Origin: Parcubacteria group bacterium
GTDB taxonomy: Bacteria; Patescibacteriota; Minisyncoccia; Phycocordibacterales; Phycocordibacteraceae
NCBI GenBank assembly: GCA_028286615.1
Contig: JAQBRG010000004.1
Location: 36,480 to 100,479, forward strand
DNA length: 64,000 nt
Direction: 5' to 3'
Shown here: piece after piece, positions 1-64,000 of the stretch
How positions within the stretch are numbered: position 1 is the first letter of the stretch
Layout of the letters: the number at the start of each line of letters is the position of its first letter
The notes under the pieces: generated by a model
Told to the model about the DNA's origin: nothing
Database searches by the model: none
What the model saw: the letters and a program-made list of their open reading frames with translations, nothing else
Position numbers and translations under genes: made by a program

Positions 1-199
1 CCCAAGCAGAGCTTTTTAGCTTGTTTTCTGTCGAACTCAAGAAAAGAGACGTCAAAGGCGGAACTATAATCATGCGGTTCGGCGACACTGACTACACAGG
101 CGGCACCGTTGAGCACCTGCACGCGCAACTCGTTTCAGGCGCGAAGAGAGGCAAGGGACGAGAGATGATACTAACCGCACTCGGGTACAAAACCAAAAA

Positions 200-1054
200 C
201 TAAACGTTTTGTACCAAGATTATTTCTATACCAGCATTCTTAAGAATTCCGTCTGCATCTAGGCGTGAGTAGCCTTGCGAATAATAGACTTTTGATATTC
301 CCGATCGTGCTATTAAAAAAGCGCAGTTGATGCAAGGGAAAGTACTTGAATACATTGACGCTCCAGCAAGCGAGATCCCTTCTTTTGCTGCCTGAGATAT
401 CAAGTCCGCTTCTGCATGCATGGAAATATACAGATCCGGCCGCTCTCCAAAATCTACGGTTATTCGTGGCGTACCGAAAATATCGAGGGCAAGGTCCGAA
501 GGGAAATAACGCACATGGGCAACGGCAACGACCTCCCCATTCTTTACTATCAATGCACCTATTTGTCTCCACCAATCAGCACTCTTATCCCCTTCCTGGA
601 TAGCTCGCAGCATAAAATCCTGATGCAGTACATCTGTCGTGATTACACGATCAGACGGTACTTCATTTTCTTTGTTAGAAAATACTCCATCCCATCTCAA
701 GAAGATGTTTTCTAGAGTGATTTGTTTACCTGCAAGAAACTTTTCCGCAAAATCTCTAGACACATCTTCATTTGGAAGTATGAATTCCGCAAAGACAGCA
801 AGGTCTTCAACCTTGTCTATCTCAAGAACCGAGACGTGATCATGTAACTTTAGAGCGTGCAGCGCAGCAACTGCTTCGATAGGTTTAAGTGCCCTCAAGT
901 CTCTATTTAAACGCGGGTACGCGTCTATAAAAGAAGTGCCGAGCACAAATACGTGTGCGTCAGGGTACTTCTTAAAAAAGTTCACGTACCCCGCATGCAG
1001 CGCAGGGACATACGCAATGATTGCCTTACTGTGATCGGAATTTTCGGAGTGCAT
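200..1054 (-). CDS. two-domain protein: N-terminal nucleotidyltransferase-like domain (degenerate HxGH: ALHAGY) fused to C-terminal dCMP/cytidine deaminase zinc domain
   Basis: C-terminal HAEADLI ... PCINCAFLI (CDA-fold H/C-A-E and PCxxC zinc motifs). N-terminal IIAYVPALHAGYVNFFKKY...VFVLG parallels the HxGH nucleotidyltransferase signature of the adjacent gene. Confidence 0.55.
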   Translation of the reverse strand: MHSENSDHSKAIIAYVPALHAGYVNFFKKYPDAHVFVLGTSFIDAYPRLNRDLRALKPIEAVAALHALKLHDHVSVLEIDKVEDLAVFAEFILPNEDVSRDFAEKFLAGKQITLENIFLRWDGVFSNKENEVPSDRVITTDVLHQDFMLRAIQEGDKSADWWRQIGALIVKNGEVVAVAHVRYFPSDLALDIFGTPRITVDFGERPDLYISMHAEADLISQAAKEGISLAGASMYSSTFPCINCAFLIARSGISKVYYSQGYSRLDADGILKNAGIEIILVQNV

Positions 1055-1664
1055 TTTCTACCAGTTGCGGGACACCCGCACTTATCTCCTTAGCGAGCTG
1101 ATCTGCACCACTAATGGTAAGCAGGCGTACGCGTGCCGTTGTCGATGTTGCCGCCTGAGGAGGGAGCACGACAATTTCCCCACAGCAGTTTTTGTATTCC
1201 ATCATTTCCTTTTTGGAAAAGTCTTTTGTTGATGCGGAAGTGATCAAAACATCCGGCTTCACAGTTCGAATGAGTTTCTCCATACCGTGCTCCAATTCTC
1301 GAACAGTAAGTATGCTTACTGAGCGTAAGTGCGCGAGCATCTGGAGACGTTCTGATTGCGGAACAATTGGACGTGTTGGTCCTTTGCGAGCGCTAGTGAG
1401 CTCATCTGAATCCACACCCACAATCAGCAGGTCACCGTATGAGAGTGCCTTCTCTAAATAGCGTGCGTGACCTTCATGGAGCATGTCGTACACACCTTGC
1501 GTAAGCACGATCTTGTACCCCATCCGCTTTAAGTCACTCACCACTCCTTCAAGCTCTTTCATATCAGGAATGAGACGGTCCTCAAGATTAGATCCTGAAG
1601 AAAGAATGTTTTTAACCGTTACTGGTTTTCGCTTGATGGTCTTGGCAGCGCTTTTTGAAGACAT
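1026..1664 (-). CDS. cytidylyltransferase-family nucleotidyltransferase (TagD / RfaE-domain-II-like)
   Basis: IVLTQGVYDMLHEGHARYLEKA...LLIVGVDSDE...EIVVLP...STT pattern of HxGH nucleotidyltransferases. Overlaps the upstream gene by 29 nt. Confidence 0.55.
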   Translation of the reverse strand: MSSKSAAKTIKRKPVTVKNILSSGSNLEDRLIPDMKELEGVVSDLKRMGYKIVLTQGVYDMLHEGHARYLEKALSYGDLLIVGVDSDELTSARKGPTRPIVPQSERLQMLAHLRSVSILTVRELEHGMEKLIRTVKPDVLITSASTKDFSKKEMMEYKNCCGEIVVLPPQAATSTTARVRLLTISGADQLAKEISAGVPQLVENALRKFRSQ

Positions 1665-1710
1665 ATATTCAGTTGGATTATGCTGATAGTATACGAGTAC
1701 TTACCTAGCT

Positions 1711-2232
1711 ATGCACACCGTTGACGATACCGAAAAAAGAAGCCGAATATCACTTATCGCTGCTCTCGGAGAGAACCGAGTCATAGGCAAGGAAGGAACT
1801 CTTCCTTGGCATCTTCCTGAAGATCTTAAACGCTTCAAGCAATTAACAATCGGCCACCCCGTTATCATGGGCCGCAAGACTTGGGAATCTATTCCCGAGA
1901 AGTTCCGTCCTCTTCCTGGACGCACTAACTTTGTTATAACTCGAGACCCCGACTACGAAGCTCCTGGCGTACTGCTCTCCTTTACACTCGAAGAAGCCAT
2001 TGCTGCAGCAGCATTTATGCCAGGCAGCGAAGAAATATTTATAATTGGCGGAGGACAGATTTACGCTGCTGCGCTTCCCTTTGCAGACCGTCTGTATCTC
2101 ACAGTAATAAAGGGGGCGGTTGACGGAGATGTATTCTTTCCTGAATACACGGAGTTTGCACATGAAATCTCTAGAGAACATGGAGAGCAAGGAGACATCC
2201 AGTTCGACTGGGTTGCGTTAGAGAAGAAATAA
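1711..2232 (+). CDS. folA: dihydrofolate reductase
   Basis: ISLIAALGENRVIGKEGTLPWHLPEDLKRFKQLT...VIMGRKTWESIP...PLPGRTNFVITR, the classic DHFR signature; 173 aa. Confidence 0.9.
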   Translation: MHTVDDTEKRSRISLIAALGENRVIGKEGTLPWHLPEDLKRFKQLTIGHPVIMGRKTWESIPEKFRPLPGRTNFVITRDPDYEAPGVLLSFTLEEAIAAAAFMPGSEEIFIIGGGQIYAAALPFADRLYLTVIKGAVDGDVFFPEYTEFAHEISREHGEQGDIQFDWVALEKK

Positions 2233-2239
2233 AAAAGAA

Positions 2240-2275
2240 CCCCGAGAGCGCCACAACGTGTGATCACTCTCGGGG
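2240..2275 (-). terminator. hairpin (ccccgagag/ctctcgggg) followed by a T-tract on the minus strand; overlaps the stop of the 2264..3421 gene and lies just after folA
   Basis: 9-bp perfect stem; the T-run is on the minus-strand side only. Confidence 0.45.
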
Positions 2276-3421
2276 TCGTAACTCGGGCCAGTCGCCCAGA
2301 TGAAACTGTTCTGTTTCAGTCGTCTTAGCTTTGCTCGCAGTCTTTCGTCTTCCGTCAGTTCGAACTTGTAGGTGGGCTTTCTCGAAAAGCGGCGTTTCCT
2401 TGAGAAGCGGCATGCGCTCGCGAATTCGAGTCCGTATTTCCCCTGTCTGGTAATACGCTCCAGGGAATACGTTGAATTGGCATTCTAGTTCGAGCGGGCA
2501 GATGGCGCAGGTTAAGAGATATGCCTTTTGGTGCGCCGAATTGTTCCAGTTAACCTCGTTGGGTTCTGGATATATCTTCTTATTATTCTCGTCCCGCTGC
2601 ACAGCCGAACTGGTGTTGCCCGGAGACCTGCCGCACATCACAACTGAAAGCATCCAGAGCGCGTTGCCGAGTTCTACAAGAGACACGTTGTGCTTCCGGC
2701 AATAGCCCTCGAGGACTTCAATCCCCTTCGGAGCAACCTGTTCGTATCGAAGCTTGCCCGTGCGGTCTTCGTCGTCCACAAGAACCCGTGAAGCCACGAG
2801 AATCCTGCAAAGATGGAAATCAACTGGCGGCGAAGCGGTGAACTCCGCAACAAGATTAGCTTCCATGAGGTAGTACGCGAGCATGCTCGCCATCTTTTCC
2901 TGAAAGCCGAGGAATCCCCATCCGAAGTGATCAGCCGTCTCCGGCTTCTTGCCCCGAATCCGTTTGTTGGTTATCCGCTCGTACATGTCCGCAGCAGAGG
3001 TCACTTCGTCAAAGATGGTGCGAGGGTCGCCTTGCCAAAACTGGACCAAGCGACAAGAGTTCTCGTACCAGAAGTGGGCGATTTCCTCTTTCTTGTAGGG
3101 AATCTTGGCTCCCAGAACGTCCTGCAGTTCTTGTTGCGAGACAGAGTTAACCACCGAGAAGGGGTCAAAGTATTCCGGATGTTCCTCCCAAACCCGCACC
3201 AGCTGCCTAACAGCATGGTCGCTTTTGATAGTGCCGCGCATGTAGTGACAGATGTAGAACAAGAATCGCGCCCACAGAAGCGGGTCCTGCCGAATTTCCT
3301 TAGGTATAAAGGTTTGCGGCAATGCCCAGTCTTCTCCGTACGGATACTGTTTGTTTCTGAGAGCTGCCAAAAGCTGCCCGCAGACGATCTCAGCTTGAGA
3401 CCAGTCAATGTGTACAGTCAT
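2264..3421 (-). CDS. HhH-GPD superfamily DNA glycosylase-like protein (Ogg-like)
   Basis: RQDPLLWARFLFYICHYMRGTIKSDHAVRQL resembles the OGG1 [23 protein letters not shown] block. A later PPVDFHLCRIL resembles the PVDVHM/VDTHV catalytic-Asp region of HhH-GPD glycosylases. Assignment is by motif only. Confidence 0.4.
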   Translation of the reverse strand: MTVHIDWSQAEIVCGQLLAALRNKQYPYGEDWALPQTFIPKEIRQDPLLWARFLFYICHYMRGTIKSDHAVRQLVRVWEEHPEYFDPFSVVNSVSQQELQDVLGAKIPYKKEEIAHFWYENSCRLVQFWQGDPRTIFDEVTSAADMYERITNKRIRGKKPETADHFGWGFLGFQEKMASMLAYYLMEANLVAEFTASPPVDFHLCRILVASRVLVDDEDRTGKLRYEQVAPKGIEVLEGYCRKHNVSLVELGNALWMLSVVMCGRSPGNTSSAVQRDENNKKIYPEPNEVNWNNSAHQKAYLLTCAICPLELECQFNVFPGAYYQTGEIRTRIRERMPLLKETPLFEKAHLQVRTDGRRKTASKAKTTETEQFHLGDWPELRPRE

Positions 3422-3480
3422 GTGGCGCCCTTTGTTTCAATGAGTCCGGGTTCACTATACGCAGCCACCCAAACGAGTCA

Positions 3481-3510
3481 ATTAAAAGAAAACCGCTCCT
3501 AGTGGAGCGG
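3481..3510 (-). terminator. rho-independent terminator after the ParB-like gene
   Basis: ccgctcc-tagt-ggagcgg stem with a ttttctttt tract on the minus strand. Confidence 0.5.
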
Positions 3511-4764
3511 CGAGGCAGTAGACACCTCTTCAAGTTTTGCGAAGGCTCGTAGGCCTGGAAGAAATTCGGCCATTTCTGGATGGCTTTTCAGAAGACGTTT
3601 CCATCCTCCTCTACCCTCTTTCCGGGCTAGTTCAGCTAGACCTGGAATGATGTTTTCGATTCGTTCAACAACAGCAACTAGCATTCGTATAGGACTGGCT
3701 GGCGAGTAGTAGTGCAGTTCTTCTGACGTCTTGATGGGCGCCATGTAACTTTCCTTCCCAAGCACTCCTGCCCTTCTGAAGTTTTCAACGACTTCAAAGT
3801 AGGCAATGATTTTCCAGAGTGCCGGGACGAGTTCCCGCTTAACCGTACGCCGCATGCGGTGTTCATGTGCAACATCAGATTCTTCGAGATTGAAGAGTGA
3901 GAGCTGCCCGGCTTTTTGGCTTCGCAGGTCTTCAAGATACTCGCTAACCTTGCGTCCGAAGGTTGTGGCATTCAGTTGGCTAGCCACAGCATCACGCACC
4001 CACCGGTGCATGCCTTCTTCGGCGAGCTTTTCTCCCATAAGCAGCTCGTATCCCTCGGCAAGACGCGCGAGATCCACAAGAGCTCCATACGGCAGACGCA
4101 ATTTCCAAGCGTTATCTCCTGTGACAAGTGCCTGGATGCTTGGCGGCAGGGAGCAGAAGCGCAACGCGCTCTTTACCCATTCCGTCGTGCGTCCGATAGT
4201 GCGAGCGTATTGTCCTGGCGTGAGACCTGGATTTTTCCGTCGCTTATGCCGGTAGAATCGCCAAGCAGCTTCTGCTTCTTGGTGAAGTGGGGGCGTGGTG
4301 TGGCGGTTCTCTTGGAACTGAAGCTCGATAGCTCGCTCAGCATCCATGTCGAAATGGAGTTCAGCGAGATACCCGCTCTCGTAGTTTTCCGTGGGCACGT
4401 ACTTGCCAGTCTTGATACCTAGTTCAACGTGCTGGCTCGTTGCGTGTCGCCGGTGTCCCGCGAAGATGGCGAGGTAGTACTCGTCACCGTCGAGTTCAAC
4501 AGGAATTAAGTCATGTACGGTGTGGTGCGAATCGAAGATCGCATTGATTTCATCAACGTACACCCGAGCCTGATGTGGATCGAGTGCGGCAACCATGCCT
4601 GGCGTTAACTGTCCTTGGGACAGGAAGCTTGGCACCAAGTCTTCGTCTATCTCGTAGGTCTTGCGGACCTGCTCAAGCACAGAGAAGCATTCTGCAGGAA
4701 GACGGACCTTAACGACCCGTTGCACCCGCACCGTGATGTCGTCGAGTCGATATGAGGCAAACAT
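3499..4764 (-). CDS. ParB-like nuclease (ParB/Srx N-domain) plus HTH protein, stand-alone
   Basis: LIPVELDGDEYYLAIFAGHRRHATSQHVELG (ParB GxxRxxA-type box), followed by an HTH-like segment GLTPGQYARTIGRTTEWVKSALRF. No parA is present nearby. Confidence 0.5.
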   Translation of the reverse strand: MFASYRLDDITVRVQRVVKVRLPAECFSVLEQVRKTYEIDEDLVPSFLSQGQLTPGMVAALDPHQARVYVDEINAIFDSHHTVHDLIPVELDGDEYYLAIFAGHRRHATSQHVELGIKTGKYVPTENYESGYLAELHFDMDAERAIELQFQENRHTTPPLHQEAEAAWRFYRHKRRKNPGLTPGQYARTIGRTTEWVKSALRFCSLPPSIQALVTGDNAWKLRLPYGALVDLARLAEGYELLMGEKLAEEGMHRWVRDAVASQLNATTFGRKVSEYLEDLRSQKAGQLSLFNLEESDVAHEHRMRRTVKRELVPALWKIIAYFEVVENFRRAGVLGKESYMAPIKTSEELHYYSPASPIRMLVAVVERIENIIPGLAELARKEGRGGWKRLLKSHPEMAEFLPGLRAFAKLEEVSTASPLH

Positions 4765-4852
4765 GTAAAGACCTCTTTATGACAGGTTGTCATTCTGGGC
4801 AAAGAATACTCCCGTGTTCCGGGGGTGGCCAAATGTATAAAAACTCTGTGTA

Positions 4853-5593
4853 CTATGCTCTCTTCCCCCTCTTCCACTTCTTTCCCGTGTGTAGAAATGG
4901 GGCAAAGAGATCGTCGTTAAGTGCAACAACCAGTGGTTCAGGTTTCTGTTTTCTTTCTGTAAACGTAACCTGCGTTGCGTTTCGTATAACGGCTATAGGT
5001 GTCTGCTGGTTTCCTTCTCCCATTTCAAGCACCGCAGCAACCGCAAGCGCGTCTGCGATATTCGCAACTTCCATTTGAAATGGGCGCCCGAATATATCCG
5101 GAGTATCTTTATACGATTGCAGTGGTTCGAACCCGTCCCAGGACAATGCGAATCCAACTGCACCTCGGCGCAGAGGAAGACTAATGGAGTCGGTTATAAC
5201 AACACCGAGTTGTTTGATGCCGTATTCCCTCTTAAGCCAATTGCGTAACCGTCTCGCGCTTTGCATTGGATCTTTGGGATACAGAATGTAGTGCCCGTTT
5301 CCGTTGCTTTCATCTATACCTGAAGCTCCCGCGAGTGCTCCCGCTGAAATGGTATAGAGCTTTTTATACTTGGCCCGGGGAAACTCAATGTATCGCTCTG
5401 CCTCCTGTCTCTTAAGCTTCTCTTTATCTATTCCCTCCATAGGAAGACAGATGCCTTCGTCTATAGAAACAACTTTGGAAGAGATAGCTACAATGTCTCC
5501 TTCTTTCAACTGCATCCTCGATGCCTTAATGGCTTCAAGAAGATTGTCCTTGGGAGGAAGAAGCTTTCGGAGTTTGTACGCAGTTACTTGCAT
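4853..5593 (-). CDS. CofE-like (F420-0:gamma-glutamyl ligase family) protein
   Basis: GDIVAISSKVVSIDEG ... GVVITDS motif pattern; 246 aa. Confidence 0.4.
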   Translation of the reverse strand: MQVTAYKLRKLLPPKDNLLEAIKASRMQLKEGDIVAISSKVVSIDEGICLPMEGIDKEKLKRQEAERYIEFPRAKYKKLYTISAGALAGASGIDESNGNGHYILYPKDPMQSARRLRNWLKREYGIKQLGVVITDSISLPLRRGAVGFALSWDGFEPLQSYKDTPDIFGRPFQMEVANIADALAVAAVLEMGEGNQQTPIAVIRNATQVTFTERKQKPEPLVVALNDDLFAPFLHTGKKWKRGKRA

Positions 5594-5609
5594 TGCCTCA
5601 CCCTAAAGC

Positions 5610-5650
5610 AAAACAGCCCCGGCGCAAGGCCGGGGCTGTTTTGTGTTTTC
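5610..5650 (-). terminator. bidirectional hairpin terminator downstream of rplK
   Basis: aacagccccggc-gcaa-gccggggctgtt stem with T-rich tracts on both strands. Confidence 0.6.
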
Positions 5651-5653
5651 GTA

Positions 5654-6070
5654 TTACTTAACCACTACACCCATGGAACGAGCTGTTCCTTCAACAATAC
5701 GCTCAGCTGCTTCGATAGACCCAGCTGTTAGGTCTGGCATCTTCTCTTCAGCAATTGCGCGAACCTGTTCGCGGGTTAGTGTTCCTGCCTTGGTTGGTGT
5801 CTTGCTTGAACCCTTATCAATACCTGCTGCCTTAAGGATAAGACGAGACATTGGGGATACTTTGAGGATGAACGTGAAGGTACGGTCGTCATACACGGTC
5901 ATTTCAACCGGAATGATAGATCCCATACGGTCACGGGTCTGCTCGTTGAACTTGTTGACGAAGTCGCCAATGTTAACGCCGGCCGGACCGAGTACGGTAC
6001 CGACAGGAGGAGCAGGAGTTGCTTTGCCTGCTGGAATCTGGAGTTTGATTTTCTTTACTACTTTTGCCAT
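5654..6070 (-). CDS. rplK: 50S ribosomal protein L11
   Basis: [42 protein letters not shown]...; canonical L11. Confidence 0.92.
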
Positions 6071-6093
6071 ATCTTTGTATTAAGGACTCTACG

Positions 6094-6663
6094 CTATAGC
6101 TTGCGGACCTGCAAGAAATCGAGCTCAACCGGTGTTTCGCGGCCGAACATGGCTACGAGCACCTTAACCTTGCCTCGATCCTCATCAATCTCCCCTACCT
6201 TCCCTTCAAGATCCTTGAAAGGACCGTCTCCGATAACCACAGGATCATCTTTCTGAAGGTCGATACGGTGCTTAGGAGCTTCCTGGCCCATACGTTTCAT
6301 AAGGGTGGTAACCTCGTTCTCGTCCATAGGTACAGGAGTTACGCCTGAACCAACGAAACCGGTTACGCGAGGCGTGTTGCGGACAACGAACCACGAGTCT
6401 TCGTCTACAATCATGCGCACGAGAATGTAGCCCGGGTATATCTTCTCTTCCTCAACCACACGCTTCCCTGCCTTAACACGAATCTTCTTCTCGGTTGGCA
6501 CAACAACTTCAAAGATCTTGTTCTCCATACCAAGAGATTCGATACGCTGTTTGAGGTTACGTTCAACTGCGTTCTCGTATCCTGCGTAGGTGTGAATGGT
6601 GTACCAACGTGGCTCGAGGTCTGCTGCGTCTTCTGAGAACTGAGGGGCAGTCTTCATTTCCAT
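6094..6663 (-). CDS. nusG: transcription termination/antitermination factor NusG
   Basis: WYTIHTYAGYENAVERNL ... KOW-like C-terminus; secE-nusG-rplK gene order. Confidence 0.9.
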   Translation of the reverse strand: MEMKTAPQFSEDAADLEPRWYTIHTYAGYENAVERNLKQRIESLGMENKIFEVVVPTEKKIRVKAGKRVVEEEKIYPGYILVRMIVDEDSWFVVRNTPRVTGFVGSGVTPVPMDENEVTTLMKRMGQEAPKHRIDLQKDDPVVIGDGPFKDLEGKVGEIDEDRGKVKVLVAMFGRETPVELDFLQVRKL

Positions 6664-6681
6664 AATAAAAGAGATTAGGGA

Positions 6682-6870
6682 CTAAGCGCCCGTGAGGAAC
6701 TTGGCTGCAAGGCTGGTGAAGGCGTAATCGAAGAGACCGATAATAACGGCCACGAGTGCTGAGATGAGAATAATGAGTACGGTGTGCAGAATAGCCATCT
6801 TGCGATTGGGCCATACCACGTGCGTGAGCTCGCCGCGCACATTCTTGAGATAGGTGATGAAGGATTTCAT
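6682..6870 (-). CDS. secE: preprotein translocase subunit SecE
   Basis: 62-aa single-TM protein with VVWPNRKM...; located upstream of nusG. Confidence 0.8.
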   Translation of the reverse strand: MKSFITYLKNVRGELTHVVWPNRKMAILHTVLIILISALVAVIIGLFDYAFTSLAAKFLTGA

Positions 6871-6956
6871 ACCGACTTGATTACGCTTCCAAATAAAAAA
6901 GCCCTGCGGGCCTTGTGTGTGCGTATGATACTACGGCCTAGAATAGGTGTCAAATA

Positions 6957-6990
6957 GAAAAACCGCGATGCTACCCACCGCGGTTTCTCG
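6957..6990 (-). terminator. terminator after the SIMPL-domain gene
   Basis: aaaccgcg...cgcggttt stem with a ttttt tract on the minus strand. Confidence 0.5.
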
Positions 6991-7009
6991 TATCCTTCTG
7001 ATCTGTTAT

Positions 7010-7807
7010 TTAGCGGATTTCGTAGGTAACTGAGACGGTCATATTGGTCTCGTTCTGCCCTACCGGAAGGGTTGGAGCAACTGATGTCTTGGCATCCATC
7101 ATAGTGCCTCCGTATGCCTGGTTGTACATAGGGTATGCGCCGCCTGTGTTCTCAGAGAAGGACACTACGTCCCCAAGGTGCACGCCGAGCTCCTTTGCGA
7201 GAGCACGAGCCTTAGTCTGTGCGTCCTCGATTGCCTTGGAACGAGCTTCGTCCTTAACCTTGCTGTCGTCATCAACAGTGAAGTCTGGTCCTGAAATGTT
7301 CTGGACATTCAAGCCGCCAAGAGACTCAAGTACGGCTCCAGCCTTGCCTGTATCGCGAACCTTAACCTCTACAGACTGAGATACTTCGTATCCAACAATC
7401 TTTGGCGTGCCTGAAACCATTACTGGGCAGATACCGCTGTAGCAAGGCTGTGGGTACTGGTACTTAGGAGACACGTTGTAGTTCGTAGTCTTCGTATCTT
7501 CCTTCTTAACACCCTGGCTCTCAAGAGCGGCAAGAGCAGCGTCAGTCTTATCGGTTGTTGCCTTCTGCGCATCAGCAACATTGGCTGCTGACTCGGTAAC
7601 GGTGAAGGTTATCTTTGCGAGATCAGGAATGGCCACAGCGTCTCCAGTGCCCTCAACGGTAATAGTGTTGAATGGCTGGTTGGGAGAGCGGCTAAAGGCA
7701 GTCTTCCATGCTGAGACGAGGAGGAAGATGGCGAGAAGCACGAGCACTGCAATAGCGGCGAGTCTGAACGCCTTGCTGCTGCTTAGAGAATTCATAAATT
7801 CGGTCAT
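7010..7807 (-). CDS. SIMPL-domain (DUF541) periplasmic/membrane-anchored protein
   Basis: N-terminal TM segment, then the two-lobed SIMPL-like pattern (TITVEGTGDA ... VKVRDTGKAGAVLESL ... KAIEDAQTKARALA). Confidence 0.45.
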   Translation of the reverse strand: MTEFMNSLSSSKAFRLAAIAVLVLLAIFLLVSAWKTAFSRSPNQPFNTITVEGTGDAVAIPDLAKITFTVTESAANVADAQKATTDKTDAALAALESQGVKKEDTKTTNYNVSPKYQYPQPCYSGICPVMVSGTPKIVGYEVSQSVEVKVRDTGKAGAVLESLGGLNVQNISGPDFTVDDDSKVKDEARSKAIEDAQTKARALAKELGVHLGDVVSFSENTGGAYPMYNQAYGGTMMDAKTSVAPTLPVGQNETNMTVSVTYEIR

Positions 7808-7862
7808 AGAGTAAGTATAAATAAATGAGTACCTTTCGGAGGCAAGTGTAGCACGTGGGTAA

Positions 7863-9002
7863 TTAATGACGATGAGAGTGCGAGGAGTCCGCAGTTCCCT
7901 CGCCAGGCAGGCGTGGGCGTACCATCCGAGTCGCTAAGAAGGTAGTTATGGGAACTGCCAGTATGAGGCCGCAAGATCCAATGAGAATGCGTACAACCTC
8001 AGTAGCAAACACTTCTCCGTTTAGGATGTAAGCAAATGGTGCATTCGCATGCTGCAAAAGCAGGAGGAGTGGCAGCGAAACACCTACGTACGCTATAGCA
8101 AGCGTGTTTACCAACGCACCTATATGTTCCCGGCCAATGCGAATGGCTTTCGTGTAGATTTCCTTTTTCGATAGATGTTGCCCTGCACTCATAAGCTCTT
8201 CAACAACAACCGCCTGGCCAATTGCAATATCGTACAAGACTCCAAGGAGGCCGATCATAATTCCCCCCAGAAGGACGCCAACAAGATCGAGAGTGCCGTT
8301 CGATTGGAAGTGTAGATAGGTACTTTCCTCGGAAGAGTACCCGGAAAGGTGCGCAGCGATAACGACATACCAAGCAGCAAGACCCGTAACCACAATGGTA
8401 CTAATCATGCCGAATACTGCGGCAGTGGTGGTGCGATTAAACCCGTGCGTTATATAGGACCCGGCAATAATAATGAGTGACGACACGCCAATAGAAACGA
8501 ATACTGGCGAATACCCTGCGCTTATGCCCGGCAGCAGAACATAGAAGATCAGGAGCAGACTTCCCGCAAGGCTAAGCAGTCCCCTTATTCCCTGAAGACC
8601 TCCAAAAAGAATTATGAGCAGGCCGAATATCAGAGCCACTATTGCAAGCACTGGCAGACGATACGGATCTGCTACTGAATAGAATTCGCTACCGTCAGTC
8701 GGGCTCACAAGATGACGTAAATAAAAGACGTCGCCAGGTTTCAGCTGGGTGAAATCATTCCGAAACTCCACCGTCTTCCCTTTATCTAAACCATCAAGCA
8801 CCACAGCCGTTAAAGTTTGCGAGCGTGATGGCGTTCCAATGCCTGGAAGATCCTCTATACCAAGATCTATAACTGATACGGTCTTCGCTTTTGCGAATGT
8901 CTCAACATCCGGCTGCATTTGAGCATGCGTTCCCCAGGGTAGAAGAAGCAAAAGGAGCAATGTGCCTACACTACATATCTTTTTCATAGAGTTTTCGCGC
9001 AA
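7863..9002 (-). CDS. YibE/F-family polytopic membrane protein
   Basis: Signal or TM segment followed by multiple TM helices in the conserved YibE/F-like arrangement; assigned by overall resemblance only. Confidence 0.4.
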   Translation of the reverse strand: MRENSMKKICSVGTLLLLLLLPWGTHAQMQPDVETFAKAKTVSVIDLGIEDLPGIGTPSRSQTLTAVVLDGLDKGKTVEFRNDFTQLKPGDVFYLRHLVSPTDGSEFYSVADPYRLPVLAIVALIFGLLIILFGGLQGIRGLLSLAGSLLLIFYVLLPGISAGYSPVFVSIGVSSLIIIAGSYITHGFNRTTTAAVFGMISTIVVTGLAAWYVVIAAHLSGYSSEESTYLHFQSNGTLDLVGVLLGGIMIGLLGVLYDIAIGQAVVVEELMSAGQHLSKKEIYTKAIRIGREHIGALVNTLAIAYVGVSLPLLLLLQHANAPFAYILNGEVFATEVVRILIGSCGLILAVPITTFLATRMVRPRLPGEGTADSSHSHRH

Positions 9003-9412
9003 CGCATACAGACTCCAAAGAACTCAAGCGCGTGATCATCAATGCGAGAGAAGCCTGCCGCCTTACGCACCCTTTCGTCTAGTGACGAAGGCAGGCATGC
9101 GGCCACGTCGCGAATAGCATGACATTTTACACAAACGGCATGATGGTGGTGTGAACCAGCAAACTCAAAAAGAGCGCGGCCCTGCCCAAGATCAATACGT
9201 TTTACAAGTCCCTTCCCCGAGAACGCCATGAGCATGCGGTATGCCGTAGCCGTATCAAACGTACGCTTCCCTGCTTTTACCAGGTCTTCTACGGAAAGTG
9301 GATTCGTAGACGCAACAAGTGCTTTGAGTAAGGCTATGCGCTGCTCAGTCGCTCGCAGTCCAGCTTCGCGGAGCAATGGAACAATATCTGCTATCTCTTC
9401 GTTTCTCTTCAT
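8984..9412 (-). CDS. Fur-family transcriptional regulator (probable Zur)
   Basis: 142 aa with an HHHH...CVKC...CMRC metal-site pattern. Divergent from a ZIP zinc transporter gene. Confidence 0.75.
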   Translation of the reverse strand: MKRNEEIADIVPLLREAGLRATEQRIALLKALVASTNPLSVEDLVKAGKRTFDTATAYRMLMAFSGKGLVKRIDLGQGRALFEFAGSHHHHAVCVKCHAIRDVAACLPSSLDERVRKAAGFSRIDDHALEFFGVCMRCAKTL

Positions 9413-9454
9413 TTCTCCATAATACCTTCTCGCGCTTCTTTTTCCACATGCGAA

Positions 9455-9475
9455 CTATTTGCATCTAGGAAATAG
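9455..9475. promoter_or_regulatory. candidate Fur/Zur operator (ctattt-N9-aaatag inverted repeat) immediately upstream of zupT
   Basis: 6-bp perfect inverted repeat with a 9-bp spacer, in the zur-zupT divergent intergenic region. Confidence 0.25.
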
Positions 9476-9477
9476 CC

Positions 9478-10239
9478 GTGTATGCTTGGCGTATGAATCC
9501 TTACCTAATCTTACTCGTGGTGCTGGTGGCTGCGTGCGCTACGTTAATCGGTGGCCTCTTAGCCTTAAGACTTCGCGACCGCTTACATCTCATACTTGGC
9601 TTTTCGGCCGGTGCCATTCTTGCCGTCGCCTTCTTTGATCTATTACCTGAAGCACTCGAGTTAGGAGAAAACTTCTATAGCCCCAGCACCTTACTTACTG
9701 CCACAGCACTCGGTTTCTTCGCGTATGTGATTCTAGACCGCCTCATTCTTCTGCATACTCATAGCGATGAGGAGCAGTGTGAAGCGGGCGTACATAAGAA
9801 TTCGAAGCGTGGCATCTTTGGTGCCAGCAGCCTTTCAGGACACAGCTTCCTTGATGGTGTTGCAATAGGTCTAGCGTTCCAGGCGTCTCCGGCCATAGGT
9901 ATTGTCGTTGCGGCCGCAGTGCTCACCCACGACTTCTCTGACGGCATCAACACCGTAAACCTCGTACTCAAGAATGGCGGTACACGCATTCAGGCTCTTC
10001 GCTGGCTTGCAGTTGATTCCATAGCTCCAATTCTAGGAGCCATAACCACACTCTTCTTTACTCTTCCGGAAAACTATTTGTCGTTGCTGCTCGCCTGCTT
10101 CGCTGGATTCTTCCTCTACATTGGCGCCTCGGACCTTCTCCCTGAAAGTCACCATGCACACCCGAAACTACTCACCACCGTACTAACCCTTATCGGCGCA
10201 GGTACCTTGTATCTCGTTATACAACTAGCAGGTGTTTAA
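9478..10239 (+). CDS. zupT: ZIP-family zinc transporter
   Basis: Multiple TM helices with HSxLDG / HDFSDG metal-binding motifs typical of ZupT. Confidence 0.8.
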   Translation: MYAWRMNPYLILLVVLVAACATLIGGLLALRLRDRLHLILGFSAGAILAVAFFDLLPEALELGENFYSPSTLLTATALGFFAYVILDRLILLHTHSDEEQCEAGVHKNSKRGIFGASSLSGHSFLDGVAIGLAFQASPAIGIVVAAAVLTHDFSDGINTVNLVLKNGGTRIQALRWLAVDSIAPILGAITTLFFTLPENYLSLLLACFAGFFLYIGASDLLPESHHAHPKLLTTVLTLIGAGTLYLVIQLAGV

Positions 10240-10242
10240 GAA

Positions 10243-10268
10243 AAAGGCGGGGAATACCCGCCTTTTTC
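10243..10268. terminator. bidirectional terminator between zupT and the convergent gene
   Basis: aaaaaggcggg-gaatac-ccgccttttt. Confidence 0.6.
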
Positions 10269-10270
10269 TT

Positions 10271-10954
10271 TTACTGTGTCTGCAGTGTCCCCAGCATCTT
10301 TAGGAGTGCTTGATGTTCAGGCAAGTTCTCAACAACAAGGTTCGTATCGCTCCAGTTTGTTACGTCTCGCTCAAGAATCTCAAAGCGAAGCACGTCGTTT
10401 GCTCGTACAAGGAAGTACGCACTTACAACCTGTCCTTCAAAGCGCTCTATAACGGTACTTCTGAAAGTCTTGCCGTTAATAGTCTTTGATGTAAATCGAG
10501 AGAAGTCTTGTGCCTGCATGTCTGAAGGCTGGTATCGAGTGTTCTCGAGAATAATTGCATCTGCTGTCTTTCCAGCAGAAATTGGATAGCTGTAGACACT
10601 TATGTAATGCGGAACAGTTGATGCTCCTGGCTTCTGATAGAAGTCGAGCATATTCTCAACAAAACCGTCAGCTCCTGGTTCCTGTACACCCTTCACATAT
10701 CCCGCAGGAAGCGCAAAGGCGATGCCTGCGCTCGCAAGCTCCACATTCGGTGCTACACACGCTGCAAAGGCACAATTAGGTCCTGTGCGGCCAACTGACG
10801 TGCCGTCTGGGCAGATCTTTGCCTCAAGAGTACACGCAGTATCTCCCGTACCTGTGGCAGTTCCCTGCCCTGGGCGCTCAAGCATGTTGCGATAGAAGAA
10901 TGCGGCGACTCCGAGCACGAGAATAAGTACGGTGCCAGCAATAAGTTGTTTCAT
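10271..10954 (-). CDS. hypothetical membrane-anchored or secreted protein
   Basis: N-terminal TM/signal segment; no recognisable motifs. Confidence 0.45.
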   Translation of the reverse strand: MKQLIAGTVLILVLGVAAFFYRNMLERPGQGTATGTGDTACTLEAKICPDGTSVGRTGPNCAFAACVAPNVELASAGIAFALPAGYVKGVQEPGADGFVENMLDFYQKPGASTVPHYISVYSYPISAGKTADAIILENTRYQPSDMQAQDFSRFTSKTINGKTFRSTVIERFEGQVVSAYFLVRANDVLRFEILERDVTNWSDTNLVVENLPEHQALLKMLGTLQTQ

Positions 10955-10959
10955 AAATA

Positions 10960-11358
10960 TTAGTTAGGTTTTGCTTTAAGCGAATCTCGAATCTCTTCGA
11001 GTACTGCCAACTCGGCACTCTTTGCCTCGGGTGCAACTTCCTGTTGTTTGGCGCGGGCGTGTCGTTCTATACGATTTATAAAACGGATAACGAGGAAGAT
11101 TGCGAGAGCAATAATGATGAAATCGAGAACAGACTGTAGGAAGAGGCCGTACTTGATTTCAACAGTTCCCCCAAGATTAAGAACAAGGTCTTTGAAGTCT
11201 ATCTTCCCCATCAGAAGACCTAGGGGAGGTGTAATGATGTTGGTAACGAGCGAGTTCGTAATGTTGTTAAAGGCAGTACCGATAACCACACCGACTGCCA
11301 AATCAAGCACATTGCCTCGAAGGGCGAATTTCTTAAACTCTTCGAAAAAGGCTTTCAT
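10960..11358 (-). CDS. mscL: large-conductance mechanosensitive channel MscL
   Basis: MKAFFEEFKKFALRGNVLDLAVGVVIGTAF...PPLGLL matches the MscL N-terminus. The ORF-track start (11373) is probably 5 codons too long. Confidence 0.85.
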   Translation of the reverse strand: MKAFFEEFKKFALRGNVLDLAVGVVIGTAFNNITNSLVTNIITPPLGLLMGKIDFKDLVLNLGGTVEIKYGLFLQSVLDFIIIALAIFLVIRFINRIERHARAKQQEVAPEAKSAELAVLEEIRDSLKAKPN

Positions 11359-11426
11359 AGCTCTTATATACACCCAGAATACGTAAAAGCAAAAGGAGGA
11401 AGCCGAAGCCCCCTCCCTATCGCACC

Positions 11427-11990
11427 TTATGCAGCGCGCACCTCGCCCATTTTTAGGGTGTTACCCCTTCTCCACGTGCCATTTTCCCTGAGGAAGACAG
11501 TGAGATCACGGAAGACCATTTCGCCCTGAGGACATTCGATATCCTCAAGTGTCTTCAGAGCGCTTCTTGAGTGCCAGGATTTAATGTTGCGCGCTATGAC
11601 GATTCGCGGTCCTTTGATGCAGAGGTCTTGCTTTGGTACACCGATAAGCATGCCCAGGCTTTCGGTCAGATGCCTGCAGGTTTGTTTAACCAGATCGCCA
11701 TTGACAGACATCTCGATTGTCTCGGACTTCGCATCAAACCTTGGAGGCTCGATGTACGCGCTCACCGCATGCACTTCGAGACCAAGACGTTGAAGCCAGA
11801 CCCATACCCGACTGGCTCGTTCCAACACAGCTTGATACTTGGCCGTGATGAGCAGGTGCGGATCAACATTTGAATCGCACGTTTCTATGCCGTGCTTCTC
11901 TTGAAGAAGTCTTGTCGCTGTCTGATGGTAAAACAGCAGACACTGCGGCACCTCGAGTACCAGCTGCTGCGGATTACTGAATGTATTCAC
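11427..11990 (-). CDS. hypothetical protein (weak 2H-phosphoesterase/LigT-like resemblance)
   Basis: GTG start at 11990 preceded by AAGGGAGG. The longer ORF-track version (to 12176) overlaps tRNA-His and is rejected. Confidence 0.4.
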   Translation of the reverse strand: MNTFSNPQQLVLEVPQCLLFYHQTATRLLQEKHGIETCDSNVDPHLLITAKYQAVLERASRVWVWLQRLGLEVHAVSAYIEPPRFDAKSETIEMSVNGDLVKQTCRHLTESLGMLIGVPKQDLCIKGPRIVIARNIKSWHSRSALKTLEDIECPQGEMVFRDLTVFLRENGTWRRGNTLKMGEVRAA

Positions 11991-12055
11991 GAAAACCTCC
12001 CTTTTGTTCAACCTGAACAAAATGGTACTCCTTCTATTAAACGAATCAACTTTTG

Positions 12056-12128
12056 GGGCGGCTAGAGAGAATTGAACTCTCGATGCGGGTACCACAAACC
12101 CGAGTTTTACCACTAAACTATAGCCGCC
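12056..12128 (-). tRNA. tRNA-His (anticodon GTG), genomically encoded G-1:C73
   Basis: Hand-folded: G-1, acceptor GCGGCTA/TAGCCGC, D-arm GTTT/AAAC, anticodon stem CGGGT/ACCCG with loop TTGTGGT, T-arm GAGAG-TTCAATT-CTCTC, discriminator C. Confidence 0.8.
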
Positions 12129-12607
12129 ATGAATTTCGCACGTTCGCCCTCGTAATGGTGTACCAGAAAATGGCAATTATGACAAAGCCAAGCAAGATTC
12201 TCTAAGGCATTATTCTTTCTATTTTTATCTATGTGATGGACTGCCAGCACTCGAAAGTCTGTTGTGCTACATAATCGACAAGCTTTTACAGAGCCTGACC
12301 TTTTCATTGCGGCCCTGTACGCGCTTCCACCGTTCTTATAGTTCTTATGTTCCTTTCCTACATACAGTTGGTTTCTCCACTTTGTTTGACAGCTTTTACC
12401 GCAGAAATACTTTCCACTCTTTGAACGGTTCAATTCTCTTAACTGTTTATAAGTCACGGAGCCACAGATATCGCATGCAACTTCCTTGCCTTTCTTCTGG
12501 GCTTTGAATTGACAAGCTGTTGAGCAATATTTACCAAAACCCTTCTTAATCCATGAGGGCTTAGCGTAAAAAGATTCTGCGCATTGATTACAGGCGACAT
12601 TTGGCAA
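12113..12607 (-). CDS. HNH endonuclease with N-terminal Cys-rich zinc-ribbon region
   Basis: C-terminal AVHHIDKNRKNNALENLAWLCHNCHFLVHH (HNH motif). N-terminal repeated CxxC...CxxC modules. Its 3' end overlaps the 5' end of tRNA-His by about 16 nt. Confidence 0.7.
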   Translation of the reverse strand: MPNVACNQCAESFYAKPSWIKKGFGKYCSTACQFKAQKKGKEVACDICGSVTYKQLRELNRSKSGKYFCGKSCQTKWRNQLYVGKEHKNYKNGGSAYRAAMKRSGSVKACRLCSTTDFRVLAVHHIDKNRKNNALENLAWLCHNCHFLVHHYEGERAKFMAAIV

Positions 12608-12658
12608 GTCCCCATTATCTCAAAGCAAGCTCATGGAGCTGTTAATTATCGATAAGAT

Positions 12659-13228
12659 TTACCTGTAACTTGGGGACTCATCCTTCACACCTGCTTGGAA
12701 GTTAGCGAGCCTCGCTAAAGCAAACAAAAGCGAAGACAAACGATTGAGATATGCGCGGGTATTTGCTGAAACTATTCGTATTTCAAGATCGTGCACCGCA
12801 ACAACACGTCTCTCTGCTCTGCGTGCGAGCGTGCGCGCAACATCAAGCATCGCTGATATCTCAATTCCTCCAGCAATTGAGAACGAAGTTATAGGAGGAA
12901 TCTCTGCCTCAACTGCCGCAATTAGTGCTTCAACCTTTGTAACCTTCGCCTTCCCCACCTTCTTCGTAGCACCAGCAACTTCTGCCTGCACAATAAAAAG
13001 AGTTTCCTGCACTTCTCTAAGCACAACGGAAGCAAGTACAGATCGCTTTCCAATATGCACTTTTGTCTCTTCTCCGCTTCGTGCTCGCACTTTAGTTAGT
13101 CCCAAGAAAGAATTCAGCTCGTCCAAGGTGCCTAGAGCCTCAGGAAGTTCAGAGGATTTGGAAATACGCTTCTGGTCTACGCCAAATACTTTCGTTGTTC
13201 CCCCGTCTCCTTTGCCGGTATAAAGCAT
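12659..13228 (-). CDS. ATP:cob(I)alamin adenosyltransferase, PduO/MMAB type
   Basis: MLYTGKGDGGTT N-terminus plus the helical-bundle pattern typical of PduO-type transferases. Start taken at the internal Met (13228). Confidence 0.75.
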   Translation of the reverse strand: MLYTGKGDGGTTKVFGVDQKRISKSSELPEALGTLDELNSFLGLTKVRARSGEETKVHIGKRSVLASVVLREVQETLFIVQAEVAGATKKVGKAKVTKVEALIAAVEAEIPPITSFSIAGGIEISAMLDVARTLARRAERRVVAVHDLEIRIVSANTRAYLNRLSSLLFALARLANFQAGVKDESPSYR

Positions 13229-13244
13229 GCGCTCAGTGTACCAA

Positions 13245-13285
13245 AAAGGAGGAAGCCGTAACAAACGTTACGGCTTCCTCCTTTT
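13245..13285. terminator. bidirectional terminator (15-bp perfect stem) downstream of tRNA-Leu
   Basis: ggaggaagccgtaac-aaac-gttacggcttcctcc flanked by T-tracts on both strands. Confidence 0.6.
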
Positions 13286-13370
13286 TGGTGCCCGAGAGAG
13301 GACTTGAACCTCCACGCCTTGCGGCACATCCACCTCAAGGATGCTTGTCTACCAATTTCAACACCCGGGC
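13286..13370 (-). tRNA. tRNA-Leu (anticodon GAG), CCA encoded
   Basis: Hand-folded: acceptor GCCCGGG/CTCGGGC, anticodon stem CATCC/GGATG with loop TTGAGGT, long variable arm, T-arm GGAGG-TTCAAGT-CCTCT, then ACCA. Confidence 0.8.
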
Positions 13371-13395
13371 ATCTATATAGCTCTTACAAGAAAGG

Positions 13396-13425
13396 GCCCG
13401 CTTACTATAGCGGGCCCTTCTCGTA
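13396..13425 (-). terminator. terminator downstream of rplS
   Basis: aagggcccgc-ttactata-gcgggccctt with a T-rich tract on the minus strand. Confidence 0.55.
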
Positions 13426-13441
13426 TTTACAAATCCTGAGC

Positions 13442-13999
13442 TTATTCAGCTGGCTTCTCTTCGGTTGTCTCTTCTATTTCGACAATTTCAGGTGCACCCT
13501 CCTCTTCTTCTACTGGTGTCATCTCTTCGCCTGTTGGAATTTCCGTTGGGTCGTTCTCAATTACTTCTTCTACTGAGACTTCCTCAGGAACCTCTTCTTC
13601 CTTGAAATCGTCGGTTGAGACGTTCATCATGCGCATGTTGCGGAGCTGACGACGTACCTCACGGGCAACCTTCTCACGGATGAAGTAGAGCTTTGCGCGA
13701 CGGACCTTAGAACGACGTACGATTTCGATCTTATCAATAACTGGGGAATATAGGGGGAAGATCTTTTCTACACCGACACCAGACATCATGGCGCGTACGG
13801 TGAACGTAGCACCTGGCTCGGTGCCGTGCTTAACCGCTAGAACGAGACCTTCGAATACCTGAAGACGGGTCTTGCCCTTCTCTATAACCTTCTGGTGTAC
13901 ACGAACGGTGTCACCCGGACGGATGCCGAGTTTCGAGCGCTCATCGGTCTTCACCGGAGTAATAACATTGTGCGTTGACATTGAGCCGTACTCTACCAC
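13442..13999 (-). CDS. rplS: 50S ribosomal protein L19 with acidic C-terminal extension (about 60 aa)
   Basis: L19 core [31 protein letters not shown]...; extended glutamate-rich tail. Alternative start at MSTHNV (13981). Confidence 0.85.
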
Positions 14000-14007
14000 G
14001 CCTCGTT

Positions 14008-14745
14008 TTATGAGGCAACGAAAGCCTCGGTTCCGCTAAATCGGCTCATGGCCTCTTTAAGGTCTTCGGGCACTGGTGCTGAAATAAGCATGCGTTCTCC
14101 AGACATGAGCGGGACATCGAGACTATAGGAATGAAGGCCCAAGCGAGGGATACCCAAATCGCAGGGATGGTTAGGTGCGTAAAGAGCGTCGCATACCACA
14201 GGATGGTGTATTGCCTTAAGATGCACGCGAATCTGGTGAGTGCGGCCAGTCTCGGGCATAACCTTAACCAACGAGTGCGTTCCAATATCGTCAACAACTT
14301 CGTAGCGAGAAATAGCCTCCCGGAGCATGCCCTTGGCCTTTGGCTGAGCAGATCGGAGACGGAAATCCTTGCGTGAGCGTCCGATAGCAAATTCAATAAT
14401 TCCCTTCGGCTCCTTAAGCGTGCCGTACACAAATGCCAGGTAGGTCTTCTTTGCCTCTCGGTTTTGAAACGCTGCCTTGAGATGGAGATGTGCTTCCGGG
14501 GTCTTAGCGAGAATAAGTACCCCTGAGGTCTCACGATCGAGTCTGTGCACAATACCGGGACGGCGAATTTCCTCGCCTGTCTGTAGGCGTTGTGTCTCAC
14601 CCACCTCAGCAGAAGCTGGGTATTTTCTAGCAAACCAGTCACTCACGGTCTCTTCTGTAGAGTGTCCGTCTGGATGCGTCATGACGCCTGAGGGCTTTGC
14701 GATAGCCACCATATCAGCGTCTTCATAGATAACAGGAAGTTCCAT
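14008..14745 (-). CDS. RluA-family pseudouridine synthase
   Basis: [16 protein letters not shown] catalytic-Asp motif ... THQIRVHL. Confidence 0.85.
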
Positions 14746-14786
14746 ATACCTACCCTACAGCCCAAAAGCGGTATCGGCCAGTATTT

Positions 14787-15521
14787 CTATTTCCCCAGAC
14801 GTCGTTCGCGAGATGCAAAGTCTGTGAGAATGGAAGTGAATTCTTCTTTGGAGAAGTCCGGCCACTTGGTGTCGGTAAAGAAAAGTTCGCTGTATACGGA
14901 CTGCCAGGTTAAGAAATTAGAGAGGCGGTGCTCTCCTCCTGTACGAATAATTAAATCTGGGTCGAGGAGCCCTTCGCTCCACATGGCTTTCTTAAAATCA
15001 GCCTCGGTTACTTCTTTCCTCCCTTCTTGAAGAAGCTTATTTGTTGCAGCAAGAATCTCAGGACGCCCGCCATACGAGAACGCGATAATTAATGTGCCCG
15101 CTTCCCCACCAGCAGATTCTTTTTCGGCTTCTTCCATCTTGCTTCTAAGTTTTTCTTCAACCAAATCCCTGTCCCCGACGAAACGAATGCGTACCTCTTG
15201 TTCTCGAATGTCTTTTAAAAGGGTTTTGAATCCGGCATTGAAAAGCTCCATGAGGTACGCCACTTCTTCTGGAGCACGGTTCCAATTCTCAGTTGAGAAT
15301 GCATAGATAGTTACCTCCTTAATACCCGCATCTCGCGACCACTGCATTAATTCTCTCATCTTCTCAAAGCCCGCGCGGTGTCCCTCAAGACTTGGCAGAT
15401 TTCTTTCCTTAGCCCAGCGACGATTCCCGTCCATGATTACACCAATGGCCTGTGGAACGTTAGACATAGGAGATAACAAACTTCTTGAATTCTCCTGTTG
15501 CCGGAAGCCATATCTCTTCAA
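14787..15521 (-). CDS. uppS: undecaprenyl diphosphate synthase (isoprenyl transferase)
   Basis: GVIMDGNRRWAKE ... TIYAFSTENWNR ... RTGGEHRLSNF motifs. Start may be the internal Met at 15467. Confidence 0.85.
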   Translation of the reverse strand: MKRYGFRQQENSRSLLSPMSNVPQAIGVIMDGNRRWAKERNLPSLEGHRAGFEKMRELMQWSRDAGIKEVTIYAFSTENWNRAPEEVAYLMELFNAGFKTLLKDIREQEVRIRFVGDRDLVEEKLRSKMEEAEKESAGGEAGTLIIAFSYGGRPEILAATNKLLQEGRKEVTEADFKKAMWSEGLLDPDLIIRTGGEHRLSNFLTWQSVYSELFFTDTKWPDFSKEEFTSILTDFASRERRLGK

Positions 15522-15738
15522 CCTTCTCTACGTGTGCGAGAAGCGATCCTCTGTGAAGTTTGGCGAGATATTTCTCAAGTCTTTCTCGTGTTCCTTCAGC
15601 AACAACTAACACCCTGCCGTCCGGGAGATTCTGCACGGTGCCCGTTAGCTTAAGACCGCTCGCTTTTCTTTGGGCAAAGTCTCTATACATAACCATCTGC
15701 ACCCTTCCGTATATATACGCCTCGAGTCGTTCATTCAT
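15460..15738 (-). CDS. acyP: acylphosphatase
   Basis: YGRVQMVMYRDFAQRKASGLKLTGTVQNLPDGRVLVVAEG. Start taken at MNERLE (15738) because the longer ORF abuts tRNA-Val. Confidence 0.7.
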   Translation of the reverse strand: MNERLEAYIYGRVQMVMYRDFAQRKASGLKLTGTVQNLPDGRVLVVAEGTRERLEKYLAKLHRGSLLAHVEKVEEIWLPATGEFKKFVISYV

Positions 15739-15807
15739 AGAAAGGTATAGCGTACCTCGCAAGGGGCTCTTTAAAAAGTTTGAAAGATGCGGTATGGTTC
15801 TACCCAA

Positions 15808-15880
15808 GGGCGATTAGCTCAGTTGGTAGAGCGCTTCATTTACACTGAAGATGTCGGGGGTTCGAGCCCTCCATCGCCCA
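15808..15880 (+). tRNA. tRNA-Val (anticodon TAC)
   Basis: GGGCGAT acceptor, D-arm GCTC/GAGC, anticodon stem CTTCA/TGAAG with loop TTTACAC, T-loop TTCGAGC. No encoded CCA. Confidence 0.8.
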
Positions 15881-15887
15881 CACGAAA

Positions 15888-15922
15888 CAAAAACCGGCTG
15901 GTATACCAGCCGGTTTTTGTTT
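15888..15922. terminator. bidirectional terminator after tRNA-Val
   Basis: aaaaccggctgg-tata-ccagccggtttt. Confidence 0.6.
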
Positions 15923-15929
15923 ACCGTCC

Positions 15930-16367
15930 TTAGGACTTCTGCCTGACCTCTATCTTCTTTTCTTCAGCGTTCCAACCAACAAGGTTTGTGCAGAGCTGAA
16001 AAAGAGTCGCGAGTGCTGCGATAGAGAGCACGAGGACGATTGGCATAACCGCTTCACGGTTAAAGCAGTACCCTGCGTACGCAATAAAGCCAAACCAGAC
16101 TCCAGTGCACCATGGGCAGCCGAGGAGATCTTTCAGTGTTCCAACGAACGTACCCGAGCGGGCTGGCGCAATCCAATCACGAATGAACTCTGTGATGTGG
16201 TCGTAAGTAAAAAGACGAACCAAGCGGAAGGACGCGAGCGAAAGAAGGACAAGATCGGTCCATGAGATTTCAGTTCTAAGCAGACCGTTCATACCGAGGT
16301 ATCTAAACGTAGCAACTACGAGTCCGAGAAAGAACAACGAGAACAAAATGCTCCAGAAAGATTTCAT
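15930..16367 (-). CDS. DUF1360-like small membrane protein
   Basis: Multi-TM protein with a CPWCTGVW motif. Confidence 0.4.
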   Translation of the reverse strand: MKSFWSILFSLFFLGLVVATFRYLGMNGLLRTEISWTDLVLLSLASFRLVRLFTYDHITEFIRDWIAPARSGTFVGTLKDLLGCPWCTGVWFGFIAYAGYCFNREAVMPIVLVLSIAALATLFQLCTNLVGWNAEEKKIEVRQKS

Positions 16368-16438
16368 GTCAAAAGAGTATCACGATGGTGTCCTGCTCTA
16401 GTCTCGAACTGATTGGTAATTGAGAATTAGTCTCATAT

Positions 16439-16813
16439 TTATAGGCGCCGCCTGTCTCCTGGCAGCAAAGTGTAGTGCTGCGGGTTTGTCCAGATGAGAG
16501 CCCCTGCATCATCTCGTATTGCTTTTACATTATCGATCATCATGTCTACTGATGTGCCGTCCACAATCATACGTACAGCCTGGATAGAATCTTTAGAGTA
16601 ATTGGGAGTACCTTTCGAGGATTTGATGTAAGGGCCAGAGAGACGTCCTCTAGGGAAAACTAGGATATGAGGATTGCTCGAATCTCGTCTCCAGGTTCTC
16701 GCTGGTTTAGCCTCTGGATCAACAACCTCGATATTAAATGGTCCTTGATATTCAAAGTCTTCCCACGGCTCAAGCACCTTAGGTCCTCTTTCCATCATCC
16801 CTTCAGGTTTCAT
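16439..16813 (-). CDS. hypothetical protein
   Basis: 124-aa ORF with no recognised motif. Confidence 0.45.
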   Translation of the reverse strand: MKPEGMMERGPKVLEPWEDFEYQGPFNIEVVDPEAKPARTWRRDSSNPHILVFPRGRLSGPYIKSSKGTPNYSKDSIQAVRMIVDGTSVDMMIDNVKAIRDDAGALIWTNPQHYTLLPGDRRRL

Positions 16814-16821
16814 AGATAAAC

Positions 16822-16857
16822 CTTAGCACGCACAAATGGGCTAGCGTGTGCGTGCTA
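16822..16857. repeat. 12-bp perfect inverted repeat (ttagcacgcaca ... tgtgcgtgctaa) between tRNA-Arg(TCT) and the downstream gene
   Basis: Seen directly in the sequence. No T-tract follows, so it is not a canonical terminator. Confidence 0.5.
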
Positions 16858-16890
16858 ACAATGCGCCCGCCCTCTTGAATTAGCACTCGG

Positions 16891-16966
16891 TGGTGCCCCC
16901 ACCAGGAATCGAACCTAGATCGACGGCTTAGAAGTCCGCAGCTTTATCCATTAAGCTATGAGGGCC
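16891..16966 (-). tRNA. tRNA-Arg (anticodon TCT), CCA encoded
   Basis: T-arm CTAGG-TTCGATT-CCTGG, anticodon loop CTTCTAA, then ACCA. The anticodon stem has one non-canonical A:G pair, and the acceptor needs either a G:G mismatch or a one-nt register shift. Needs tRNAscan confirmation. Confidence 0.65.
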
Positions 16967-16974
16967 TGTATACC

Positions 16975-17292
16975 TTAGCTGCCTCCCTTCGAAGGGTCAA
17001 CGAAGCGGTATTCGTTCTTATATCGGAGTTCCTCCTTGAGACGTCCCCTGAACGTAGTGCTGGCAACCTCAAGGGAGGATGCAGTTTCAAGTACTGGAGC
17101 AGTTGCTGCATCGTTTCCTACAACCTCTCCCTGCCCTATACGTATAAACTGCCATGCGTTCCAGAGAGCACTGGCAAGCAACAAGACGCCGGCCGCTGCC
17201 AGCAGCCATGACCAGTCACGTGAAGGTCGTAGTCGTGCGCCATAACGCAGGCGACTAAAGAAATCTGTGAGCTTTGAGATTAAAGGCTTCAT
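16975..17292 (-). CDS. small membrane protein in the pil cluster (possible PilP-like)
   Basis: Start at MKPLISK immediately after the PilO-like stop; single TM segment. Confidence 0.35.
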   Translation of the reverse strand: MKPLISKLTDFFSRLRYGARLRPSRDWSWLLAAAGVLLLASALWNAWQFIRIGQGEVVGNDAATAPVLETASSLEVASTTFRGRLKEELRYKNEYRFVDPSKGGS

Positions 17293-17819
17293 GGCGTTGT
17301 AACTTTCGTTCCTATCGAGAATACCGCAGACGCAGTCCATACGGGCTGCCCACTTTGCGTAGGAGTTGAAGCAAGAGACAGACTGCTGAGACGACTATCG
17401 TATGGAGCGTATTCGATGGCACCAAGAGTTCTGAAGACTGAATCGAAAGATCCAGTGATGGTAAGCGCGAGTGTGATGTGTGGACGTTGGCTCGTGGTAT
17501 CTGCAGAGACAGACGCAACCTCAACCGAGGCCCCGAGTGCCTTGCCTGTCGCCTCAAGTCCGCTTAGAAACGAAACAATGTCATCGGCACGTATGAAATA
17601 CTGGTTGATACGTCCCTCATCAGCACCGAGACTTTCAAGTGCTTCTTGGGCTGCAGCTACACGTGCTGTTTCTTGTTGCTTAGTTTCAATTGCTTGGCGA
17701 AGTCCCGCGGCTTCAGCACTCGCCTTCCCCACCACGGCAAACCATGCGCCGTATGTTGTAACGACAAGAACCAAGACTACGAGTGTTATGAGGAAGCGAA
17801 TGAAAGAGTTCCGTATCAT
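17289..17819 (-). CDS. pilO: PilO-like type IV pilus assembly protein
   Basis: Single N-terminal TM segment, then coiled-coil and alpha/beta domain; positioned after pilM-pilN. Confidence 0.5.
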   Translation of the reverse strand: MIRNSFIRFLITLVVLVLVVTTYGAWFAVVGKASAEAAGLRQAIETKQQETARVAAAQEALESLGADEGRINQYFIRADDIVSFLSGLEATGKALGASVEVASVSADTTSQRPHITLALTITGSFDSVFRTLGAIEYAPYDSRLSSLSLASTPTQSGQPVWTASAVFSIGTKVTTP

Positions 17820-18457
17820 GGCTTTAGGGTACCGGTGAGGGTAATAGTGAAGTCGATATCGCTCTCTTTTGCATACGCGCTTATGGGTAGGTCTGCACTC
17901 TTCACGAACGGAAGTCCCGCGAGCGCCTGGTTATACTTCCGTAGTGACTCGCGATCTGACGCAACGCCTGACAATGTCATGGTGCCGATTCCATCAGCTT
18001 TAGGTGGGGTGAATGTCACGCCGACAATTGAGATTCCTGGACGAGGGAGCATTATTACCGCTTTTATAGCTGCGGAGGCAGTTGGAATGGTTTGTAGCTG
18101 GGCGAGGTATGCCGCGTCCGCTTCAAGGTTTTTGGTTCGAGCATTTGCTTGTGCCTCGTCAGACCCAGCAAGAGCCGCCGAGAGCGTGTCGAGTTCTGCT
18201 TTTCCTGAGTGTATCTGTTGAGTTGCGTACACGTATGAAGGAATGAGCAAAACAGTGTGTACGAGAGCAATGCCAATAAGAAGCGTGGTTGCAACGGTTA
18301 CAAGACGGAAGAAATAATCTTTGCGGAGAGCCCGCACACGATCTTTCGGGAGAAGATTGGTTAGTTCCGTCATACCTAGGGAGTGTGTTCGCGGAGCGCG
18401 AGACCGATAGCCGTAGCATACGCAAGCGACTCGAGATAATCGATGGGCGGAAGCCAC
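17816..18457 (-). CDS. pilN: PilN-like type IV pilus assembly protein
   Basis: Bitopic protein following pilM. The real start is probably the internal Met near 18373. Confidence 0.5.
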   Translation of the reverse strand: MASAHRLSRVACVCYGYRSRAPRTHSLGMTELTNLLPKDRVRALRKDYFFRLVTVATTLLIGIALVHTVLLIPSYVYATQQIHSGKAELDTLSAALAGSDEAQANARTKNLEADAAYLAQLQTIPTASAAIKAVIMLPRPGISIVGVTFTPPKADGIGTMTLSGVASDRESLRKYNQALAGLPFVKSADLPISAYAKESDIDFTITLTGTLKP

Positions 18458-19464
18458 ACGTCTCTTGAAGCAAGATTTGTAAACACTTCCCCGAGCTCAA
18501 CTGGAAGCTTGAGAGCGGTCTCAAGATACTCAGGGAGGCCACGCACAGTTGCATTCCCTCCCGCGAGCACCACGCGTGTTACGGGTTCGTGCAAACCTCC
18601 TGCAACTGCGTGTGTCTGCCAATAATCTAAGCGGCGGACAATCTCGTCGCGAATAACGGAGACTGTTGAGAGCATGGCTGCGATATATTCTTCGTTCCCA
18701 GCACCAGCGACAAGTCCCTTTTCTGCCTTCACTCGCTTTGCCTCTTCTTCTGTAACACTGAAGTGTTTTTGCACAGCAAGCGTGAGCGCATGTCCTCCTA
18801 TATCGAGCGTTGTAGCAAAACGTGGAATACCGGATCCAACAACACTAAGTTTTGTAGTTGTTCTGCCGATGTCGATAATCAATACAGTTTCGGTATCTCC
18901 GTATGGAAGAAGCGCCCGAGCTACAGAGAAGGTCTCGCTTTCAATAGCACGCGCTGCGATACCTGCCTCGTCAAGCATACGGAGGGATTCCTCTATAACT
19001 CGCCTCGCGTACCCAACACCAACAACCTGTGCTTTCGCGTTCTCAATCTTTACGGGTGCAATATCAAAAGCAACTTCGGTAGAGGGGAGTGGTACGTATT
19101 CATCCAAATGCTGCTCGACAGAAGTGCGCCACTCGCTCAAGTTCGCTCCAGGTGCCTCTGCTTCGAAGAGATAGCTGCGGGATTCAGAAAGTGCAATGTT
19201 CGCAAATCGAATACGATGCTTCCTTGTAAGAGTACGAATTGCGTCAGCCACAACCTGAGGATTACTTATCTCTCCGCCTATGATTACGCCCGGAGCAAGA
19301 CGTTCCTCGCCAAACGCAACGAGTTCAAGTCCATGGAGTTTCTCTTCTATAACGGCGAGTTTAATGCCGCTCGCTGAGATATCGATACCTGCCGCTGGTG
19401 CAGCAAGATACCGTGGAGGTGCTAGTTCCACTCGAGCGATGCGGGCAAGCGTGTTTTTACGCAT
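18376..19464 (-). CDS. pilM: type IV pilus assembly protein PilM (actin-like ATPase fold)
   Basis: GIDISASGIKLAVIE ... LIIDIGRTTTKLSVV ... VVLAGGNATVRGL, FtsA/PilM-like motifs. Confidence 0.8.
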   Translation of the reverse strand: MRKNTLARIARVELAPPRYLAAPAAGIDISASGIKLAVIEEKLHGLELVAFGEERLAPGVIIGGEISNPQVVADAIRTLTRKHRIRFANIALSESRSYLFEAEAPGANLSEWRTSVEQHLDEYVPLPSTEVAFDIAPVKIENAKAQVVGVGYARRVIEESLRMLDEAGIAARAIESETFSVARALLPYGDTETVLIIDIGRTTTKLSVVGSGIPRFATTLDIGGHALTLAVQKHFSVTEEEAKRVKAEKGLVAGAGNEEYIAAMLSTVSVIRDEIVRRLDYWQTHAVAGGLHEPVTRVVLAGGNATVRGLPEYLETALKLPVELGEVFTNLASRDVWLPPIDYLESLAYATAIGLALREHTP

Positions 19465-19492
19465 ACTGTCCGTTAGTATACTGCCTCTTTTG

Positions 19493-19885
19493 TTAGTGCG
19501 CGCCTGTTCCTGGGGGTACTTCCCTGTCCGGAGTTAAGAATGCGAACGTTTCGTCTTTGCCAACTGCAAAAAGCATGCCGTCTGATTCAAGACCTTTAAT
19601 TGTCCGCGGCTTTAAGTTCGTTACGAACGCAAGTTGTTTTCCAATTAGAGATTCTGGTTCTGAAACGTATGCGGCGATGCCTGAAACAATCTGTCTTGGT
19701 CCCTTTTCTTCACCAAAATCTACAGAGAGCTTGAGGAGCTTGTCTGTTTCCGGCACGCGTTCAGCAGCACGCACCGTACCCACTTGCACGATTACCTTTG
19801 AGAGATCGTCTATAGAAATGCGAGGTTCCTCTACAGCTTCAGGAGCTATTTCGGCAATCGGTTCTTCTTTTATTTCTTCGTTCAT
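19493..19885 (-). CDS. tRNA-binding (EMAP/CsaA-like) domain protein
   Basis: VGTVRAAERVPETDKLLKLSVDFGEEKGPRQIVSGI, an OB-fold tRNA-binding motif. Confidence 0.7.
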   Translation of the reverse strand: MNEEIKEEPIAEIAPEAVEEPRISIDDLSKVIVQVGTVRAAERVPETDKLLKLSVDFGEEKGPRQIVSGIAAYVSEPESLIGKQLAFVTNLKPRTIKGLESDGMLFAVGKDETFAFLTPDREVPPGTGAH

Positions 19886-20274
19886 GGTCTTGAGAGAAAG
19901 CTGGTAAGGATAAGTGCTGCGGCTGAAGCGTCTACATCGGTGTGCCCTGGGCCACGGGAACCGTCAAAGAGACGCCGAGCTTCTTGGGTTGTTAGCATTT
20001 CAGGCTCGAAATGTACGGGGATATTCCCTCGCTGTTCAAGCAGTTGAGCGAACGCTTTGGCGTCCTTAGCTACCGCATTGGCGTTCCCTGCAAAATCCTT
20101 AGACTCCCCCATCACAACCGCCTCAACGTTCTTTCGCTCTATAAGGTTGAGGATCTCGTCTATAAGACGGCCGTCGTTCGGGATTATGCCGTGTGGAAAG
20201 CCCATAGCTCCTGCCTCGTCCGAGAGAGCTAGGCCTACTTTTTTGGTGCCGAAATCAATACCGAGGTAACGCAT
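19882..20274 (-). CDS. ruvX: Holliday junction resolvase-like YqgF/RuvX
   Basis: MRYLGIDFGTKKVGLALSDE.... Confidence 0.85.
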   Translation of the reverse strand: MRYLGIDFGTKKVGLALSDEAGAMGFPHGIIPNDGRLIDEILNLIERKNVEAVVMGESKDFAGNANAVAKDAKAFAQLLEQRGNIPVHFEPEMLTTQEARRLFDGSRGPGHTDVDASAAALILTSFLSRP

Positions 20275-20340
20275 ATGAAAATCCTACAAGGTATCTTCCC
20301 TAGATGCTAATTGGTTCCTTGTGGTATAGTCGCTCGCATT

Positions 20341-20425
20341 GGAGGAGTGCGTGAGTGGTCGAAACGAGCGGTCTTGAAAACCGCCAGGCCGAAAGGTCTC
20401 GTGGGTTCGAATCCCACCTCCTCCG
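20341..20425 (+). tRNA. tRNA-Ser (anticodon TGA)
   Basis: GGAGGAG acceptor, anticodon stem GCGGT/ACCGC with loop CTTGAAA, long variable arm, T-arm GTGGG-TTCGAAT-CCCAC. Confidence 0.8.
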
Positions 20426-20436
20426 CAAAATGAATG

Positions 20437-20466
20437 AGCCCCGTAGCTTTCTGCTACGGGGTCTTC
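20437..20466. terminator. hairpin terminator after tRNA-Ser
   Basis: gagccccgtagc-tttct-gctacggggtc. Confidence 0.55.
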
Positions 20467-20482
20467 ATATATCTCCTAATAC

Positions 20483-20845
20483 TTAGAGTTCGTTACGACG
20501 AGCCGCGTGTAGATGGTTCCAGAATGCACGCCAGCTTTTCAGAAGCGAGTTCGTAAATTCCACAAAGTGAGAACGCGCTTGATACTTGAAACGTAAAAAG
20601 GCCTCTTCTTGGCCAAGTTTCAGAACGTTCGCGATTGTCGGATAGTATTCGCGATACAATCCACACTTTTTGGTTAGGCGTTGAAGTTCGAGCGCCAACT
20701 CGATCCTTCTGGAAAGCTCCAGTTGGCATCTTGTTTCGCTCAGACCGGTAAGTTCTGCGGCCAGTCGTTCAATAGGCGAGAGCGTTCTCTCTACCGGAAC
20801 TGCAGAAAAATCCCGCATGCGTGTATCTTCTAACACTAGTGTCAT
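20483..20845 (-). CDS. hypothetical protein
   Basis: 120-aa ORF; no motif recognised. Confidence 0.35.
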   Translation of the reverse strand: MTLVLEDTRMRDFSAVPVERTLSPIERLAAELTGLSETRCQLELSRRIELALELQRLTKKCGLYREYYPTIANVLKLGQEEAFLRFKYQARSHFVEFTNSLLKSWRAFWNHLHAARRNEL

Positions 20846-20944
20846 AACCCCTCACAAAGATCGTTGCCAACTTCTACTTAATCACAAACGTATTCGTTTT
20901 CAAAATTACATCTTCATACGAGTGCTATCATTGCATTAAATACT

Positions 20945-21418
20945 ATGCCTCGTCCTCCGCTGTATGAATGGGATGGAATGGAGTACACCTTTGACGAAAA
21001 AGGTGGTGATTGGTATTGGGCACTCGGTATCATCGCCGTTGCTGGAACCATTGCTTCTGTACTCTTTGGCAACATCATTCTCGCGTTCGTTATCCTTGCT
21101 GCAAGCGGCACGCTCGCACTTCAAACACTGCGTCCTCCTCAGATGCGACACTTCTCCATAACAGAAGCAGGTATCGTTGTTGACGGACGTCTCCATCCTT
21201 ATGAAGAGATGCTTTCTTTCTCTGTGCTTGAATACGCAGACGAAACCATTCCCCCTTCTCTTTCCATAAAGACAAAGAAGCTGCTGTCTCCGCACCTTGT
21301 TATTCCTATAATCGGGCACGATCCCGTTGAAGTGTACGAGCACTTCCTCGACATACTTCCTGAAGGACGTCACGACGAGTCCTTCTTTGACCGCATCATA
21401 GAGATGCTCAGGCTTTGA
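20945..21418 (+). CDS. hypothetical membrane protein
   Basis: Two TM helices near the N-terminus; AT-rich upstream region. Confidence 0.45.
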   Translation: MPRPPLYEWDGMEYTFDEKGGDWYWALGIIAVAGTIASVLFGNIILAFVILAASGTLALQTLRPPQMRHFSITEAGIVVDGRLHPYEEMLSFSVLEYADETIPPSLSIKTKKLLSPHLVIPIIGHDPVEVYEHFLDILPEGRHDESFFDRIIEMLRL

Positions 21419-21451
21419 TTTAAAGGCTCGTGTGCGGTACAGTCCAAAAAC

Positions 21452-21526
21452 GCTCCTGTCGTTCAATGGATAGGACGCAACCTTGCGGAGGTTGTAATGT
21501 TGGTTCGATTCCAACCAGGAGCACCA
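21452..21526 (+). tRNA. tRNA-Arg with anticodon GCG (unusual), CCA encoded
   Basis: Acceptor GCTCCTG/CAGGAGC, D-arm GTTC/GGAC, anticodon stem CAACC/GGTTG with loop TTGCGGA, T-arm GTTGG-TTCGATT-CCAAC, then ACCA. Confidence 0.7.
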
Positions 21527-21537
21527 CCAAAGGCAGT

Positions 21538-22380
21538 CTAGGATTTAATAAAAGAAGTAGTTCCAGAACGCCACTCACTAATAGTCTTAGCCTCACCTCC
21601 AATGTCTAGGCGGGATATTTGATACTCACTTAACTCACCGTGGTCGGTTCGAATAAATCCGTCCCTATCAAAAGAAGATGGCTGCATCTTCTTTGCGAGC
21701 TCCTTATCTCCATACATTTTTTCAAACTCAGGACGGGTGTGTTCCCACGTAGCATCGCTCCCACAAGGACCATAGGGTCCTATCAAGACATATTCCTTCA
21801 CGCTCTTCTCCTCTCTAAAATCCTTTGTCCAGTCTTCGCCATGAGGCATCCACGAAGAAATCACGATATTCGGATGATATTTCTTGAGCGCATCTTTCAC
21901 TTCAAGTTTCTCAACATTCTCCCAAGGAGAATCTATCTCCCAATCGCCGGAATCTGTGGCAACCAGCTTCACTTTTCCACTAGCCACAAGATCTTTCATT
22001 GAATCCTTTAGGAGGTGGCTGAGTTTCCCGTTCCCTGCTCCGACTTCGAGTATCGTTATCGGTTCGTCTCCAGAAGACAGGTTCGCAATTCGTTCCTTAA
22101 GGTAACCTGAGAACTTTTCAATATATTCCTGAGTGAAAACCTCAAAAATATGATTATTCACTGCAAAATCTCGTATGCCATCTTCGCGTGTGGGAAAAAC
22201 ACTGTCTCCCTCCTCATTACTAAAACTGTCGGCAAGTGGTCTCAGTTCAGCATACGAAGGAAAGTAATTGGGATCTTTAAGTTTTTCTTGAAAAGCATGC
22301 GCTCGTTCTTCCAAAGAAGGCTCTCTTTTGATTTCCTTTTCTGGCACCTTTCGGAAGAGGCTGGGGAATCTGTTTTTCAT
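21538..22380 (-). CDS. class I SAM-dependent methyltransferase-like protein
   Basis: ILEVGAGNGKLS glycine-rich SAM motif. No DNA-MTase DPPY/NPPY motif. Confidence 0.45.
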   Translation of the reverse strand: MKNRFPSLFRKVPEKEIKREPSLEERAHAFQEKLKDPNYFPSYAELRPLADSFSNEEGDSVFPTREDGIRDFAVNNHIFEVFTQEYIEKFSGYLKERIANLSSGDEPITILEVGAGNGKLSHLLKDSMKDLVASGKVKLVATDSGDWEIDSPWENVEKLEVKDALKKYHPNIVISSWMPHGEDWTKDFREEKSVKEYVLIGPYGPCGSDATWEHTRPEFEKMYGDKELAKKMQPSSFDRDGFIRTDHGELSEYQISRLDIGGEAKTISEWRSGTTSFIKS

Positions 22381-22440
22381 TTCATCTATCGTAGCATCTG
22401 CCTGTTTAGCAAGTTGGGTCGATTCCGGTTGAGGTTAATA

Positions 22441-22857
22441 CTAATTGGGTCGATACCAGTCCGAGAGCTTAGCTGCCTCTTCTTGAGTAACTACTCCTTC
22501 TTCCTTTCCCCACGCAATCATGCGTAACAAAGGGCTTTGCGCAGTTTCCGCTGCCATTTCTAAATTTCTTGCTTCTTCAGCTGAGACCATGCCCTCCTCA
22601 GATAGAACATCAAACTTTTTAGAAACGTCCTCGCCAGTACCTTGAAAAGATACTCCGCCAGTTTCAGCCAGTTCGGATATAGTTTCCATCAAACCCTCCA
22701 TTGTCTCAATTTCTTCTCTTTGTTCTTGAGGAAGCTCAGGGTCTGCTTTTGCATTCGAAATCCAAGAAGGGCTTAGGTCTCGCCAGTCAAAAGTCTGTGA
22801 TGAGGTTTCCTTTTTAGGTGGAACATTTCCCGACATCTCGAAACGTGATTCTTTCAT
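22441..22857 (-). CDS. hypothetical acidic protein
   Basis: 138-aa ORF. Confidence 0.35.
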   Translation of the reverse strand: MKESRFEMSGNVPPKKETSSQTFDWRDLSPSWISNAKADPELPQEQREEIETMEGLMETISELAETGGVSFQGTGEDVSKKFDVLSEEGMVSAEEARNLEMAAETAQSPLLRMIAWGKEEGVVTQEEAAKLSDWYRPN

Positions 22858-22892
22858 ATGAGAAAGGGTAGCATAAAAGAAAAACCCGCAAT

Positions 22893-22917
22893 TGCGGGTT
22901 TTTCTTTTATTTAAAGG
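22893..22917. terminator. terminator after rpsT
   Basis: aaaaacccgcaattgcgggttttt. Confidence 0.6.
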
Positions 22918-22919
22918 CC

Positions 22920-23189
22920 TTATGCTTTAGCTCCTGCGCGAGCGATTGCCTTAGCAAGGCGGGACTTCTTTCGAGAAGCGGCGTTCTTCTTGATAACACC
23001 AGTCTTAGCTGCCTTATCAATAGCCTGGTATGCGGCTGAAAGGGACTCCTGTGCCTCTCCTACGTTAGTAGAAAGGAGGTTACGTACCTTCTTGGTTGTG
23101 TCTGCAAGAACGCGCTTGCGACGGATATTGAAGACGCGCTTCTTGAGGGATGCGCGGTGTGCCTTCTTTGCTGAAGCTGTGATTGCCAT
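22920..23189 (-). CDS. rpsT: 30S ribosomal protein S20
   Basis: MAITASAKKAHRASLKKRVFN ... KNAASRKKSRLAKAI. Confidence 0.85.
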   Translation of the reverse strand: MAITASAKKAHRASLKKRVFNIRRKRVLADTTKKVRNLLSTNVGEAQESLSAAYQAIDKAAKTGVIKKNAASRKKSRLAKAIARAGAKA

Positions 23190-23257
23190 GTGCCGAGAAT
23201 CCTACTATTTATATGGCGGTTCCGCAAGGGAGCCGCGTAAAATGGTACGATATCCTC

Positions 23258-23812
23258 ATGATTCGAGAGATTCGCGGCACCGTCCTTTCAGTAGAGCTAA
23301 CGGGAGCGGTGGTTAACGTAGGCGGTTGGGGCATCCAAGTCTACCTCCCTTCCACAAACGGCCTTCTGCCTGGAAACGAGGTAGCACTTAAGACATACCT
23401 TTGTATTAAGCAGGATGGTGTTGATTTGTATGGGTTTGAGAACGAAGAAGATCGCAAGTTCTTTGAGCTTTTGCTCTCGGTTTCAGGGGTTGGGCCCAAA
23501 ACAGCCATGTCTATACAAAGGAAGGCTCCTCGCGAAGCACTTGAGAGCGCGATTGGCACTCGAGACATCTCATACCTCACTCGAGTTATTGGCCTCAGCA
23601 AAAAGGCAGCTGAGAAGATCATGGTTGAGGTTTCAGAGAAGGTTGGGAAAGATGCCCGTGCGCATGACGATGCAGACACAGAAGTATTCGATACTCTTGT
23701 TGCTCTTGGATATAACGACCGAGAAGCACGCCTCGCTGTCTCTGGTATTCCTCCAACCATCGTTGGGAAGGACGCCCGACTTAAAGCTGCGCTTACTGCT
23801 GCCTCTCGTTAA
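23258..23812 (+). CDS. ruvA: Holliday junction DNA helicase RuvA
   Basis: MIREIRGTV...VGGWGIQVYLP...LLSVSGVGPKTAMSI (HhH). Start taken at the internal Met at 23258. Confidence 0.85.
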   Translation: MIREIRGTVLSVELTGAVVNVGGWGIQVYLPSTNGLLPGNEVALKTYLCIKQDGVDLYGFENEEDRKFFELLLSVSGVGPKTAMSIQRKAPREALESAIGTRDISYLTRVIGLSKKAAEKIMVEVSEKVGKDARAHDDADTEVFDTLVALGYNDREARLAVSGIPPTIVGKDARLKAALTAASR

Positions 23813-23814
23813 CC

Positions 23815-25083
23815 ATGCACGCGCTTAAACATTTCGCAGAGTCCGTACTTCCCCGTCCGCTCTATCGGACAATTCTTAAGCCCTACCACTTTGTTATTAC
23901 ACTTGTCTCAGCAATTAAGTACGGCTTCCCTGCCAAGAAACTAATAGTTATTGCGGTTACAGGCACCAAAGGAAAATCTTCTGTAACTGAAATGTTGTTT
24001 GCGGTACTCTCGCACGCGGGTATTGCTGCTGCGGTTGCAGGCACTATTCGTTTTGCGATTAAAGAAGAGACTCGTCCGAACCTCTACAAGATGACCATGC
24101 CGGGTCGCGGATTCATTCAGCGTTTCTTAAAGGACGCGGTTGATGCAGGAGCTACGCACGCAATTGTTGAAGTTACCTCTGAGGCGACACTCCAATACCG
24201 CCATCTGTTTCTTTCGCTAAACGGTCTTGTGTTTACGAACCTCCAGAAGGAACATATTGAATCGCACGGTTCGTTTGAGAAGTATGCGAAAGCAAAGCTT
24301 GAGATTGGCAAAGCACTCGCTCGTTCTTCAAAGCGCCCACGCGCCATAATCGCAAACAAAGATAACGTGCACAGTGCCCCATTCCTCGCGCTCCCTATTG
24401 AAGAGAAGCTTCCCTTCTCATACGAAGACGTGAAAGATGTTGAACTTGGTCCTGGTACCGCTGCATTTACATACAAAGAAGTGCGCTTCTCTATCAAGCT
24501 TCCTGGCAGCTTCAGCATAATGAACGCGCTCGCTGTTATTAAGACTGCGCAGTTCCTGGGCGTATCTCTTGAGACGTGTCGCGACGCACTTGCTGCGCTT
24601 GAGCGTATTCCGGGAAGAACCGAACGCATTGAAGAAGGCCAGGCATTCCAAGCCGTTGTTGATTACGCGCACACCCCAGACTCTCTTGCGGCACTGTATG
24701 GCGCATATCCTGTACGAAAGATCTGTGTACTTGGAAACACCGGAGGAGGACGTGACACATGGAAGAGGCCTGAGATGGGCCGCATTGCAGACCAAGCGTG
24801 TGAGGAAGTTATTCTCACAAACGAAGATCCGTATGACGAAGACCCGCGCGCAATTCTGAACTCGATGATGCGAGGTATGAAACGGGAGCCCCGAATTATC
24901 ATGGATAGGCGTGAAGCAATTCGCACCGCCCTCTCGCTTGCACGTCCCGGAGACGCGGTACTCGTAACCGGAAAAGGTACTGACCCATACATCATGGAAG
25001 CGAATGACGTTAAGACTCCGTGGAGCGATGCACAGGTAGTACGTGAAGAACTGCAGAAACTAAACCAAGGCGGAGTATCATAA
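23815..25083 (+). CDS. Mur ligase family protein (MurE-like, short N-terminal domain)
   Basis: VIAVTGTKGKSS P-loop ... VVDYAHTPDSL (MurE-like). Confidence 0.65.
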   Translation: MHALKHFAESVLPRPLYRTILKPYHFVITLVSAIKYGFPAKKLIVIAVTGTKGKSSVTEMLFAVLSHAGIAAAVAGTIRFAIKEETRPNLYKMTMPGRGFIQRFLKDAVDAGATHAIVEVTSEATLQYRHLFLSLNGLVFTNLQKEHIESHGSFEKYAKAKLEIGKALARSSKRPRAIIANKDNVHSAPFLALPIEEKLPFSYEDVKDVELGPGTAAFTYKEVRFSIKLPGSFSIMNALAVIKTAQFLGVSLETCRDALAALERIPGRTERIEEGQAFQAVVDYAHTPDSLAALYGAYPVRKICVLGNTGGGRDTWKRPEMGRIADQACEEVILTNEDPYDEDPRAILNSMMRGMKREPRIIMDRREAIRTALSLARPGDAVLVTGKGTDPYIMEANDVKTPWSDAQVVREELQKLNQGGVS

Positions 25084-25087
25084 GCGC

Positions 25088-25975
25088 ATGGGTAACGACT
25101 TTCTCCTTTTCGTAGGTATTCTTATATTCTTTTTCGTTCTTTGGTTTGCATCAGGCGGACCAACTAAACCTATTTCATTTGCAGGCCCTTACATAACTCC
25201 CATAACAGACGTTGGGGATGTGCAGTCTGGATACGATGACGGTACATGGAAAGGGTTTGGTGGTTTTTGGAATGGCAATGACGAGGCGATTAGCGGCAGC
25301 GTCTCGAGCTATAGAGATCAGGTCTATCTTGATACTTCTTCAGATGGTGTTGACGGTACGCGCGCGAACACTGAGTATCTTACGATTGAGGTTTCCAGCA
25401 GCGCAGCAAACGACGTGTCTCTCAGTGGGTGGCGGCTTGTTAGCGACAAGACGGGGACTAACGTAATCATTCCCCAAGGACGTGAGACACCTCGCACGGG
25501 CAATGTTAATCAGACAGGCGCTATCGTGCTCCATCCTGGAGACCGGGCCATCGTTTCAACAGGCTCCTCCCCTATTGGCGTTTCGTTTAGAGAGAACGCT
25601 TGTGTTGGTTATTTGGGTGACAGCGACGAGTTCACACCAGAACTTTATAACTCATGCCCGAGCGCGACTGACGAGTACTACGATTATTACGACGGCAACA
25701 CCGACAAAGACACGAAATGTTCCGACTATGTAAATACTGTTGATCGGTGCGAGACTCCAAGAGTGTCTTCAAGCCTCTCACGAGCCTGCAAAGACTTTGT
25801 TAGCGACCACCTCAACTACAACGGTTGCGTGAAGGAACATGGAGACGATAGGGACTTCAAGGGCGACACATGGCGGGTATACCTCGGACAGCGAAACGAG
25901 CTATGGAAATCAAGCAACGAGACCATACGGCTTGTGGATCCGTCGGGTAAAACGGTAGACCTGGTCTCGTATTAG
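25088..25975 (+). CDS. lamin-tail-domain (LTD)-like membrane-anchored protein
   Basis: N-terminal TM segment; EYLTIEVSSSAANDVSLSGWRLVS resembles the LTD core motif. Confidence 0.4.
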   Translation: MGNDFLLFVGILIFFFVLWFASGGPTKPISFAGPYITPITDVGDVQSGYDDGTWKGFGGFWNGNDEAISGSVSSYRDQVYLDTSSDGVDGTRANTEYLTIEVSSSAANDVSLSGWRLVSDKTGTNVIIPQGRETPRTGNVNQTGAIVLHPGDRAIVSTGSSPIGVSFRENACVGYLGDSDEFTPELYNSCPSATDEYYDYYDGNTDKDTKCSDYVNTVDRCETPRVSSSLSRACKDFVSDHLNYNGCVKEHGDDRDFKGDTWRVYLGQRNELWKSSNETIRLVDPSGKTVDLVSY

Positions 25976-25994
25976 CGGTATAACATTCACACCT

Positions 25995-26067
25995 CCGCCC
26001 ATAGCTCAGTTGGTAGAGCAGATCCCTTTTAAGGATAAGGTCCCTGGTTCGAGCCCAGGTGGGCGGA
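25995..26067 (+). tRNA. tRNA-Lys (anticodon TTT)
   Basis: Acceptor CCGCCCA/TGGGCGG (C1:G72), canonical D-arm, anticodon stem GATCC/GGATA (one G:A mismatch) with loop CTTTTAA, T-arm CCTGG-TTCGAGC-CCAGG. Confidence 0.7.
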
Positions 26068-26098
26068 CAAATTTAAAGCAAAAGCGACCACGCATATC

Positions 26099-26842
26099 TT
26101 AATGGTGGTCGCAGTTGAGAGTCTGGTGCAGCTGTTGAAGCCGCTTGAAGGTTCTTATTTCGTATTCGCCTGGGACAGTCCCGTTTGGCGGCAAGGCCGT
26201 GACGACGAGCGTCTGCGGTCGAATGACAGGCTTGTCGTTCATGAATTCCTGGCACTCGTCACAAGGATGCAGAGTTTTAATTCTACCCACATCCTCTTCG
26301 CGCAGTTCGCCCACGACAACAATGCCTACCACCCAGCTACAGCCTGCTGCGTAAGCAGAAGAAATCGCTATGGGCTCAGCGCAAACAGGTCGTGAGTTCC
26401 GCGTAACCTTGGTGTTCATTCCGCGATGCACTTCCCACGTTTCCTCATGCACTCTTCCGGGTCTAAACGCGAGCAAAGCGCACCCCACATTAAATTCGCG
26501 GTATGAACTTGCAAGCTCTCGTGCCCGCACTGCCTGCCAGTAAAGATATTCGATAGACTGACGAAACCTTTGATACTGCTCCCATCGTGGGATCTTTCGT
26601 ATATTCCGGCTCGGAAATTCAACTTTCGTTTCAATTATCTGTGGCTGTCCGAATATGTCTGTATGCAGCGGATCGTGCTCAACATAGTTTCCAACAAGCC
26701 AAGGAGTTGAGGAATTCCTAATCCGCTCGGTACCCTTATTCTTTTCCCAGATGAACCGCATCTGGGAGCGTTGATTACGTATAATCATCTCTAATCTCCC
26801 TACAGGACATCTGTATCCAGACAGACTTTGCCATGTTCGCAC
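26099..26842 (-). CDS. cytidine-deaminase-fold (CDA) zinc deaminase with roughly 120-aa N-terminal extension
   Basis: FNVGCALLA ... PVCAEPIA then 36 aa ... LHPCDECQ, matching the CDA [C/H]AE-x(24-36)-PCxxC signature. Confidence 0.55.
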   Translation of the reverse strand: MRTWQSLSGYRCPVGRLEMIIRNQRSQMRFIWEKNKGTERIRNSSTPWLVGNYVEHDPLHTDIFGQPQIIETKVEFPSRNIRKIPRWEQYQRFRQSIEYLYWQAVRARELASSYREFNVGCALLAFRPGRVHEETWEVHRGMNTKVTRNSRPVCAEPIAISSAYAAGCSWVVGIVVVGELREEDVGRIKTLHPCDECQEFMNDKPVIRPQTLVVTALPPNGTVPGEYEIRTFKRLQQLHQTLNCDHH

Positions 26843-26915
26843 TCTTTTGTCACTTGAATCTAGTTATAGTTCCTGGCTCGATCCCTGATGGGCGAGAAGG
26901 TTTAGAGATTTTAAA

Positions 26916-26943
26916 AAATGAGACTACCTGGTGGCAGGTAGTC
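26916..26943 (-). terminator. terminator (11-bp perfect stem) downstream of the 26960..27274 gene
   Basis: gagactacctg-gtgg-caggtagtctc with a T-run on the minus strand. Confidence 0.6.
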
Positions 26944-26959
26944 TCTGTGTTTAGTTGGG

Positions 26960-27274
26960 TTACGTTGATACTTGGTCAGGATCTGCATCAGGACGCTCCT
27001 CGTTATCTTTCTTGATTGCTTCCATCAAAGCGACGAGTGCAAGCCGTGTATTTGTGCTGCGGCCTCCCCCATTGATCATTGAGCAGAATTCGACAACTGC
27101 ATTCTGTTCTCCTGTAACACCGCCGATCGGAATGGGCCCGACTCCTATGGAGACGACAATGTCTCCATCAAAGTTCTGGTGCACTGAAAGGGATTTACGC
27201 GGATGCATGTCCCCAATACGACGTGCGCCTTGTGTAGTCCAGGGTATCTCAGTCACTGGTGTCTCCCTTAACAA
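26960..27274 (-). CDS. hypothetical small protein
   Basis: 104-aa ORF with a terminator downstream. Confidence 0.4.
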   Translation of the reverse strand: MLRETPVTEIPWTTQGARRIGDMHPRKSLSVHQNFDGDIVVSIGVGPIPIGGVTGEQNAVVEFCSMINGGGRSTNTRLALVALMEAIKKDNEERPDADPDQVST

Positions 27275-27319
27275 CCTGCCTTGTCTATAGCACGTAGTAT
27301 AAAAAGCTTCTAGCTGGGC

Positions 27320-27967
27320 TTAAAGAGACAGGGCGAATCTTTCTAAAGATGGACCGAGCGGTAAATCTCCCGAACGAGAATCAGAAAGAAGTTCAATAAG
27401 ATCACGAGAGAGCTTGCGCGCTCCGTCCTTTCCCCATTTCGTACTTCCCTTTTGCATGAGGTCTCGGGCTTTCCAGTGCAAGAGTCCGTGAATCATTTCT
27501 GGCACATCTCCTTGGCGCTCCGCTTTAACTATTTCTTTCCACAAACCCGCTCCGTCTTTTGCAGCAAGAGCATTAACGAGAGACGAATTGAACCCCCTGT
27601 CTCGCTTGGGAGCTGCATCAACAATAAATACCTTTGTAGCAACGGCCTCAATCTTTTTAACGCGAGCTGCAAGAAGTTTTGGCGCAAGAATACCGACTGG
27701 ATTGTCTGACTTGGCCAATGCGTCGAGCATTGAAAGCACGAGTTCCCCCGCTTCGCTTTCTGAGAAGGGATCGTCTACGAGCACGAGAGTCTTTGCAAAG
27801 AAGAGTCCTTGCGAACCAAGTGCGTCTTGGAGAGAACGTTCTGAAAGCTGGTCTGCGGTTATGCGAATGTATGCAGCGTCTGGTGCTTTGGCGCGAGCAG
27901 CAGCTACCCACGCAAATGCTTTTGCGCGAACCCCAGACGCGTCTGACCCGGAGAAGAGATAGATCAT
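27320..27967 (-). CDS. holA: DNA polymerase III delta subunit-like (short HolA)
   Basis: MIYLFSGSD N-terminus typical of delta subunits; 215 aa. Confidence 0.5.
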   Translation of the reverse strand: MIYLFSGSDASGVRAKAFAWVAAARAKAPDAAYIRITADQLSERSLQDALGSQGLFFAKTLVLVDDPFSESEAGELVLSMLDALAKSDNPVGILAPKLLAARVKKIEAVATKVFIVDAAPKRDRGFNSSLVNALAAKDGAGLWKEIVKAERQGDVPEMIHGLLHWKARDLMQKGSTKWGKDGARKLSRDLIELLSDSRSGDLPLGPSLERFALSL

Positions 27968-28052
27968 GTAGAGACAGTATAACTAAAAGATTGAAGACGT
28001 CCTTTCGGGCGTCTTCTTTCTAACGAAAAATCAAAATAGTAAGCGAGACTGC

Positions 28053-28301
28053 TTAGCGCCTGGGCTCGGCCCTGGGCATGAAAGCGAGCTCGACAAGAAC
28101 GAAGATGAGGAAAAACAATCCAACCGTTGCAACGCTCTTGGAGAGGTCTTTGGTCAGAAAGTTCAGCACGAGCACGCACTCAACGATTGCGATGCTGGTG
28201 ATTGTCAACCAAGTGTAGAAGTTACTCCAGTTGAAGCCCGGCTCCTTCATCATTGCGATTCTTGCCTGCAGTGATGGAAACTTCTCTTCTATGCGACGCA
28301 T
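28053..28301 (-). CDS. small membrane protein
   Basis: 82 aa with two TM segments. Confidence 0.35.
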   Translation of the reverse strand: MRRIEEKFPSLQARIAMMKEPGFNWSNFYTWLTITSIAIVECVLVLNFLTKDLSKSVATVGLFFLIFVLVELAFMPRAEPRR

Positions 28302-28354
28302 TTTGTTTCCTCCTTATGCATCCGCGTGCACCTGCCGGTTAGTATGCTCTTGGT

Positions 28355-30742
28355 CTAGCTGTTTGCAAGCGGGGACAGGTTTCCCCAGTCTGGCCCTGAT
28401 TTTGCTTCTGCGATTATCGGCACGCCGTTCGCTTCTTCTGCAGGGAGCGCCTCCTCCATTATCTTCTTTATACCCGCAGCCAGTTCCTGTACTCGTTCGT
28501 TCTTAATCTCAAAGATAAGTTCGTCGTGCACCTGGAGAATAAGGTGTGCGTCTTCTCTTGCACCGGTTTCGCGAAGCCATGCGTCAACTCGTACCATAGC
28601 GAGCTTTATGATGTCTGCCTGGGTTCCTTGTATGGGAGCGTTAATAGCCATGCGTTCTGCTTGTGCACGAACATACGGCAAGGGGGATTTCATTTCAGGA
28701 AATTGTCTGCGACGTCCGAGCAGCGTCTCGGTGTATCCGTTCTTTCGTGCAAAGCCTCGAGTTGATTCCAAATAATGCGCAAGGGTCTCGAAGGTTTGGA
28801 AATAGTCGTCGTAGAACTGGTGCGCTTCTCCTGTTGAAGTTCCGAGCTGTGCCTTAAGCGCGTTAACACCCATGCCGTACAAAATACCGAAGTTGATTAT
28901 CTTCGCTCGTCTGCGCATCTCGTGGTCTACCGCCTCAGGCTTAACACCAAATACAGCTGCGGCAACTTCTTGGTGTACGTCTCGTCCGCTCTTGAAGATG
29001 TTGCAGAGCTTCTCGTCCTTAGAAAGAATTGCTGCGATACGAAGCTCTATCTGGGAATAGTCGAGTGCTACGAGTGTTGATCCTTCGCGGGGAATAAACG
29101 CATTTCGAATGGCACGTCCTTGTTCGGTACGCACTGGAATGTTCTGCAGGCCTGGATTGCTTGATGCCATACGGCCTGTAACCGCGCCGGTTTGAAGGAA
29201 GTGGGCGTGAAGGCGGTTATGCTCGTCTAGAAGTGGTGGGATTGCTTCTATGTAGGTAGAGAGGAGCTTGAGGAGTCCGCGATATTTCAGCACCTCTCCA
29301 ACTATTGGATGTGCGTCGCGAAGTTTCTCAAGCTCAGATTCCTTTGTTGAGCGCTGTCCTGTTGCGGTCTTCTTCTGACCCTTAACTCCAAGACCCAGTT
29401 CGTCAAAAAGCACTTCTCCCAATTGCTTGGGGGAACTCACATTGAACTCTCGCCCCGCAGCTTTGTATATTCCTTTTTGAATTGCTTCGAGTTCCGCACG
29501 ATACGTCTTTTTCAGATCGGCGAGGACCTTTGTATCAATACGGACGCCACACTCTTCCATCCCAAGGATTACGGGAACGAGCGGCTTCTCAATGTTTCTG
29601 TATATCCCTTCCAGGCGCCCCGTCTCCGCAACCTTCTTTTCAAGAGTCGCGTACGCTTCGTCAAAAGTACGCATCTTTGAGTACGCAAGAATGTCTTCGA
29701 GTGTTGGGTTCGTGAAATCAGAGCAAAGGAGCCAGAGCATAACCTGCGCTTCGCGCATGCGTGTTTCGTCTACAACTTCTGCCACTTCCTCAACAACCTC
29801 TACTCCCTCTTCAGGTGCCTCTCCAGAAAGTGCGTTCTGCGCGCGGGACTTGAGCGAACGGAATCCAAACTGATCAAACATTTCCATAACGCGTGGAAGC
29901 GATACTGTATCTTTCCAATGCTTGGGTGGCAGATTGAAAGCAATCGGTGCGTCGGTGCGAATAGTTGCGAGAGCTTTTGAGAAGAGCGCGTCTTCCTCGT
30001 GTTCTTTGAGGAGTCCTATTATGCGAGCTTTGATTCCGGCCTCAAGGAACTGCACTTCATTCTTCTTAAGTGCCTTGTATATCTTCTCTATGCTGCCGAA
30101 CTTCTGTATGAGGTCCGTTGCGGTCTTTTCCCCGATACCCGGAATACCAATTATGTTGTCTGAAGGATCTCCACGAAGTCCTTTGTAGTCTGCGATTAAT
30201 GCCGGAGCAAAGCCGTATCTGTCCTTAACTGCCTGCTCGTCATAGAGGATGGTGTCGTTTAGACCTTTCTTGAGTGTGTAGACCTGCACCTTCTTCTTAT
30301 CTATTAGCTGCATGGTGTCCATGTCTCCCGACGCGATTATAATCTCGGTATCTTTGTCGTCTTCAAGCATCTTAACGATGGTGCCGAGTACGTCGTCAGC
30401 TTCGAACCCTTCCCTCTCGTATATGGTTACGGAAAACGCTTCGAATACTTGGCGAGAAGTATTGAGTTGTGTTGAAAGCGCGTCGTCTATTTTTGAACGG
30501 GTACCTTTATATTCTGCGTACGCTTCGTGACGGATAGTTGGTTTTGGAAGATCGTATGCGGCAACAATGTAGTCCGGAGAAAGGTCTGCAAAGATGCGAA
30601 GGAGCATGGTTGTGAGGCCGTAGAGCGCACCAGTTGGTTGGCCATCGGGTCCCGTGAAATCAGGGAGCGCATGATACGCGCGATGGATGATGGCGTGCGC
30701 GTCGAGTATAACGAGGCGTTTTTTGGTAGAAGTTTTAGGCAT
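28355..30742 (-). CDS. polA: DNA polymerase I (5'-3' exonuclease + polymerase; no obvious 3'-5' exonuclease motifs)
   Basis: RLVILDAHAIIHRAYHA (5' nuclease) ... YSQIELRIAAILS ... VHDELIFE (polymerase motifs A and C). Start probably the internal Met at 30742. Confidence 0.9.
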   Translation of the reverse strand: MPKTSTKKRLVILDAHAIIHRAYHALPDFTGPDGQPTGALYGLTTMLLRIFADLSPDYIVAAYDLPKPTIRHEAYAEYKGTRSKIDDALSTQLNTSRQVFEAFSVTIYEREGFEADDVLGTIVKMLEDDKDTEIIIASGDMDTMQLIDKKKVQVYTLKKGLNDTILYDEQAVKDRYGFAPALIADYKGLRGDPSDNIIGIPGIGEKTATDLIQKFGSIEKIYKALKKNEVQFLEAGIKARIIGLLKEHEEDALFSKALATIRTDAPIAFNLPPKHWKDTVSLPRVMEMFDQFGFRSLKSRAQNALSGEAPEEGVEVVEEVAEVVDETRMREAQVMLWLLCSDFTNPTLEDILAYSKMRTFDEAYATLEKKVAETGRLEGIYRNIEKPLVPVILGMEECGVRIDTKVLADLKKTYRAELEAIQKGIYKAAGREFNVSSPKQLGEVLFDELGLGVKGQKKTATGQRSTKESELEKLRDAHPIVGEVLKYRGLLKLLSTYIEAIPPLLDEHNRLHAHFLQTGAVTGRMASSNPGLQNIPVRTEQGRAIRNAFIPREGSTLVALDYSQIELRIAAILSKDEKLCNIFKSGRDVHQEVAAAVFGVKPEAVDHEMRRRAKIINFGILYGMGVNALKAQLGTSTGEAHQFYDDYFQTFETLAHYLESTRGFARKNGYTETLLGRRRQFPEMKSPLPYVRAQAERMAINAPIQGTQADIIKLAMVRVDAWLRETGAREDAHLILQVHDELIFEIKNERVQELAAGIKKIMEEALPAEEANGVPIIAEAKSGPDWGNLSPLANS

Positions 30743-31172
30743 AGGTGAGAGTGCGTGTTGTGTCAGGATGCACTTCAAGCGTGAGGTGAGCAGTCGGCGT
30801 AGGAAGTCCGTCTGCTACTCGCTCTGGCCACTCAAGTATAACGAGGTTCGCGGAATCATTCATGCGCGTTTCGAACCCAAGTGGCGTAAGGTCGCTCCCT
30901 TTAGAGAGGCGGTATGCGTCGATGTGTATTAAACGTTTGAACGAACTCCCTTCTGGAAGTTCGTATATCTTTTCTAGAACAAAAGTAGGGCTAGTTACAG
31001 AGTCTGTAACACCTAAGGCGAGTGCGACGGCTTGGGTGAAGGTTGTTTTGCCTGCTCCCAATTCTCCAGAGAGCGTTATTAGCGTTGCCCCATCGATGTG
31101 TGGCGCAAGGCCCGTAGCAAAAGTCGCGGCTTCCTGGTTTAGTTCCTCAACACTTGTTAACACCTTTTCCAT
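30735..31172 (-). CDS. tsaE: tRNA threonylcarbamoyladenosine biosynthesis protein TsaE
   Basis: LSGELGAGKTTFTQAVALALGV ... SPTFVL. Confidence 0.85.
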   Translation of the reverse strand: MEKVLTSVEELNQEAATFATGLAPHIDGATLITLSGELGAGKTTFTQAVALALGVTDSVTSPTFVLEKIYELPEGSSFKRLIHIDAYRLSKGSDLTPLGFETRMNDSANLVILEWPERVADGLPTPTAHLTLEVHPDTTRTLTYA

Positions 31173-31187
31173 ATAAAGATTGTACCG

Positions 31188-31233
31188 CCCAAAAGAAAAA
31201 GCGCCCGTTTCCTTCCGAAGAAGAGAAACGAGC
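31188..31233 (-). terminator. long imperfect hairpin (14-bp stem) downstream of the GC-rich gene
   Basis: aaagcgcccgtttc ... gaaacgagcgcttt. Confidence 0.45.
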
Positions 31234-31256
31234 GCTTTGAAGTTGTCCTTGCCGCT

Positions 31257-31844
31257 CTAGCAGAGCAGGCGAGGATCGCGATGGCAGGCATCAGCCCAGT
31301 CGCCAGGGCGCGGACCCGTGGGCCAGCTGCCGTAGCTGCGGCCGTAGGAGCCGCGATGACTGCCGATGTTCGCGACCCGATCCAGCAGGTCGACGACACG
31401 GTTGGCTTGCTCGATTCTGTCGTACCGCGGCGCCTGACCTTGCGGGGAGGAGCCGTAGCCGTACTGAACAGAGGCGGTCTGGCATTCGCGGTATCCGCGA
31501 TTGTTCTGGTAGCAGTCGGAGCTGGAGACGTCGACAGGACGGTTGTCCTGGAAACGTTCTTCCTGCCGTTGCTCCGGGTGCGGTTGCTGGACCGTAAGGC
31601 CCCGCGACGTCGCCTCGGCGCGCGGCAAGTACCTGCAGCCGACGAGTTGCCCGCCGGACTGCCGGCAGAGCCAGACGTGGTCCGGCTTGGGCTCGGCGGT
31701 GCTGCCGTCGGGGCCTCGCAGGAGAACCGGGGCTTCGGCCTTCGGAGAAGGCTTGGCGGCCGGGGCTTGCTTGGCAGTGGCGGCGAAGGCGGGCGAAACG
31801 GTGATGGCCATGGAAAGAGCGGCCAAAAGGGTGAGGAATCTCAT
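31257..31844 (-). CDS. secreted Gly/Arg/Tyr-rich protein encoded in a GC-rich island
   Basis: AAAGGAG SD then ATG; signal peptide MRFLTLLAALSMAITVSPAFAATA. Local GC about 65-70% against about 48% in the flanks. Overlapping ORFs appear in all frames, as expected for high-GC sequence. Confidence 0.55.
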   Translation of the reverse strand: MRFLTLLAALSMAITVSPAFAATAKQAPAAKPSPKAEAPVLLRGPDGSTAEPKPDHVWLCRQSGGQLVGCRYLPRAEATSRGLTVQQPHPEQRQEERFQDNRPVDVSSSDCYQNNRGYRECQTASVQYGYGSSPQGQAPRYDRIEQANRVVDLLDRVANIGSHRGSYGRSYGSWPTGPRPGDWADACHRDPRLLC

Positions 31845-31935
31845 GGGAATCTCCTTTGTTGGTCCCAGATGAAGCTGTATATAAGGTACCAGAATATACG
31901 GTATTTGTCAATAGCTTCCCTTTCTCGGTGCTATT

Positions 31936-33612
31936 ATGGGCCTTATGCCTGCTCATTTTGATACGGACGCCGAAGATAAGCAGCTTGCGGGTATCCGTGA
32001 GCGCGAAGAGGAAGACCTGGCCCAGGTGCTTTCCCAGAAATACGGCTATACCTATACCGATTTAACGGCCATTCCCGTTAACGTAGACGCGCTGCGTATG
32101 ATTCCCGAGAAAGAGGCTCGAGAGGCTGAAGTTGTAGCATTTGATAAGAATGGAAAGCATATTTCTATAGCTCTCCGGAATCCCCAGAATGAGCTTCTTC
32201 CTCAGGTTGAACATGCTCTTGAAGCTCAAGGATTAATCCTTTCTCGTTTCCTTATATCCCGTAAAAGTCTCGAGAAGGCACTTGCTCGATACGAGGAATT
32301 CTCGTACGCCAATCAAAGCAAGACTGGCGTATTCGCAGTTGAAGGAGCTCAACTTGAAGCTCTTTCAAAAGAACTCAGTAGCGTAACCGTAGTGCGGGCC
32401 AAGCTTGATCAGATGTTGGACACGAAGAATGTGCAGGTCTCTCATGTGTTTGAGCTCGTGCTTGCGGGCGCATTTTCTATGCGAGCGTCCGACATACACT
32501 TCGAGCCTGAAGAAGAGACAGTACGTCTTCGCTACCGTCTTGATGGACAACTAACGGATGTCTACGCGTTCTCTCAACATACATACCAACTCATAGCCTC
32601 ACGCATAAAACTTATCTCGGGTCTTAAGTTGAATGTGCATGGGCGGGCGCAGGACGGGCGCTTCTCAGTTCCTCGCCAAGGTACTGAAGTTGAAATTCGC
32701 ACCTCACTCATTCCAGGAGCGTACGGAGAATCTTTTGTTATGCGTCTTCTTGATCCTTCTATCCTTGGTGTTGGCTTCAAGGAGCTTGGTGTCCATCCGA
32801 AGCTGCTCGAGCGTCTTGAACGAGAGATTACTCGTCCTAACGGCATGCTTCTTACAACCGGACCTACGGGTTCAGGAAAGACGACGACTCTCTATTCTTT
32901 CCTGCAGCATATTCACACTCCCGAAATTAAGATTGTTACCATCGAAGACCCTGTTGAATACCATCTTCCCGGTATTGTGCAGACGCAGACAGATGGAAAA
33001 GAATATACATTCGCATCAGGTCTTCGTTCAGTACTTCGTCAGGACCCGGATGTAATCATGGTTGGAGAAATTCGAGACTCAGAAGTTGCTGAAACTGCTA
33101 TTCAAGCAGCTCTCACAGGACACTTCGTATTCTCGACACTTCACACCAACAACGCAGCGGGCACTTTCCCACGTCTTGTAGACCTTGGGTCTGATCCTAA
33201 GGCATTTGCTTCAGCAATTTCTGTGGCTATGGCGCAGCGTCTTGTTCGTACCTTGGATCCTGAGGCCCGCAAACAAGTTCCTGCAACTGAAGAAGAGAAG
33301 AAGGTTATGGAAAGAATTCTATCAACGCTTGAGGACATGACTCTCCTTCCCTCTTCCCTTGAGACTGTGTGGGTTCCTGAGCCAAATGAAACAAGCTCTG
33401 GGTACAAAGGACGTATTGGTCTCTACGAAGCAATCTTTATGGACGAGGAGCTAGGCAACTTGCTTCGAGACAATCCAAGTGAAGGCGAGATCGCAACGAA
33501 TGTACGTCGCCAAGGTTTCCTAACCGTGGCGCAGGACGGTGTGCTCAAAGCTATTGCAGGACAAACCTCACTTGAAGAGGTGTTTAAGGTTGTTGATTTG
33601 CCTCGAGACTAG
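31936..33612 (+). CDS. pilB: type IV pilus assembly ATPase PilB (GspE family)
   Basis: Walker A TGPTGSGKTT, Asp box, Walker B MVGEIRD, His box; 558 aa. Confidence 0.9.
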   Translation: MGLMPAHFDTDAEDKQLAGIREREEEDLAQVLSQKYGYTYTDLTAIPVNVDALRMIPEKEAREAEVVAFDKNGKHISIALRNPQNELLPQVEHALEAQGLILSRFLISRKSLEKALARYEEFSYANQSKTGVFAVEGAQLEALSKELSSVTVVRAKLDQMLDTKNVQVSHVFELVLAGAFSMRASDIHFEPEEETVRLRYRLDGQLTDVYAFSQHTYQLIASRIKLISGLKLNVHGRAQDGRFSVPRQGTEVEIRTSLIPGAYGESFVMRLLDPSILGVGFKELGVHPKLLERLEREITRPNGMLLTTGPTGSGKTTTLYSFLQHIHTPEIKIVTIEDPVEYHLPGIVQTQTDGKEYTFASGLRSVLRQDPDVIMVGEIRDSEVAETAIQAALTGHFVFSTLHTNNAAGTFPRLVDLGSDPKAFASAISVAMAQRLVRTLDPEARKQVPATEEEKKVMERILSTLEDMTLLPSSLETVWVPEPNETSSGYKGRIGLYEAIFMDEELGNLLRDNPSEGEIATNVRRQGFLTVAQDGVLKAIAGQTSLEEVFKVVDLPRD

Positions 33613-34209
33613 TTAGGCGAGTCCTCGCGCTTGGCGTTCTTTGAGGAATGCATCTGCTCTTTTTTGAAGCACTCTTTCTCGCTCACTGAGCAGTTTGCTG
33701 TCCTCGTGGTACTTAGCAACAGCTTCTTGAACCTCAGAACTAAATAGTCTTAATGAGCGACTCTCCCCGAAGTTACTCGTCGTGCTTGGATTAGAATCTT
33801 GAACAAGCACACTTAGAACAGATGGATCTGAACCAAATCCTTTCTGCTCGGAAAGTAAATGCTCGATATTTTTTATACTAGAAAGAACATCTGGAGCCAT
33901 TCCGTCTTTCTCTGAACTTAGTTTCTGAAACTCTTCTTCTGCCTTTGCTGAAAAGTTACTGTTCTTGAAAGCTTTATAATTTTCTGATCTCTCGGTTGTT
34001 AATTCCGTATCTTTCTCCCAGTTTGCAGTGGCGGCAGCTTCAAGTTCCTCATGCGAAAGAGTCGAGAGGTCTCCATCTCCTACCTCATTACCTAAATTCT
34101 CTGCGACAGCTCCTTGAATAGCTCTAGCGTCTGACTTTATCTCTTCAGGACGTAGGCTTCTTGCCTGGTCTGCGTCTCTGCTTTTGAATGAAGAATTTTC
34201 AATGCCCAT
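33613..34209 (-). CDS. hypothetical protein (low complexity, charged)
   Basis: 198-aa ORF. Confidence 0.45.
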   Translation of the reverse strand: MGIENSSFKSRDADQARSLRPEEIKSDARAIQGAVAENLGNEVGDGDLSTLSHEELEAAATANWEKDTELTTERSENYKAFKNSNFSAKAEEEFQKLSSEKDGMAPDVLSSIKNIEHLLSEQKGFGSDPSVLSVLVQDSNPSTTSNFGESRSLRLFSSEVQEAVAKYHEDSKLLSERERVLQKRADAFLKERQARGLA

Positions 34210-34337
34210 AGGATAGTCGTAAGTGGTATGTAGAAATCATACCAGTTTGCTCGGAAATTGTGACTAGGACTTGCTTCGTTATTAGCTTTTTGATTTAATG
34301 GGTCCACGGGCTCACATGAGTCCATTTTCGGGGCAAC

Positions 34338-34375
34338 CCGCGACCCGCGCAGAAATGCGCGGGGTTTATTTTTTA
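34338..34375 (+). terminator. plus-strand rho-independent terminator inside the ORF-poor region
   Basis: gacccgcgc-agaaat-gcgcggggtttattttttat. Confidence 0.55.
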
Positions 34376-34418
34376 TCATCCCGGGATGCCTGCAACACGG
34401 GGATAAGATAAATATGAA

Positions 34419-34501
34419 AAAATCCCGCGCATAACCCTCCAGGCACTCCTTTCTAGAACTTAGAAAGGTGAACAGAATCGCCTGGGGAGACTCCCAGCGC
34501 A
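34419..34501 (+). repeat. 83-bp direct repeat, copy 1
   Basis: Identical over 83 bp to 35559..35641: aaaatcccgcgcataaccctccaggcactcctttctagaacttagaaaggtgaacagaatcgcctggggagactcccagcgca. Confidence 0.9.
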
Positions 34502-34544
34502 TGCGCTAACTGTAAGTACACTCTGTAGACAGACCCCTCTTTGT

Positions 34545-34580
34545 CCCCAGCAGGGGTTTCGCCAGAAACCCCTGCTGGGG
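34545..34580. repeat. perfect 18-bp palindromic hairpin (ccccagcaggggtttc-gcca-gaaacccctgctgggg)
   Basis: Seen directly in the sequence. No T-tract on either side, so it is not a terminator. Confidence 0.85.
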
Positions 34581-35558
34581 GAAGTAATTAAAGCCGTACT
34601 TTAACGGTTCCAGGAATTGAAGGAGTATATTCGCGGTATTCCATATTCATATTCGTATTAACCCTTATCTCCTCCCTGCCCCAGATAACTGTGGTGAGTA
34701 AGAGGAGAAACCACGTAGCAAGTATCAATACAGAAAGCTTAAACCAGTGCTTTTTAAGACTGGTTGGGATGTATGGTTCAGACATGATCTAAAAGTAAGA
34801 GGTTGTTAACGAGTGCACCGCCCCAAATTATGGCTCCCGACAACCTCTTACAGAAGCGAGAACCGTTTGAGACGGTGCATTCGTAAGAGGTTGAGATATG
34901 GGGCGTGTAGGGAAAGGCTAGCGTCCACACGGAAGTGAGTCGAGGTATTTTGAGTTATCCACTTTCTTATGATTCTGCATTTACGTTATACTGGTGAGGT
35001 TCAGGTGTGAAAGCACTTGAGCCCACGAGCGAAGTCTTCAGCCGAAGTTAAGCAAGAGCCTAAGAACACTACTTAACTTTCAAGACCCCAGGAGCATACT
35101 CCACGGCTGAAGGAAGATCCTTCGCCCGTGGAATGTGCTTCTGGGTTTTTGTTTAATTGGTTCCCATCAGTTCCTTGCTAGTTAGAAATTGGTGGGGGCA
35201 AGTTAGATGTAGTATGTAAATACTACACGCCGCCCCCCGCTTCGCACGGCCTGAAAGCGACGTTGGTGAAATGGTCAAAGACTCTGAAGTACACAACAAC
35301 GATGTGGAAGCGTGCCGACAACGGCCGCATCCCGACACCTGCGTTTAGACAAACTCACCCTGAGATTGTCTACAAGCAGACAGTAGTAAAGCGAACTGCC
35401 GCTCCCAAAAGAAGCAGCAGTTCGAAGTAAAAAGTCACGAAACTTTTAACCACATTGGACCCCGCGAGGGGTCTTTTGTGATTTCTATCATTCTATCCTT
35501 GAACTCAAGGTGAAGAGGCACATCTTAAGGTGGATAACGGTAGAGCGTCAAGTAAATC

Positions 35559-35641
35559 AAAATCCCGCGCATAACCCTCCAGGCACTCCTTTCTAGAACT
35601 TAGAAAGGTGAACAGAATCGCCTGGGGAGACTCCCAGCGCA
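35559..35641 (+). repeat. 83-bp direct repeat, copy 2
   Basis: Identical to copy 1. Its 5' 20 nt can pair with ggagggttatatgcgggatt at 35705..35724. Confidence 0.9.
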
Positions 35642-35820
35642 CCACATCAAGTGTGGTACCAAGAGGTCCCTGGGGAAGCGCCCTAAAGCCGTCAAGCCTT
35701 GTCTGGAGGGTTATATGCGGGATTCGTAGTTCGAATCTAAAAAAAGAAAATACCTTCTGCGGAGAAGGTACGTACAGAGCCAACCTCTGATGTGCTAGAA
35801 TGGTAGCATAGTGCAATCTT

Positions 35821-36801
35821 ATGTCAAGTACCCCTGATCCAGTCAAGATAAGAGACCAGGCGCTCGATTCAGCGCTCCGCCCTACTCTGTGGGACGAGTA
35901 CATAGGCCAAGGACACGTGAAGGCCAATGTGCAGGTGGTATTGTCCGCGGCCAAAAAGCGTGGAGACATGCCGGAGCACCTTCTTTTCTACGGACCTCCA
36001 GGTGTTGGAAAGACAACGCTCGCCCATCTTGTGGCCGCTTCTCTTGATGCCCCCCTTAAGACAACTTCCGGTGTTGCTATTGAACGCGCGGGAGACTTGG
36101 CTGCTATTCTAACGAACCTTGAACCTGGTACCGTCCTATTTATAGACGAGATACACCAGCTCTCTTCAAAGATTGAGGAGCTCCTCTACCCTGCCCTTGA
36201 GTCTGGCTCGCTAGATATTATTCTAGGCAAAGGACCTTCAGCTCGTACCGTTGAGCTCGCTCTCCCTCCGTTTACTCTTGTTGGTGCAACCACACGCGTG
36301 TCCCAACTCTCCGCTCCTCTTCGTTCCCGTTTTGGAGGAGGTGTGTATCAGCTCGACTTTTATACAGACGAAGACCTCCGCAGTATTATTCGCCGCTCAG
36401 CAGGAGTGCTCGGTCTTTCCGCTAACGACGAGGTTATAGAACGTATCGCATCGCGAAGCCGCGCAACACCTCGTGTTGCCAATGCTCTTCTAAAGCGTGT
36501 TCGGGATTATTCAGAGGTGCATGAGAGAGAACTCTCAGCAGAAGTGTGTGACCTCGCGTGTGAATTGTTTGGTATCGATTCTCTTGGACTAACCAAAGAC
36601 GACAGGCGTTACCTAGAAACTATCCGAGACTCATTTAAAGGAGGGCCGGCCGGTATTCGTGCGCTTGCTTCTGGACTCCATGAAGATCCTGAGACCGTTG
36701 AGAACGTGTACGAACCGTATCTCTTACGTATTGGTTTTATTGAACGCTCTCCACGTGGACGCATCCTCACGCAGAAAGGAAGAGACTATTTGAGTGCGTA
36801 G
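35821..36801 (+). CDS. ruvB: Holliday junction DNA helicase RuvB
   Basis: LLFYGPPGVGKTTLAHLVA ... LFIDEIHQL ... AAA+ sensor motifs. Confidence 0.95.
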   Translation: MSSTPDPVKIRDQALDSALRPTLWDEYIGQGHVKANVQVVLSAAKKRGDMPEHLLFYGPPGVGKTTLAHLVAASLDAPLKTTSGVAIERAGDLAAILTNLEPGTVLFIDEIHQLSSKIEELLYPALESGSLDIILGKGPSARTVELALPPFTLVGATTRVSQLSAPLRSRFGGGVYQLDFYTDEDLRSIIRRSAGVLGLSANDEVIERIASRSRATPRVANALLKRVRDYSEVHERELSAEVCDLACELFGIDSLGLTKDDRRYLETIRDSFKGGPAGIRALASGLHEDPETVENVYEPYLLRIGFIERSPRGRILTQKGRDYLSA

Positions 36802-36838
36802 CGCTTAAAGGAACAGACGAGACCGCGGAACACAAGCC

Positions 36839-36864
36839 GTCTGGGACGATCTTGGAACCTTTTG
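36839..36864 (+). repeat. 26-bp direct repeat, copy A (gtctgggacgatcttggaaccttttg)
   Basis: 24 of 26 identical to 37286..37311. Flanks the GC-rich cassette. Confidence 0.8.
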
Positions 36865-36967
36865 TTTACTTATGTGATCTCTTCTTACAGAATGTGCGGC
36901 ATAGAGACACTTGACACACGACATGCTTTATGGTACTCTACACATACAGTCAACGGAGGCCTACCTA

Positions 36968-37204
36968 ATGGCGCAAGTCGCTCTTTACATCAACGACACG
37001 GTGCACGTTGTGCTCTCTGAAATGGGTGCAGCTGCAGTGAACAGTTTCGACAGCGGTGCATTCCGTTGTCCATCCGGACAAGACATGGTCGCCGGCCAGA
37101 AGTTCGAGTGCATCCTCGGTGAGGCTCTGATGATCTTCGGGCCGTATGCCAGACCGGGTGTTGCGTTGTTCGCGGACGGCCACATCCATCTCGGCCAACC
37201 CTGA
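36968..37204 (+). CDS. small GC-rich hypothetical protein (possible mini-cupin-like)
   Basis: GGAGG SD 9 nt upstream of the ATG; own downstream terminator. GC about 58%. Confidence 0.45.
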   Translation: MAQVALYINDTVHVVLSEMGAAAVNSFDSGAFRCPSGQDMVAGQKFECILGEALMIFGPYARPGVALFADGHIHLGQP

Positions 37205-37218
37205 ACCAACCGCACCCC

Positions 37219-37260
37219 AAACCCATCGAATGGAGAGCCCATTTCGATGGGTTTCTCTTT
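37219..37260 (+). terminator. terminator of the cassette gene
   Basis: aaacccatcgaa-tggagagcccat-ttcgatgggttt followed by ctctttta. Confidence 0.55.
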
Positions 37261-37285
37261 TATGTGTATCCAGTCTTTGCTGGCA

Positions 37286-37311
37286 GTCTGGGACGATGTT
37301 GGAACTTTTTG
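37286..37311 (+). repeat. 26-bp direct repeat, copy B (gtctgggacgatgttggaactttttg)
   Basis: See copy A. Confidence 0.8.
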
Positions 37312-37328
37312 CAGTTATAATTCACTAC

Positions 37329-38183
37329 ATGAACACAAAGAGTCTCCAGAATGGCTTCTCTCTTCCTGAGCTCGGTCTCGGCACCTGGAAAATAGGCGGG
37401 GAGCGAGAGGCTGATACGTCACGAGATAATGACTGGATACGCTCGATTGAGGAAGCGATAGAAATCGGATACAGGCATATCGACACGGCTGAAATGTATG
37501 GAGCCGGACACGCAGAGGAGCTAATCGGTCAGTCAATCGCAGTCATTCCCAGAGAGGAGCTGAAGATCGCGTCGAAAGTATTCGCGACCAATCTTGCCTA
37601 TGATGATATTAAAAAATCTTTCTTCGCGAGCTTGAAACGTCTGAATCTCGGATATCTCGACCTTTACTACATACACGCACCGAGTGAAGACATTCCTTTG
37701 AAAGAAACCATGCGTGCTTTCGACGAACTCGTAGACGAGGGCTTAGTTAAGAATATAGGAGTTAGCAACTTCACTACGGAGCTTCTTGAGGAAGCCCAGT
37801 CATACTCCCGCAATAAAATTGTTGCGAACCAAATCGAATACAACCTTGTAACTCGAGAACAGAGTAACTACGGAGGTTGTTCAAAGATGGAATCCGAGAT
37901 ACTTCCCTACTGCCAAGCTAATGACATTCTTGTTGTGGCATATAGACCACTTGATCGCGGCATTGTTCTTGAAAAGAACCAAGTTATGGACGAAATGTCT
38001 CAAAAGTACGGAAAGACATATTCCCAAATCGCTATTAACTGGCTTATCTCTCAACAGAACATTGTCGCCATCGTTAAATCAAGTAAAGGTGCTCACCTTG
38101 AGGAAGATATGGGCGGAACTGGCTGGAACTTGGATACAGAAGATGTTGAGAGGCTGCGTCGAGAGTACCCCGCCAAGGCTTAG
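37329..38183 (+). CDS. aldo/keto reductase
   Basis: LGLGTWKIG ... IDTAEMYG ... the AKR catalytic tetrad pattern. Start taken at MNTKSL. Confidence 0.85.
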   Translation: MNTKSLQNGFSLPELGLGTWKIGGEREADTSRDNDWIRSIEEAIEIGYRHIDTAEMYGAGHAEELIGQSIAVIPREELKIASKVFATNLAYDDIKKSFFASLKRLNLGYLDLYYIHAPSEDIPLKETMRAFDELVDEGLVKNIGVSNFTTELLEEAQSYSRNKIVANQIEYNLVTREQSNYGGCSKMESEILPYCQANDILVVAYRPLDRGIVLEKNQVMDEMSQKYGKTYSQIAINWLISQQNIVAIVKSSKGAHLEEDMGGTGWNLDTEDVERLRREYPAKA

Positions 38184-38239
38184 ATTATTGCTGGCGGACT
38201 AGGGATCAAACCCTCTCCCACATTTGATATAGTGAATAT

Positions 38240-38800
38240 ATGTCAGGACACAGTAAATGGTCTCAAATAAAGCGCCAGAAAGGCGTAACGGATGCTGCTA
38301 AGAGCAAAACCTTCTCTCGTTTTGCCCAGCTCATAACCCTTGAATCCAAGAAAGCTGCAGGAAACATCTCCTCCCCTGCTCTCGCAGCTGTTATCGAACG
38401 CGCTAAGGCTGCGAACATGCCTAAAGACAATATTGAACGAGCTGTTGCTAAGGGCTCTAGTAAAGAAGCTGGCAATCTCGAACAAGTTGTATACGAATGG
38501 TATGGACCAGGAGGTGTAGCGATAATCATCGACGCACTCACCGACAACAAGAATCGAACAACCGCTGAGATAAAACACCTTATATCAAAGAACGGTTTTG
38601 AACTTGGTGCACAAGGAAGTGCAGCGTGGGCATTTATGAAATCTCCAGACGGCACCTTCACACCGAACGAACCTCTTATGGATCTTTCCCCCGAAGACGA
38701 AGCGTCTCTTGGAAACATCTTTGACCTGCTTGATGACAATGATGATGTGCAACGCGTGTTCACCAATGCCCGCGGCTACGAAAACGCCGACAGCGACTAA
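38240..38800 (+). CDS. yebC: YebC/PmpR-family protein (short, 186 aa)
   Basis: MSGHSKWSQIKRQKG N-terminus. Precedes ruvC, as is usual. Confidence 0.75.
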   Translation: MSGHSKWSQIKRQKGVTDAAKSKTFSRFAQLITLESKKAAGNISSPALAAVIERAKAANMPKDNIERAVAKGSSKEAGNLEQVVYEWYGPGGVAIIIDALTDNKNRTTAEIKHLISKNGFELGAQGSAAWAFMKSPDGTFTPNEPLMDLSPEDEASLGNIFDLLDDNDDVQRVFTNARGYENADSD

Positions 38801-39294
38801 TGCGCGTACTTGCTATAGACCCAGGGTTTGATCGCATGGGACTTGCGGTTATTGAAGGAGACCCAAGCAAGCCCAAGCACGTGTGGAGCGATTGCATCAT
38901 TCCTCCTAAGGGTTCAGTTGAAGAAAGACTCTCGCATATTCACGCCGCAGTTAGCGTTGCCATACAGGAGTACTCTCCAGAAATCGTTGCTATAGAAACT
39001 CTGTTCTGGAGCACGAATAACAAACGAAGCGCGCTTGGTGTTGCTGAAGCAAGAGGTGCAGCACTCTCGGCCGCAGGGGCTGCCGGCCTCCCTATTCTTG
39101 AATGTTCTCCTCAGCAAGTGAAGCTTGCGGTTACGGGATACGGAGGCGCAGACAAGAAGGCTATCGCAACTATGATTCCTCGCTTAATTGCACTCCCACC
39201 TAAAAAGAGGTTGGACGACGAGCTTGATGCCATCGCTCTGGCGCTCGCTGCACTTCCCCAAGCCCGAGCGCTATCCACACAAAAGACTGGGTGA
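38800..39294 (+). CDS. ruvC: crossover junction endodeoxyribonuclease RuvC
   Basis: MRVLAIDPGFDRMGLAVIE ... catalytic acidic residues. Confidence 0.9.
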   Translation: MRVLAIDPGFDRMGLAVIEGDPSKPKHVWSDCIIPPKGSVEERLSHIHAAVSVAIQEYSPEIVAIETLFWSTNNKRSALGVAEARGAALSAAGAAGLPILECSPQQVKLAVTGYGGADKKAIATMIPRLIALPPKKRLDDELDAIALALAALPQARALSTQKTG

Positions 39295-39374
39295 GCTTGC
39301 AAAGGATTTGTTATTTGTTCAAATAGAGGCTGCTCTGATGCAAGAGCGAAATAATCTTAAAATCATTTCCATAT

Positions 39375-39494
39375 GATGGATGACGACACAATACTTCCCG
39401 AAGAAGAACCTAAGGAGGGTGAGGAGGAAGAGGAGCTTAATGACGATGCCGCAGTTGCGGACTTCGAAGAAGAGGAAGAAAATCCTCTATAAGA
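39375..39494 (+). CDS. small acidic ORF (39 aa; not in the supplied ORF track)
   Basis: MMDDDTILPEEEPKEGEEEEELNDDAAVADFEEEEENPL, followed by a hairpin terminator. Speculative. Confidence 0.25.
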
Positions 39495-39499
39495 GAAAT

Positions 39500-39526
39500 A
39501 AAACGGCCCTCACGGGGCCGTTTCTC
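39500..39526 (+). terminator. hairpin terminator
   Basis: aaacggccc-tcac-ggggccgttt. Confidence 0.5.
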
Positions 39527-39549
39527 GTGGTAGCATACATGAGCAAATT

Positions 39550-41781
39550 ATGACGCGCCGACACGCTAAAAAGCGTACTCTTGCCTCCCTTATTGAAAAT
39601 CCGCACCCCCTCCTGCGTATTGCGTGTATCGGTGCCGGAATTGTGCTTCTTTTGGTTTCCGTAAGCATATTGTGGGTAGCATTTACGCCAATTCCAGACC
39701 TCAACTCCTTCGATTCCCGAAAGATGATGGAGTCTACAAAGATCTATGATCGTACGGGAAAAACAGTGCTCTACGACCTTAACCGAGACGTGCGCAGGAA
39801 CGTAGTTCCTCTTTCAGAAATCTCTCCCCTTCTTCAGCACGCCAGCATTGCGATTGAGGACGCAAACTTCTACCACCACGGCGGCGTTTCTTTCACAGCG
39901 ATCCTTCGTTCTATCCTCGTAGATATTCAGCGCGGCGAGCTAGCTCAGGGAGGATCAACTATTACTCAGCAGGTTGTTAAAAACACCATCCTTACCGGCA
40001 AGAAGAGCGTAGTGCGTAAAGTGCAGGAATGGATCTTGGCCTTTAAGCTTGAAGGAAAGTATTCCAAGGATGAGATTCTTGAGTTCTATCTGAATGTATC
40101 TCCATACGGCGGCACTCTCTACGGAGCTGAGGCAGCAAGCCGTGCATTCTTTGGAAAGGACGCGAACGCTCTCACGCTTGCCGAAGCTGCGTATCTCGCC
40201 GCCCTTCCTCAGTCTCCAACCTATTACTCTCCGTACGGCAACAACCGTGATGCGCTCGACGCAAGAAAGAACACGGTGCTTGATCGCATGGAAGAGCTTG
40301 GCTACATAACCGCCGAGGAACATGCGCAAGCCAAAGATGAGAAAGTTACCTTCAGCCGTCAACAGAACAGTTCCATTATCGCGCCGCACTTTGTCTTCTA
40401 TATCGAGCAGCAGCTGGAGACGATGTACGGACCAAACGTGGTTAACCAAGGACTTGCAGTTATAACAACCATAGATGCAGACCTGCAGAACCAGGCAGAG
40501 GAAATTGTTAACCGTTATGCCACTGCTAACGAAAAGAAATTCAACGCAAGCAACGCGGCCTTGGTTGCGATAGACCCTAAGACTGGGCAGATTATTGCTA
40601 TGGTTGGATCTCGAGATTACTTTGATGAGGACATCGACGGAAGTTACAACTCTGCACTCGCCCTTCGCCAACCAGGATCTTCTTTCAAGCCTTTCGTGTA
40701 CGCGACAGCACTTACCAAAGGTTATACACCAGAGTCTGTTGTCTTTGATCTTCCAACGCAGTTCTCAACCGCGTGTGCCGCATCTGATACCTCCAATAGC
40801 GAGCCGCCTTGTTACGCTCCGGGGAACTACGACGACAAGTTCCGTGGGCCAATGACGTTCACCACAGCACTTCAGCAATCTATTAACATTCCTGCGGTTG
40901 AGACGCTCTACCTTGCCGGCATCAAGAACGTTATCGCTCTCGCGCAGCATATGGGTATTGATTCTCTTGGAGAGGCAAAAGACTACGGGCTCTCCTTTGC
41001 GCTTGGTGCTGCCGAAGTTCGTCTTCTGGATCTCACAAGCGCATACGGCGTGTTCGCAAACGACGGAGTGCGCAACCCTGCTACCGGCATCCTTGAGATT
41101 CGCGATACGCAGGGCAAGGTACTTAAAAAGTTCGAGTCTTCTCCTGAGCAGGTTATAGACAGCGGCATTGCGCGCCAGATGGACAGCATTCTTTCAAACA
41201 ACGAGGCTCGCTTCCCTGAGTATCCTCCTCAGAACCCTCTTCACTTTGACGAGTACGACGTAGCTGCCAAGACCGGTACAACGAACGAGTCTCGTGACGC
41301 ATGGACCGTTGGTTTCAGTCCTTCTATCGCAGTTGGTGTGTGGGCCGGCAACAATGACAACACACCAATGGTTAAGGAGATTGCCGGATACATTGTTGCG
41401 CCTATGTGGCACGAGTTTATGGCAGCTGCCCTCGCTAAATATCCCAAGGAATACTTCGCAGAGGCTCCAGCGATACCAGAAACTGCACCCGCAGCACTCA
41501 GGGGTGTTATCTACGTGCCTCAAGCTGACGGGTCAACGGGAGTACACAGTCTTTTGCACTGGACTGACAAGAACAATCCTCAAGGCGCGCCTCCCGCAAA
41601 CCCTTGGAGCGATTCGCAGTACGCTTATTGGGAATATCCTATTCAAACTTGGCTAGCCGGAGCCGCCACACAGGCAGCGTCAGTTGCTACTTCAACAAAC
41701 GCCACTGTTGATACTGCAAACGTAGATCCAAACGAAACGAGGGCTGAGCGAAGACGTCGCCTCGATGGGGAGGGCAACTAA
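39550..41781 (+). CDS. class A penicillin-binding protein (GT51 transglycosylase + transpeptidase)
   Basis: EDANFYHHGG ... GGSTITQQ (GT51 motifs); SSFKP and KTGT transpeptidase motifs. Confidence 0.9.
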   Translation: MTRRHAKKRTLASLIENPHPLLRIACIGAGIVLLLVSVSILWVAFTPIPDLNSFDSRKMMESTKIYDRTGKTVLYDLNRDVRRNVVPLSEISPLLQHASIAIEDANFYHHGGVSFTAILRSILVDIQRGELAQGGSTITQQVVKNTILTGKKSVVRKVQEWILAFKLEGKYSKDEILEFYLNVSPYGGTLYGAEAASRAFFGKDANALTLAEAAYLAALPQSPTYYSPYGNNRDALDARKNTVLDRMEELGYITAEEHAQAKDEKVTFSRQQNSSIIAPHFVFYIEQQLETMYGPNVVNQGLAVITTIDADLQNQAEEIVNRYATANEKKFNASNAALVAIDPKTGQIIAMVGSRDYFDEDIDGSYNSALALRQPGSSFKPFVYATALTKGYTPESVVFDLPTQFSTACAASDTSNSEPPCYAPGNYDDKFRGPMTFTTALQQSINIPAVETLYLAGIKNVIALAQHMGIDSLGEAKDYGLSFALGAAEVRLLDLTSAYGVFANDGVRNPATGILEIRDTQGKVLKKFESSPEQVIDSGIARQMDSILSNNEARFPEYPPQNPLHFDEYDVAAKTGTTNESRDAWTVGFSPSIAVGVWAGNNDNTPMVKEIAGYIVAPMWHEFMAAALAKYPKEYFAEAPAIPETAPAALRGVIYVPQADGSTGVHSLLHWTDKNNPQGAPPANPWSDSQYAYWEYPIQTWLAGAATQAASVATSTNATVDTANVDPNETRAERRRRLDGEGN

Positions 41782-42029
41782 CGAACGTCTGTAAAAGCAA
41801 TGCCGCGAGAAGAGAGCTCTGAGCGGAGCTCTTCTTTTTTAAGTGAGAGTGCAGACTTAACTATTGGAGAAAGAGACACGGAGAGCATTCCATCACTATA
41901 CTGAACCTGAGAAGCTCTTACAGGGAGACCTATGACGCGTGAGAGAGCTTCAGCACAGGCGTGGCGACGTAGAGAAAGACGGATGCCCGGAACTGGGTGT
42001 CGTGCGATTAGTTCGGCGAGGGTCTTCAT
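41778..42029 (-). CDS. small hypothetical protein (DUF721-like position downstream of dnaN)
   Basis: 83-aa ORF; assignment is by position only. Confidence 0.3.
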   Translation of the reverse strand: MKTLAELIARHPVPGIRLSLRRHACAEALSRVIGLPVRASQVQYSDGMLSVSLSPIVKSALSLKKEELRSELSSRGIAFTDVR

Positions 42030-42086
42030 TGCTTTCTAGTATACCCTCCTCCTTCAGCCCGCTCACGGTATCCGCACCGCTGCTCT

Positions 42087-42587
42087 TTAGAACTCAAGCC
42101 TTGTGCCTCGTAGGAGATCGAAACCTTTGCGCAATGCTCGGATTTCATGGTCATCAGCGGGTTTGCCTGCAGATATCGCCTTTTCTATTTCATCATCAGC
42201 AAGCCACTCGAACTCAGAATGGTCGCTGGGGTGTATCTGGATATTTTCTATAGGGTCTTCAAATTGCGCAAAGTAAATGACTTCGATAGAGTGCGAGCCT
42301 TTTATATGATTTGTGTAGGTAAAAACATAAAAAGGATCGCCTACCCTGACGTTCATTCCATTCTCTTCCATGATCTCTCGCTTAAGTCCTTCGACAGGGT
42401 CTTCATCAAATTCGATATGGCCGCCAGGAAGCTCAAGAATGCCTGGCATAAACTTTTTCGTTTCTGCTCTGCGGGGCATGAATACTTTCTCTACACCATC
42501 AAAATTATGGTGGATGAAGGCGCAAGCGGTTATTACTTGCTGTCCGTGAGCTGGAGTTTCGCTATCGTGAGAGATAATGTGTTCCAT
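42087..42587 (-). CDS. NUDIX hydrolase
   Basis: GGHIEFDEDPVEGLKREIMEENG, a Nudix box. Confidence 0.8.
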   Translation of the reverse strand: MEHIISHDSETPAHGQQVITACAFIHHNFDGVEKVFMPRRAETKKFMPGILELPGGHIEFDEDPVEGLKREIMEENGMNVRVGDPFYVFTYTNHIKGSHSIEVIYFAQFEDPIENIQIHPSDHSEFEWLADDEIEKAISAGKPADDHEIRALRKGFDLLRGTRLEF

Positions 42588-43687
42588 TACTGATTCATCG
42601 GCATCACAAGATACAAGAATGACGTATCTCCTGTGCCCCGAATAATAAGAGCACGTCCAATACCGCTGGCTGAAAGATTAATACTCTCTGTACCGATAGC
42701 TCCAAGGGGTGCTGAAAGATACCTGTGGTTGAAAGAGAGCTCAACTCCCTCCCCTGTTAGGTTTCCAGTGATGCTTTCGCTCGATTCTCCAACATCTGCG
42801 TTCTGTGCCGCGAGCGTAACCTTCTTCTCTCCTGGATCAAACGTCATGCGAACCTTCTGGAAGGTATCCGAGAAAATACTTGTTCGCTTAAGTACTGATT
42901 CAAAGTCTTTCTTAAGCACTGTTGCCTCTGCAATTGAGGTCTTAGGGATAATCTGTGCGTAGTCTGGGTAGCTGGCGGTAACAAGACGAGTAACAAGCAG
43001 GCCCTGGTCCCAAGAAAACACACACTGATGGTCGTCGAGAGTAATCTTTATGTCCGTATCAGGGATAGTTTGAATAACATCAACTGCATTTCGTGCGGGA
43101 ATAAGTATTGAAAAGGCAGGAACTGCTCCAGATAGAGCTATTTTCTTCTCTGCAAGACGGAAAGAGTCTGTTGATACCGCTTTCATCATCCCTCCTTCAA
43201 CTGCAACAAGAACACTCGCAAGTTCAGGACGAACTGTTGAAGGAGATGCATAACTAACAACTGAAGACACGAGTGTACGGAAGAGTGCCCCTGGAAGCGA
43301 AAATTCTGCCGTTGGTGCGTCTGGAATAGGAAGGATTGGGAAATCCTCGTACGCAAGAGTTTTAATCGTGCTCTTGCCCGTTCCAGAGGAAATACGAACA
43401 GTGTCTCCTGAGTGTTCGAGTGTAAGAGTGCCTGTACCTGAGAAAGAAGTTGTTATCTCTCGAAGTACTTGCGCTGGAAGAGCGACAACACCCGGTTCTT
43501 TAATAGTTGCTGCAATCTTTAGATCTATTCCTGTCTCAAGGTTCGTTGCCCTAAGCTTCACTCCATCGTCTCCAGCGATAAGTGCTATTCCTGAAAGAAC
43601 AGGTAGTGTCGCAGATCTTCGCTCCGCAAATCTTGCGACTGTGTGAACTGCGTCTGCGAATTCCTTTTTATCTAAAATAATGACCAT
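42587..43687 (-). CDS. dnaN: DNA polymerase III beta sliding clamp
   Basis: 366 aa directly downstream of dnaA; three-domain clamp-like layout. Confidence 0.85.
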   Translation of the reverse strand: MVIILDKKEFADAVHTVARFAERRSATLPVLSGIALIAGDDGVKLRATNLETGIDLKIAATIKEPGVVALPAQVLREITTSFSGTGTLTLEHSGDTVRISSGTGKSTIKTLAYEDFPILPIPDAPTAEFSLPGALFRTLVSSVVSYASPSTVRPELASVLVAVEGGMMKAVSTDSFRLAEKKIALSGAVPAFSILIPARNAVDVIQTIPDTDIKITLDDHQCVFSWDQGLLVTRLVTASYPDYAQIIPKTSIAEATVLKKDFESVLKRTSIFSDTFQKVRMTFDPGEKKVTLAAQNADVGESSESITGNLTGEGVELSFNHRYLSAPLGAIGTESINLSASGIGRALIIRGTGDTSFLYLVMPMNQ

Positions 43688-43923
43688 ACGCTATTACTAT
43701 TAGGGGTGTTGATAGTGGGGACAGCTCATTTGGTCGCGTACCTACAGCATAGATTCTAGGGAGCCTTTTGTACAACCTGTTAGAAACGAGCCTGTAACAC
43801 CCTGCTTCCCTGGGGGTAACTAGGTAGGGGTTATTTTGTCCCCAACACTGTCCTTCATTGTCCCCATACTTCTTCTTCAGTTTTCCTTTAGTTATCCTCC
43901 CCCTTATACACAGAGTTATCCCC
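43688..43923. promoter_or_regulatory. candidate oriC: cluster of DnaA-box-like 9-mers between dnaA and dnaN
   Basis: TTGTCCCCA at 43836 and 43858, TTATCCTCC at 43892, TTATCCCCT at 43916, plus an inverted TGTCCCCAC near 43711. One more TTATCCCC lies on the other strand at about 45305, between dnaA and rpmH. Confidence 0.5.
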
Positions 43924-45285
43924 TTATACGAGAAGTGTTCGAATATCTGCCACCTCCTTAGCTAGTTCGGTATCGTCCACAATCTCTCTTTTAACCTTCT
44001 CGCACGAGTGAATAACGGTAGTGTGGTCGCGTCCTCCAAGCTTCGAACCAATGGTTGGATACGAAACACTGAAGTCTTCACGAAGGATGTACATAATCAC
44101 CTGACGAGGGCGTACAACCTCCCTTCTGCGTGTCTTTTCATACACGCTTTCTTCATCTATTCCGTAGTACTCAGCAACCTTAGACACCACATGCTTAACA
44201 GACACAGTCTTCTGAGGACGAGAGAAGGAACGAAGAGACTGACGGATCTCTGCTAGGTCTGGTGGCACACCTTTAACTTGGGTGTGACAAACAACTGAGT
44301 TAATAACCCCCTCAAGCTCTCGAATGCTTCCTGAAATAGAGGTGGCAATGTGCTCAACAACCTCGTCTGAAAGAATAACGCCATGAGAAGCTGCCTTCTT
44401 TCGTACGATTTCCATACGAGACTCAACATCTGGCTCGCTAATATCAACCGTCATGCCGCTCGCAAGACGTCCACGAAGACGATCTGCAATATCAGGGATA
44501 GAAACAGGTGCGCGGTCTGAAGAGAATACGATCTGCTTGTTGTTGTCGTACAACGAGTTGAACAAATGGAAGAGCTCTTCCTGGAATTTGTCCTTCTTAG
44601 AGAAGAACTGCACATCATCAATGATTAACAGGTCGAATTGGCGGTACTTCTCCTTGAAACGATTGGCAGTTCCTGCTTGAAGCGAGTCTGTGTACTCGTT
44701 TCCGAAGCGGTCTGAGGTTAAGTAGAAGACCTTTCTGTTTGGATACAGCTTCTTGTATTGGTTTCCCATGGCCTGGATGAGGTGGGTCTTCCCTCTTCCC
44801 GTGTCTCCATAGATAAAGAATGGGTTGTACGTTATTCCTGGACGCTTTATAGCTGCTTGAGCTGCCGTGTGTGCGAGTTCGTTGAAGGTACCAACAACAA
44901 ACGTGTCGAAGGTGTAGCGAGGATTGAGGTTGTCGCTCTTGTTGATGTAGAAGTCGTCCAAAGGAAGCTCAGCAACCTGCTGCATAACAGGACGGCGCAC
45001 TTCTTTTGGCTTCCTACGGTCATCTTTAACGATCTGGTACTCAATATTTCTGTACTCGTGCGAAATGCTACGGATAGATTTAAGAAGAAGCGTGTGGAAT
45101 TTCTTTATGTACCAGTCTCGGAAGAACTGGCTTGGTACGCCGATGTATACAATGCCGTCTTCGATCTTAACTATAGAGCTGTCACGGAACCAGGTGTTGA
45201 AGTTCGCAGGAGATATAGACAATTCGACTTGGGAAAGAACGTATTCCCACAACTCACGCACATCAAGTCGATTGATAGTGTTCAT
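43924..45285 (-). CDS. dnaA: chromosomal replication initiator DnaA
   Basis: GDTGRGKTHL Walker A ... LIIDDVQF ... C-terminal DNA-binding domain. Confidence 0.95.
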   Translation of the reverse strand: MNTINRLDVRELWEYVLSQVELSISPANFNTWFRDSSIVKIEDGIVYIGVPSQFFRDWYIKKFHTLLLKSIRSISHEYRNIEYQIVKDDRRKPKEVRRPVMQQVAELPLDDFYINKSDNLNPRYTFDTFVVGTFNELAHTAAQAAIKRPGITYNPFFIYGDTGRGKTHLIQAMGNQYKKLYPNRKVFYLTSDRFGNEYTDSLQAGTANRFKEKYRQFDLLIIDDVQFFSKKDKFQEELFHLFNSLYDNNKQIVFSSDRAPVSIPDIADRLRGRLASGMTVDISEPDVESRMEIVRKKAASHGVILSDEVVEHIATSISGSIRELEGVINSVVCHTQVKGVPPDLAEIRQSLRSFSRPQKTVSVKHVVSKVAEYYGIDEESVYEKTRRREVVRPRQVIMYILREDFSVSYPTIGSKLGGRDHTTVIHSCEKVKREIVDDTELAKEVADIRTLLV

Positions 45286-45377
45286 TTATCCACAAGTATA
45301 CCGGGGTTGGGGATAAAGTGCGAAAGCGAGGTATTTCTTGCTCCATTTGATGCAACCTGTTAATATCCTGTGTATAT

Positions 45378-45515
45378 ATGCCTAAGCGAACATACCAGCC
45401 CAAAAAGAAGAAGCGAGCCCGAACCCACGGATTCCGTGCCCGCCTAGCAACCGCTGCTGGCAGGAAGCTCCTACTTCGCCGTCGCCGTAAGGGACGTTCG
45501 AAGCTAACAGTCTAA
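45378..45515 (+). CDS. rpmH: 50S ribosomal protein L34 (not in the ORF track; 45 aa)
   Basis: [45 protein letters not shown]. Confidence 0.9.
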
Positions 45516-45856
45516 TGATTCCCCGTCGATTGCGCCTTTCCCGGGCGCATTTTGCGTCCATTCCGGGAAAACCAGGAGAAAAACGAGCCGCTAGCCCGCA
45601 TTTCTCTGTATCGGTGTGTAAAAGCGAGGGAAATGGCGGTTCTGCTGCCGTTATCTCTAAAAAGGTTGAGAAGACCTCGGTTGGAAGACATCGCCTGAAA
45701 CGCCGTGTTTTGGCCGTTTTGGCTCCTTTGAGCTCTAAAAACCAGGCAGTTATTGTGTTTGCTCGAGCTGGAAGCCAGAAACTCCCCTACTCCCTACTAA
45801 AAGAGGAGCTTTTCGAGCTTCTAAGTCGCGTTATGGGCGGTTCGCGGTTAAACTAA
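45515..45856 (+). CDS. rnpA: RNase P protein component
   Basis: Basic 113-aa protein immediately after rpmH, with an RNR-like motif. Confidence 0.8.
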   Translation: MIPRRLRLSRAHFASIPGKPGEKRAASPHFSVSVCKSEGNGGSAAVISKKVEKTSVGRHRLKRRVLAVLAPLSSKNQAVIVFARAGSQKLPYSLLKEELFELLSRVMGGSRLN

Positions 45857-45863
45857 AGACCAC

Positions 45864-46595
45864 ATGATCTCTTTCTTCCATACCGTTCTTTACATACCTA
45901 TATATAACCTTCTCATCTTCCTTGTGGACGTTATCCCTGGAGGCGATATTGGCCTCGCTGTTATCGCAGCCACCATCATCGTAAAGGTTGTAATCATGCC
46001 GCTCTCCTTCGCTGCTCTACGCACCTCCCGCGCGGTTAAGGCTATAGAGCCAGAACTCAAGACACTCAAGGAAGAGTACAAGGACGACAAGGAGGGGCTC
46101 GCAAGAGAAACCTTCGCTATCTATAAAAAGTACGGCATCAATCCGTTTGCTGGCATCCTCACTCTTTTCATTCAGTTCCCTATTGTCATCACGCTCTACT
46201 GGGTATTCCGCACCGAATCTCTTCCAGGTGTTGATGCGTCACTTCTCTATTCATTCATTCACGCACCGGACACCGCCTCCCCTCTTTTCCTTGGTCTCAT
46301 TCTTATAACAAGTTCGAGTCTTATTCTTGCAGTACTGGTTGGCATAACTTCATACATTCAAGCAGTGTACGCACTTCCCCTTCCAGCAAAGCCGGAGCCA
46401 GGAGCAAAGCCAAACATGCAGGCAGACATAGGGCGCGCCATGGCACTCCAGATGCGCTACATACTTCCTATTCTCACTGCAGTTATTGCATACGCATCAG
46501 CTGCGCTCGCTCTCTATTTCATAACAAGCAATCTTCTTAGTATCTTCCAGGAATATATTGTTCGTTTGAAGAAACTTCCTACGCCTTCAGTCTAA
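45864..46595 (+). CDS. yidC: YidC/Oxa1-family membrane protein insertase (short form)
   Basis: Five TM segments with a conserved loop; follows rnpA. Confidence 0.8.
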   Translation: MISFFHTVLYIPIYNLLIFLVDVIPGGDIGLAVIAATIIVKVVIMPLSFAALRTSRAVKAIEPELKTLKEEYKDDKEGLARETFAIYKKYGINPFAGILTLFIQFPIVITLYWVFRTESLPGVDASLLYSFIHAPDTASPLFLGLILITSSSLILAVLVGITSYIQAVYALPLPAKPEPGAKPNMQADIGRAMALQMRYILPILTAVIAYASAALALYFITSNLLSIFQEYIVRLKKLPTPSV

Positions 46596-47809
46596 AGGTC
46601 GTACATCCAAAGCGAAGAGTCTGCTTTGTTGGTGAATATAAGCACATCGGACTGCGAGTCGATTGTTAGAGCAACGGCATCAATAGATTCTTTGGCGAGC
46701 TCTGAAGGATCAACAATAAGCGTTGCTACACGAGTATCAAGATCAATACTCCATATTCTGTCGTTAAAGGTACGCGCGCCTTGGTACCACTCGTCTGGAA
46801 GCTTTCCTGTAAGCGCTGTTGGTACACCGCAGTAGATTGCACGGCTGTCGCGACGCCAGACACACTTATCTGCAAGTGTTGAAAGAGGAATTGGTGTAGC
46901 GGTGTGATTCAGAACATCAAGTACTTGCGTGTAGAGTTTGCCGCGATCGGTATAGCTATAAAGTACGTACGCTCCTGAAGGACTTGGCAGTGTCGAGAGT
47001 CCGTTTAGAGGACCAAGTACGCGCGTAAAGGAGCCTGCAGCGTCAACACTGAAGCTGTAGCCTGCCATGTCGCTTGAAGCTTTCGTTGTTGCTAGATAGC
47101 TCGTACCCAAGAAGCCAAGACGAAGTGCTGAAAGCGCAGAAGAGAAAAGAGTGCGTGTGTTGGTGCCATCAAGATTGGAAAGACTTGCAAGAGAGCCAGC
47201 ACTACTTGGAAGAAGTGTAAGAACTGTAGAGGTGCCGCGTACAGATGCTTGAGCAAGGTTCTGTTCTAGGAAGAACCCCCCTTCCCCGTTTGATTGCAGT
47301 GCGTAGGTATCAGTTCGCTCAGAACCGTCAGTTGTACGCTCAAGGAAACGTGCAAAGACACGAGATCCATCGCTTGCCCAAGAAGCTTCTTGAATACCCG
47401 GAAGCGTTTTGTTTGAAAGCCTGGTCTGCACACGCTCATGTGCACGATACGCATATATGTTTCCGCTAGCTCGGTCTATGTAACGCACCTCTACATCTGC
47501 AGGCTTGCTTGGAACAGTGCTGCTGGCTGTCGTGCTGCCAACAACCTCGGGAATATAAATCGCAACCGAACCTTCCGCTACCGGCTTATCCGTTATCTTA
47601 ATAAGATGCGGGGCAACAACCTCCCCTGCTCCATTAATAGCGGTCCCTGAATCTGGTGTTGTAACCGTGGCGTCCCCGCTTGTTCCGAAAGGATTAGCAA
47701 TACTCGGCTCTAGTGTTGCTGCACCATTGGCAAAGAAGAAGAACCAAATACCCACACCGATGCCGATGAGGACGATGATGCTGGCGACGATAATCAGGAT
47801 CCGCTTCAT
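46592..47809 (-). CDS. hypothetical membrane-anchored protein
   Basis: N-terminal TM segment; 405 aa. Confidence 0.45.
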   Translation of the reverse strand: MKRILIIVASIIVLIGIGVGIWFFFFANGAATLEPSIANPFGTSGDATVTTPDSGTAINGAGEVVAPHLIKITDKPVAEGSVAIYIPEVVGSTTASSTVPSKPADVEVRYIDRASGNIYAYRAHERVQTRLSNKTLPGIQEASWASDGSRVFARFLERTTDGSERTDTYALQSNGEGGFFLEQNLAQASVRGTSTVLTLLPSSAGSLASLSNLDGTNTRTLFSSALSALRLGFLGTSYLATTKASSDMAGYSFSVDAAGSFTRVLGPLNGLSTLPSPSGAYVLYSYTDRGKLYTQVLDVLNHTATPIPLSTLADKCVWRRDSRAIYCGVPTALTGKLPDEWYQGARTFNDRIWSIDLDTRVATLIVDPSELAKESIDAVALTIDSQSDVLIFTNKADSSLWMYDL

Positions 47810-47812
47810 AGT

Positions 47813-48724
47813 TTATATTTTGAGAGCTGGGTTGGCGCACACAGGCAGCTTCGAAAGAGTTGCGTAGCTGTCCGCCGGAGTATTTGCCGCGGGACTTCCT
47901 ACAGGAGAACAGGCGCGAGACGAATACTGGATATTGGAAACCTTGGCTTTCTTGCCGTTGTATTCAGAATCGCAGGCCGCTTGAGTTGGAAGTGTGCCTG
48001 TTGAAATCATTACACATGCTTCCTGGCTACGATCTCCTACCTCATAACTCTTGTACATGATGCCGTAGTTGTAAGAGGTCGCCGTCGCTGCCGGAGCAGC
48101 AGGCGTATCTTGTTTGACAGTCGCAGGTGTTGTTTTGTTAACGCCGCAGCAAATCCAACCCGACTGTCCTTTAGGTGCCGGTGCGCAGCAAGAATCAGAA
48201 ACCTTACCCCACCCTTCTCCAGGCAAAGAGCTGCAAGTATTATTTTTTAACTGAGCAACCTTTGCATAATCTACGCACGCGGTTGCGGCGCTTGCTCCAG
48301 CGGGCGAGGTCGTTGTATCAGTAGGAGTATTTTGTGGAAGCTGAAGCTGGTCAATTCCTCCAATCTTAAGCTTCAAGATATCAGGGTTAATTATCGAGAA
48401 AACAATAACCGGAGAAAGGATAAGAAGAAGTCCTATGAGAGAGTCACGAATAAGACCTCGAGCCTGGGTTATTTTCTCTGAATTATCTCCTGCAGTCATC
48501 CACGTAACACCTGCTCGCATAATCTGGAGAACAGCGAGTGTTGCTGCAATTCCAATCAATACCTTATAGAGGTTGTTGAGAAATGCCGGCATCGTATCTA
48601 CATTCCCCGCTCCCTGAAGGAAGGGTGCGTTTGTCAGAGACTTAAAGCCATTCTCTTGTGCAAACGCCACCGCCGGAAGCGCGAAGGCACTTAGTATCAG
48701 GAATGCGTAGAGATGTGATTTCAT
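47813..48724 (-). CDS. TrbC/VirB2-like pilin domain protein with Cys-rich C-terminal extension
   Basis: Signal peptide, then two hydrophobic helices (YKVLIGIAATLAVLQIMRAG ... LIGLLLILSPVIVFSII) as in VirB2/TrbC pilins. An unusual Cys-rich tail of about 190 aa follows. Confidence 0.4.
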   Translation of the reverse strand: MKSHLYAFLILSAFALPAVAFAQENGFKSLTNAPFLQGAGNVDTMPAFLNNLYKVLIGIAATLAVLQIMRAGVTWMTAGDNSEKITQARGLIRDSLIGLLLILSPVIVFSIINPDILKLKIGGIDQLQLPQNTPTDTTTSPAGASAATACVDYAKVAQLKNNTCSSLPGEGWGKVSDSCCAPAPKGQSGWICCGVNKTTPATVKQDTPAAPAATATSYNYGIMYKSYEVGDRSQEACVMISTGTLPTQAACDSEYNGKKAKVSNIQYSSRACSPVGSPAANTPADSYATLSKLPVCANPALKI

Positions 48725-48726
48725 AG

Positions 48727-49707
48727 TTATAGACCAAATATGCCAAGGCCCTTAGACGCACCAAACTTAACAGAGAATCCACCCTGTGCCGTTTGATGGA
48801 AGTCCGGATGCTTTGCCGAGACAGAAACCGCAGAAGTGCCCGCTCCATTTCCGGTTGCACGTACGGTTAGATCTTTGTCTTCTCCGCTCATGCTCCCCCC
48901 AACCGTCCAAGCAATATTTGGAGGAGCTCCGAAGAAGTACGGAACAGCGCGGAAAGTTGTTTCTGTGTCAGCCATAGAATAGGTACCTGAAAGCGCCGCT
49001 CCAAACAAAGGACCCAAGAGAGGATCGTTCCTATATATACGTACGACAGGGTCTGCGGGAGCCACTACAACAGACTGCTCAGCCACAATACTGCTGTCTA
49101 CAGTGCTTACCGTTACCGTAACAACCGTATCTCTGTATCGGACGGGAGCCGTCGCACTTAGAACAGACTTCCCGATGCCGGAAGAAGACTGGAGGATTTG
49201 GTCTCCTAGTCTCCACATGTAGACGAGGCTGCTAGGAGAAAGACGCACGTTTGCATCGTTACGGATATCTGGAATCGCAACTATACGTACTCGTCCTTCG
49301 GAGGCAACCAAACTCGCTCCTTTATAAAACGGGGGGACTGTTGAGGAAGGCTCAAGTATAAGAGATACGTCAGCAGGACGGATAGTTACTTGCTTGGCAT
49401 GACTCTGTCCGTCAGGAGTAATAACCGTAACTAGAATCGTCGTGCGTGTACCTGCGGCCCCAACGCGCACTGCTGCTGCTTGGGTGCCGCTCCCCTTCTG
49501 CACAACAGATCCATTAGCCGATATCGTTACGCTGCTTGAAGGCAGGTCTAGAAGTGTGCTGCCGGGGGTAACGGTGATGGTATCGAAAGGTTTTGGATAC
49601 TGCGGACTAATGCTGACGGTGAGCGGGTCTGCTCCAATTTCCTGTGCATGAATAGGGAGTGCGCCAAAGATAAGTAGTGCGAGAACGAGGAGCGAGAGGC
49701 GCTGCAT
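48727..49707 (-). CDS. secreted hypothetical protein
   Basis: Signal peptide; 326 aa. Confidence 0.45.
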   Translation of the reverse strand: MQRLSLLVLALLIFGALPIHAQEIGADPLTVSISPQYPKPFDTITVTPGSTLLDLPSSSVTISANGSVVQKGSGTQAAAVRVGAAGTRTTILVTVITPDGQSHAKQVTIRPADVSLILEPSSTVPPFYKGASLVASEGRVRIVAIPDIRNDANVRLSPSSLVYMWRLGDQILQSSSGIGKSVLSATAPVRYRDTVVTVTVSTVDSSIVAEQSVVVAPADPVVRIYRNDPLLGPLFGAALSGTYSMADTETTFRAVPYFFGAPPNIAWTVGGSMSGEDKDLTVRATGNGAGTSAVSVSAKHPDFHQTAQGGFSVKFGASKGLGIFGL

Positions 49708-49760
49708 ATAAAGGTAGTATACCGTCTTCTCTTACGTGTTTGTGGTAGAGGCGTGGGTAT

Positions 49761-50240
49761 CTAAGATTCTTCCTCAGAAGTTTCCGAAGGCCTTCTCATC
49801 TGCTGTGCTTGGCGAGCAATCCTACCCGCCTCCATCGCATTGCTTTTTGCTAAGAGTCTTTGTGCCATTCGGGCTGCAGCTCGCGCTTTTATGGGATCCA
49901 TCTCTGCCCCCTTACCCTTTCTATCCTCGCTCCTGCTTTGGGCTATGAGCGCGACGACACCGAGAGTTATCGCAGGAAGCGCATCAATAACAGGAACCAG
50001 TTCGGTTATAACTGACGCCATGCTTATAAGTGCTTTTTTAGCCGCGTTCTGTTTGAAAATGCTCTCACCCAAAAGAGCGAACCAAAGTGCAAATACGATA
50101 GTTGCCAATATAGTAACCAGAAACGTTACTAAAGAACCAATAACGGTAAGAGTAAGTAAAAACTGGATAGCGTCAAAAAGAATCGCGGTACCGATCATGA
50201 ACCCTGCAGCAGTTCCTCCAATTCGGTATTTCTTTTTCAT
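49761..50240 (-). CDS. membrane protein with charged C-terminal tail
   Basis: Three TM segments. Confidence 0.4.
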   Translation of the reverse strand: MKKKYRIGGTAAGFMIGTAILFDAIQFLLTLTVIGSLVTFLVTILATIVFALWFALLGESIFKQNAAKKALISMASVITELVPVIDALPAITLGVVALIAQSRSEDRKGKGAEMDPIKARAAARMAQRLLAKSNAMEAGRIARQAQQMRRPSETSEEES

Positions 50241-50246
50241 GCCAAG

Positions 50247-52067
50247 CTATACGCCCGCAGACTCCTGTCGTTGTTTTTCTTGTTTAATGGCGAGTAGCTG
50301 CGAAGGGTCTGAGGTTATGATCTGATCCTCGGTGTATGACGCAACGATCTTGATAGCCACATGCTTAAGACCCGCAAAGAAAAGTCCCTCCCCCACTCCA
50401 GACTCAAGGAGCAAGAACTTCTCCTCGTCGGTTAGGTTGAATGTTTCCTGCAGAACATTAATAGTTGTCGGAGATTGCTTAAGAAGAAGCTGCATCGAAG
50501 AGTTTGTAAGAATCGGTTTGCCGTATGGACTACGCAAGAAGTCCTCAACGTCCTGAGTTATGGTTGCGAGTCCGAGGTAGTACTTACGTCCGCGCTTAGC
50601 AAGACTGTAGAGGAATGACGCAGTGTCTTCTGCTTTCATCATCCACCACGCCTCGTCAATGATCATAAGGCGCTTCTTGAGTTCGTGACGGACTTCGTTC
50701 CAGATGAAGTGCATGATGATATACATCGCTACAGGCTTGAGCTCGTCTTCCATGTCGCGCACTGAGAACACAACAAACTGTTTCTTAATATCAACGTTTG
50801 TTGGCTGGTTAAGGAACCCAGACCAAGTACCGTGCGTGTATTTTGAGAGCCTAGTTACTAGGGATTCTGAGCCCTCCATACCTGAAAGGACATTCTCAAA
50901 GTCTGAAAGAAGAGGAGGCTCTACACCTGTGAAGTCGTTGTCGCCGGTTATGTCTTTAAGTGCGTACGTCTCTGTTACTGCGCGATCTACAATGGCGTCC
51001 TCCTCTGGAGAAAGACCCCCAAGCATGATGCGGAAGAGTCCCACGAGGTTAATGATGTTTGAACGGAGAATGTCAGCCGGCTCCTCGTCTTCTTTAACAG
51101 GAGGCAGGTCAAACGGATTGATATGGTGTTCGCTTGAAAGAGAAATGTTGAAGGTACGTCCGCCTGCTGCTTCAGCGAGTTGGGTGTATTCGTCTTCAGG
51201 GTCTATAACAATAACGTCGGTATCGAACATGAGGGAGCGAAGAATCTCGAGCTTAACAGCATAAGACTTTCCCGAACCAGATTTAGCAAACACAACGGAG
51301 TTGTAGTTCTCAAGCGAGAAGCGATCGAAGAGAATGAGTGAAGAGTTGTGGCGGTTAATGCCGTAGAGAATGCCATGGTCGCTCGTGAGGTCGAAAGATA
51401 CGAATGGGAAGATAGATGAAAGCGGAGACGAGTTCATTTTGCTGTTAACAGCAAGTTCGTCGAGCGCAAGAGGAAGTGTTGAACGGAATCCTTGTTCTTG
51501 CTGGAAGAGTGCGGGCTTGGTGTATACAAGCTTCGCGTCGAGAATACCTCGTATCTCCCCTTCCACCTTGTCGAGTATCTCCTTAGAGTCTCCGTATATG
51601 GTTATGTACAGACCAACTTCGAAGAGTCTTTCCTGTGCTTGCTGGAGCTGGTCACGAAGGTTCTCAAGATCTTGGTATGCAGTATCAAGCATCGGGTCAC
51701 GCACAAGCCCCTTCTCTTCTCGTGTTTGTATCTGGCTTTGAATTTCGGCAACTTTCTTCTGGAAGCCACGAAGTGCGGGGCCTGTTTCAAGCGGATGAAT
51801 GAAGATGGCAACATCGAATACCTTGTCGAGGTTAATTATTGGCGTAAACCAACCATCAGCAAGGAAGCGCGGGTATGAAATGGTGTAGAAAGTACGGGAA
51901 AACTTCTCCCCGAGCTCTATCTCTTTAGATCCAATCTTAAGAGCCGCAGGAGCTATGGCGTCAGCAAGCTGAAGCTCCCCTTCCGCGTATATATCTCGAG
52001 GAAGTACAGCAGCCACTCTTGGCTCTGCTTCATCTTTTTTCTTACCGAGGAAATCAAGGAGTGCCAT
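50247..52067 (-). CDS. VirB4/TrbE-like T4SS ATPase, C-terminal ATPase portion
   Basis: Walker A VFAKSGSGKSY, Walker B MIIDEAWWMM, GRKYYLGLATITQD motif C. Starts 1 codon after an in-frame TAA that ends the upstream fragment. Confidence 0.65.
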   Translation of the reverse strand: MALLDFLGKKKDEAEPRVAAVLPRDIYAEGELQLADAIAPAALKIGSKEIELGEKFSRTFYTISYPRFLADGWFTPIINLDKVFDVAIFIHPLETGPALRGFQKKVAEIQSQIQTREEKGLVRDPMLDTAYQDLENLRDQLQQAQERLFEVGLYITIYGDSKEILDKVEGEIRGILDAKLVYTKPALFQQEQGFRSTLPLALDELAVNSKMNSSPLSSIFPFVSFDLTSDHGILYGINRHNSSLILFDRFSLENYNSVVFAKSGSGKSYAVKLEILRSLMFDTDVIVIDPEDEYTQLAEAAGGRTFNISLSSEHHINPFDLPPVKEDEEPADILRSNIINLVGLFRIMLGGLSPEEDAIVDRAVTETYALKDITGDNDFTGVEPPLLSDFENVLSGMEGSESLVTRLSKYTHGTWSGFLNQPTNVDIKKQFVVFSVRDMEDELKPVAMYIIMHFIWNEVRHELKKRLMIIDEAWWMMKAEDTASFLYSLAKRGRKYYLGLATITQDVEDFLRSPYGKPILTNSSMQLLLKQSPTTINVLQETFNLTDEEKFLLLESGVGEGLFFAGLKHVAIKIVASYTEDQIITSDPSQLLAIKQEKQRQESAGV

Positions 52068-52070
52068 ATC

Positions 52071-52703
52071 TTAGGAATTTGTTAAAGGAATAGGAGTTTC
52101 TACATCTCCCAGATTGAACGAATGGTACAAAAGTTCGATTATCTCTTCAGTACCAAGCGGAACTGCACGTACTCCTGCCGAAGCGAGACCTCCAGCGGCT
52201 AGTGCCATACGTTGCTCGAGCTGCACGCGGTGTTCGTTAAATGAGTCCTCCCCAGGTGTTTCTGAAGTGCTCTTCCTTCCAATGAAAGGAATATTACCCG
52301 CAACTTCGTTCGCTATTGCGGGAGCGTATGGGATAACGAGATAGAAAATCTTCGTCATGATGTCAGTAGTTTCAAGAAAGCTCTTGATGAACTGCATGTA
52401 TTCGCGAAGCTGTAGACGCATAAGATCAGAGGTCTGAAACGCCATGCGCTCCTGCAAGAGTGCAAGATACGGACGAATATCCATGCGACGTGAATGGGCA
52501 ACGATTTCAACAGAGAAATCGAGCGTGTTAAGGAAGTTCTGGAACCCGCCAACAATGGCTCGCTGCTCGTCTTCAGACTTAAGCGCGAAGTTAACGGAAG
52601 AACACATAAGAATGCCTCTATACCCGTCGTCTTTAAGAATAACTACGCCATTGCGTACTTCTTTAACCGGCACGAATGCTTGTGTTGCTTTAGGTGCAGC
52701 CAT
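52071..52703 (-). CDS. VirB4-like N-terminal domain fragment
   Basis: VPVKEVRNGVVILKDDGYRGILMCSSVNFALKSEDEQRAIVGGFQNFLNTL matches the conserved N-terminal block of VirB4/TrbE. Same reading frame as 50247..52067. Confidence 0.5.
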   Translation of the reverse strand: MAAPKATQAFVPVKEVRNGVVILKDDGYRGILMCSSVNFALKSEDEQRAIVGGFQNFLNTLDFSVEIVAHSRRMDIRPYLALLQERMAFQTSDLMRLQLREYMQFIKSFLETTDIMTKIFYLVIPYAPAIANEVAGNIPFIGRKSTSETPGEDSFNEHRVQLEQRMALAAGGLASAGVRAVPLGTEEIIELLYHSFNLGDVETPIPLTNS

Positions 52704-52704
52704 A

Positions 52705-53121
52705 TTACTCAGTTGGGGTTTGTTGATCCTTAATGTCTAGAGACCAAGCTAATTCCTCAAGCTTCCCGCGGGTTAGGCCAAGCTTTTGGCGAACCGGTTC
52801 AGCAGCAGGAGTTGCTACAGGCATTGAAGATTTGTTTGATTGCATTTCTTTTTTCCAAAGGTAGAGGCGACCTCCTATGTAGTATTTAAAGCCTGCCTCA
52901 AGAATGTCCGCAAAGGTCTTGTTGTTAATCTTGTAGAACGCGAGAGCACCAGCAAGAGCTGCTACGGGAATTGCGAGAATAATACCAAGAAGACGTGGAA
53001 GATAGAGGACAAGAACGGCACAAAGCCCTGCTCCGCCAGCTATGTAAATGAATTGCTTCAACGTAAACGGGCCGAATATTTTGTCTTCAACCTCGATAAA
53101 TTGAGGAACTTGGTACTCCAT
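52705..53121 (-). CDS. PrgI/VirB3-like small membrane protein
   Basis: PQFIEVEDKIFGPFTLKQFIYIAG followed by TM helices, immediately upstream of the VirB4-like gene. Confidence 0.45.
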   Translation of the reverse strand: MEYQVPQFIEVEDKIFGPFTLKQFIYIAGGAGLCAVLVLYLPRLLGIILAIPVAALAGALAFYKINNKTFADILEAGFKYYIGGRLYLWKKEMQSNKSSMPVATPAAEPVRQKLGLTRGKLEELAWSLDIKDQQTPTE

Positions 53122-53166
53122 TGCTGATAAGTATACCAGCTACTTATTACTTCTATTATGAATTCC

Positions 53167-54066
53167 CTACTCAACAGGCTCTCTGTAAGGATCAGTGCCG
53201 TAGTTTTTCATATCAGGAGCCTTCCTGAATGGAGAAGCGGAAGGCACTGGAGTATGAGGTAGATTTAAAGGAATCGGCACGTATTCTTCTTGGAACGCAC
53301 GTTTTGGAGCCTCCGGTACTTCTGGTGTTGTGTTTGCTAGTGGATTGATACCATTTTTAAGCATCTCCATGTCTTTTGCCATGGTGCGCATTTCCCTGTG
53401 TTCAGGTTGCGACACGGAGACGTCAGGTGGCTGTGTAGTAGGAGTCTCTGCTTTTGGAATTGGCGCGGACCACGTTACCGGTACTTCGACAGGCTTGCCT
53501 TCAGGCACGAGCTCTGAAGACCCAGGAAGTGTTACTGGCAAAGCCGGAGCAGGCTGAATAATTGGTGCTAGCGCCTGATGCGGCGCTGAATTTATAACGT
53601 TAATTGGCGAAGGAATTGATGACGCAGGCACAGGAAGTGCGACGGGAGCCGGTGCGACTGGTAGCGATGGGGGCGGAACAAGCGCAGGGACTGGCAAAGG
53701 ATCAGGTTTTTGAGGCTGTGTCTGAATAGGTTGTGGAGGCTGCGGCTCACGAACACCGTCTCTTTCGGCTTTCCTTAATGGCGTAAAGACTTCTCGGTTC
53801 ACGTCGGCGACAATTGCTGTAACTGTAGCAGGGTCCAACTGCATCGCATTGAGAGACTCAACAAAGGTTTCAGGAGTCTCCTGTCCTAAAAGCATTAGCA
53901 ATAGCTCACGTTCCAGTGCCCCGCCCTGGTCAATGTGGAGAGAGTACCTCTCCATAATGGCGTGTGCCGTATCAGGCAGATCGTTAAGAATGAAGTCGCG
54001 CACAGGGAACGGCACCTTAGCTATAAGGCTTGAGATGCTTTGTTCTAGAGCCAGATTCTCATCCAT
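53167..54066 (-). CDS. proline-rich hypothetical protein
   Basis: Long proline-rich low-complexity middle region. Confidence 0.4.
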   Translation of the reverse strand: MDENLALEQSISSLIAKVPFPVRDFILNDLPDTAHAIMERYSLHIDQGGALERELLLMLLGQETPETFVESLNAMQLDPATVTAIVADVNREVFTPLRKAERDGVREPQPPQPIQTQPQKPDPLPVPALVPPPSLPVAPAPVALPVPASSIPSPINVINSAPHQALAPIIQPAPALPVTLPGSSELVPEGKPVEVPVTWSAPIPKAETPTTQPPDVSVSQPEHREMRTMAKDMEMLKNGINPLANTTPEVPEAPKRAFQEEYVPIPLNLPHTPVPSASPFRKAPDMKNYGTDPYREPVE

Positions 54067-54071
54067 ACTTT

Positions 54072-56534
54072 CTAAGTGTGTGGAGCAGCACCATGAGCGT
54101 CACCTCCTGCTGGTGCGCCGGCAGGAGCGTGCGCCGGCGCTGCTGGCGCGTCTTCCTCATCATCCTTTTCAGCTGCCTTCTTGATTTTTGCCAGAGCTTG
54201 ATCAAGATCGCTACCCTTGCCCTTACGAATATTCGCCGCTGCTTCATGGTCGGCATGGTTTCCAACCGATCCAGGAAGGTATACATTTCCATGCAGGCCT
54301 TCAAGGTATGTATCAGTCTTCTGTTGCTCAGCTCGATTGCTCCATGCCTTTAACCTGACTTCAAGCTCTTTCTGTTGTGCTGCCAAACGCTTACCATCAG
54401 CGTCTCCTTCTATAATCTCGTCACCGATCTTTACGTCAGCACCATTCAAACGATCGTACTCAGTTGTTCGTCGCTTGAGTTCCTCACGTGCACGCTCAAG
54501 ACCCGCCTTATCGTTTGCAAGACGTGCTTTCTGCACCTTTACACGTTGCTCCTCAATAAGGTTTAGCTGATCGGCCAAATGCTCCGCGCGCCGCTTCTTA
54601 ACTTCAATTAGCTCCTCCTCTACCTCGGTTGCAACGCCTCGCTGCTTCTCGCTTGGTTTGAGGGTCTTCTTTAGGAAGTCCTCTCGGTCCTTAACTGCCT
54701 TCTCCTCAATACCATGGAAACCGTGTGCCGCAGTCTTGTTTGCTTGGCCAAAATCCAACTTAACTTTTCCATTTTTTCCAGCAGCCGTTGCCAGATTTCG
54801 TGCGCTATAGCTCGCAGTAGCCCCCTTGTTTGCGAAATTGTATGCAAGTCTTGCCTGTCCCGGATGATTCTGTGCCCACTCAGAAGTTCTAATGCGCTGC
54901 GCCACTGAATTTGATGCTGCTCCAAGAGTTCGTCTCCCAAGGAATCCATAGGTACCAAGAGCGAGACCTCCTGCTGTTTTCGTTGCATAACCTGCCCCTG
55001 CAGCCCCCAGCTTGGTTGCAGCCATTAAAGACGCAACCATGAATCCAATAACAATAAGAAATATCAATACAACCTGCATATTTCCTGCCACACCATTTCC
55101 TTGCAGAAGAGCATCTGCAAGCGAGGCTTTTCCTTGCATGAGCCCCTCAGTCAACTTGAGACTGATGAAAATGAGAAGGAGATATACAGGAGCAAAGAAT
55201 GACTGAGAAATTAGGGCCTTCCACCAGCTTTTCGCCATTTCTGAAAAGGCGGGTATTGCCATACCCGCGAATCCAATAGGAGATGTGACCATCAAGAGAG
55301 ACAGAACAACCACACGAATGACGAGCATAATCGCGCCCGCCAGGAGTACAACGGCTGTAATAGTTACGAAAATACTCAGACATAGGAGAAAGATTGTATA
55401 TGAGTAGGGCTGCTGGCTTATATTTTTCCACTCATCTCCGAAAGCCGAGCCAATAGTTGAAAGACTAAAAATCTTATCCATGCCCGCGGCATGCATTACG
55501 GCTCCCGCAATACCAACTTGAGAGCAGGCCTCGGGACTTTGGCCCGCAATACAATTCTGTCCAGCTTGTGCGGTAAACACCGACGCAAAGCCATTTGCCA
55601 CATCTATAACAGCCTGTGATGCAAACAAGCTAAAGTTAAGAAGAACAGCAAAAATAATGAGGCCGGGGAGCGCTTTCTTTGCGGTATACCCCTCAACAGC
55701 ACCTGTATTCAAGATGGTTGCAATGCCCATAAATATGAAACCAAAGAGCAGCACAATGTTTCCAATGTCTCGAAGCACTCCCCATGCAATAAGCGTACCC
55801 GCTGAACTTCCGAAGTACGTTCCAAATTCAAACACGGTTCGTATAACTACCCAGTTAAATACAGCTCCTGAGATAGCTAGAAGTATGCCCGAGATACCCA
55901 GAACAATAAGTGCCAGGAAAGAAAAGATGACGCCTGGAATGTTTAAGACACACTGAACAAGATTTGTTATGGAACAACTCTTAAACGCGGCAGCTTGAGT
56001 CTCCGCGCCAGCCAGGTCTTTATCAGCCGCCACCCCACTTGAAGTTTCAACCAAAGGCGTGCCTCCCGTTGCCTGACTTCTGCCGATTGTTTTTCCGGTC
56101 GCGTCATAGAATTGATAACTACTGCTCTCACCAGATACAGCGAGACGACTCTTGTCTGAAGCTACGATATTACATGTGCCTTTGCGAAGAGTTCCCTGAC
56201 TGTCAATCTCAGTTGCTGCGACACAGGTAACACCATAATTCTTGCCACCTGCCGTCAATGTTTTATTGCAGTTCTTTTGAAACGACTGGCTTAGAAGTTC
56301 TGTTGCGGGTGATGTCTTAGTCTCACCGAAACATCCAGACACTAAACTGTCGATATCAGAATTTTGAAGACTAGCAATGATCGCTGTTGTCGACTGGGCG
56401 TGGGCTGCCTGAGGAATTAAAGAGACTGTTCCAAAGAACGAAAATACTACGATAACGCACATGCCAGTAAAGGCACTTTTAAAAAGTGCTTTCGCGTCCA
56501 CTCGTTCGTGTTGAGTACGTCGGAGTGTCTGCAT
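54072..56534 (-). CDS. VirB6/TrbL-like polytopic membrane protein with C-terminal coiled-coil/charged domain
   Basis: Signal peptide, large extracytoplasmic region, then many TM helices, then a charged coiled-coil tail; 820 aa. Confidence 0.45.
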   Translation of the reverse strand: MQTLRRTQHERVDAKALFKSAFTGMCVIVVFSFFGTVSLIPQAAHAQSTTAIIASLQNSDIDSLVSGCFGETKTSPATELLSQSFQKNCNKTLTAGGKNYGVTCVAATEIDSQGTLRKGTCNIVASDKSRLAVSGESSSYQFYDATGKTIGRSQATGGTPLVETSSGVAADKDLAGAETQAAAFKSCSITNLVQCVLNIPGVIFSFLALIVLGISGILLAISGAVFNWVVIRTVFEFGTYFGSSAGTLIAWGVLRDIGNIVLLFGFIFMGIATILNTGAVEGYTAKKALPGLIIFAVLLNFSLFASQAVIDVANGFASVFTAQAGQNCIAGQSPEACSQVGIAGAVMHAAGMDKIFSLSTIGSAFGDEWKNISQQPYSYTIFLLCLSIFVTITAVVLLAGAIMLVIRVVVLSLLMVTSPIGFAGMAIPAFSEMAKSWWKALISQSFFAPVYLLLIFISLKLTEGLMQGKASLADALLQGNGVAGNMQVVLIFLIVIGFMVASLMAATKLGAAGAGYATKTAGGLALGTYGFLGRRTLGAASNSVAQRIRTSEWAQNHPGQARLAYNFANKGATASYSARNLATAAGKNGKVKLDFGQANKTAAHGFHGIEEKAVKDREDFLKKTLKPSEKQRGVATEVEEELIEVKKRRAEHLADQLNLIEEQRVKVQKARLANDKAGLERAREELKRRTTEYDRLNGADVKIGDEIIEGDADGKRLAAQQKELEVRLKAWSNRAEQQKTDTYLEGLHGNVYLPGSVGNHADHEAAANIRKGKGSDLDQALAKIKKAAEKDDEEDAPAAPAHAPAGAPAGGDAHGAAPHT

Positions 56535-56538
56535 ATAG

Positions 56539-57939
56539 CTAGTTTATAACGCAGCTTACCGAAAGCTGGCTCAGCTGAGATAGCAACGAATCAGTACCCG
56601 CTGATGCTTGTGATTCTGACTCTGCAACTTCAGTAGGTGTTGGGAGAATGTCTGAGTTCGGCCCGTCAAAACCCTGGAAGTCTTCAGACAATTTGTTTAG
56701 ATCAGCAAGCTTGCCACCAGTTGCAATTGCGCTTTTCGCTTGAGATTGAAGCTTGCCAAGTTCGGCCGTGGCATTAGCTGCTTTAACTAGTGCGGCAGAA
56801 GCGCTATTGAGTGCGGGCTGCACAATGGTACTTATCGCCTGCGTGTTGTTTCGACTAGAACATGCACTAAGTGCCTGCTGCCCCGCCGCTTGTATACGCT
56901 GCCAGTTACTTTGGTAATTACTTACCTGACCCAATTCTTCAGTAATTGTTTGAAGGAATGCCTGAGAAAGACTGGCACTCTGCGTATTCGATGCGTTTGT
57001 AAGGTTGTCTGCGTATGAACTGCCTCCTCCTGTAGAAGGTTTGGATAACCCTGCAATGCCACCTTTGCTAAAGGCTTCATTTAGCAGATTGAGTATAGGA
57101 GCACTCGCAAACTCACTGACCTCATCAGCACTGACGGTCTTGTCTATACCCGCACCGAGAGTATGTACAAGGGTGTCGTGAAGTACTGATCCGTTAATTA
57201 TGATTGGCGAATTGGGACACTCCTTGGATGAACCTAAGGAGACATCTCCTGAAGATCCACACGTCCCGTGGTATGAACCGATTCCCTGTCCCCAGTTAAT
57301 TTCTGTAAGCCTGTTCCCCTCCGCGTTTCCTACGCTGCCTTCAAACGCTTGCTGGGTAAGAAGTGTAGAACCATAAGGATTATTCTGTGGATTCATAAAG
57401 CTCGAGAATAGAGCATCAAGGCCTCCTTTGGAGAAGTCTCCGTTTGTGAATGCGGCCGGGTCTGAACTGACTTGATCAAGGGTAAAAGGATTTTGGTTAA
57501 AGACACCGCCTGCACCTGTAGAGCGGTAACGATACTCTCGGAGGTTTTGGCTTAAGTCGTCTCTCCATGGAGATTTAACACTGTTACTCGATTCAAGCTC
57601 TTTCAAAAACGCCTCAGCTTGCGCGTCCCCAACAGAAAGCATGGTCTTGTTAATGTCAGTTACAAAAGCAGGAGAACCATCAAAACCAGAGTTCACAAAG
57701 TTAATCATGCTCTTGTTAAGAGACTGAAGAGCAGAAATACTTTGAATCCAGGCAAGACGGTCGCTTGTAAGCTCTTTAAAAATACCTTTATTTTCAAGAG
57801 CCGCACTCAGTGCATTCTTTACAAGGTTAACTGGGTCAAGAACTGTCTGATACGCCTCTGTTCGTGCGGGCATGGCTGTTAACCCTATACCTAATGCAAG
57901 GGTGAAGACCAAACAAGTTTTTAAGAAGGAGATTTTCAT
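56539..57939 (-). CDS. secreted hypothetical protein
   Basis: Signal peptide; 466 aa. Confidence 0.45.
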   Translation of the reverse strand: MKISFLKTCLVFTLALGIGLTAMPARTEAYQTVLDPVNLVKNALSAALENKGIFKELTSDRLAWIQSISALQSLNKSMINFVNSGFDGSPAFVTDINKTMLSVGDAQAEAFLKELESSNSVKSPWRDDLSQNLREYRYRSTGAGGVFNQNPFTLDQVSSDPAAFTNGDFSKGGLDALFSSFMNPQNNPYGSTLLTQQAFEGSVGNAEGNRLTEINWGQGIGSYHGTCGSSGDVSLGSSKECPNSPIIINGSVLHDTLVHTLGAGIDKTVSADEVSEFASAPILNLLNEAFSKGGIAGLSKPSTGGGSSYADNLTNASNTQSASLSQAFLQTITEELGQVSNYQSNWQRIQAAGQQALSACSSRNNTQAISTIVQPALNSASAALVKAANATAELGKLQSQAKSAIATGGKLADLNKLSEDFQGFDGPNSDILPTPTEVAESESQASAGTDSLLSQLSQLSVSCVIN

Positions 57940-58970
57940 GGTTGTTCATTAGCGACGGCGTCTGCTGCACGTTTAGCAACTTGAACAATAGATGCGCCAG
58001 AAGTTCCGTCTGGGATGTTTGCGCCAACTGCATCAAATACTCCGTTAAGGTTTGCGAATGCGCGTCCAAGATTCGCTCCCCTCTCTTGGTACATTCCAAT
58101 TCCGAAGACTGCTAGAACAGGATCAGTTTTTGTTGCAGCCATGTCAGCCGTTGTCTCACTCATATGCATAAGCGCATTCGCAATTGAAAGATGGGCGTTG
58201 CGTGCTTCGGAAGGAACAGAAAGTTTCATAGCTGCTCGTGCGATGGCTGCGTATGATTTGCTAATTGCAAAAAGTTTCGTGATGGCAGACGAGTCATTCT
58301 TGCTAACCGCGTCTGAGAAATATTCGAGATCCGTTTTGTCCGTAGGGACTGTGTATGTTGCAAAGACCTGCTCAAGATTTGCCGCATAGGTTGCAAGCGC
58401 ATCTGCGCCGCTTCCTCCTGCAACGATGTCCGAAGTGCTATACGTATCCGTTTCAATTTCTTCTGCTTTAAAACTCTGAAGTCCTTGTTCTACGAATGCG
58501 CTTAACTCGGCGGGAGTTGGAGGTGTTGGGCCACGAGTCTTTAGATATTGCGTAAGGAGGCTACGAGCGAATCTGTCTGTAACAGTCGTTGGACCCGCAT
58601 TTACGCCAGGAACGGGGGTATTAACAAGTGAAGTGGAGGTCGCGGTTAATACTTTTGGTTTAACCAGCCCTTGGGAAACAGCGTCTCCATCCTTAGTTCC
58701 CTTCCGCACAGATTCAGGATTGTTTGGATCTGTTCCGTACAACGCTTCTTGCCAATCTGGAAGCTGGTCTCCATCAGTATCTTTTGCTGCGTAACTCTTA
58801 AGGAGTTCTGCAGAAGATTCTGCATCAGCTACATTTGTCTTTCCAAGAAATGGAATTGGTCCCGATGTTGCGTATGCTCCGCCAACAAGGACAACCGCAA
58901 TTACTGATGCGATGATTATGCTAACGGTGCGAGGAGAAGAACCAGCCATATGTTTCCATAATAATAGCAC
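57936..58970 (-). CDS. membrane-anchored hypothetical protein
   Basis: N-terminal TM segment; 344 aa. Confidence 0.45.
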   Translation of the reverse strand: MLLLWKHMAGSSPRTVSIIIASVIAVVLVGGAYATSGPIPFLGKTNVADAESSAELLKSYAAKDTDGDQLPDWQEALYGTDPNNPESVRKGTKDGDAVSQGLVKPKVLTATSTSLVNTPVPGVNAGPTTVTDRFARSLLTQYLKTRGPTPPTPAELSAFVEQGLQSFKAEEIETDTYSTSDIVAGGSGADALATYAANLEQVFATYTVPTDKTDLEYFSDAVSKNDSSAITKLFAISKSYAAIARAAMKLSVPSEARNAHLSIANALMHMSETTADMAATKTDPVLAVFGIGMYQERGANLGRAFANLNGVFDAVGANIPDGTSGASIVQVAKRAADAVANEQP

Positions 58971-59012
58971 CGCTACATCAATCCTTCAGGAAAATGAAGG
59001 ACTTAATGTGTA

Positions 59013-59786
59013 TTAGATTTTCTTTGCAAGCGCGCTCCAAGCAGCAAGAGAAAGATCTTCAGCACGAGCTTTTGGCATTAGCCCAACTTCTTCGAACGCT
59101 AGATATATTTTCTCGAGTGGAGCGAGGATTTCGAGGTTACGCGCGAGGAGTTTTCGCTTATGAGCAAACCCAGCCTTAAGTACTGCAAAAAAGCGTACTT
59201 CCTCGGCAGAGGACTCAAAAAGATCCCCAGAGATGTTTTGAATTGAAAGAACTGCAGAATCTACGTTAGGTGCGGGTATAAAAGCTCCGCAAGGGACAGT
59301 AAAGGCGTATTTGGGAGTCCCATACGCCTTAACTGAGAGTGAAAGAAGGCTTTCTTTCTCGCTTCGGGCAATACGCACCGCCACTTCCTTCTGCACCAGG
59401 AGCGTCATGGAGGTTGGTTTATGGCTGGCAGTCAGGAACTGGCGAATAATCTCTCCAGTTATGTAGTACGGGATGTTTGCTACTAAAACGTAGGGTTTTG
59501 CTAGTGATGTCGGATCAAAAGACCGCACGTCTTGCTGTATAAGTACCAGTCTCCCCTCTTTAATTTCCCCAGCAAAGGTCTCCTCTAGCTGAGGTATCAG
59601 CTCGTTATCTGCCTCAATGGCGATAACTTTCGCTGCTTTCTTGAGCAAGGCACGCGTTAACATTCCGGTTCCAGGGCCTATTTCAAGGACCGTAGCGTTT
59701 TCTGGGAGTTTTGCAGCCTCAACAATGCGCTCCCCTGTCTGGGCGTGCATGAGAAAGTTCTGTCCGAGAGATTTCTTTGCGTACAT
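59013..59786 (-). CDS. rsmA: 16S rRNA (adenine1518/1519-N6)-dimethyltransferase
   Basis: QNFL ... VLEIGPGTGMLT ... NIPYYIT. Confidence 0.9.
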   Translation of the reverse strand: MYAKKSLGQNFLMHAQTGERIVEAAKLPENATVLEIGPGTGMLTRALLKKAAKVIAIEADNELIPQLEETFAGEIKEGRLVLIQQDVRSFDPTSLAKPYVLVANIPYYITGEIIRQFLTASHKPTSMTLLVQKEVAVRIARSEKESLLSLSVKAYGTPKYAFTVPCGAFIPAPNVDSAVLSIQNISGDLFESSAEEVRFFAVLKAGFAHKRKLLARNLEILAPLEKIYLAFEEVGLMPKARAEDLSLAAWSALAKKI

Positions 59787-59791
59787 AGTAT

Positions 59792-61738
59792 CTATATATG
59801 TATAACCTGTTCCCCGTCCGTATCGTCCCCATAGCTAACTTCCATGAGGCTGTCATCAATATCAGCTATAAAAGCAGAGGGCTCTGAGAAGAAATCCGTA
59901 CCATATATACGTCGAATGCGAGCGAGCGTTAGAATAAGCCGTTTCTTAGCTCTTGTAACAGCTACATAGAACAATCTACGCTCCTCTTCCTCGTCTCTCT
60001 CCTCGTTTCCCATGCCCTCATGCGGGAAAAGTCCTTGTTCTAGGCCAGATACGAAAACAGTGTCGAATTCGAGCCCTTTCGCGGCATGAACCGTCATAAG
60101 AGTAACGCCTGTTTTGGTTTTGTCGCGATCTAGTTCGTCCTGGTCTCCGGCAAGTGCCGTATCAGCAAGGAAATTGGCTATTCCCTCCTCTCCAACGAGC
60201 GTATCGTACCGGCTGGCTAGGGTTGCGAGCTCCTTAACGTTTTCTAGGCGTTCCTGGTCTTCTTCCCCTCCCTTTGCAAGGGCATCTCCCATACCGCTTC
60301 GCTCGATAACCAAACGAACAAAGGCTGAAGGAATCATTTCCTTCATTTCTTCGTGTAGTCCCGCGACAACCGCTTCAAATGCTTCAACCTTTAGACGAGC
60401 TGCTGCCGGCAACCCGTCCTTTTGCCCTGCCGCAATCTTTCCAAGGGTAACTTTCCCGATGCCTCGAGAAGGAGATTGCACAGCACGCATGCGATCTGAT
60501 TCGCGTGCAGGATCAAGCGCTAAACGAACCCACGAGAGCACATCCTTAACTTCTTTTCGGTCCAAGAAGCGTGTGCCTAGAAGTTTGTACGGCACTCCCC
60601 CATGCAAGAATGCTTCTTCAATAGCGCGTGACTGGAAGTTTGTTCTATACAGCACTGCTATTTCTTCTGGAGGCGTTCCATTTCGCATGGCTCTCATTGC
60701 CGTACGAGCAATCCAAGTCGCTTCAGCTTCAGCAGTATCAGCAACGTACAAACGTATCTTCTCCCCGTCTGGATTGCTTGTTACCGAATGCTTGTCTTTA
60801 CGATTCCTATTCTTCTCAATTATAGAGTTGGCGGCATCAACAATTGTTTTTGTTGAACGATAGTTATGAGCAAGAACAATGGTTTTTGCTTGAGGATAGG
60901 TCTTTTCGAAAGCGAGAAGGTTCTCGATTGTTGCTCCGCGCCACGTGTAAATTGTTTGATCAATATCCCCCACGACGAACAAATTCTGATGCACGTTCGC
61001 AAGCAGACCTGTAAAACGAGCCTGCAATTCATTGGTGTCCTGGTATTCGTCTACGTGGATGTGGCTGTAAAGCTGCTCTGCTTCTGCGCGGATGTCGGCG
61101 TGTTCTGAAAGAAGTCGTACAGGAAGACAAATGAGATCGTCGAAGTCTAAAGACTTTTCAGCCTTCAGAGTTTTCTCGTATCGAAGCCATACTTCTGCAG
61201 CAATGCGCGAACGGAAACTATCTCTTCCATGTTTCTCATGGAATTCCTGCGCTGTCTTCCCTTCCCCTTTGGCTTTACTAATGCGGCCAAGAATAGCGCG
61301 CGGAGGCATTTCTTTGGGATCTACATCAAGTGCTTTCAATGCTTCGCGGACTGCTCGTTCTGAATCGTCCCGGTCGTAGATAGTGAAATAACGAGGCACT
61401 CCGATGCGAGATCCGTATTTTTCAAGAATCACGCGGCCTAATCCATGGAACGTTGCAACGAGCGGCAGCGGACTGTCGCCCAAGCGCAGAGCAAGACGCT
61501 CTCGCATCTCCCGGGCAGCTTTGTTGGTGAAGGTAACTGCAAGGATTCGATGTGCGGGCACCCCCTCTTTGATGAGATGGTAGATACGAGTAGTTAGAAC
61601 GCGAGTTTTTCCGGACCCAGCTCCAGCAAGGACAGAAATTGGACCGTCTGTGGTTAAGACCGCTTCTCGTTGCGCCTCATTTAATCCTTCAAGGTGCTGC
61701 ATGACTTGCCAAGTATACGCGAATGACGCTCTCCACAC
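59792..61738 (-). CDS. pcrA: UvrD/PcrA-family ATP-dependent DNA helicase
   Basis: AGAGSGKTRVLT Walker A, UvrD motifs. Confidence 0.9.
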   Translation of the reverse strand: MWRASFAYTWQVMQHLEGLNEAQREAVLTTDGPISVLAGAGSGKTRVLTTRIYHLIKEGVPAHRILAVTFTNKAAREMRERLALRLGDSPLPLVATFHGLGRVILEKYGSRIGVPRYFTIYDRDDSERAVREALKALDVDPKEMPPRAILGRISKAKGEGKTAQEFHEKHGRDSFRSRIAAEVWLRYEKTLKAEKSLDFDDLICLPVRLLSEHADIRAEAEQLYSHIHVDEYQDTNELQARFTGLLANVHQNLFVVGDIDQTIYTWRGATIENLLAFEKTYPQAKTIVLAHNYRSTKTIVDAANSIIEKNRNRKDKHSVTSNPDGEKIRLYVADTAEAEATWIARTAMRAMRNGTPPEEIAVLYRTNFQSRAIEEAFLHGGVPYKLLGTRFLDRKEVKDVLSWVRLALDPARESDRMRAVQSPSRGIGKVTLGKIAAGQKDGLPAAARLKVEAFEAVVAGLHEEMKEMIPSAFVRLVIERSGMGDALAKGGEEDQERLENVKELATLASRYDTLVGEEGIANFLADTALAGDQDELDRDKTKTGVTLMTVHAAKGLEFDTVFVSGLEQGLFPHEGMGNEERDEEEERRLFYVAVTRAKKRLILTLARIRRIYGTDFFSEPSAFIADIDDSLMEVSYGDDTDGEQVIHI

Positions 61739-61909
61739 CCGTCTTTTATCTTGGTTGACCCCCTTTCTACAGCGTTTATACTATCCTCATAGAACGAAAC
61801 GACTGCACGCAAGAATGGCTTACATAAGCCATTTTGTAATCTGAAGAACGACTGAAGCTCCCTTGTTCCCCCTATCCAGCACCACACAAAAACTTCTGAC
61901 CCTTCCCCT

Positions 61910-63037
61910 GTGTCTTCGGGACAGAATGCATACTGGATTCCTGGCGCCGTAATCGCCGCAAGCCTACTTCTTGGGATAGGAATCGCCCTAACACCGCACT
62001 CTGCAGGTGCTTTCTGGCCATTTTCTGTAACAAACGCCGCTTCTGGTGTTGATTCTCCTATTATTCATGACAGCAGCATCGATCTTTTGGATGCTGCAAC
62101 CAATTCGGATCCCAATCCAAGCAAGGGAGAGGGCTCCATTGCCATGACTGAGGGATCTGCCCTTATCTCAAACGCGGGTCCTGAGGGAACGGTTTCTGAC
62201 GCAGATCATGGCTCTTCTGGTCAAATTAGTACGTACGTAGTGCGTGATGGGGACTCAATCTCAGAGATTGCAGACACTTTTAACGTTTCTGTTAGTACCA
62301 TCCTTTGGGCAAACGGCCTTACAGCCAAGAGTGCCATTAACCCAGGCATGAAACTGGTTATCCTCCCTGTCTCAGGTGTCAGGCATACTGTTGCTAAGGG
62401 CGAGACGCTTGCGGGTATTGCAAAGAAATATGGCGCAGATACTAGCGATATCGGTTCTTACAACGGCGTGGACGAGGATGCCTCTGTTGCTGTAGGCGAC
62501 GTGCTTATAATTCCTGGTGGAGAAATACAAGCTGCGGCAACAACCAAGGCCAAGACTTCTACAACTAAAACAGCCGCTAAGAGCACCATTAAGACCGGAG
62601 GCAGTCTCTCATCAGTACAGTCAAACCCATTCAAGGGAGGATCTGGCGCTGCTCTTCCTGGATACTTTGGAAATCCTGTTCCGGGCGGACGCCTAACCCA
62701 GGGAGTACACGGCTGGAATGGTGTTGATATAGGCGCTCCTTCAGGTACCCCAGTGTACGCCGCAGCTGCTGGAACCGTTATTGTCTCTCGTGTAGGTGGC
62801 TGGAACGGAGGATACGGCAACTATGTGGTTATAGACCATGGTAACGGCACTCAAAGCCTCTACGCGCACCTCTCAGCAGACAGTGTTTCCGTTGGCGAAA
62901 CAGTAAGCAAGGGTGAAACTGTCGGTTCTGTGGGCAAGACAGGAGAAGCAACAGGTTTCCATCTCCACTTTGAAGTCCGAGGTGCAAAGAACCCATTTGC
63001 AGGCTGTGCGGCTATGAGTTTCTGTAGCCCAGAATAA
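61910..63037 (+). CDS. LysM-domain M23 peptidase
   Basis: Two LysM repeats (YVVRDGDSISEIA..., HTVAKGETLAGIA...), then an M23 HxxxD ... HLHFE zinc motif. Confidence 0.85.
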   Translation: MSSGQNAYWIPGAVIAASLLLGIGIALTPHSAGAFWPFSVTNAASGVDSPIIHDSSIDLLDAATNSDPNPSKGEGSIAMTEGSALISNAGPEGTVSDADHGSSGQISTYVVRDGDSISEIADTFNVSVSTILWANGLTAKSAINPGMKLVILPVSGVRHTVAKGETLAGIAKKYGADTSDIGSYNGVDEDASVAVGDVLIIPGGEIQAAATTKAKTSTTKTAAKSTIKTGGSLSSVQSNPFKGGSGAALPGYFGNPVPGGRLTQGVHGWNGVDIGAPSGTPVYAAAAGTVIVSRVGGWNGGYGNYVVIDHGNGTQSLYAHLSADSVSVGETVSKGETVGSVGKTGEATGFHLHFEVRGAKNPFAGCAAMSFCSPE

Positions 63038-63094
63038 GCTTTGGTAAAGCAAAACGGCCCTCTAGAGAGGGCCGTTTTGCTTTACCTTCCAATA

Positions 63095-63445
63095 CTAAAG
63101 GTGTGCTTTGCAGGTTGGCGCAGCAGGATCTGCTCCAAGACGGTCTTCTTCAATCTCCTCCCCTCCAACCAGACAGACACCGTAGGTTCCAGCTTCGATG
63201 CGTGCGATTGCGGCAAGAACTTCGTTGTATCGAATCTCAAGTTCCTTAAGAATCGCAGTATTGTCTTCAAAGTGTGTAATTAGGTCAGCAGCATCGTTAG
63301 GATCTGCTTCCTTGCCAGTCTCCTGAGGAACAGGCTCCCAATCGTTAGGGTTTTCCGGATTGCGACGGCCAACAGTTAAGAGTTCTGCTTCAAGTGTGGT
63401 CTTCTCCTCTTCGAGGATGGTGCGGTAGTGTGCGGTGTCTTTCAT
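63095..63445 (-). CDS. DksA/TraR-like C-terminal zinc-finger protein (weak)
   Basis: 116 aa with an acidic helical N-terminus and a C-terminal Cys pair. Confidence 0.35.
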   Translation of the reverse strand: MKDTAHYRTILEEEKTTLEAELLTVGRRNPENPNDWEPVPQETGKEADPNDAADLITHFEDNTAILKELEIRYNEVLAAIARIEAGTYGVCLVGGEEIEEDRLGADPAAPTCKAHL

Positions 63446-63485
63446 GGCGCGTACTGTAACACACCGTAGAGGTGTGTACTACACG

Positions 63486-63986
63486 CTACGGCTTAAGACG
63501 TGCGAGAAGTGCGGTAAACGCAGCTTCGTTGCGAGCGATAATGAGTGTCTCTTTGTCAGTATATCCGTAGAGGAGAATCGATCTTCCTGCTGAGTCGCGA
63601 AGTATACGCACGTCATGGTTTGCAACAATCGCATCAACAAATGTTGCAGAGGCATACGCGCTTGAAGAAGGAACGGTAACAGCATCAGGCACGAGTGCAT
63701 CGCTTGAATACGCAGGATAGAGTGCTGCGAGGTCCCGAGCGATACTTGGTTCCCAGGTAAGCATTCCGGCAAAAGTGCGCTCGTATGAGGTGGTGCGCAG
63801 GACAAAGAAGACTCGTGATTCGCTCGCGACATTAATTGCACCAACCGTACTCTCAAGATTTACATTGCGAAGAAGAATGTCTGGAGCTGGAAGTTGAAGT
63901 GCGGCAATAAGGGAGCCTCCCGGAAGTGCCTCCGTCTGCGTAACTCCCTTGCTGTCTGTGTTTGAAGAACTTAGATGCAGTACCAA
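63486..63986 (-). CDS. hypothetical protein
   Basis: 166-aa ORF near the window edge. Confidence 0.35.
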   Translation of the reverse strand: MVLHLSSSNTDSKGVTQTEALPGGSLIAALQLPAPDILLRNVNLESTVGAINVASESRVFFVLRTTSYERTFAGMLTWEPSIARDLAALYPAYSSDALVPDAVTVPSSSAYASATFVDAIVANHDVRILRDSAGRSILLYGYTDKETLIIARNEAAFTALLARLKP

Positions 63987-64000
63987 GACTTTCCCTTCTC

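Follow-up and report, generated by a model that had tools for sequence, protein, structure and literature searches.

Does the gene cluster beside the replication-origin genes of this Parcubacteria/Paceibacteria genome encode a T4SS, and if so, does it belong to a conjugative element or to the chromosome proper? In the window, by which we mean the whole stretch of 64,000 nucleotides analysed, positions 46592-58970 are filled by eleven consecutive minus-strand ORFs (g1 to g11), all intact and spaced by -4 to 53 nt. The flanking genes are yidC (45864-46595, plus strand, PF02096 E=2e-38) and rsmA (59013-59786, minus strand, PF00398 E=1.6e-47), and the module adjoins the origin genes dnaN-dnaA-rnpA-yidC. 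The ORFs and the HMM matches of the components bear out the proposal of an earlier note on this DNA that the eleven genes constitute a T4SS, and the locus is very probably the origin-proximal chromosomal T4SS already described for ultra-small Patescibacteria (CPR). Publications on this system date from 2023-2025 (Wang et al., Cell 2023; Quinonero-Coronel et al., 2025), so that it is already known, and the locus is real and biologically important, though not new; our small additions are the TrbJ/VirB5-like N-terminus of g2, the Cys-rich C-terminal domain of the pilin and the predicted Ig-like domains of g9.

The VirB4 motor and its partners

The protein encoded by g7 (50247-52067, 606 aa) matches the CD1110 family profile NF045971 over profile positions 183-733 of 752 with 376 bits, the cut-off being 325 (E=3e-112), and furthermore matches PF19044 (E=4.4e-26), and its Walker A (GSGKS) and Walker B (IIDEAW) motifs are both intact and directly readable. 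Judged from its sequence, g7 is an MPF_FATA/CD1110-type VirB4 ATPase, the motor and hallmark of the system. The preceding gene g6 (52071-52703, 210 aa) aligns to the first ~100 residues of VirB4 profiles and is considered TrsD-like, a homologue of the VirB4 N-terminal domain, because it matches NF045975 at profile positions 103-233 (E=2.9e-7) and NF045971 at positions 4-105 (E=3.3e-4) and has a precomputed PF26593 TraC-like match; against the TrsD profile NF041427 it reaches E=0.051 only. The junction between g6 and g7 reads TAA GAT ATG, and the same split, in which a stop codon precedes a fresh ATG, is found in all 66 related loci having both genes, the two reading frames being identical in 32 and different in 34. 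Upstream, g5 (52705-53121, 138 aa) is PrgI/VirB3-like (PF12666 E=8.2e-11, 42.7 bits against a cut-off of 27), contains two hydrophobic helices, has a median identity of 66% (66 loci) and may by analogy serve as the membrane anchor of VirB4.

VirB6 and the pilin

The product of g3 (54072-56534, 820 aa) begins with a TM or signal, after which come an ectodomain of ~150 aa that contains Cys, a polytopic region of about 6-7 TM segments (189-506) and, at the C-terminus, a charged tail of ~310 aa. The window protein has no match in Pfam and reaches no profile threshold, but 9 of 34 orthologues match PF04610 (TrbL), among them P0005 (51% identical, 27.3 bits) and P0058 (45% identical, 32.4 bits), both above the gathering score of 25.9 and with matches spanning profile positions 11-213 of 215. 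Precomputed PF04610/PF19590 matches exist for homologues as well, and the identification of g3 as an extended VirB6/TrbL is supported through its orthologues rather than by a direct match.

The sole pilin within the window, g10 (47813-48724, 303 aa), is of the VirB2 type and scores 29.5 bits against PF18895 (T4SS_pilin, cut-off 26.6), whereas its TrbC score of 22.5 bits falls under the cut-off of 27.9. Its pilin part of ~125 aa, with a signal peptide and two hydrophobic helices, is followed by a Cys-rich C-terminal domain of 178 aa containing 10 Cys. Among 54 family sequences the N-terminus is conserved and the C-terminal part hypervariable (29-289 aa), with a C-terminal Cys count of 0-18 that is even in every case.

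PrgI, VirB4 and VirB2 exceed curated cut-offs and VirB6 has its orthologue support, and the VirB4, VirB6 and VirB2 assignments, which the earlier note had staked on such profile searches, therefore hold. The gene order given there fares less well, since VirB6 does not come after VirB4 but lies upstream of PrgI, and PrgI does not directly precede VirB4 but is separated from it by the TrsD-like gene. It is instead g8 (49761-50240, 159 aa) that follows VirB4, a small polytopic membrane protein (about 3 TM) that ends in a charged tail and has no family match; its position is conserved but its sequence poorly so (median identity 39%, 42 loci). Neither a VirB8-like nor a VirB1-like component was recognised within the module.

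Accessory and secreted proteins

The first gene, g1 (57936-58970, 344 aa), probably starts at the ATG at 58949 (337 aa) and not at the GTG at 58970, because Met8 is nearly invariant among orthologues. Its product has a single TM helix at 16-34, one bacterial TSP3-type Ca-binding repeat with the motif AKDTDxDGLPDWQEALYGTDPxNP, which is invariant among orthologues, and a C-terminal domain that has no assigned family. The window protein matches TSP3_bac at E=5.7e-4, as do 22 of 25 scanned family members (best E=3.5e-9), and g1 occurs in 69 related loci with a median identity of 39% (tblastn). Directly upstream of the VirB6 gene, g2 (56539-57939, 466 aa) encodes a fast-evolving secreted protein (median identity 31%) with a signal peptide and an otherwise helical fold. 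Its N-terminus is TrbJ/VirB5-like over about 32-45 residues, to which the similarity is limited, and this, together with the helical fold, is suggestive, though not proof, of a VirB5/TrbJ-like pilus or stalk protein, a role for which g2 is a tentative candidate. In g4 (53167-54066, 299 aa) a conserved N-terminal domain of ~100 aa is joined by a proline-rich linker (17.7% Pro) to an invariant C-terminal motif, KEYGxDPYREP; TM and signal peptide are both absent, no family match was obtained for the members scanned, and the gene holds the same position in 51 loci.

At the other end of the module, g9 (48727-49707, 326 aa) is a predicted secreted or envelope component. After its signal peptide come three tandem domains predicted to be Ig/FN3-like beta-sandwiches, the GIFGL at its C-terminus is invariant, and the protein is well conserved (median identity 51%). 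The last gene, g11 (46592-47809, 405 aa), encodes an N-terminal TM anchor and a conserved extracytoplasmic domain (median identity 51%, 53 loci), for which neither the window protein nor any of 45 family members scanned has a Pfam match, and PDB profiles gave only TolB at a non-significant E=0.25. Together, g9, g10 and g11 form a separable unit.

A chromosomal locus in a window without relaxase, coupling protein or integrase

Seventy-four genome loci were retrieved and 76 loci analysed, and in 75 of the 76, spanning dozens of species-level genomes, the order M23/LysM-UvrD-RsmA, module, YidC-RnpA-DnaA is colinear and co-oriented. The median identity of VirB4 is 86% (64 loci) as compared to 71% for UvrD, 66% for RsmA and 56% for YidC, the base composition of the module (GC 0.47-0.50) is unremarkable beside that of the whole window (0.46-0.54), and no tRNA gene was found at the module boundaries. 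These comparisons indicate that the locus is a vertically inherited core machine under very strong constraint, not a mobile element.

The lack of a coupling protein (T4CP), relaxase, VirB11 and integrase is likewise confirmed for the 64-kb window. None of these families was found by Pfam among 20 ORFs from the rest of the window, a set with every ORF there of at least 345 aa and several shorter ones, and phmmer searches with R388 TrwB, TrwC and TrwD and with IntI1 against all 821 window ORFs returned nothing besides one match to the VirB11 query, at 31936-33612, which is a PilB-type pilus ATPase; TrwK, used as a positive control, recovered VirB4 at E=8.5e-07. The genome may carry a T4CP gene outside the window, and PMC12102498 reports that most Patescibacteria genomes contain VirD4 homologues, which are usually a long way from virB4. 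Synteny, base composition and the missing genes thus all support the chromosomal, non-conjugative apparatus first proposed, which also agrees with the Patescibacteria T4SS as described in PMC12102498 and PMC10633639.

Proposed function and alternatives

Taken as a whole, we find it highly likely that the module is a Patescibacteria-clade T4SS, derived from the monoderm MPF_FATA class, which would act as a non-conjugative host-contact machine, the clade membership being suggested by the best-profile match, the taxonomy of homologues and synteny. The exact proteins of the window are on record as MAG proteins of a Parcubacteria group bacterium. VirB4, TrsD and PrgI would supply the energy with which g10 pilin is assembled into a pilus or stalk, VirB6 serving as the platform, and the hypervariable Cys-rich domain of the pilin would be surface-exposed; the helical g2 would, like VirB5/TrbJ, sit at the tip or the base, and g1, g9 and g11 would span the envelope or act as scaffold. 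The structure would touch the host cell and macromolecules would pass between host and symbiont without conjugation. A non-conjugative role in host interaction is probable, while the notion that host material is imported rather than effectors exported is possible but doubtful, its sole basis being a hypothesis in the literature. The T4SS and pilins of Southlakia are essential by Tn-seq, according to PMC10633639, and host-penetrating tubular structures that may be T4SS pili have been reported, as has the uptake of host RNA (bioRxiv 10.64898/2026.06.21.733656; the subject is reviewed in PMC12857230).

It is unlikely that the module is instead a competence-type DNA-uptake T4SS like Helicobacter ComB or archaeal Ced, importing environmental or host DNA for nucleotide salvage or recombination. 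Neither T4CP nor relaxase is found in the window, which recalls ComB, and the authors of PMC12102498 propose import of DNA or another macromolecule. ComB and the Sulfolobales Ced both work with neither relaxase nor coupling protein and import rather than export. VirB4 also has weak matches to CedB (E=1.2e-9, 37 bits) and CedD (E=6e-4), ATPases of archaeal DNA import, but the CedB match is explained by the shared P-loop domain, is far under the cut-off of 700 and gives no specific sequence relationship; VirB4 matches the conjugative CD1110 family best. The component set differs as well, ComB-type VirB7, VirB9 and VirB10 are absent, and in Southlakia deletion of comEC is viable and abolishes competence whereas the T4SS is essential, and the essential role is therefore not ComEC-dependent DNA uptake.

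Equally improbable is a protein-effector exporter delivering g2 and g9 to the host cell as substrates or free adhesins. Protein export was deemed possible by Wang et al. (Cell 2023), the rapid divergence of g2 would suit an effector, and distant g2 homologues carry discoidin and Ig-like binding domains. Both proteins have signal peptides, but these are Sec signals, typical of pilus or machine components such as VirB2 and VirB5 and not of T4SS substrates, and g2 and g9 would therefore cross the membrane without the T4SS; it is furthermore normally a T4CP that recruits substrates, from the cytoplasm, and no T4CP is found in the window. Since both are syntenically fixed members of the cluster in relatives and g2, adjoining VirB6, has its TrbJ/VirB5-like N-terminus, and with g9 well conserved, the label of candidate substrates given to them in the earlier note is less likely than that of machine- or pilus-associated components.

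That the module might be an ICE remnant, an integrated or decayed conjugative element now devoid of relaxase, coupling protein and integrase, is suggested by VirB4, PrgI and TrsD families which are those of Firmicutes conjugative elements. This reading is effectively refuted by the unchanged order of the eleven genes between the same housekeeping genes in 75 of 76 loci, and the intact ORFs, the rank of VirB4 as the most conserved gene of the neighbourhood, the ordinary composition and the lack of integrase, relaxase and boundary tRNA gene likewise speak against it.

Comparison with known systems

With the T4SS of Ca. Southlakia epibionticum (SEML1_0006-0019; Wang et al. Cell 2023), of the Patescibacteria clade surveyed by Quinonero-Coronel et al. 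(Microb Genom 2025), the host-contact machine proposed here has in common VirB4 and a TrsD-like gene apart from it, PrgI/VirB3, VirB6 and a pilin of the VirB2 type, and the local order VirB6 ... PrgI-TrsD-VirB4 is the same in the Southlakia gene table. PMC12102498 gives VirB4, TrsD, PrgI, VirB6 and VirB2-like pilins without relaxase as the Patescibacteria T4SS, and relaxase and T4CP are missing in cis in both; it likewise places the Paceibacteria T4SS near dnaA, dnaN, rnpA and ksgA (rsmA), as found here. The Southlakia locus differs in having an array of about six short pilins instead of one with a long Cys-rich C-terminal domain, and an NTF2-like (VirB8-like) protein was not recognised here. 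The accessible parts of Wang et al. and Quinonero-Coronel et al. contain no discussion of the Paceibacteria-specific g1, g2, g4, g8, g9 and g11.

Among the conjugative MPF_FATA systems of monoderms (C. difficile CTn2 CD1110-type, pCF10 Prg/Pcf, pGO1 Trs), CD1110 provides the best VirB4 profile, homologues of PrgI and TrsD are common to both, and the VirB7, VirB9, VirB10 outer-membrane complex was undetected here, as expected for a monoderm. Relaxase, T4CP (PcfC/VirD4), PrgK-type hydrolase and PrgB adhesin are however missing here, and the present locus is chromosomal core rather than mobile and has a VirB2-type pilin, which MPF_FATA systems lack. Such a pilin is in turn common to the P-type and VirB-type pilus modules that diderm plasmids carry (R751 TrbC-TrbJ-TrbK-TrbL, R388 TrwL-TrwJ-Eex-TrwI), from which the present one differs in lacking an entry-exclusion gene and VirB7-11 and in cell envelope. 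The placement of the secreted helical g2, with its TrbJ-like mature N-terminus, directly ahead of TrbL/VirB6 resembles trbJ-trbL and trwJ-trwI, although TrbJ and VirB5 are half as large as g2.

Locus layout and secretion motor

The module comprises eleven minus-strand open reading frames (g1 to g11, 46592-58970) with intergenic gaps of -4 to 53 nt, and is bounded by yidC (45864-46595, plus strand) on one side and by rsmA/ksgA (59013-59786, minus strand) on the other. Beyond yidC follow rnpA, dnaA and dnaN, and beyond rsmA a UvrD/PcrA-type helicase and a peptidase with M23 and LysM domains. The earlier note had seen here a minus-strand module resembling a type IV secretion system (T4SS), and this notion holds, since PrgI, VirB4 and the pilin all pass curated cut-offs. 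The GC content of the module is 0.47-0.50, the range across the whole window being 0.46-0.54. The proteins of g3, g9 and g2 have been deposited as hypothetical proteins from a MAG named 'Parcubacteria group bacterium' (JWN64_554/555; contig of 186 kb), and no exact match to the window VirB4 is recorded in the contig collection. A scan of 46-62.5 kb for promoters and terminators was uninformative, because promoter-like sites were fewer than the shuffled expectation and terminator-like sites were about equal to it.

The product of g7 (50247-52067, minus strand, 606 aa) is a VirB4-family ATPase whose NTP-binding motifs are intact. Its best VirB4 profile is that of the Firmicutes CD1110 family (NF045971), which it matches with 376 bits against a cut-off of 325 over profile positions 183-733 of 752; PF19044 is furthermore matched at E=4.4e-26, and Walker A (GSGKS) and Walker B (IIDEAW) can both be read in the translation. 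The PrgI/VirB3 homologue g5 (52705-53121, minus strand, 138 aa; PF12666, 42.7 bits against a cut-off of 27) neighbours virB4 one gene upstream rather than directly, as had first been thought, and the gene standing between them is the TrsD-like g6 (52071-52703, minus strand, 210 aa). The latter matches two VirB4 models over their N-terminal approximately 100 positions (E=2.9e-7 and 3.3e-4) and carries a precomputed match to the TraC-like family PF26593, the NCBIfam TrsD model itself reaching only E=0.051. A stand-alone TrsD homologous to the VirB4 N-terminus is accordingly present, and it is a separate gene in all 66 loci in which both genes were found. Among the proteins associated with VirB4 in Patescibacteria, TrsD has been described as the most abundant (Quinonero-Coronel et al. 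2025, PMC12102498).

In the window TrsD and VirB4 share a reading frame, the junction at 52065-52073 reading TAA GAT ATG, and it may be asked whether the in-frame TAA marks a pseudogene, read-through or recoding. All 66 loci have a stop and then a new start, in most cases no more than 12 nt apart, and the two frames differ in 34 of them, so that the pair is not a broken gene. It should also be mentioned that a frame-keeping 3-nt spacer is the commonest junction and that 32 of the 66 loci are in frame, which is near half against one third expected by chance; the kinship of the genomes may be the cause of this excess.

The putative VirB6 platform and the pilin

The putative platform protein, g3 (54072-56534, minus strand, 820 aa), is an extended VirB6/TrbL protein assigned by way of its orthologues, and its gene lies upstream of PrgI and not downstream of VirB4 as the earlier note had placed it. 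In profile searches VirB4 and the VirB2-type pilin pass their cut-offs, so that these two of the original assignments stand directly, whereas the window VirB6 has no Pfam match of its own. PF04610 (TrbL/VirB6) is matched by 9 of 34 orthologues. Two of these share 45-51% identity with the window protein and, at 27.3 and 32.4 bits, exceed the gathering score of 25.9, the alignments extending along nearly all of the profile. A search of PDB sequences with the family profile found no VirB6, nor was TrbL of plasmid R751 picked out. The hydropathy of g3 indicates an N-terminal transmembrane segment or signal, a Cys-containing ectodomain, about 6-7 transmembrane segments (residues 189-506) and a charged hydrophilic tail of 310 aa, that is, a polytopic protein with at least five transmembrane helices and large hydrophilic domains, and this topology is the 'extended VirB6' architecture of a 2025 FEMS review (PMC12857230).

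The pilin g10 (47813-48724, minus strand, 303 aa) is of the VirB2 type by PF18895 (29.5 bits against 26.6), its score with the TrbC profile being 22.5 bits, under the cut-off of 27.9. Hydrophobic segments at residues 4-22, 48-73 and 94-112 provide the signal peptide and the two hydrophobic helices of a pilin. Among 54 sequences these features, which make up the N-terminal approximately 125 residues, are conserved, and the C-terminal part is poorly alignable, varies from 29 to 289 aa and always contains an even number of cysteines (0-18); in the window it spans 47813-48346 and has 178 aa and 10 cysteines. This suggests that the C-terminal extension is a disulfide-rich variable domain displayed on the surface, as we infer from the sequences. 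A second pilin is not encoded in the window, and the single pilin with its long variable C-terminal part contrasts with the situation reported chiefly for Saccharimonadia and Microgenomatia, in which two to eleven short pilin genes form an array (PMC12102498).

Secreted and accessory proteins

The secreted proteins g2 (56539-57939, minus strand, 466 aa) and g9 (48727-49707, minus strand, 326 aa) had been regarded as candidate substrates or adhesins, with structure prediction suggested as a check. The g9 model consists of a signal peptide and three Ig/FN3-like sandwiches (pLDDT 82.6), and because the protein is conserved and syntenic it is better suited as an envelope or pilus-associated structural part than as a translocated substrate. 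The g2 model is all-helical and of moderate confidence (pLDDT 67 overall, above 85 in the C-terminal bundle), and Foldseek retrieved no match to it from the PDB at E<0.5.

The possibility that g2 is a VirB5-like component stems from its N-terminus and its gene position, the features looked for in a VirB5 being secretion, a three-helix bundle with an appendage and a gene next to virB6. Weak matches to three different TrbJ (VirB5) models occur in 7 of 38 g2 homologues (best E=1.8e-5), and DUF4141 is matched by three of the 38, one of them above the gathering score. These matches are limited to the end of the signal peptide and the first mature helix, where a TrbJ/VirB5-like motif, PVIDxTNLxQNxxSA, is found at the mature N-terminus (57780-57870 in the window; within 8504-10045 in the related locus L028). 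The segment reads ANAGLPVIDVTNLVQNTVSA in L028, VQAGIPVIDGTNLSQNIMTA in R751 TrbJ and EAYQTVLDPVNLVKNALSA in the window protein, and in some orthologues the motif is almost that of R751 TrbJ, over half of the orthologues having it in degenerate form. In addition, the g2 gene is directly upstream of the VirB6 gene, an order resembling trbJ-trbL of R751 and trwJ-trwI of R388. Full-length VirB5/TrbJ profiles are however matched over residues ~13-60 only, with 24 bits against cut-offs of 100-286, and hhalign of the g2 family with a nine-sequence TrbJ alignment covers only 32 columns (P=1e-4 to 3e-4, probability 40-56%). When the g2 profile was searched reciprocally against all R751 and R388 ORFs with hmmsearch, TrbJ ranked second at only E=1.6. 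A role of g2 as a VirB5-like stalk or tip protein is reasonable but unproven; the full-length profiles fail. Distant g2 homologues bear extra discoidin and Ig-like domains.

As for the remaining proteins, g1 (57936-58970, minus strand; probable start at 58949 rather than 58970 as first annotated) has one transmembrane helix and an invariant TSP3-type Ca-binding repeat, and g4 (53167-54066, minus strand) is a soluble protein in which a conserved N-domain is followed by a linker rich in Pro and, at the C-terminus, by the invariant motif KEYGxDPYREP. The small polytopic membrane protein g8 (49761-50240, minus strand) might be thought a VirB6-like protein or a second pilin, and profile, pilin and phmmer searches support neither. 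The last protein, g11 (46592-47809, minus strand), is TM-anchored. Pfam provided no family for 45 members of the g11 family or for the scanned members of the g4 and g8 families, and none of the eleven module proteins has a sequence-family match to an NTF2-like VirB8 or a cell-wall hydrolase VirB1. The family profiles of VirB6, g2, g9 and g11 gave nothing significant against PDB sequences, nor did the family profiles in a reciprocal hmmsearch of all R751 and R388 ORFs; hhalign of these profiles with single R751 and R388 proteins is an insensitive comparison.

Conservation, inheritance and the absence of conjugation genes

Searches with tblastn, using the eleven proteins and their flanks, covered 76 loci, 74 from a scan of one genome per species and two from contig look-ups. 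The order and orientation M23/LysM-UvrD-RsmA, g1 to g11, YidC-RnpA-DnaA is kept in 75 of the 76, in answer to the question of synteny raised at the outset. Median identities across the loci are 86% for VirB4, 68% for TrsD and 66% for PrgI, and among the flanks 81% for DnaA (at partial coverage), 71% for UvrD, 66% for RsmA and 56% for YidC. The other module genes reach 51% (g9 and g11), 43% (the pilin), 42% (VirB6), 39% (g1 and g8), 35% (g4) and 31% (g2). From the synteny and these identities we can therefore conclude that the module is a vertically inherited core locus, that its motor is more tightly constrained than the adjoining housekeeping genes, and that the presumably surface-exposed parts evolve fast.

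An origin of the module as the remnant of an ICE is rejected on this synteny, which includes the housekeeping flanks and holds in 75 of 76 loci, and the earlier reading of a chromosomal apparatus rather than a conjugative element is upheld. Likewise, Pfam and phmmer bear out within the 64-kb window what had been said of VirD4, VirB11 and relaxase, namely that they are absent. The Pfam scan outside the module covered 20 ORFs, comprising every ORF of at least 345 aa and several shorter ones, smaller ORFs being covered by phmmer only, and these 20 are housekeeping genes (e.g. Pol I, Mur ligase, PBP1 and RuvB), type IV pilus genes (PilM, and PilB with MshEN) or have no match. Queries with TrwB (T4CP) and TrwC (relaxase) of R388 and with IntI1 found nothing among all 821 window ORFs, and VirB11 queries retrieved PilB only; TrwK, the positive control, recovered g7. 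No relaxase, T4CP or ICE integrase with element boundaries was accordingly found within the 64-kb window, and the locus combines this lack of a relaxase and T4CP in cis with a place near dnaA, dnaN, rnpA and ksgA. VirD4 homologues are common in Patescibacteria, usually at a distance from virB4 (PMC12102498).

The g9-g10-g11 genes behave as a separable unit, because in one sub-lineage the module ends after g8. This was examined directly in one locus (L042, 15806-19951), where g8 is followed by a GDSL lipase, rpsL and rpsG, and a lack of matches points to the same three genes missing at the locus in four others (L043, L045, L048 and L068).

Those retrieved VirB6-family homologues and syntenic loci that bear a taxon label are named Patescibacteria, Paceibacterota or Parcubacteria, with the exception of 'Saccharibacteria' and one 'Bacillota' label. 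The MAG labelled Bacillota (JBLNCF010000007.1) carries a complete Paceibacteria-type locus with a VirB4 85% identical to that of the window, and many TPA assemblies titled 'uncultured Candidatus Saccharibacteria bacterium' also carry a Paceibacteria-type locus. These titles look like mislabelling or mis-binning and not like true taxonomic spread.

Relation to the known system and possible function

At the level of its predicted genes the locus agrees feature by feature with the Patescibacteria T4SS as published: VirB4, TrsD, PrgI/VirB3, VirB6 and VirB2-like pilins are common to both, as are the absence of a relaxase and, in Paceibacteria, the place near dnaA, dnaN, rnpA and ksgA (PMC12102498). 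The T4SS of the window is real and important, yet the system has already been described and no new kind of system is at hand. Its importance lies in the epibiotic lifestyle of CPR bacteria, for which few machines besides the Patescibacteria T4SS have been shown to be essential; the Saccharibacteria counterpart in Southlakia (SEML1_0006-0019), pilins included, is essential for epibiotic growth by Tn-seq (Wang et al. 2023, PMC10633639). The window offers a clean and complete Paceibacteria example with eleven conserved genes, five assigned and six unassigned in function, and three testable details, namely the possible VirB5-like partner of VirB6, the pilin with a variable surface domain and the separable pilus sub-module, could guide structural or genetic work as soon as a Paceibacteria host-symbiont pair can be worked with.

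In the mechanism that we propose, TrsD and VirB4, anchored by PrgI, would form the motor, VirB6 would serve as the platform, and the g10 pilin, possibly together with g2, would make up an extracellular filament, the whole being used for contact-dependent exchange with a host cell and not for conjugation. Of the monoderm T4SSs, that of Patescibacteria has been singled out as the only one that is likely to form a pilus of the conjugative type (PMC12857230), and a 2026 preprint describes a cultivated relative with uptake of host RNA, whose host is penetrated by tubular structures that may be T4SS pili (bioRxiv 10.64898/2026.06.21.733656). A more far-reaching reading would have the locus encode a complete monoderm VirB2/VirB5/VirB6-type 'stalk plus pilus', in which g2, as an enlarged and much diverged homologue of VirB5/TrbJ, sits on the extended VirB6, the hypervariable disulfide-rich C-terminal domain of the single pilin determines host specificity on the pilus surface, g9-g10-g11 form a pilus sub-module, and the whole is a host-penetrating tube for the uptake of host macromolecules; taken jointly, these propositions seem to us rather unlikely all to be true.

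Neighbouring genes and other features of the window

PcrA is a helicase employed by some Gram-positive conjugative elements. The genes of the UvrD/PcrA-type helicase and RsmA (59013-61738) are codirectional with the module and lie just upstream of it, the gaps being 5 nt and about 42-63 nt. Their synteny with the module extends to nearly every locus, and they and the T4SS genes may share a transcript. The M23 peptidase with LysM domains (61910-63037, plus strand), three genes from the module, is syntenic in 62 loci and may be a candidate cell-wall-opening enzyme for the T4SS, VirB1-like proteins with M23/LysM-type domains having been noted for Patescibacteria (PMC12102498). The 3' end of this gene is overlapped by a borderline match to the enterobacterial sRNA STnc70 (62941-63085, plus strand; 42 bits, gathering score 40), which in this organism is probably spurious and is, besides tRNAs, the only Rfam match in the window.

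Two adjacent ORFs at 2264-3421 (385 aa) and 3499-4764 (421 aa), both on the minus strand, have no Pfam match at E<0.01. The type IV pilus genes of the window encode PilM (18376-19464, minus strand) and a PilB-type ATPase with an MshEN domain (31936-33612, plus strand), and the type IV pilus is a second surface machine that is likewise essential in Saccharibacteria.

What the first reader, a model, noticed from the sequence alone, without database searches (positions are those of the whole stretch)
50247..52703. VirB4-like T4SS ATPase interrupted by a single in-frame TAA between its N-terminal domain and ATPase core
ORF 52071-52703 carries the conserved VirB4 N-terminal block (VPVKEVRNGVVILKDDGY...ALKSEDEQRAIVGGFQNFLNTL). 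ORF 50247-52067 carries Walker A, Walker B and motif C of the same family. They are in the same reading frame, separated only by TAA (52071-52073) and one codon before the next ATG. Three explanations fit: a genuinely split two-polypeptide VirB4, a recent nonsense mutation making a pseudogene, or a sequencing error. Other long genes in the window (polA, PBP1A, pcrA, dnaA) read through without such interruptions, which gives no support to TAA reassignment.
Basis: seen in the sequence. Interest (0 to 1): 0.5.

Follow-up and report, generated by a model that had tools for sequence, protein, structure and literature searches.

The report
Conserved two-gene VirB4 secretion ATPase
The "interrupted" secretion-system ATPase is not broken: it is the normal two-gene form (a small TrsD-like piece followed by the VirB4 ATPase) found in every related ultra-small Patescibacteria genome examined, and it has already been described in the literature.

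Summary
On the minus strand a 210-aa ORF (52703..52071) ends in TAA. One codon (GAT) follows, and then the ATG of a 606-aa VirB4 ATPase ORF (52067..50247), in the same frame.

It is neither a pseudogene nor a sequencing error. In 79 of 79 related Paceibacteria/Parcubacteria genomes with downstream DNA, the N gene ends in a stop and the C gene starts at the same conserved ATG (MALLDFL...). The spacer varies from 1 to 142 nt. It is in frame in 40 genomes and out of frame in 39. The frame changes at least 24 times on a 71-leaf tree, so the in-frame arrangement here is incidental.

Of the 150 best cluster representatives of the N protein (34-73% identity), 149 are short, stand-alone-sized proteins. 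One (797 aa) is a colinear fusion.

The pair matches TrsD/TraD plus TrsE/TraE of staphylococcal pGO1/pSK41 plasmids, cut at the same profile position. A 2025 paper already reports TrsD homologues next to VirB4 as the most abundant T4SS component in Patescibacteria.

The split lies inside the VirB4 N-terminal domain, not at its border with the ATPase core.

Verdict: ordinary and already known.

The parts
52071..52703 (-). N gene: 210-aa stand-alone protein matching the first ~180-200 positions of VirB4. It is a TrsD/TraD-like remote homologue. No TM segment predicted.
   Evidence: ORF. NCBIfam partial hits to VirB4_plasma positions 103-233 (E 2.9e-7) and CD1110 positions 4-105 (E 3.3e-4). 5475 homologues found, and the best 120 are all 203-219 aa. 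Family-level link to TrsD: 41 of 45 diverse relatives hit NF041427, and hhalign of A2 against S. aureus TraD gives E 1.1e-5. Foldseek top 14 hits are all TrwK/VirB4 chains, from a weak model (pLDDT 59.7).
52068..52073 (-). Junction: stop codon TAA (52073-52071) plus a 3-nt spacer GAT (52070-52068) before the ATG of the C gene.
   Evidence: In 79 relatives the spacer is 3 nt (32), 1 nt (14), 2 nt (14), or other lengths up to 142 nt.
50247..52067 (-). C gene: 606-aa VirB4 ATPase lacking the first ~180 VirB4 positions (TrsE/TraE-like). Walker A at 51264-51287, Walker B at 50646-50669. Its conserved N-terminus is MALLDFL.
   Evidence: NCBIfam CD1110 VirB4-like family, 376 bits against a cut-off of 325. 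Pfam P-loop_TraG E 4.4e-26. PDB 4ag5 VirB4 C-terminal domain E 6e-43, and TrwK E 1e-6. Motifs located.
52705..53121 (-). prgI (VirB3-like) membrane protein gene, 138 aa. Its stop is 1 nt before the ATG of the N gene. Probably the first gene of the prgI-N-C-159aa unit.
   Evidence: Pfam PrgI E 8.2e-11. TM-like segments at residues 21-66.
53130..53135 (-). TATACT, a -10-like hexamer ending 8 nt upstream of the prgI ATG. Candidate promoter for a leaderless or very short-leader transcript.
   Evidence: Six of 47 genes have such a hexamer 6-10 nt upstream of the ATG, against 0.37 expected. Function is inferred, not shown.
49761..50240 (-). 159-aa membrane protein gene starting 6 nt after the stop of the C gene. 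Probably in the same operon. Function unknown.
   Evidence: ORF; TM-like segments; no significant Pfam family.
54072..56534 (-). 820-aa polytopic membrane protein. VirB6/PrgH-like candidate by position and topology only.
   Evidence: about 7-8 hydrophobic segments. No Pfam or NCBIfam hit, so the assignment is an inference from context.
47813..48724 (-). 303-aa VirB2-like T4SS pilin with a long Cys-rich C-terminal extension.
   Evidence: Pfam T4SS_pilin E 8.1e-7, above its cut-off; TrbC E 1.4e-4.

Best explanation
[quoted passage not shown] It lies next to the replication origin.

An ancient gene fission, or equivalently retention of a TrsD + TrsE type arrangement, leaves the first ~200 residues of the VirB4 N-terminal domain as a separate 210-aa protein (TrsD/TraD-like). 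The rest of the N-terminal domain and the ATPase domain form a 606-aa protein (TrsE/TraE-like).

Both are made as separate polypeptides from one operon, prgI(VirB3-like) - N - C - 159-aa membrane protein. This genome has almost no Shine-Dalgarno sites and the gene spacers are 1, 3 and 6 nt. The C gene is therefore most probably translated by termination-reinitiation coupling at TAAgatATG (inferred). The two proteins are then expected to reassemble non-covalently into a VirB4-like unit, with the small piece sitting at the membrane-proximal side near PrgI/VirB3 (inferred from the position of the N-terminal domain in the R388 T4SS structures; not tested here).

That the TAA is in frame with the next ATG is an accident of a 3-nt spacer.
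For: Shown:
- In 79 of 79 related genomes with downstream DNA, the N gene ends in a stop (TAA, TAG or TGA) and the C gene starts at the same conserved ATG. Spacers are 1-142 nt, 40 in frame and 39 out of frame.
- The frame state changes at least 24 times on a 71-leaf tree, against 30.5 +/- 2 for shuffled labels. The six closest relatives have spacers of 9, 3, 5, 3, 142 and 1 nt.
- Both halves are under strong constraint: 76% mean column identity and many invariant residues in the N protein; C protein 74-89% identity.
- 5475 homologues of the N protein were found, and the best 120 are all 203-219 aa. Among the best 150 representatives at the 50% identity level, all are short (115-443 aa) except one 797-aa colinear fusion.
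- The pieces are complementary and colinear with whole VirB4.
- The same cut point occurs in the staphylococcal traD (227 aa) / traE (670 aa) pair: TraE residue 28 and window C residue 30 both align to CD1110 profile position 183. A Pontibacillus plasmid has the same 274 aa + 621 aa pair, with hhalign E 5.7e-22 for the small protein.
- Context: prgI, a VirB2-like pilin, dnaA, dnaN, rpmH, rnpA, yidC and ksgA are nearby.
- SD-like motifs precede only 6 of 47 long ORFs.

Literature: PMC12102498 reports TrsD (remote homologue of the VirB4 N-terminal part) as the most abundant T4SS component in Patescibacteria, mostly adjacent to virB4. It reports the system near dnaA/dnaN/ksgA, and the TrsD homologue as essential in Ca. 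Southlakia epibionticum ML1.
Against: - No direct evidence here that the two proteins bind each other, or that the C gene is translated by coupling. Both are inferences.
- The window's own N ORF does not hit the NCBIfam TrsD model at E <= 0.01. The link to TrsD rests on family-level and transitive evidence.
- The AlphaFold model of the N protein is poor (pLDDT 59.7), so the structural match to TrwK (TM 0.36-0.43) is weak.
- In-frame junctions are somewhat more frequent than one third (40 of 79), because the exact 3-nt spacer is favoured. This is unexplained.
- Four relatives have 55-142 nt spacers, where coupling cannot be the mechanism.
Confidence: 0.93

Rival explanations
1. Recent nonsense mutation: a formerly single VirB4 gene was inactivated, and the locus is a pseudogene in decay.
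For: Same frame, with only TAA plus one codon between the two ORFs. A fused 797-aa relative exists.
Against: The stop is present in 79 of 79 related genomes at 62-89% protein identity, with different stop codons, spacers and frames. Both ORFs keep full length and invariant motifs. The C gene has a conserved ATG and N-terminus of its own. The same split occurs in functional staphylococcal conjugative plasmids.
Confidence: 0.01
2. Sequencing or assembly error created a false stop codon.
For: None specific. The only exact match (P0001, 100% identical) probably comes from the same assembly, so it is not independent.
Against: Independent assemblies from many studies all show a stop at the homologous place and the same downstream ATG.
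Confidence: 0.01
3. Programmed stop-codon readthrough: besides the two separate proteins, a minor full-length N-C fusion is made by reading through TAA in lineages where the genes are in frame.
For: In-frame junctions are 40 of 79 rather than about 26. The exact 3-nt spacer is the commonest single class (32 of 79). A natural fusion shows that a covalent link is tolerated.
Against: Half of the relatives are out of frame or far apart. The frame flips almost as often as random labels on the tree. TAA is the commonest ordinary stop in this window (26 of 47 ORFs). No conserved downstream context was found beyond the coding sequence of the C gene.
Confidence: 0.03
4. The small protein is not a complementing fragment of VirB4 but an independent accessory factor (a diverged paralogue of the VirB4 N-terminus) with its own role, and the 606-aa ATPase works without it.
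For: [quoted passage not shown] TrsD homologues in Gracilibacteria are not linked to virB4 (PMC12102498). Archaeal CedB-type VirB4 relatives work with short N-termini (my own knowledge; CedB hit).
Against: The C protein lacks exactly the profile positions that the N protein supplies. The fused relative joins them colinearly with a 12-residue linker. The two genes are adjacent in all 79 genomes. The TrsD homologue is reported essential together with the other T4SS genes in S. epibionticum.
Confidence: 0.08

Closest known systems
TrsD/TraD + TrsE/TraE of staphylococcal conjugative plasmids pGO1/pSK41 (MPF-FATA class, pGO1 subclass)
   Same: A small protein (227 aa) homologous to the VirB4 N-terminal part sits directly upstream of a VirB4 ATPase (670 aa) that begins at the same profile position as here (CD1110 position 183 at residue 28, against residue 30 here). 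Both ATPases start MA(F/L)L...KKK. Family-level homology of the small proteins: hhalign E 1.1e-5, and 41 of 45 relatives hit NF041427.
   Different: Sequence similarity is very low (16% identity in the hhalign alignment). The window ORF does not reach the TrsD model at E 0.01. The staphylococcal pair is plasmid-borne, has a 20-nt spacer with a clear GGGAG SD, and serves conjugation. The pair here is chromosomal, next to oriC, without an SD, and sits in a system with VirB2-like pilins and a VirB6-like protein.
TrsD homologue-VirB4 pairs of the Patescibacteria T4SS (Quinonero-Coronel et al. 2025, PMC12102498; Ca. Southlakia epibionticum ML1, Wang et al. 2023)
   Same: Same lineage, same gene pair, same neighbours (PrgI/VirB3, VirB2-like pilin, VirB6-like) and the same location near dnaA/dnaN/ksgA/rnpA/rpmH. 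This locus is one more instance of that system.
   Different: No biological difference was found. The paper does not mention a split, fusion or gene length for VirB4/TrsD (term search of its text). This analysis adds the shared cut point, the spacer and frame statistics, and the rare fused relative.
Full-length VirB4 (TrwK of R388; CD1110-family and PrgJ-type VirB4 of Firmicutes)
   Same: N plus C together cover the whole VirB4 profile colinearly. Walker A/B and the C-terminal domain are conserved (4ag5 E 6e-43).
   Different: Full-length VirB4 is one chain of about 750-820 aa. Here there are two chains, cut inside the N-terminal domain.
VirB3-VirB4 fusion proteins (e.g. CagE/TrbE-type)
   Same: They show that the VirB3 / VirB4-N / VirB4-C module is prone to gene fusion and fission without loss of function.
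   Different: The direction is opposite (fusion of VirB3 to VirB4). No such fusion is present here, and none was found in Patescibacteria.

Membership tests
VirB4 family ATPase (C gene) | Score above the curated cut-off of a VirB4 family model | tested here: met
   NCBIfam NF045971 CD1110 VirB4-like: 376.3 bits against a cut-off of 325, E 3e-112.
VirB4 family ATPase (C gene) | Walker A and Walker B motifs, and a C-terminal domain like solved VirB4 structures | tested here: met
   AKSGSGKS at 51264-51287 and LMIIDEAW at 50646-50669. PDB 4ag5 E 6e-43; TrwK E 1e-6.
VirB4 family ATPase (whole protein in one chain) | N-terminal ~180 profile positions present in the same polypeptide | tested here: not met
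   The C ORF starts at about CD1110 profile position 183. Positions 4-105 are on the separate N ORF.
VirB4 N-terminal region (N gene) | Sequence or fold similarity to the start of VirB4 | tested here: met
   VirB4_plasma positions 103-233 E 2.9e-7; CD1110 positions 4-105 E 3.3e-4. 45 of 45 relatives hit VirB4_plasma, and 21 of 45 hit TIGR00929. Foldseek top 14 hits are all TrwK/VirB4, E 8.6e-4 to 2e-2, from a low-confidence model.
TrsD/TraD family (NCBIfam NF041427) | Score at or above the curated cut-off (200 bits) | tested here: not met
   The window ORF has no hit at E <= 0.01. S. aureus TraD scores 227.6 bits. The window protein is therefore a remote homologue, not a member by NCBI's criterion.
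TrsD/TraD family (homology in the broad sense, as used in PMC12102498) | Detectable homology to TrsD at family level | tested here: met
   41 of 45 diverse relatives hit NF041427 at E <= 0.01 (best 1.4e-11). hhalign of A2 against S. aureus TraD: E 1.1e-5, probability 82%, 171 columns. With the shallow alignment A1 the result was only E 0.089.
TrsD + TrsE gene pair | Small gene immediately upstream of the VirB4 gene on the same strand, with the same cut point | tested here: met
   Window: 3-nt spacer. S. aureus: traD at 3300-3983 and traE at 4004-6016 of L081. Both ATPases begin at CD1110 position 183 near residue 30.
Patescibacteria chromosomal T4SS | Cluster with PrgI/VirB3, a VirB2-like pilin and VirB4, located near dnaA/dnaN/ksgA/rnpA/rpmH | tested here: met
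   PrgI and T4SS_pilin. dnaN, dnaA, yidC and ksgA. rpmH at 45378-45515 and an rnpA-like ORF at 45515-45856. Description of the system in PMC12102498.
Patescibacteria chromosomal T4SS | Requirement for epibiotic growth | not testable with these tools
   Reported for Ca. S. epibionticum ML1 only.
Pseudogene by nonsense mutation | Stop not shared by relatives; relaxed constraint on the pieces | tested here: not met
   The stop is shared by 79 of 79 relatives, and both pieces are conserved.
Programmed readthrough / recoding site | In-frame relation of the two ORFs conserved across relatives | tested here: not met
   40 in frame against 39 out of frame. At least 24 frame changes on 71 leaves.

The most novel reading that the evidence does not exclude
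The excess of exact 3-nt, in-frame TAA-NNN-ATG junctions (32 of 79 relatives, and this window) may not be neutral. In those lineages a low level of TAA readthrough could make a covalently joined full-length VirB4 alongside the two separate chains. That would give the motor two assembly states. Alternatively, the 3-nt spacing could be selected for efficient termination-reinitiation in a genome without Shine-Dalgarno sites.
Probability: 0.03. Interest if true: 0.45.

Novelty: already known. Interest (0 to 1): 0.12.

Why it matters
It matters mainly for annotation. Automated pipelines and readers can mistake this pair for a disrupted VirB4 pseudogene, or leave the 210-aa gene as 'hypothetical protein', as the public records do. 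It should be read as an intact TrsD-like + VirB4 pair of the near-origin T4SS, a system that is essential for epibiotic growth in the one Patescibacterium tested.

One modest addition to the published picture comes from this analysis. The cut is at the same profile position in Patescibacteria, staphylococcal pGO1/pSK41 plasmids and a Pontibacillus plasmid. A rare colinear fusion also exists. Together these argue that TrsD is the detached first subdomain of VirB4 rather than an unrelated accessory protein.

Tried and rejected
- Pfam on the N ORF gave nothing, even at E 10. The precomputed PF26593 label on all homologues is not in the local Pfam copy, so its name could not be checked.
- Profile search of the shallow N-family alignment (A1) against PDB sequences found no hit at E <= 1.
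- hhalign of the shallow alignment A1 against S. aureus TraD was not significant (E 0.089). It became significant only with the diverse alignment A2.
- The AlphaFold2 model of the N protein built from 22 close homologues is poor (pLDDT 59.7). The Foldseek result is used only as weak support.
- My first junction script mis-assigned L008, L017, L046 and L062. tblastn had aligned across the stop, or an upstream TTG was chosen as the start. After correction all four are ordinary splits.
- The text of Guglielmini et al. 2014 (PMC4027160) does not contain the word TrsD. The statement on TrsD-VirB4 homology is therefore cited from PMC12102498.
- A Shine-Dalgarno-driven start of the C gene was rejected: the motif is on the wrong strand and the genome is SD-poor.
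- TAA reassignment was rejected.
Full report
**Observation.** On the minus strand, the ORF listing gives a 210-aa ORF at 52703..52071 and a 606-aa ORF at 52067..50247. The sequence at the junction reads ...TTA ACA AAT TCC TAA GAT ATG GCA CTC CTT....

The N ORF matches the start of VirB4 family profiles: VirB4_plasma positions 103-233, E 2.9e-7, and CD1110 family positions 4-105 of 752, E 3.3e-4. The C ORF matches CD1110 positions 183-733 with 376 bits against a cut-off of 325. It also carries the Pfam P-loop_TraG, AAA_10 and DUF87 domains from residue 252 on. Walker A (AKSGSGKS, 51264-51287) and Walker B (LMIIDEAW, 50646-50669) are present.

Two details of the finding are wrong:
- The 'AAGGAG' proposed as a ribosome-binding site was read from the + strand. 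On the coding strand it is CTCCTT, downstream of the ATG.
- The break is not at the border between the N-terminal domain and the ATPase core. The C ORF has about 250 residues before its P-loop domain, and its residues 128-560 align with TrwK/VirB4 residues 300-741. The cut is inside the VirB4 N-terminal domain.

**Is it a broken gene?** No.
- The N ORF has 5475 homologues at E <= 1e-3 in the 5.8-billion protein collection. The best 120 (67-75% identity; one is 100% identical and probably the same assembly) are all 203-219 aa long, from Parcubacteria/Paceibacterota/Patescibacteria metagenome genomes. They are strongly conserved, with 76% mean column identity, and their C-terminal tails vary in length.
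- A scan of one genome per species gave 80 loci. In all 79 that have downstream DNA, the N gene ends in a stop (TAA about 64, TAG 12, TGA 3) and the C gene begins at the same ATG with the conserved N-terminus MALLDFL.
- The spacer is 3 nt in 32 loci, 1 nt in 14 and 2 nt in 14. In the rest it is 4, 5, 6, 8, 9, 12, 14, 19, 33, 55, 92, 102 or 142 nt. The two genes are in frame in 40 loci and out of frame in 39.
- On a UPGMA tree of the concatenated proteins, the frame state needs at least 24 changes on 71 leaves, against 30.5 +/- 2 for shuffled labels. The six closest relatives of the window (84% identity) have spacers of 9, 3, 5, 3, 142 and 1 nt.

The split is therefore ancient and universal in this lineage, while the in-frame relation is incidental. 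This refutes a recent nonsense mutation, a sequencing error, and any requirement for readthrough. TAA is also the commonest ordinary stop among 47 long ORFs of the window.

**How far does the split reach?** An exhaustive HMMER search of 1.84 billion cluster representatives found 2259 relatives of the N protein. Of the best 150 (34-73% identity), 149 are short, stand-alone-sized proteins of 115-443 aa. The shortest are probably fragments. Four of the longer ones were read: three carry low-complexity tails and the fourth is the fusion described next. P0249 is 797 aa.

P0249 is a colinear fusion. N residues 7-202 match its residues 8-213, and C residues 30-599 match its residues 226-796. The canonical VirB4 model TIGR00929 covers it from residue 17 to 750 in one stretch. 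This shows that the two window proteins are the two parts of one VirB4 chain, cut at a linker.

**What is it in known terms?**
- A tblastn search of plasmids with the C protein hit staphylococcal conjugative plasmids from query residue 3 onward. In S. aureus plasmid CP049497, the gene in front of the 670-aa ATPase is annotated traD (227 aa). It scores 227.6 bits on NCBIfam NF041427, 'TrsD/TraD family conjugative transfer protein'.
- The staphylococcal ATPase aligns to CD1110 position 183 at its residue 28. The window's C protein does so at residue 30. Both begin MA(F/L)L...KKK.
- The best plasmid hit, from Pontibacillus, has the same pair: 274 aa + 621 aa. Its small protein matches the N family at hhalign E 5.7e-22.
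- The window's N ORF itself does not reach the TrsD model at E 0.01. However, 41 of 45 diverse members of its family do (best 1.4e-11). The diverse family profile aligns with S. aureus TraD over 171 columns at E 1.1e-5.
- A low-confidence AlphaFold model (pLDDT 59.7) nevertheless finds only TrwK/VirB4 chains as its top 14 PDB matches, followed by a sharp drop to noise.

**Literature.** Quinonero-Coronel et al. 2025 (PMC12102498) searched Patescibacteria with T4SS profiles. [quoted passage not shown] They found 2,272 homologues, 1,664 of them associated with VirB4. The system lies near dnaA, dnaN, ksgA, rnpA and rpmH in Paceibacteria. The TrsD homologue of Ca. Southlakia epibionticum ML1 is listed as essential.

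The window fits this description exactly:
- dnaN 42587-43687
- dnaA 43924-45285
- a DnaA box TTATCCACA at 45286-45294
- rpmH 45378-45515
- an rnpA-like ORF 45515-45856
- yidC 45864-46595
- the T4SS cluster on the minus strand from about 46.6 to 59 kb, with a VirB2-like pilin, the N and C genes, prgI and an 820-aa polytopic membrane protein
- ksgA 59013-59786
- pcrA/uvrD 59792-61738

The locus is one more instance of a described system.

**Mechanism.** Shown: two conserved genes, always adjacent, that are complementary and colinear with VirB4.

Inferred:
- The genes are co-transcribed with prgI. A TATACT hexamer ends 8 nt upstream of the prgI ATG, and such hexamers precede six genes in the window against 0.37 expected.
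- SD-like motifs precede only 6 of 47 ORFs, and the spacers in prgI-N-C-159aa are 1, 3 and 6 nt. The C gene is therefore most probably translated by termination-reinitiation.
- The two proteins are expected to reassemble into a VirB4-like protomer, with the small piece near PrgI/VirB3. This rests on the position of the VirB4 N-terminal domain in the R388 structures that came up.

None of these three inferences was tested. Four relatives with 55-142 nt spacers must start the C gene independently.

**Rivals.**
- Pseudogene and sequencing error are refuted by the comparative data.
- Readthrough is not required. It cannot be excluded as a minor event where the frame allows, and the mild excess of in-frame junctions (40 of 79) and of the exact 3-nt spacer is unexplained.
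- The idea that the small protein is an independent accessory factor rather than a complementing fragment is not excluded. It is disfavoured by the exact complementarity, the fused relative and the invariable adjacency.

**Verdict.** The 'interruption' is the normal, conserved and already published TrsD-like + VirB4 two-gene architecture of the Patescibacteria T4SS. Interest is low. Its main value is to prevent the locus being annotated as a disrupted gene.

Noticed in passing
window, 47 long ORFs; e.g. 53130-53135, upstream of 49707, 45285, 27967, 19464 and 7807 (all minus strand): Shine-Dalgarno-like motifs precede only 6 of 47 long ORFs. TATACT (-10-like) hexamers end 6-10 nt upstream of the ATG of six genes (prgI, the 326-aa T4SS-cluster gene, dnaA and three others), against 0.37 expected. 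This suggests leaderless or very short-leader mRNAs are common in this genome.
   Followed up: partly
window 45286-45864: Origin-type region next to the T4SS cluster: a perfect DnaA box TTATCCACA at 45286-45294 directly upstream of dnaA, then rpmH (45378-45515), an rnpA-like ORF (45515-45856) and yidC (45864-46595).
   Followed up: partly
P0249 (797 aa, from the representative search): The only fused N-C VirB4 among the 150 best representatives. A 12-residue linker replaces the last 8 residues of N and the first 29 of C, including the otherwise conserved MALLDFL start. Its genomic context could not be checked, so a frameshift or assembly artefact is not excluded.
   Followed up: partly
L006, L011, L013, L039 (spacers between the N and C genes): Four relatives have 55-142 nt between the two genes. 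Three of these spacers start with similar ATGAGTATG / ATGAAG strings right after the stop, and L013 has a GGGGCTTTTTT terminator-like run. Small inserted ORFs or elements were not examined.
   Followed up: no
L001-L080 junctions: The exact 3-nt spacer (stop-NNN-ATG, with NNN mostly pyrimidine-rich such as tct, cct or cgt) is the commonest class (32 of 79). The 1-nt spacers are almost always 't'. A preferred geometry for reinitiation is possible but untested.
   Followed up: no
window 47813-48724 (-): The VirB2-like T4SS pilin (Pfam T4SS_pilin/TrbC over residues about 3-105) carries a ~200-residue C-terminal extension rich in Cys, Ala, Pro and Thr. This is much longer than typical VirB2 pilins.
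   Followed up: no
window 54072-56534 (-) and 53167-54066 (-): An 820-aa polytopic membrane protein has a charged coiled-coil-like C-terminal third and an Ala/Pro-rich tail. A 299-aa Pro-rich protein sits between it and prgI. Neither has a Pfam or NCBIfam hit. The first is a VirB6/PrgH candidate by position only.
   Followed up: partly
window 56539-58970 (-), 46592-47809 (-), 48727-49707 (-): Four further genes of the cluster (466, 344, 405 and 326 aa) each have a single N-terminal hydrophobic segment and no family assignment, apart from a weak TSP3 repeat in the 344-aa protein. They are probably secreted or anchored T4SS-associated proteins.
   Followed up: no
one search hit table: All homologues of the N protein carry a precomputed Pfam label PF26593, which the local Pfam-A copy does not return for the window protein even at E 10. 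The family's name could not be established here.
   Followed up: partly
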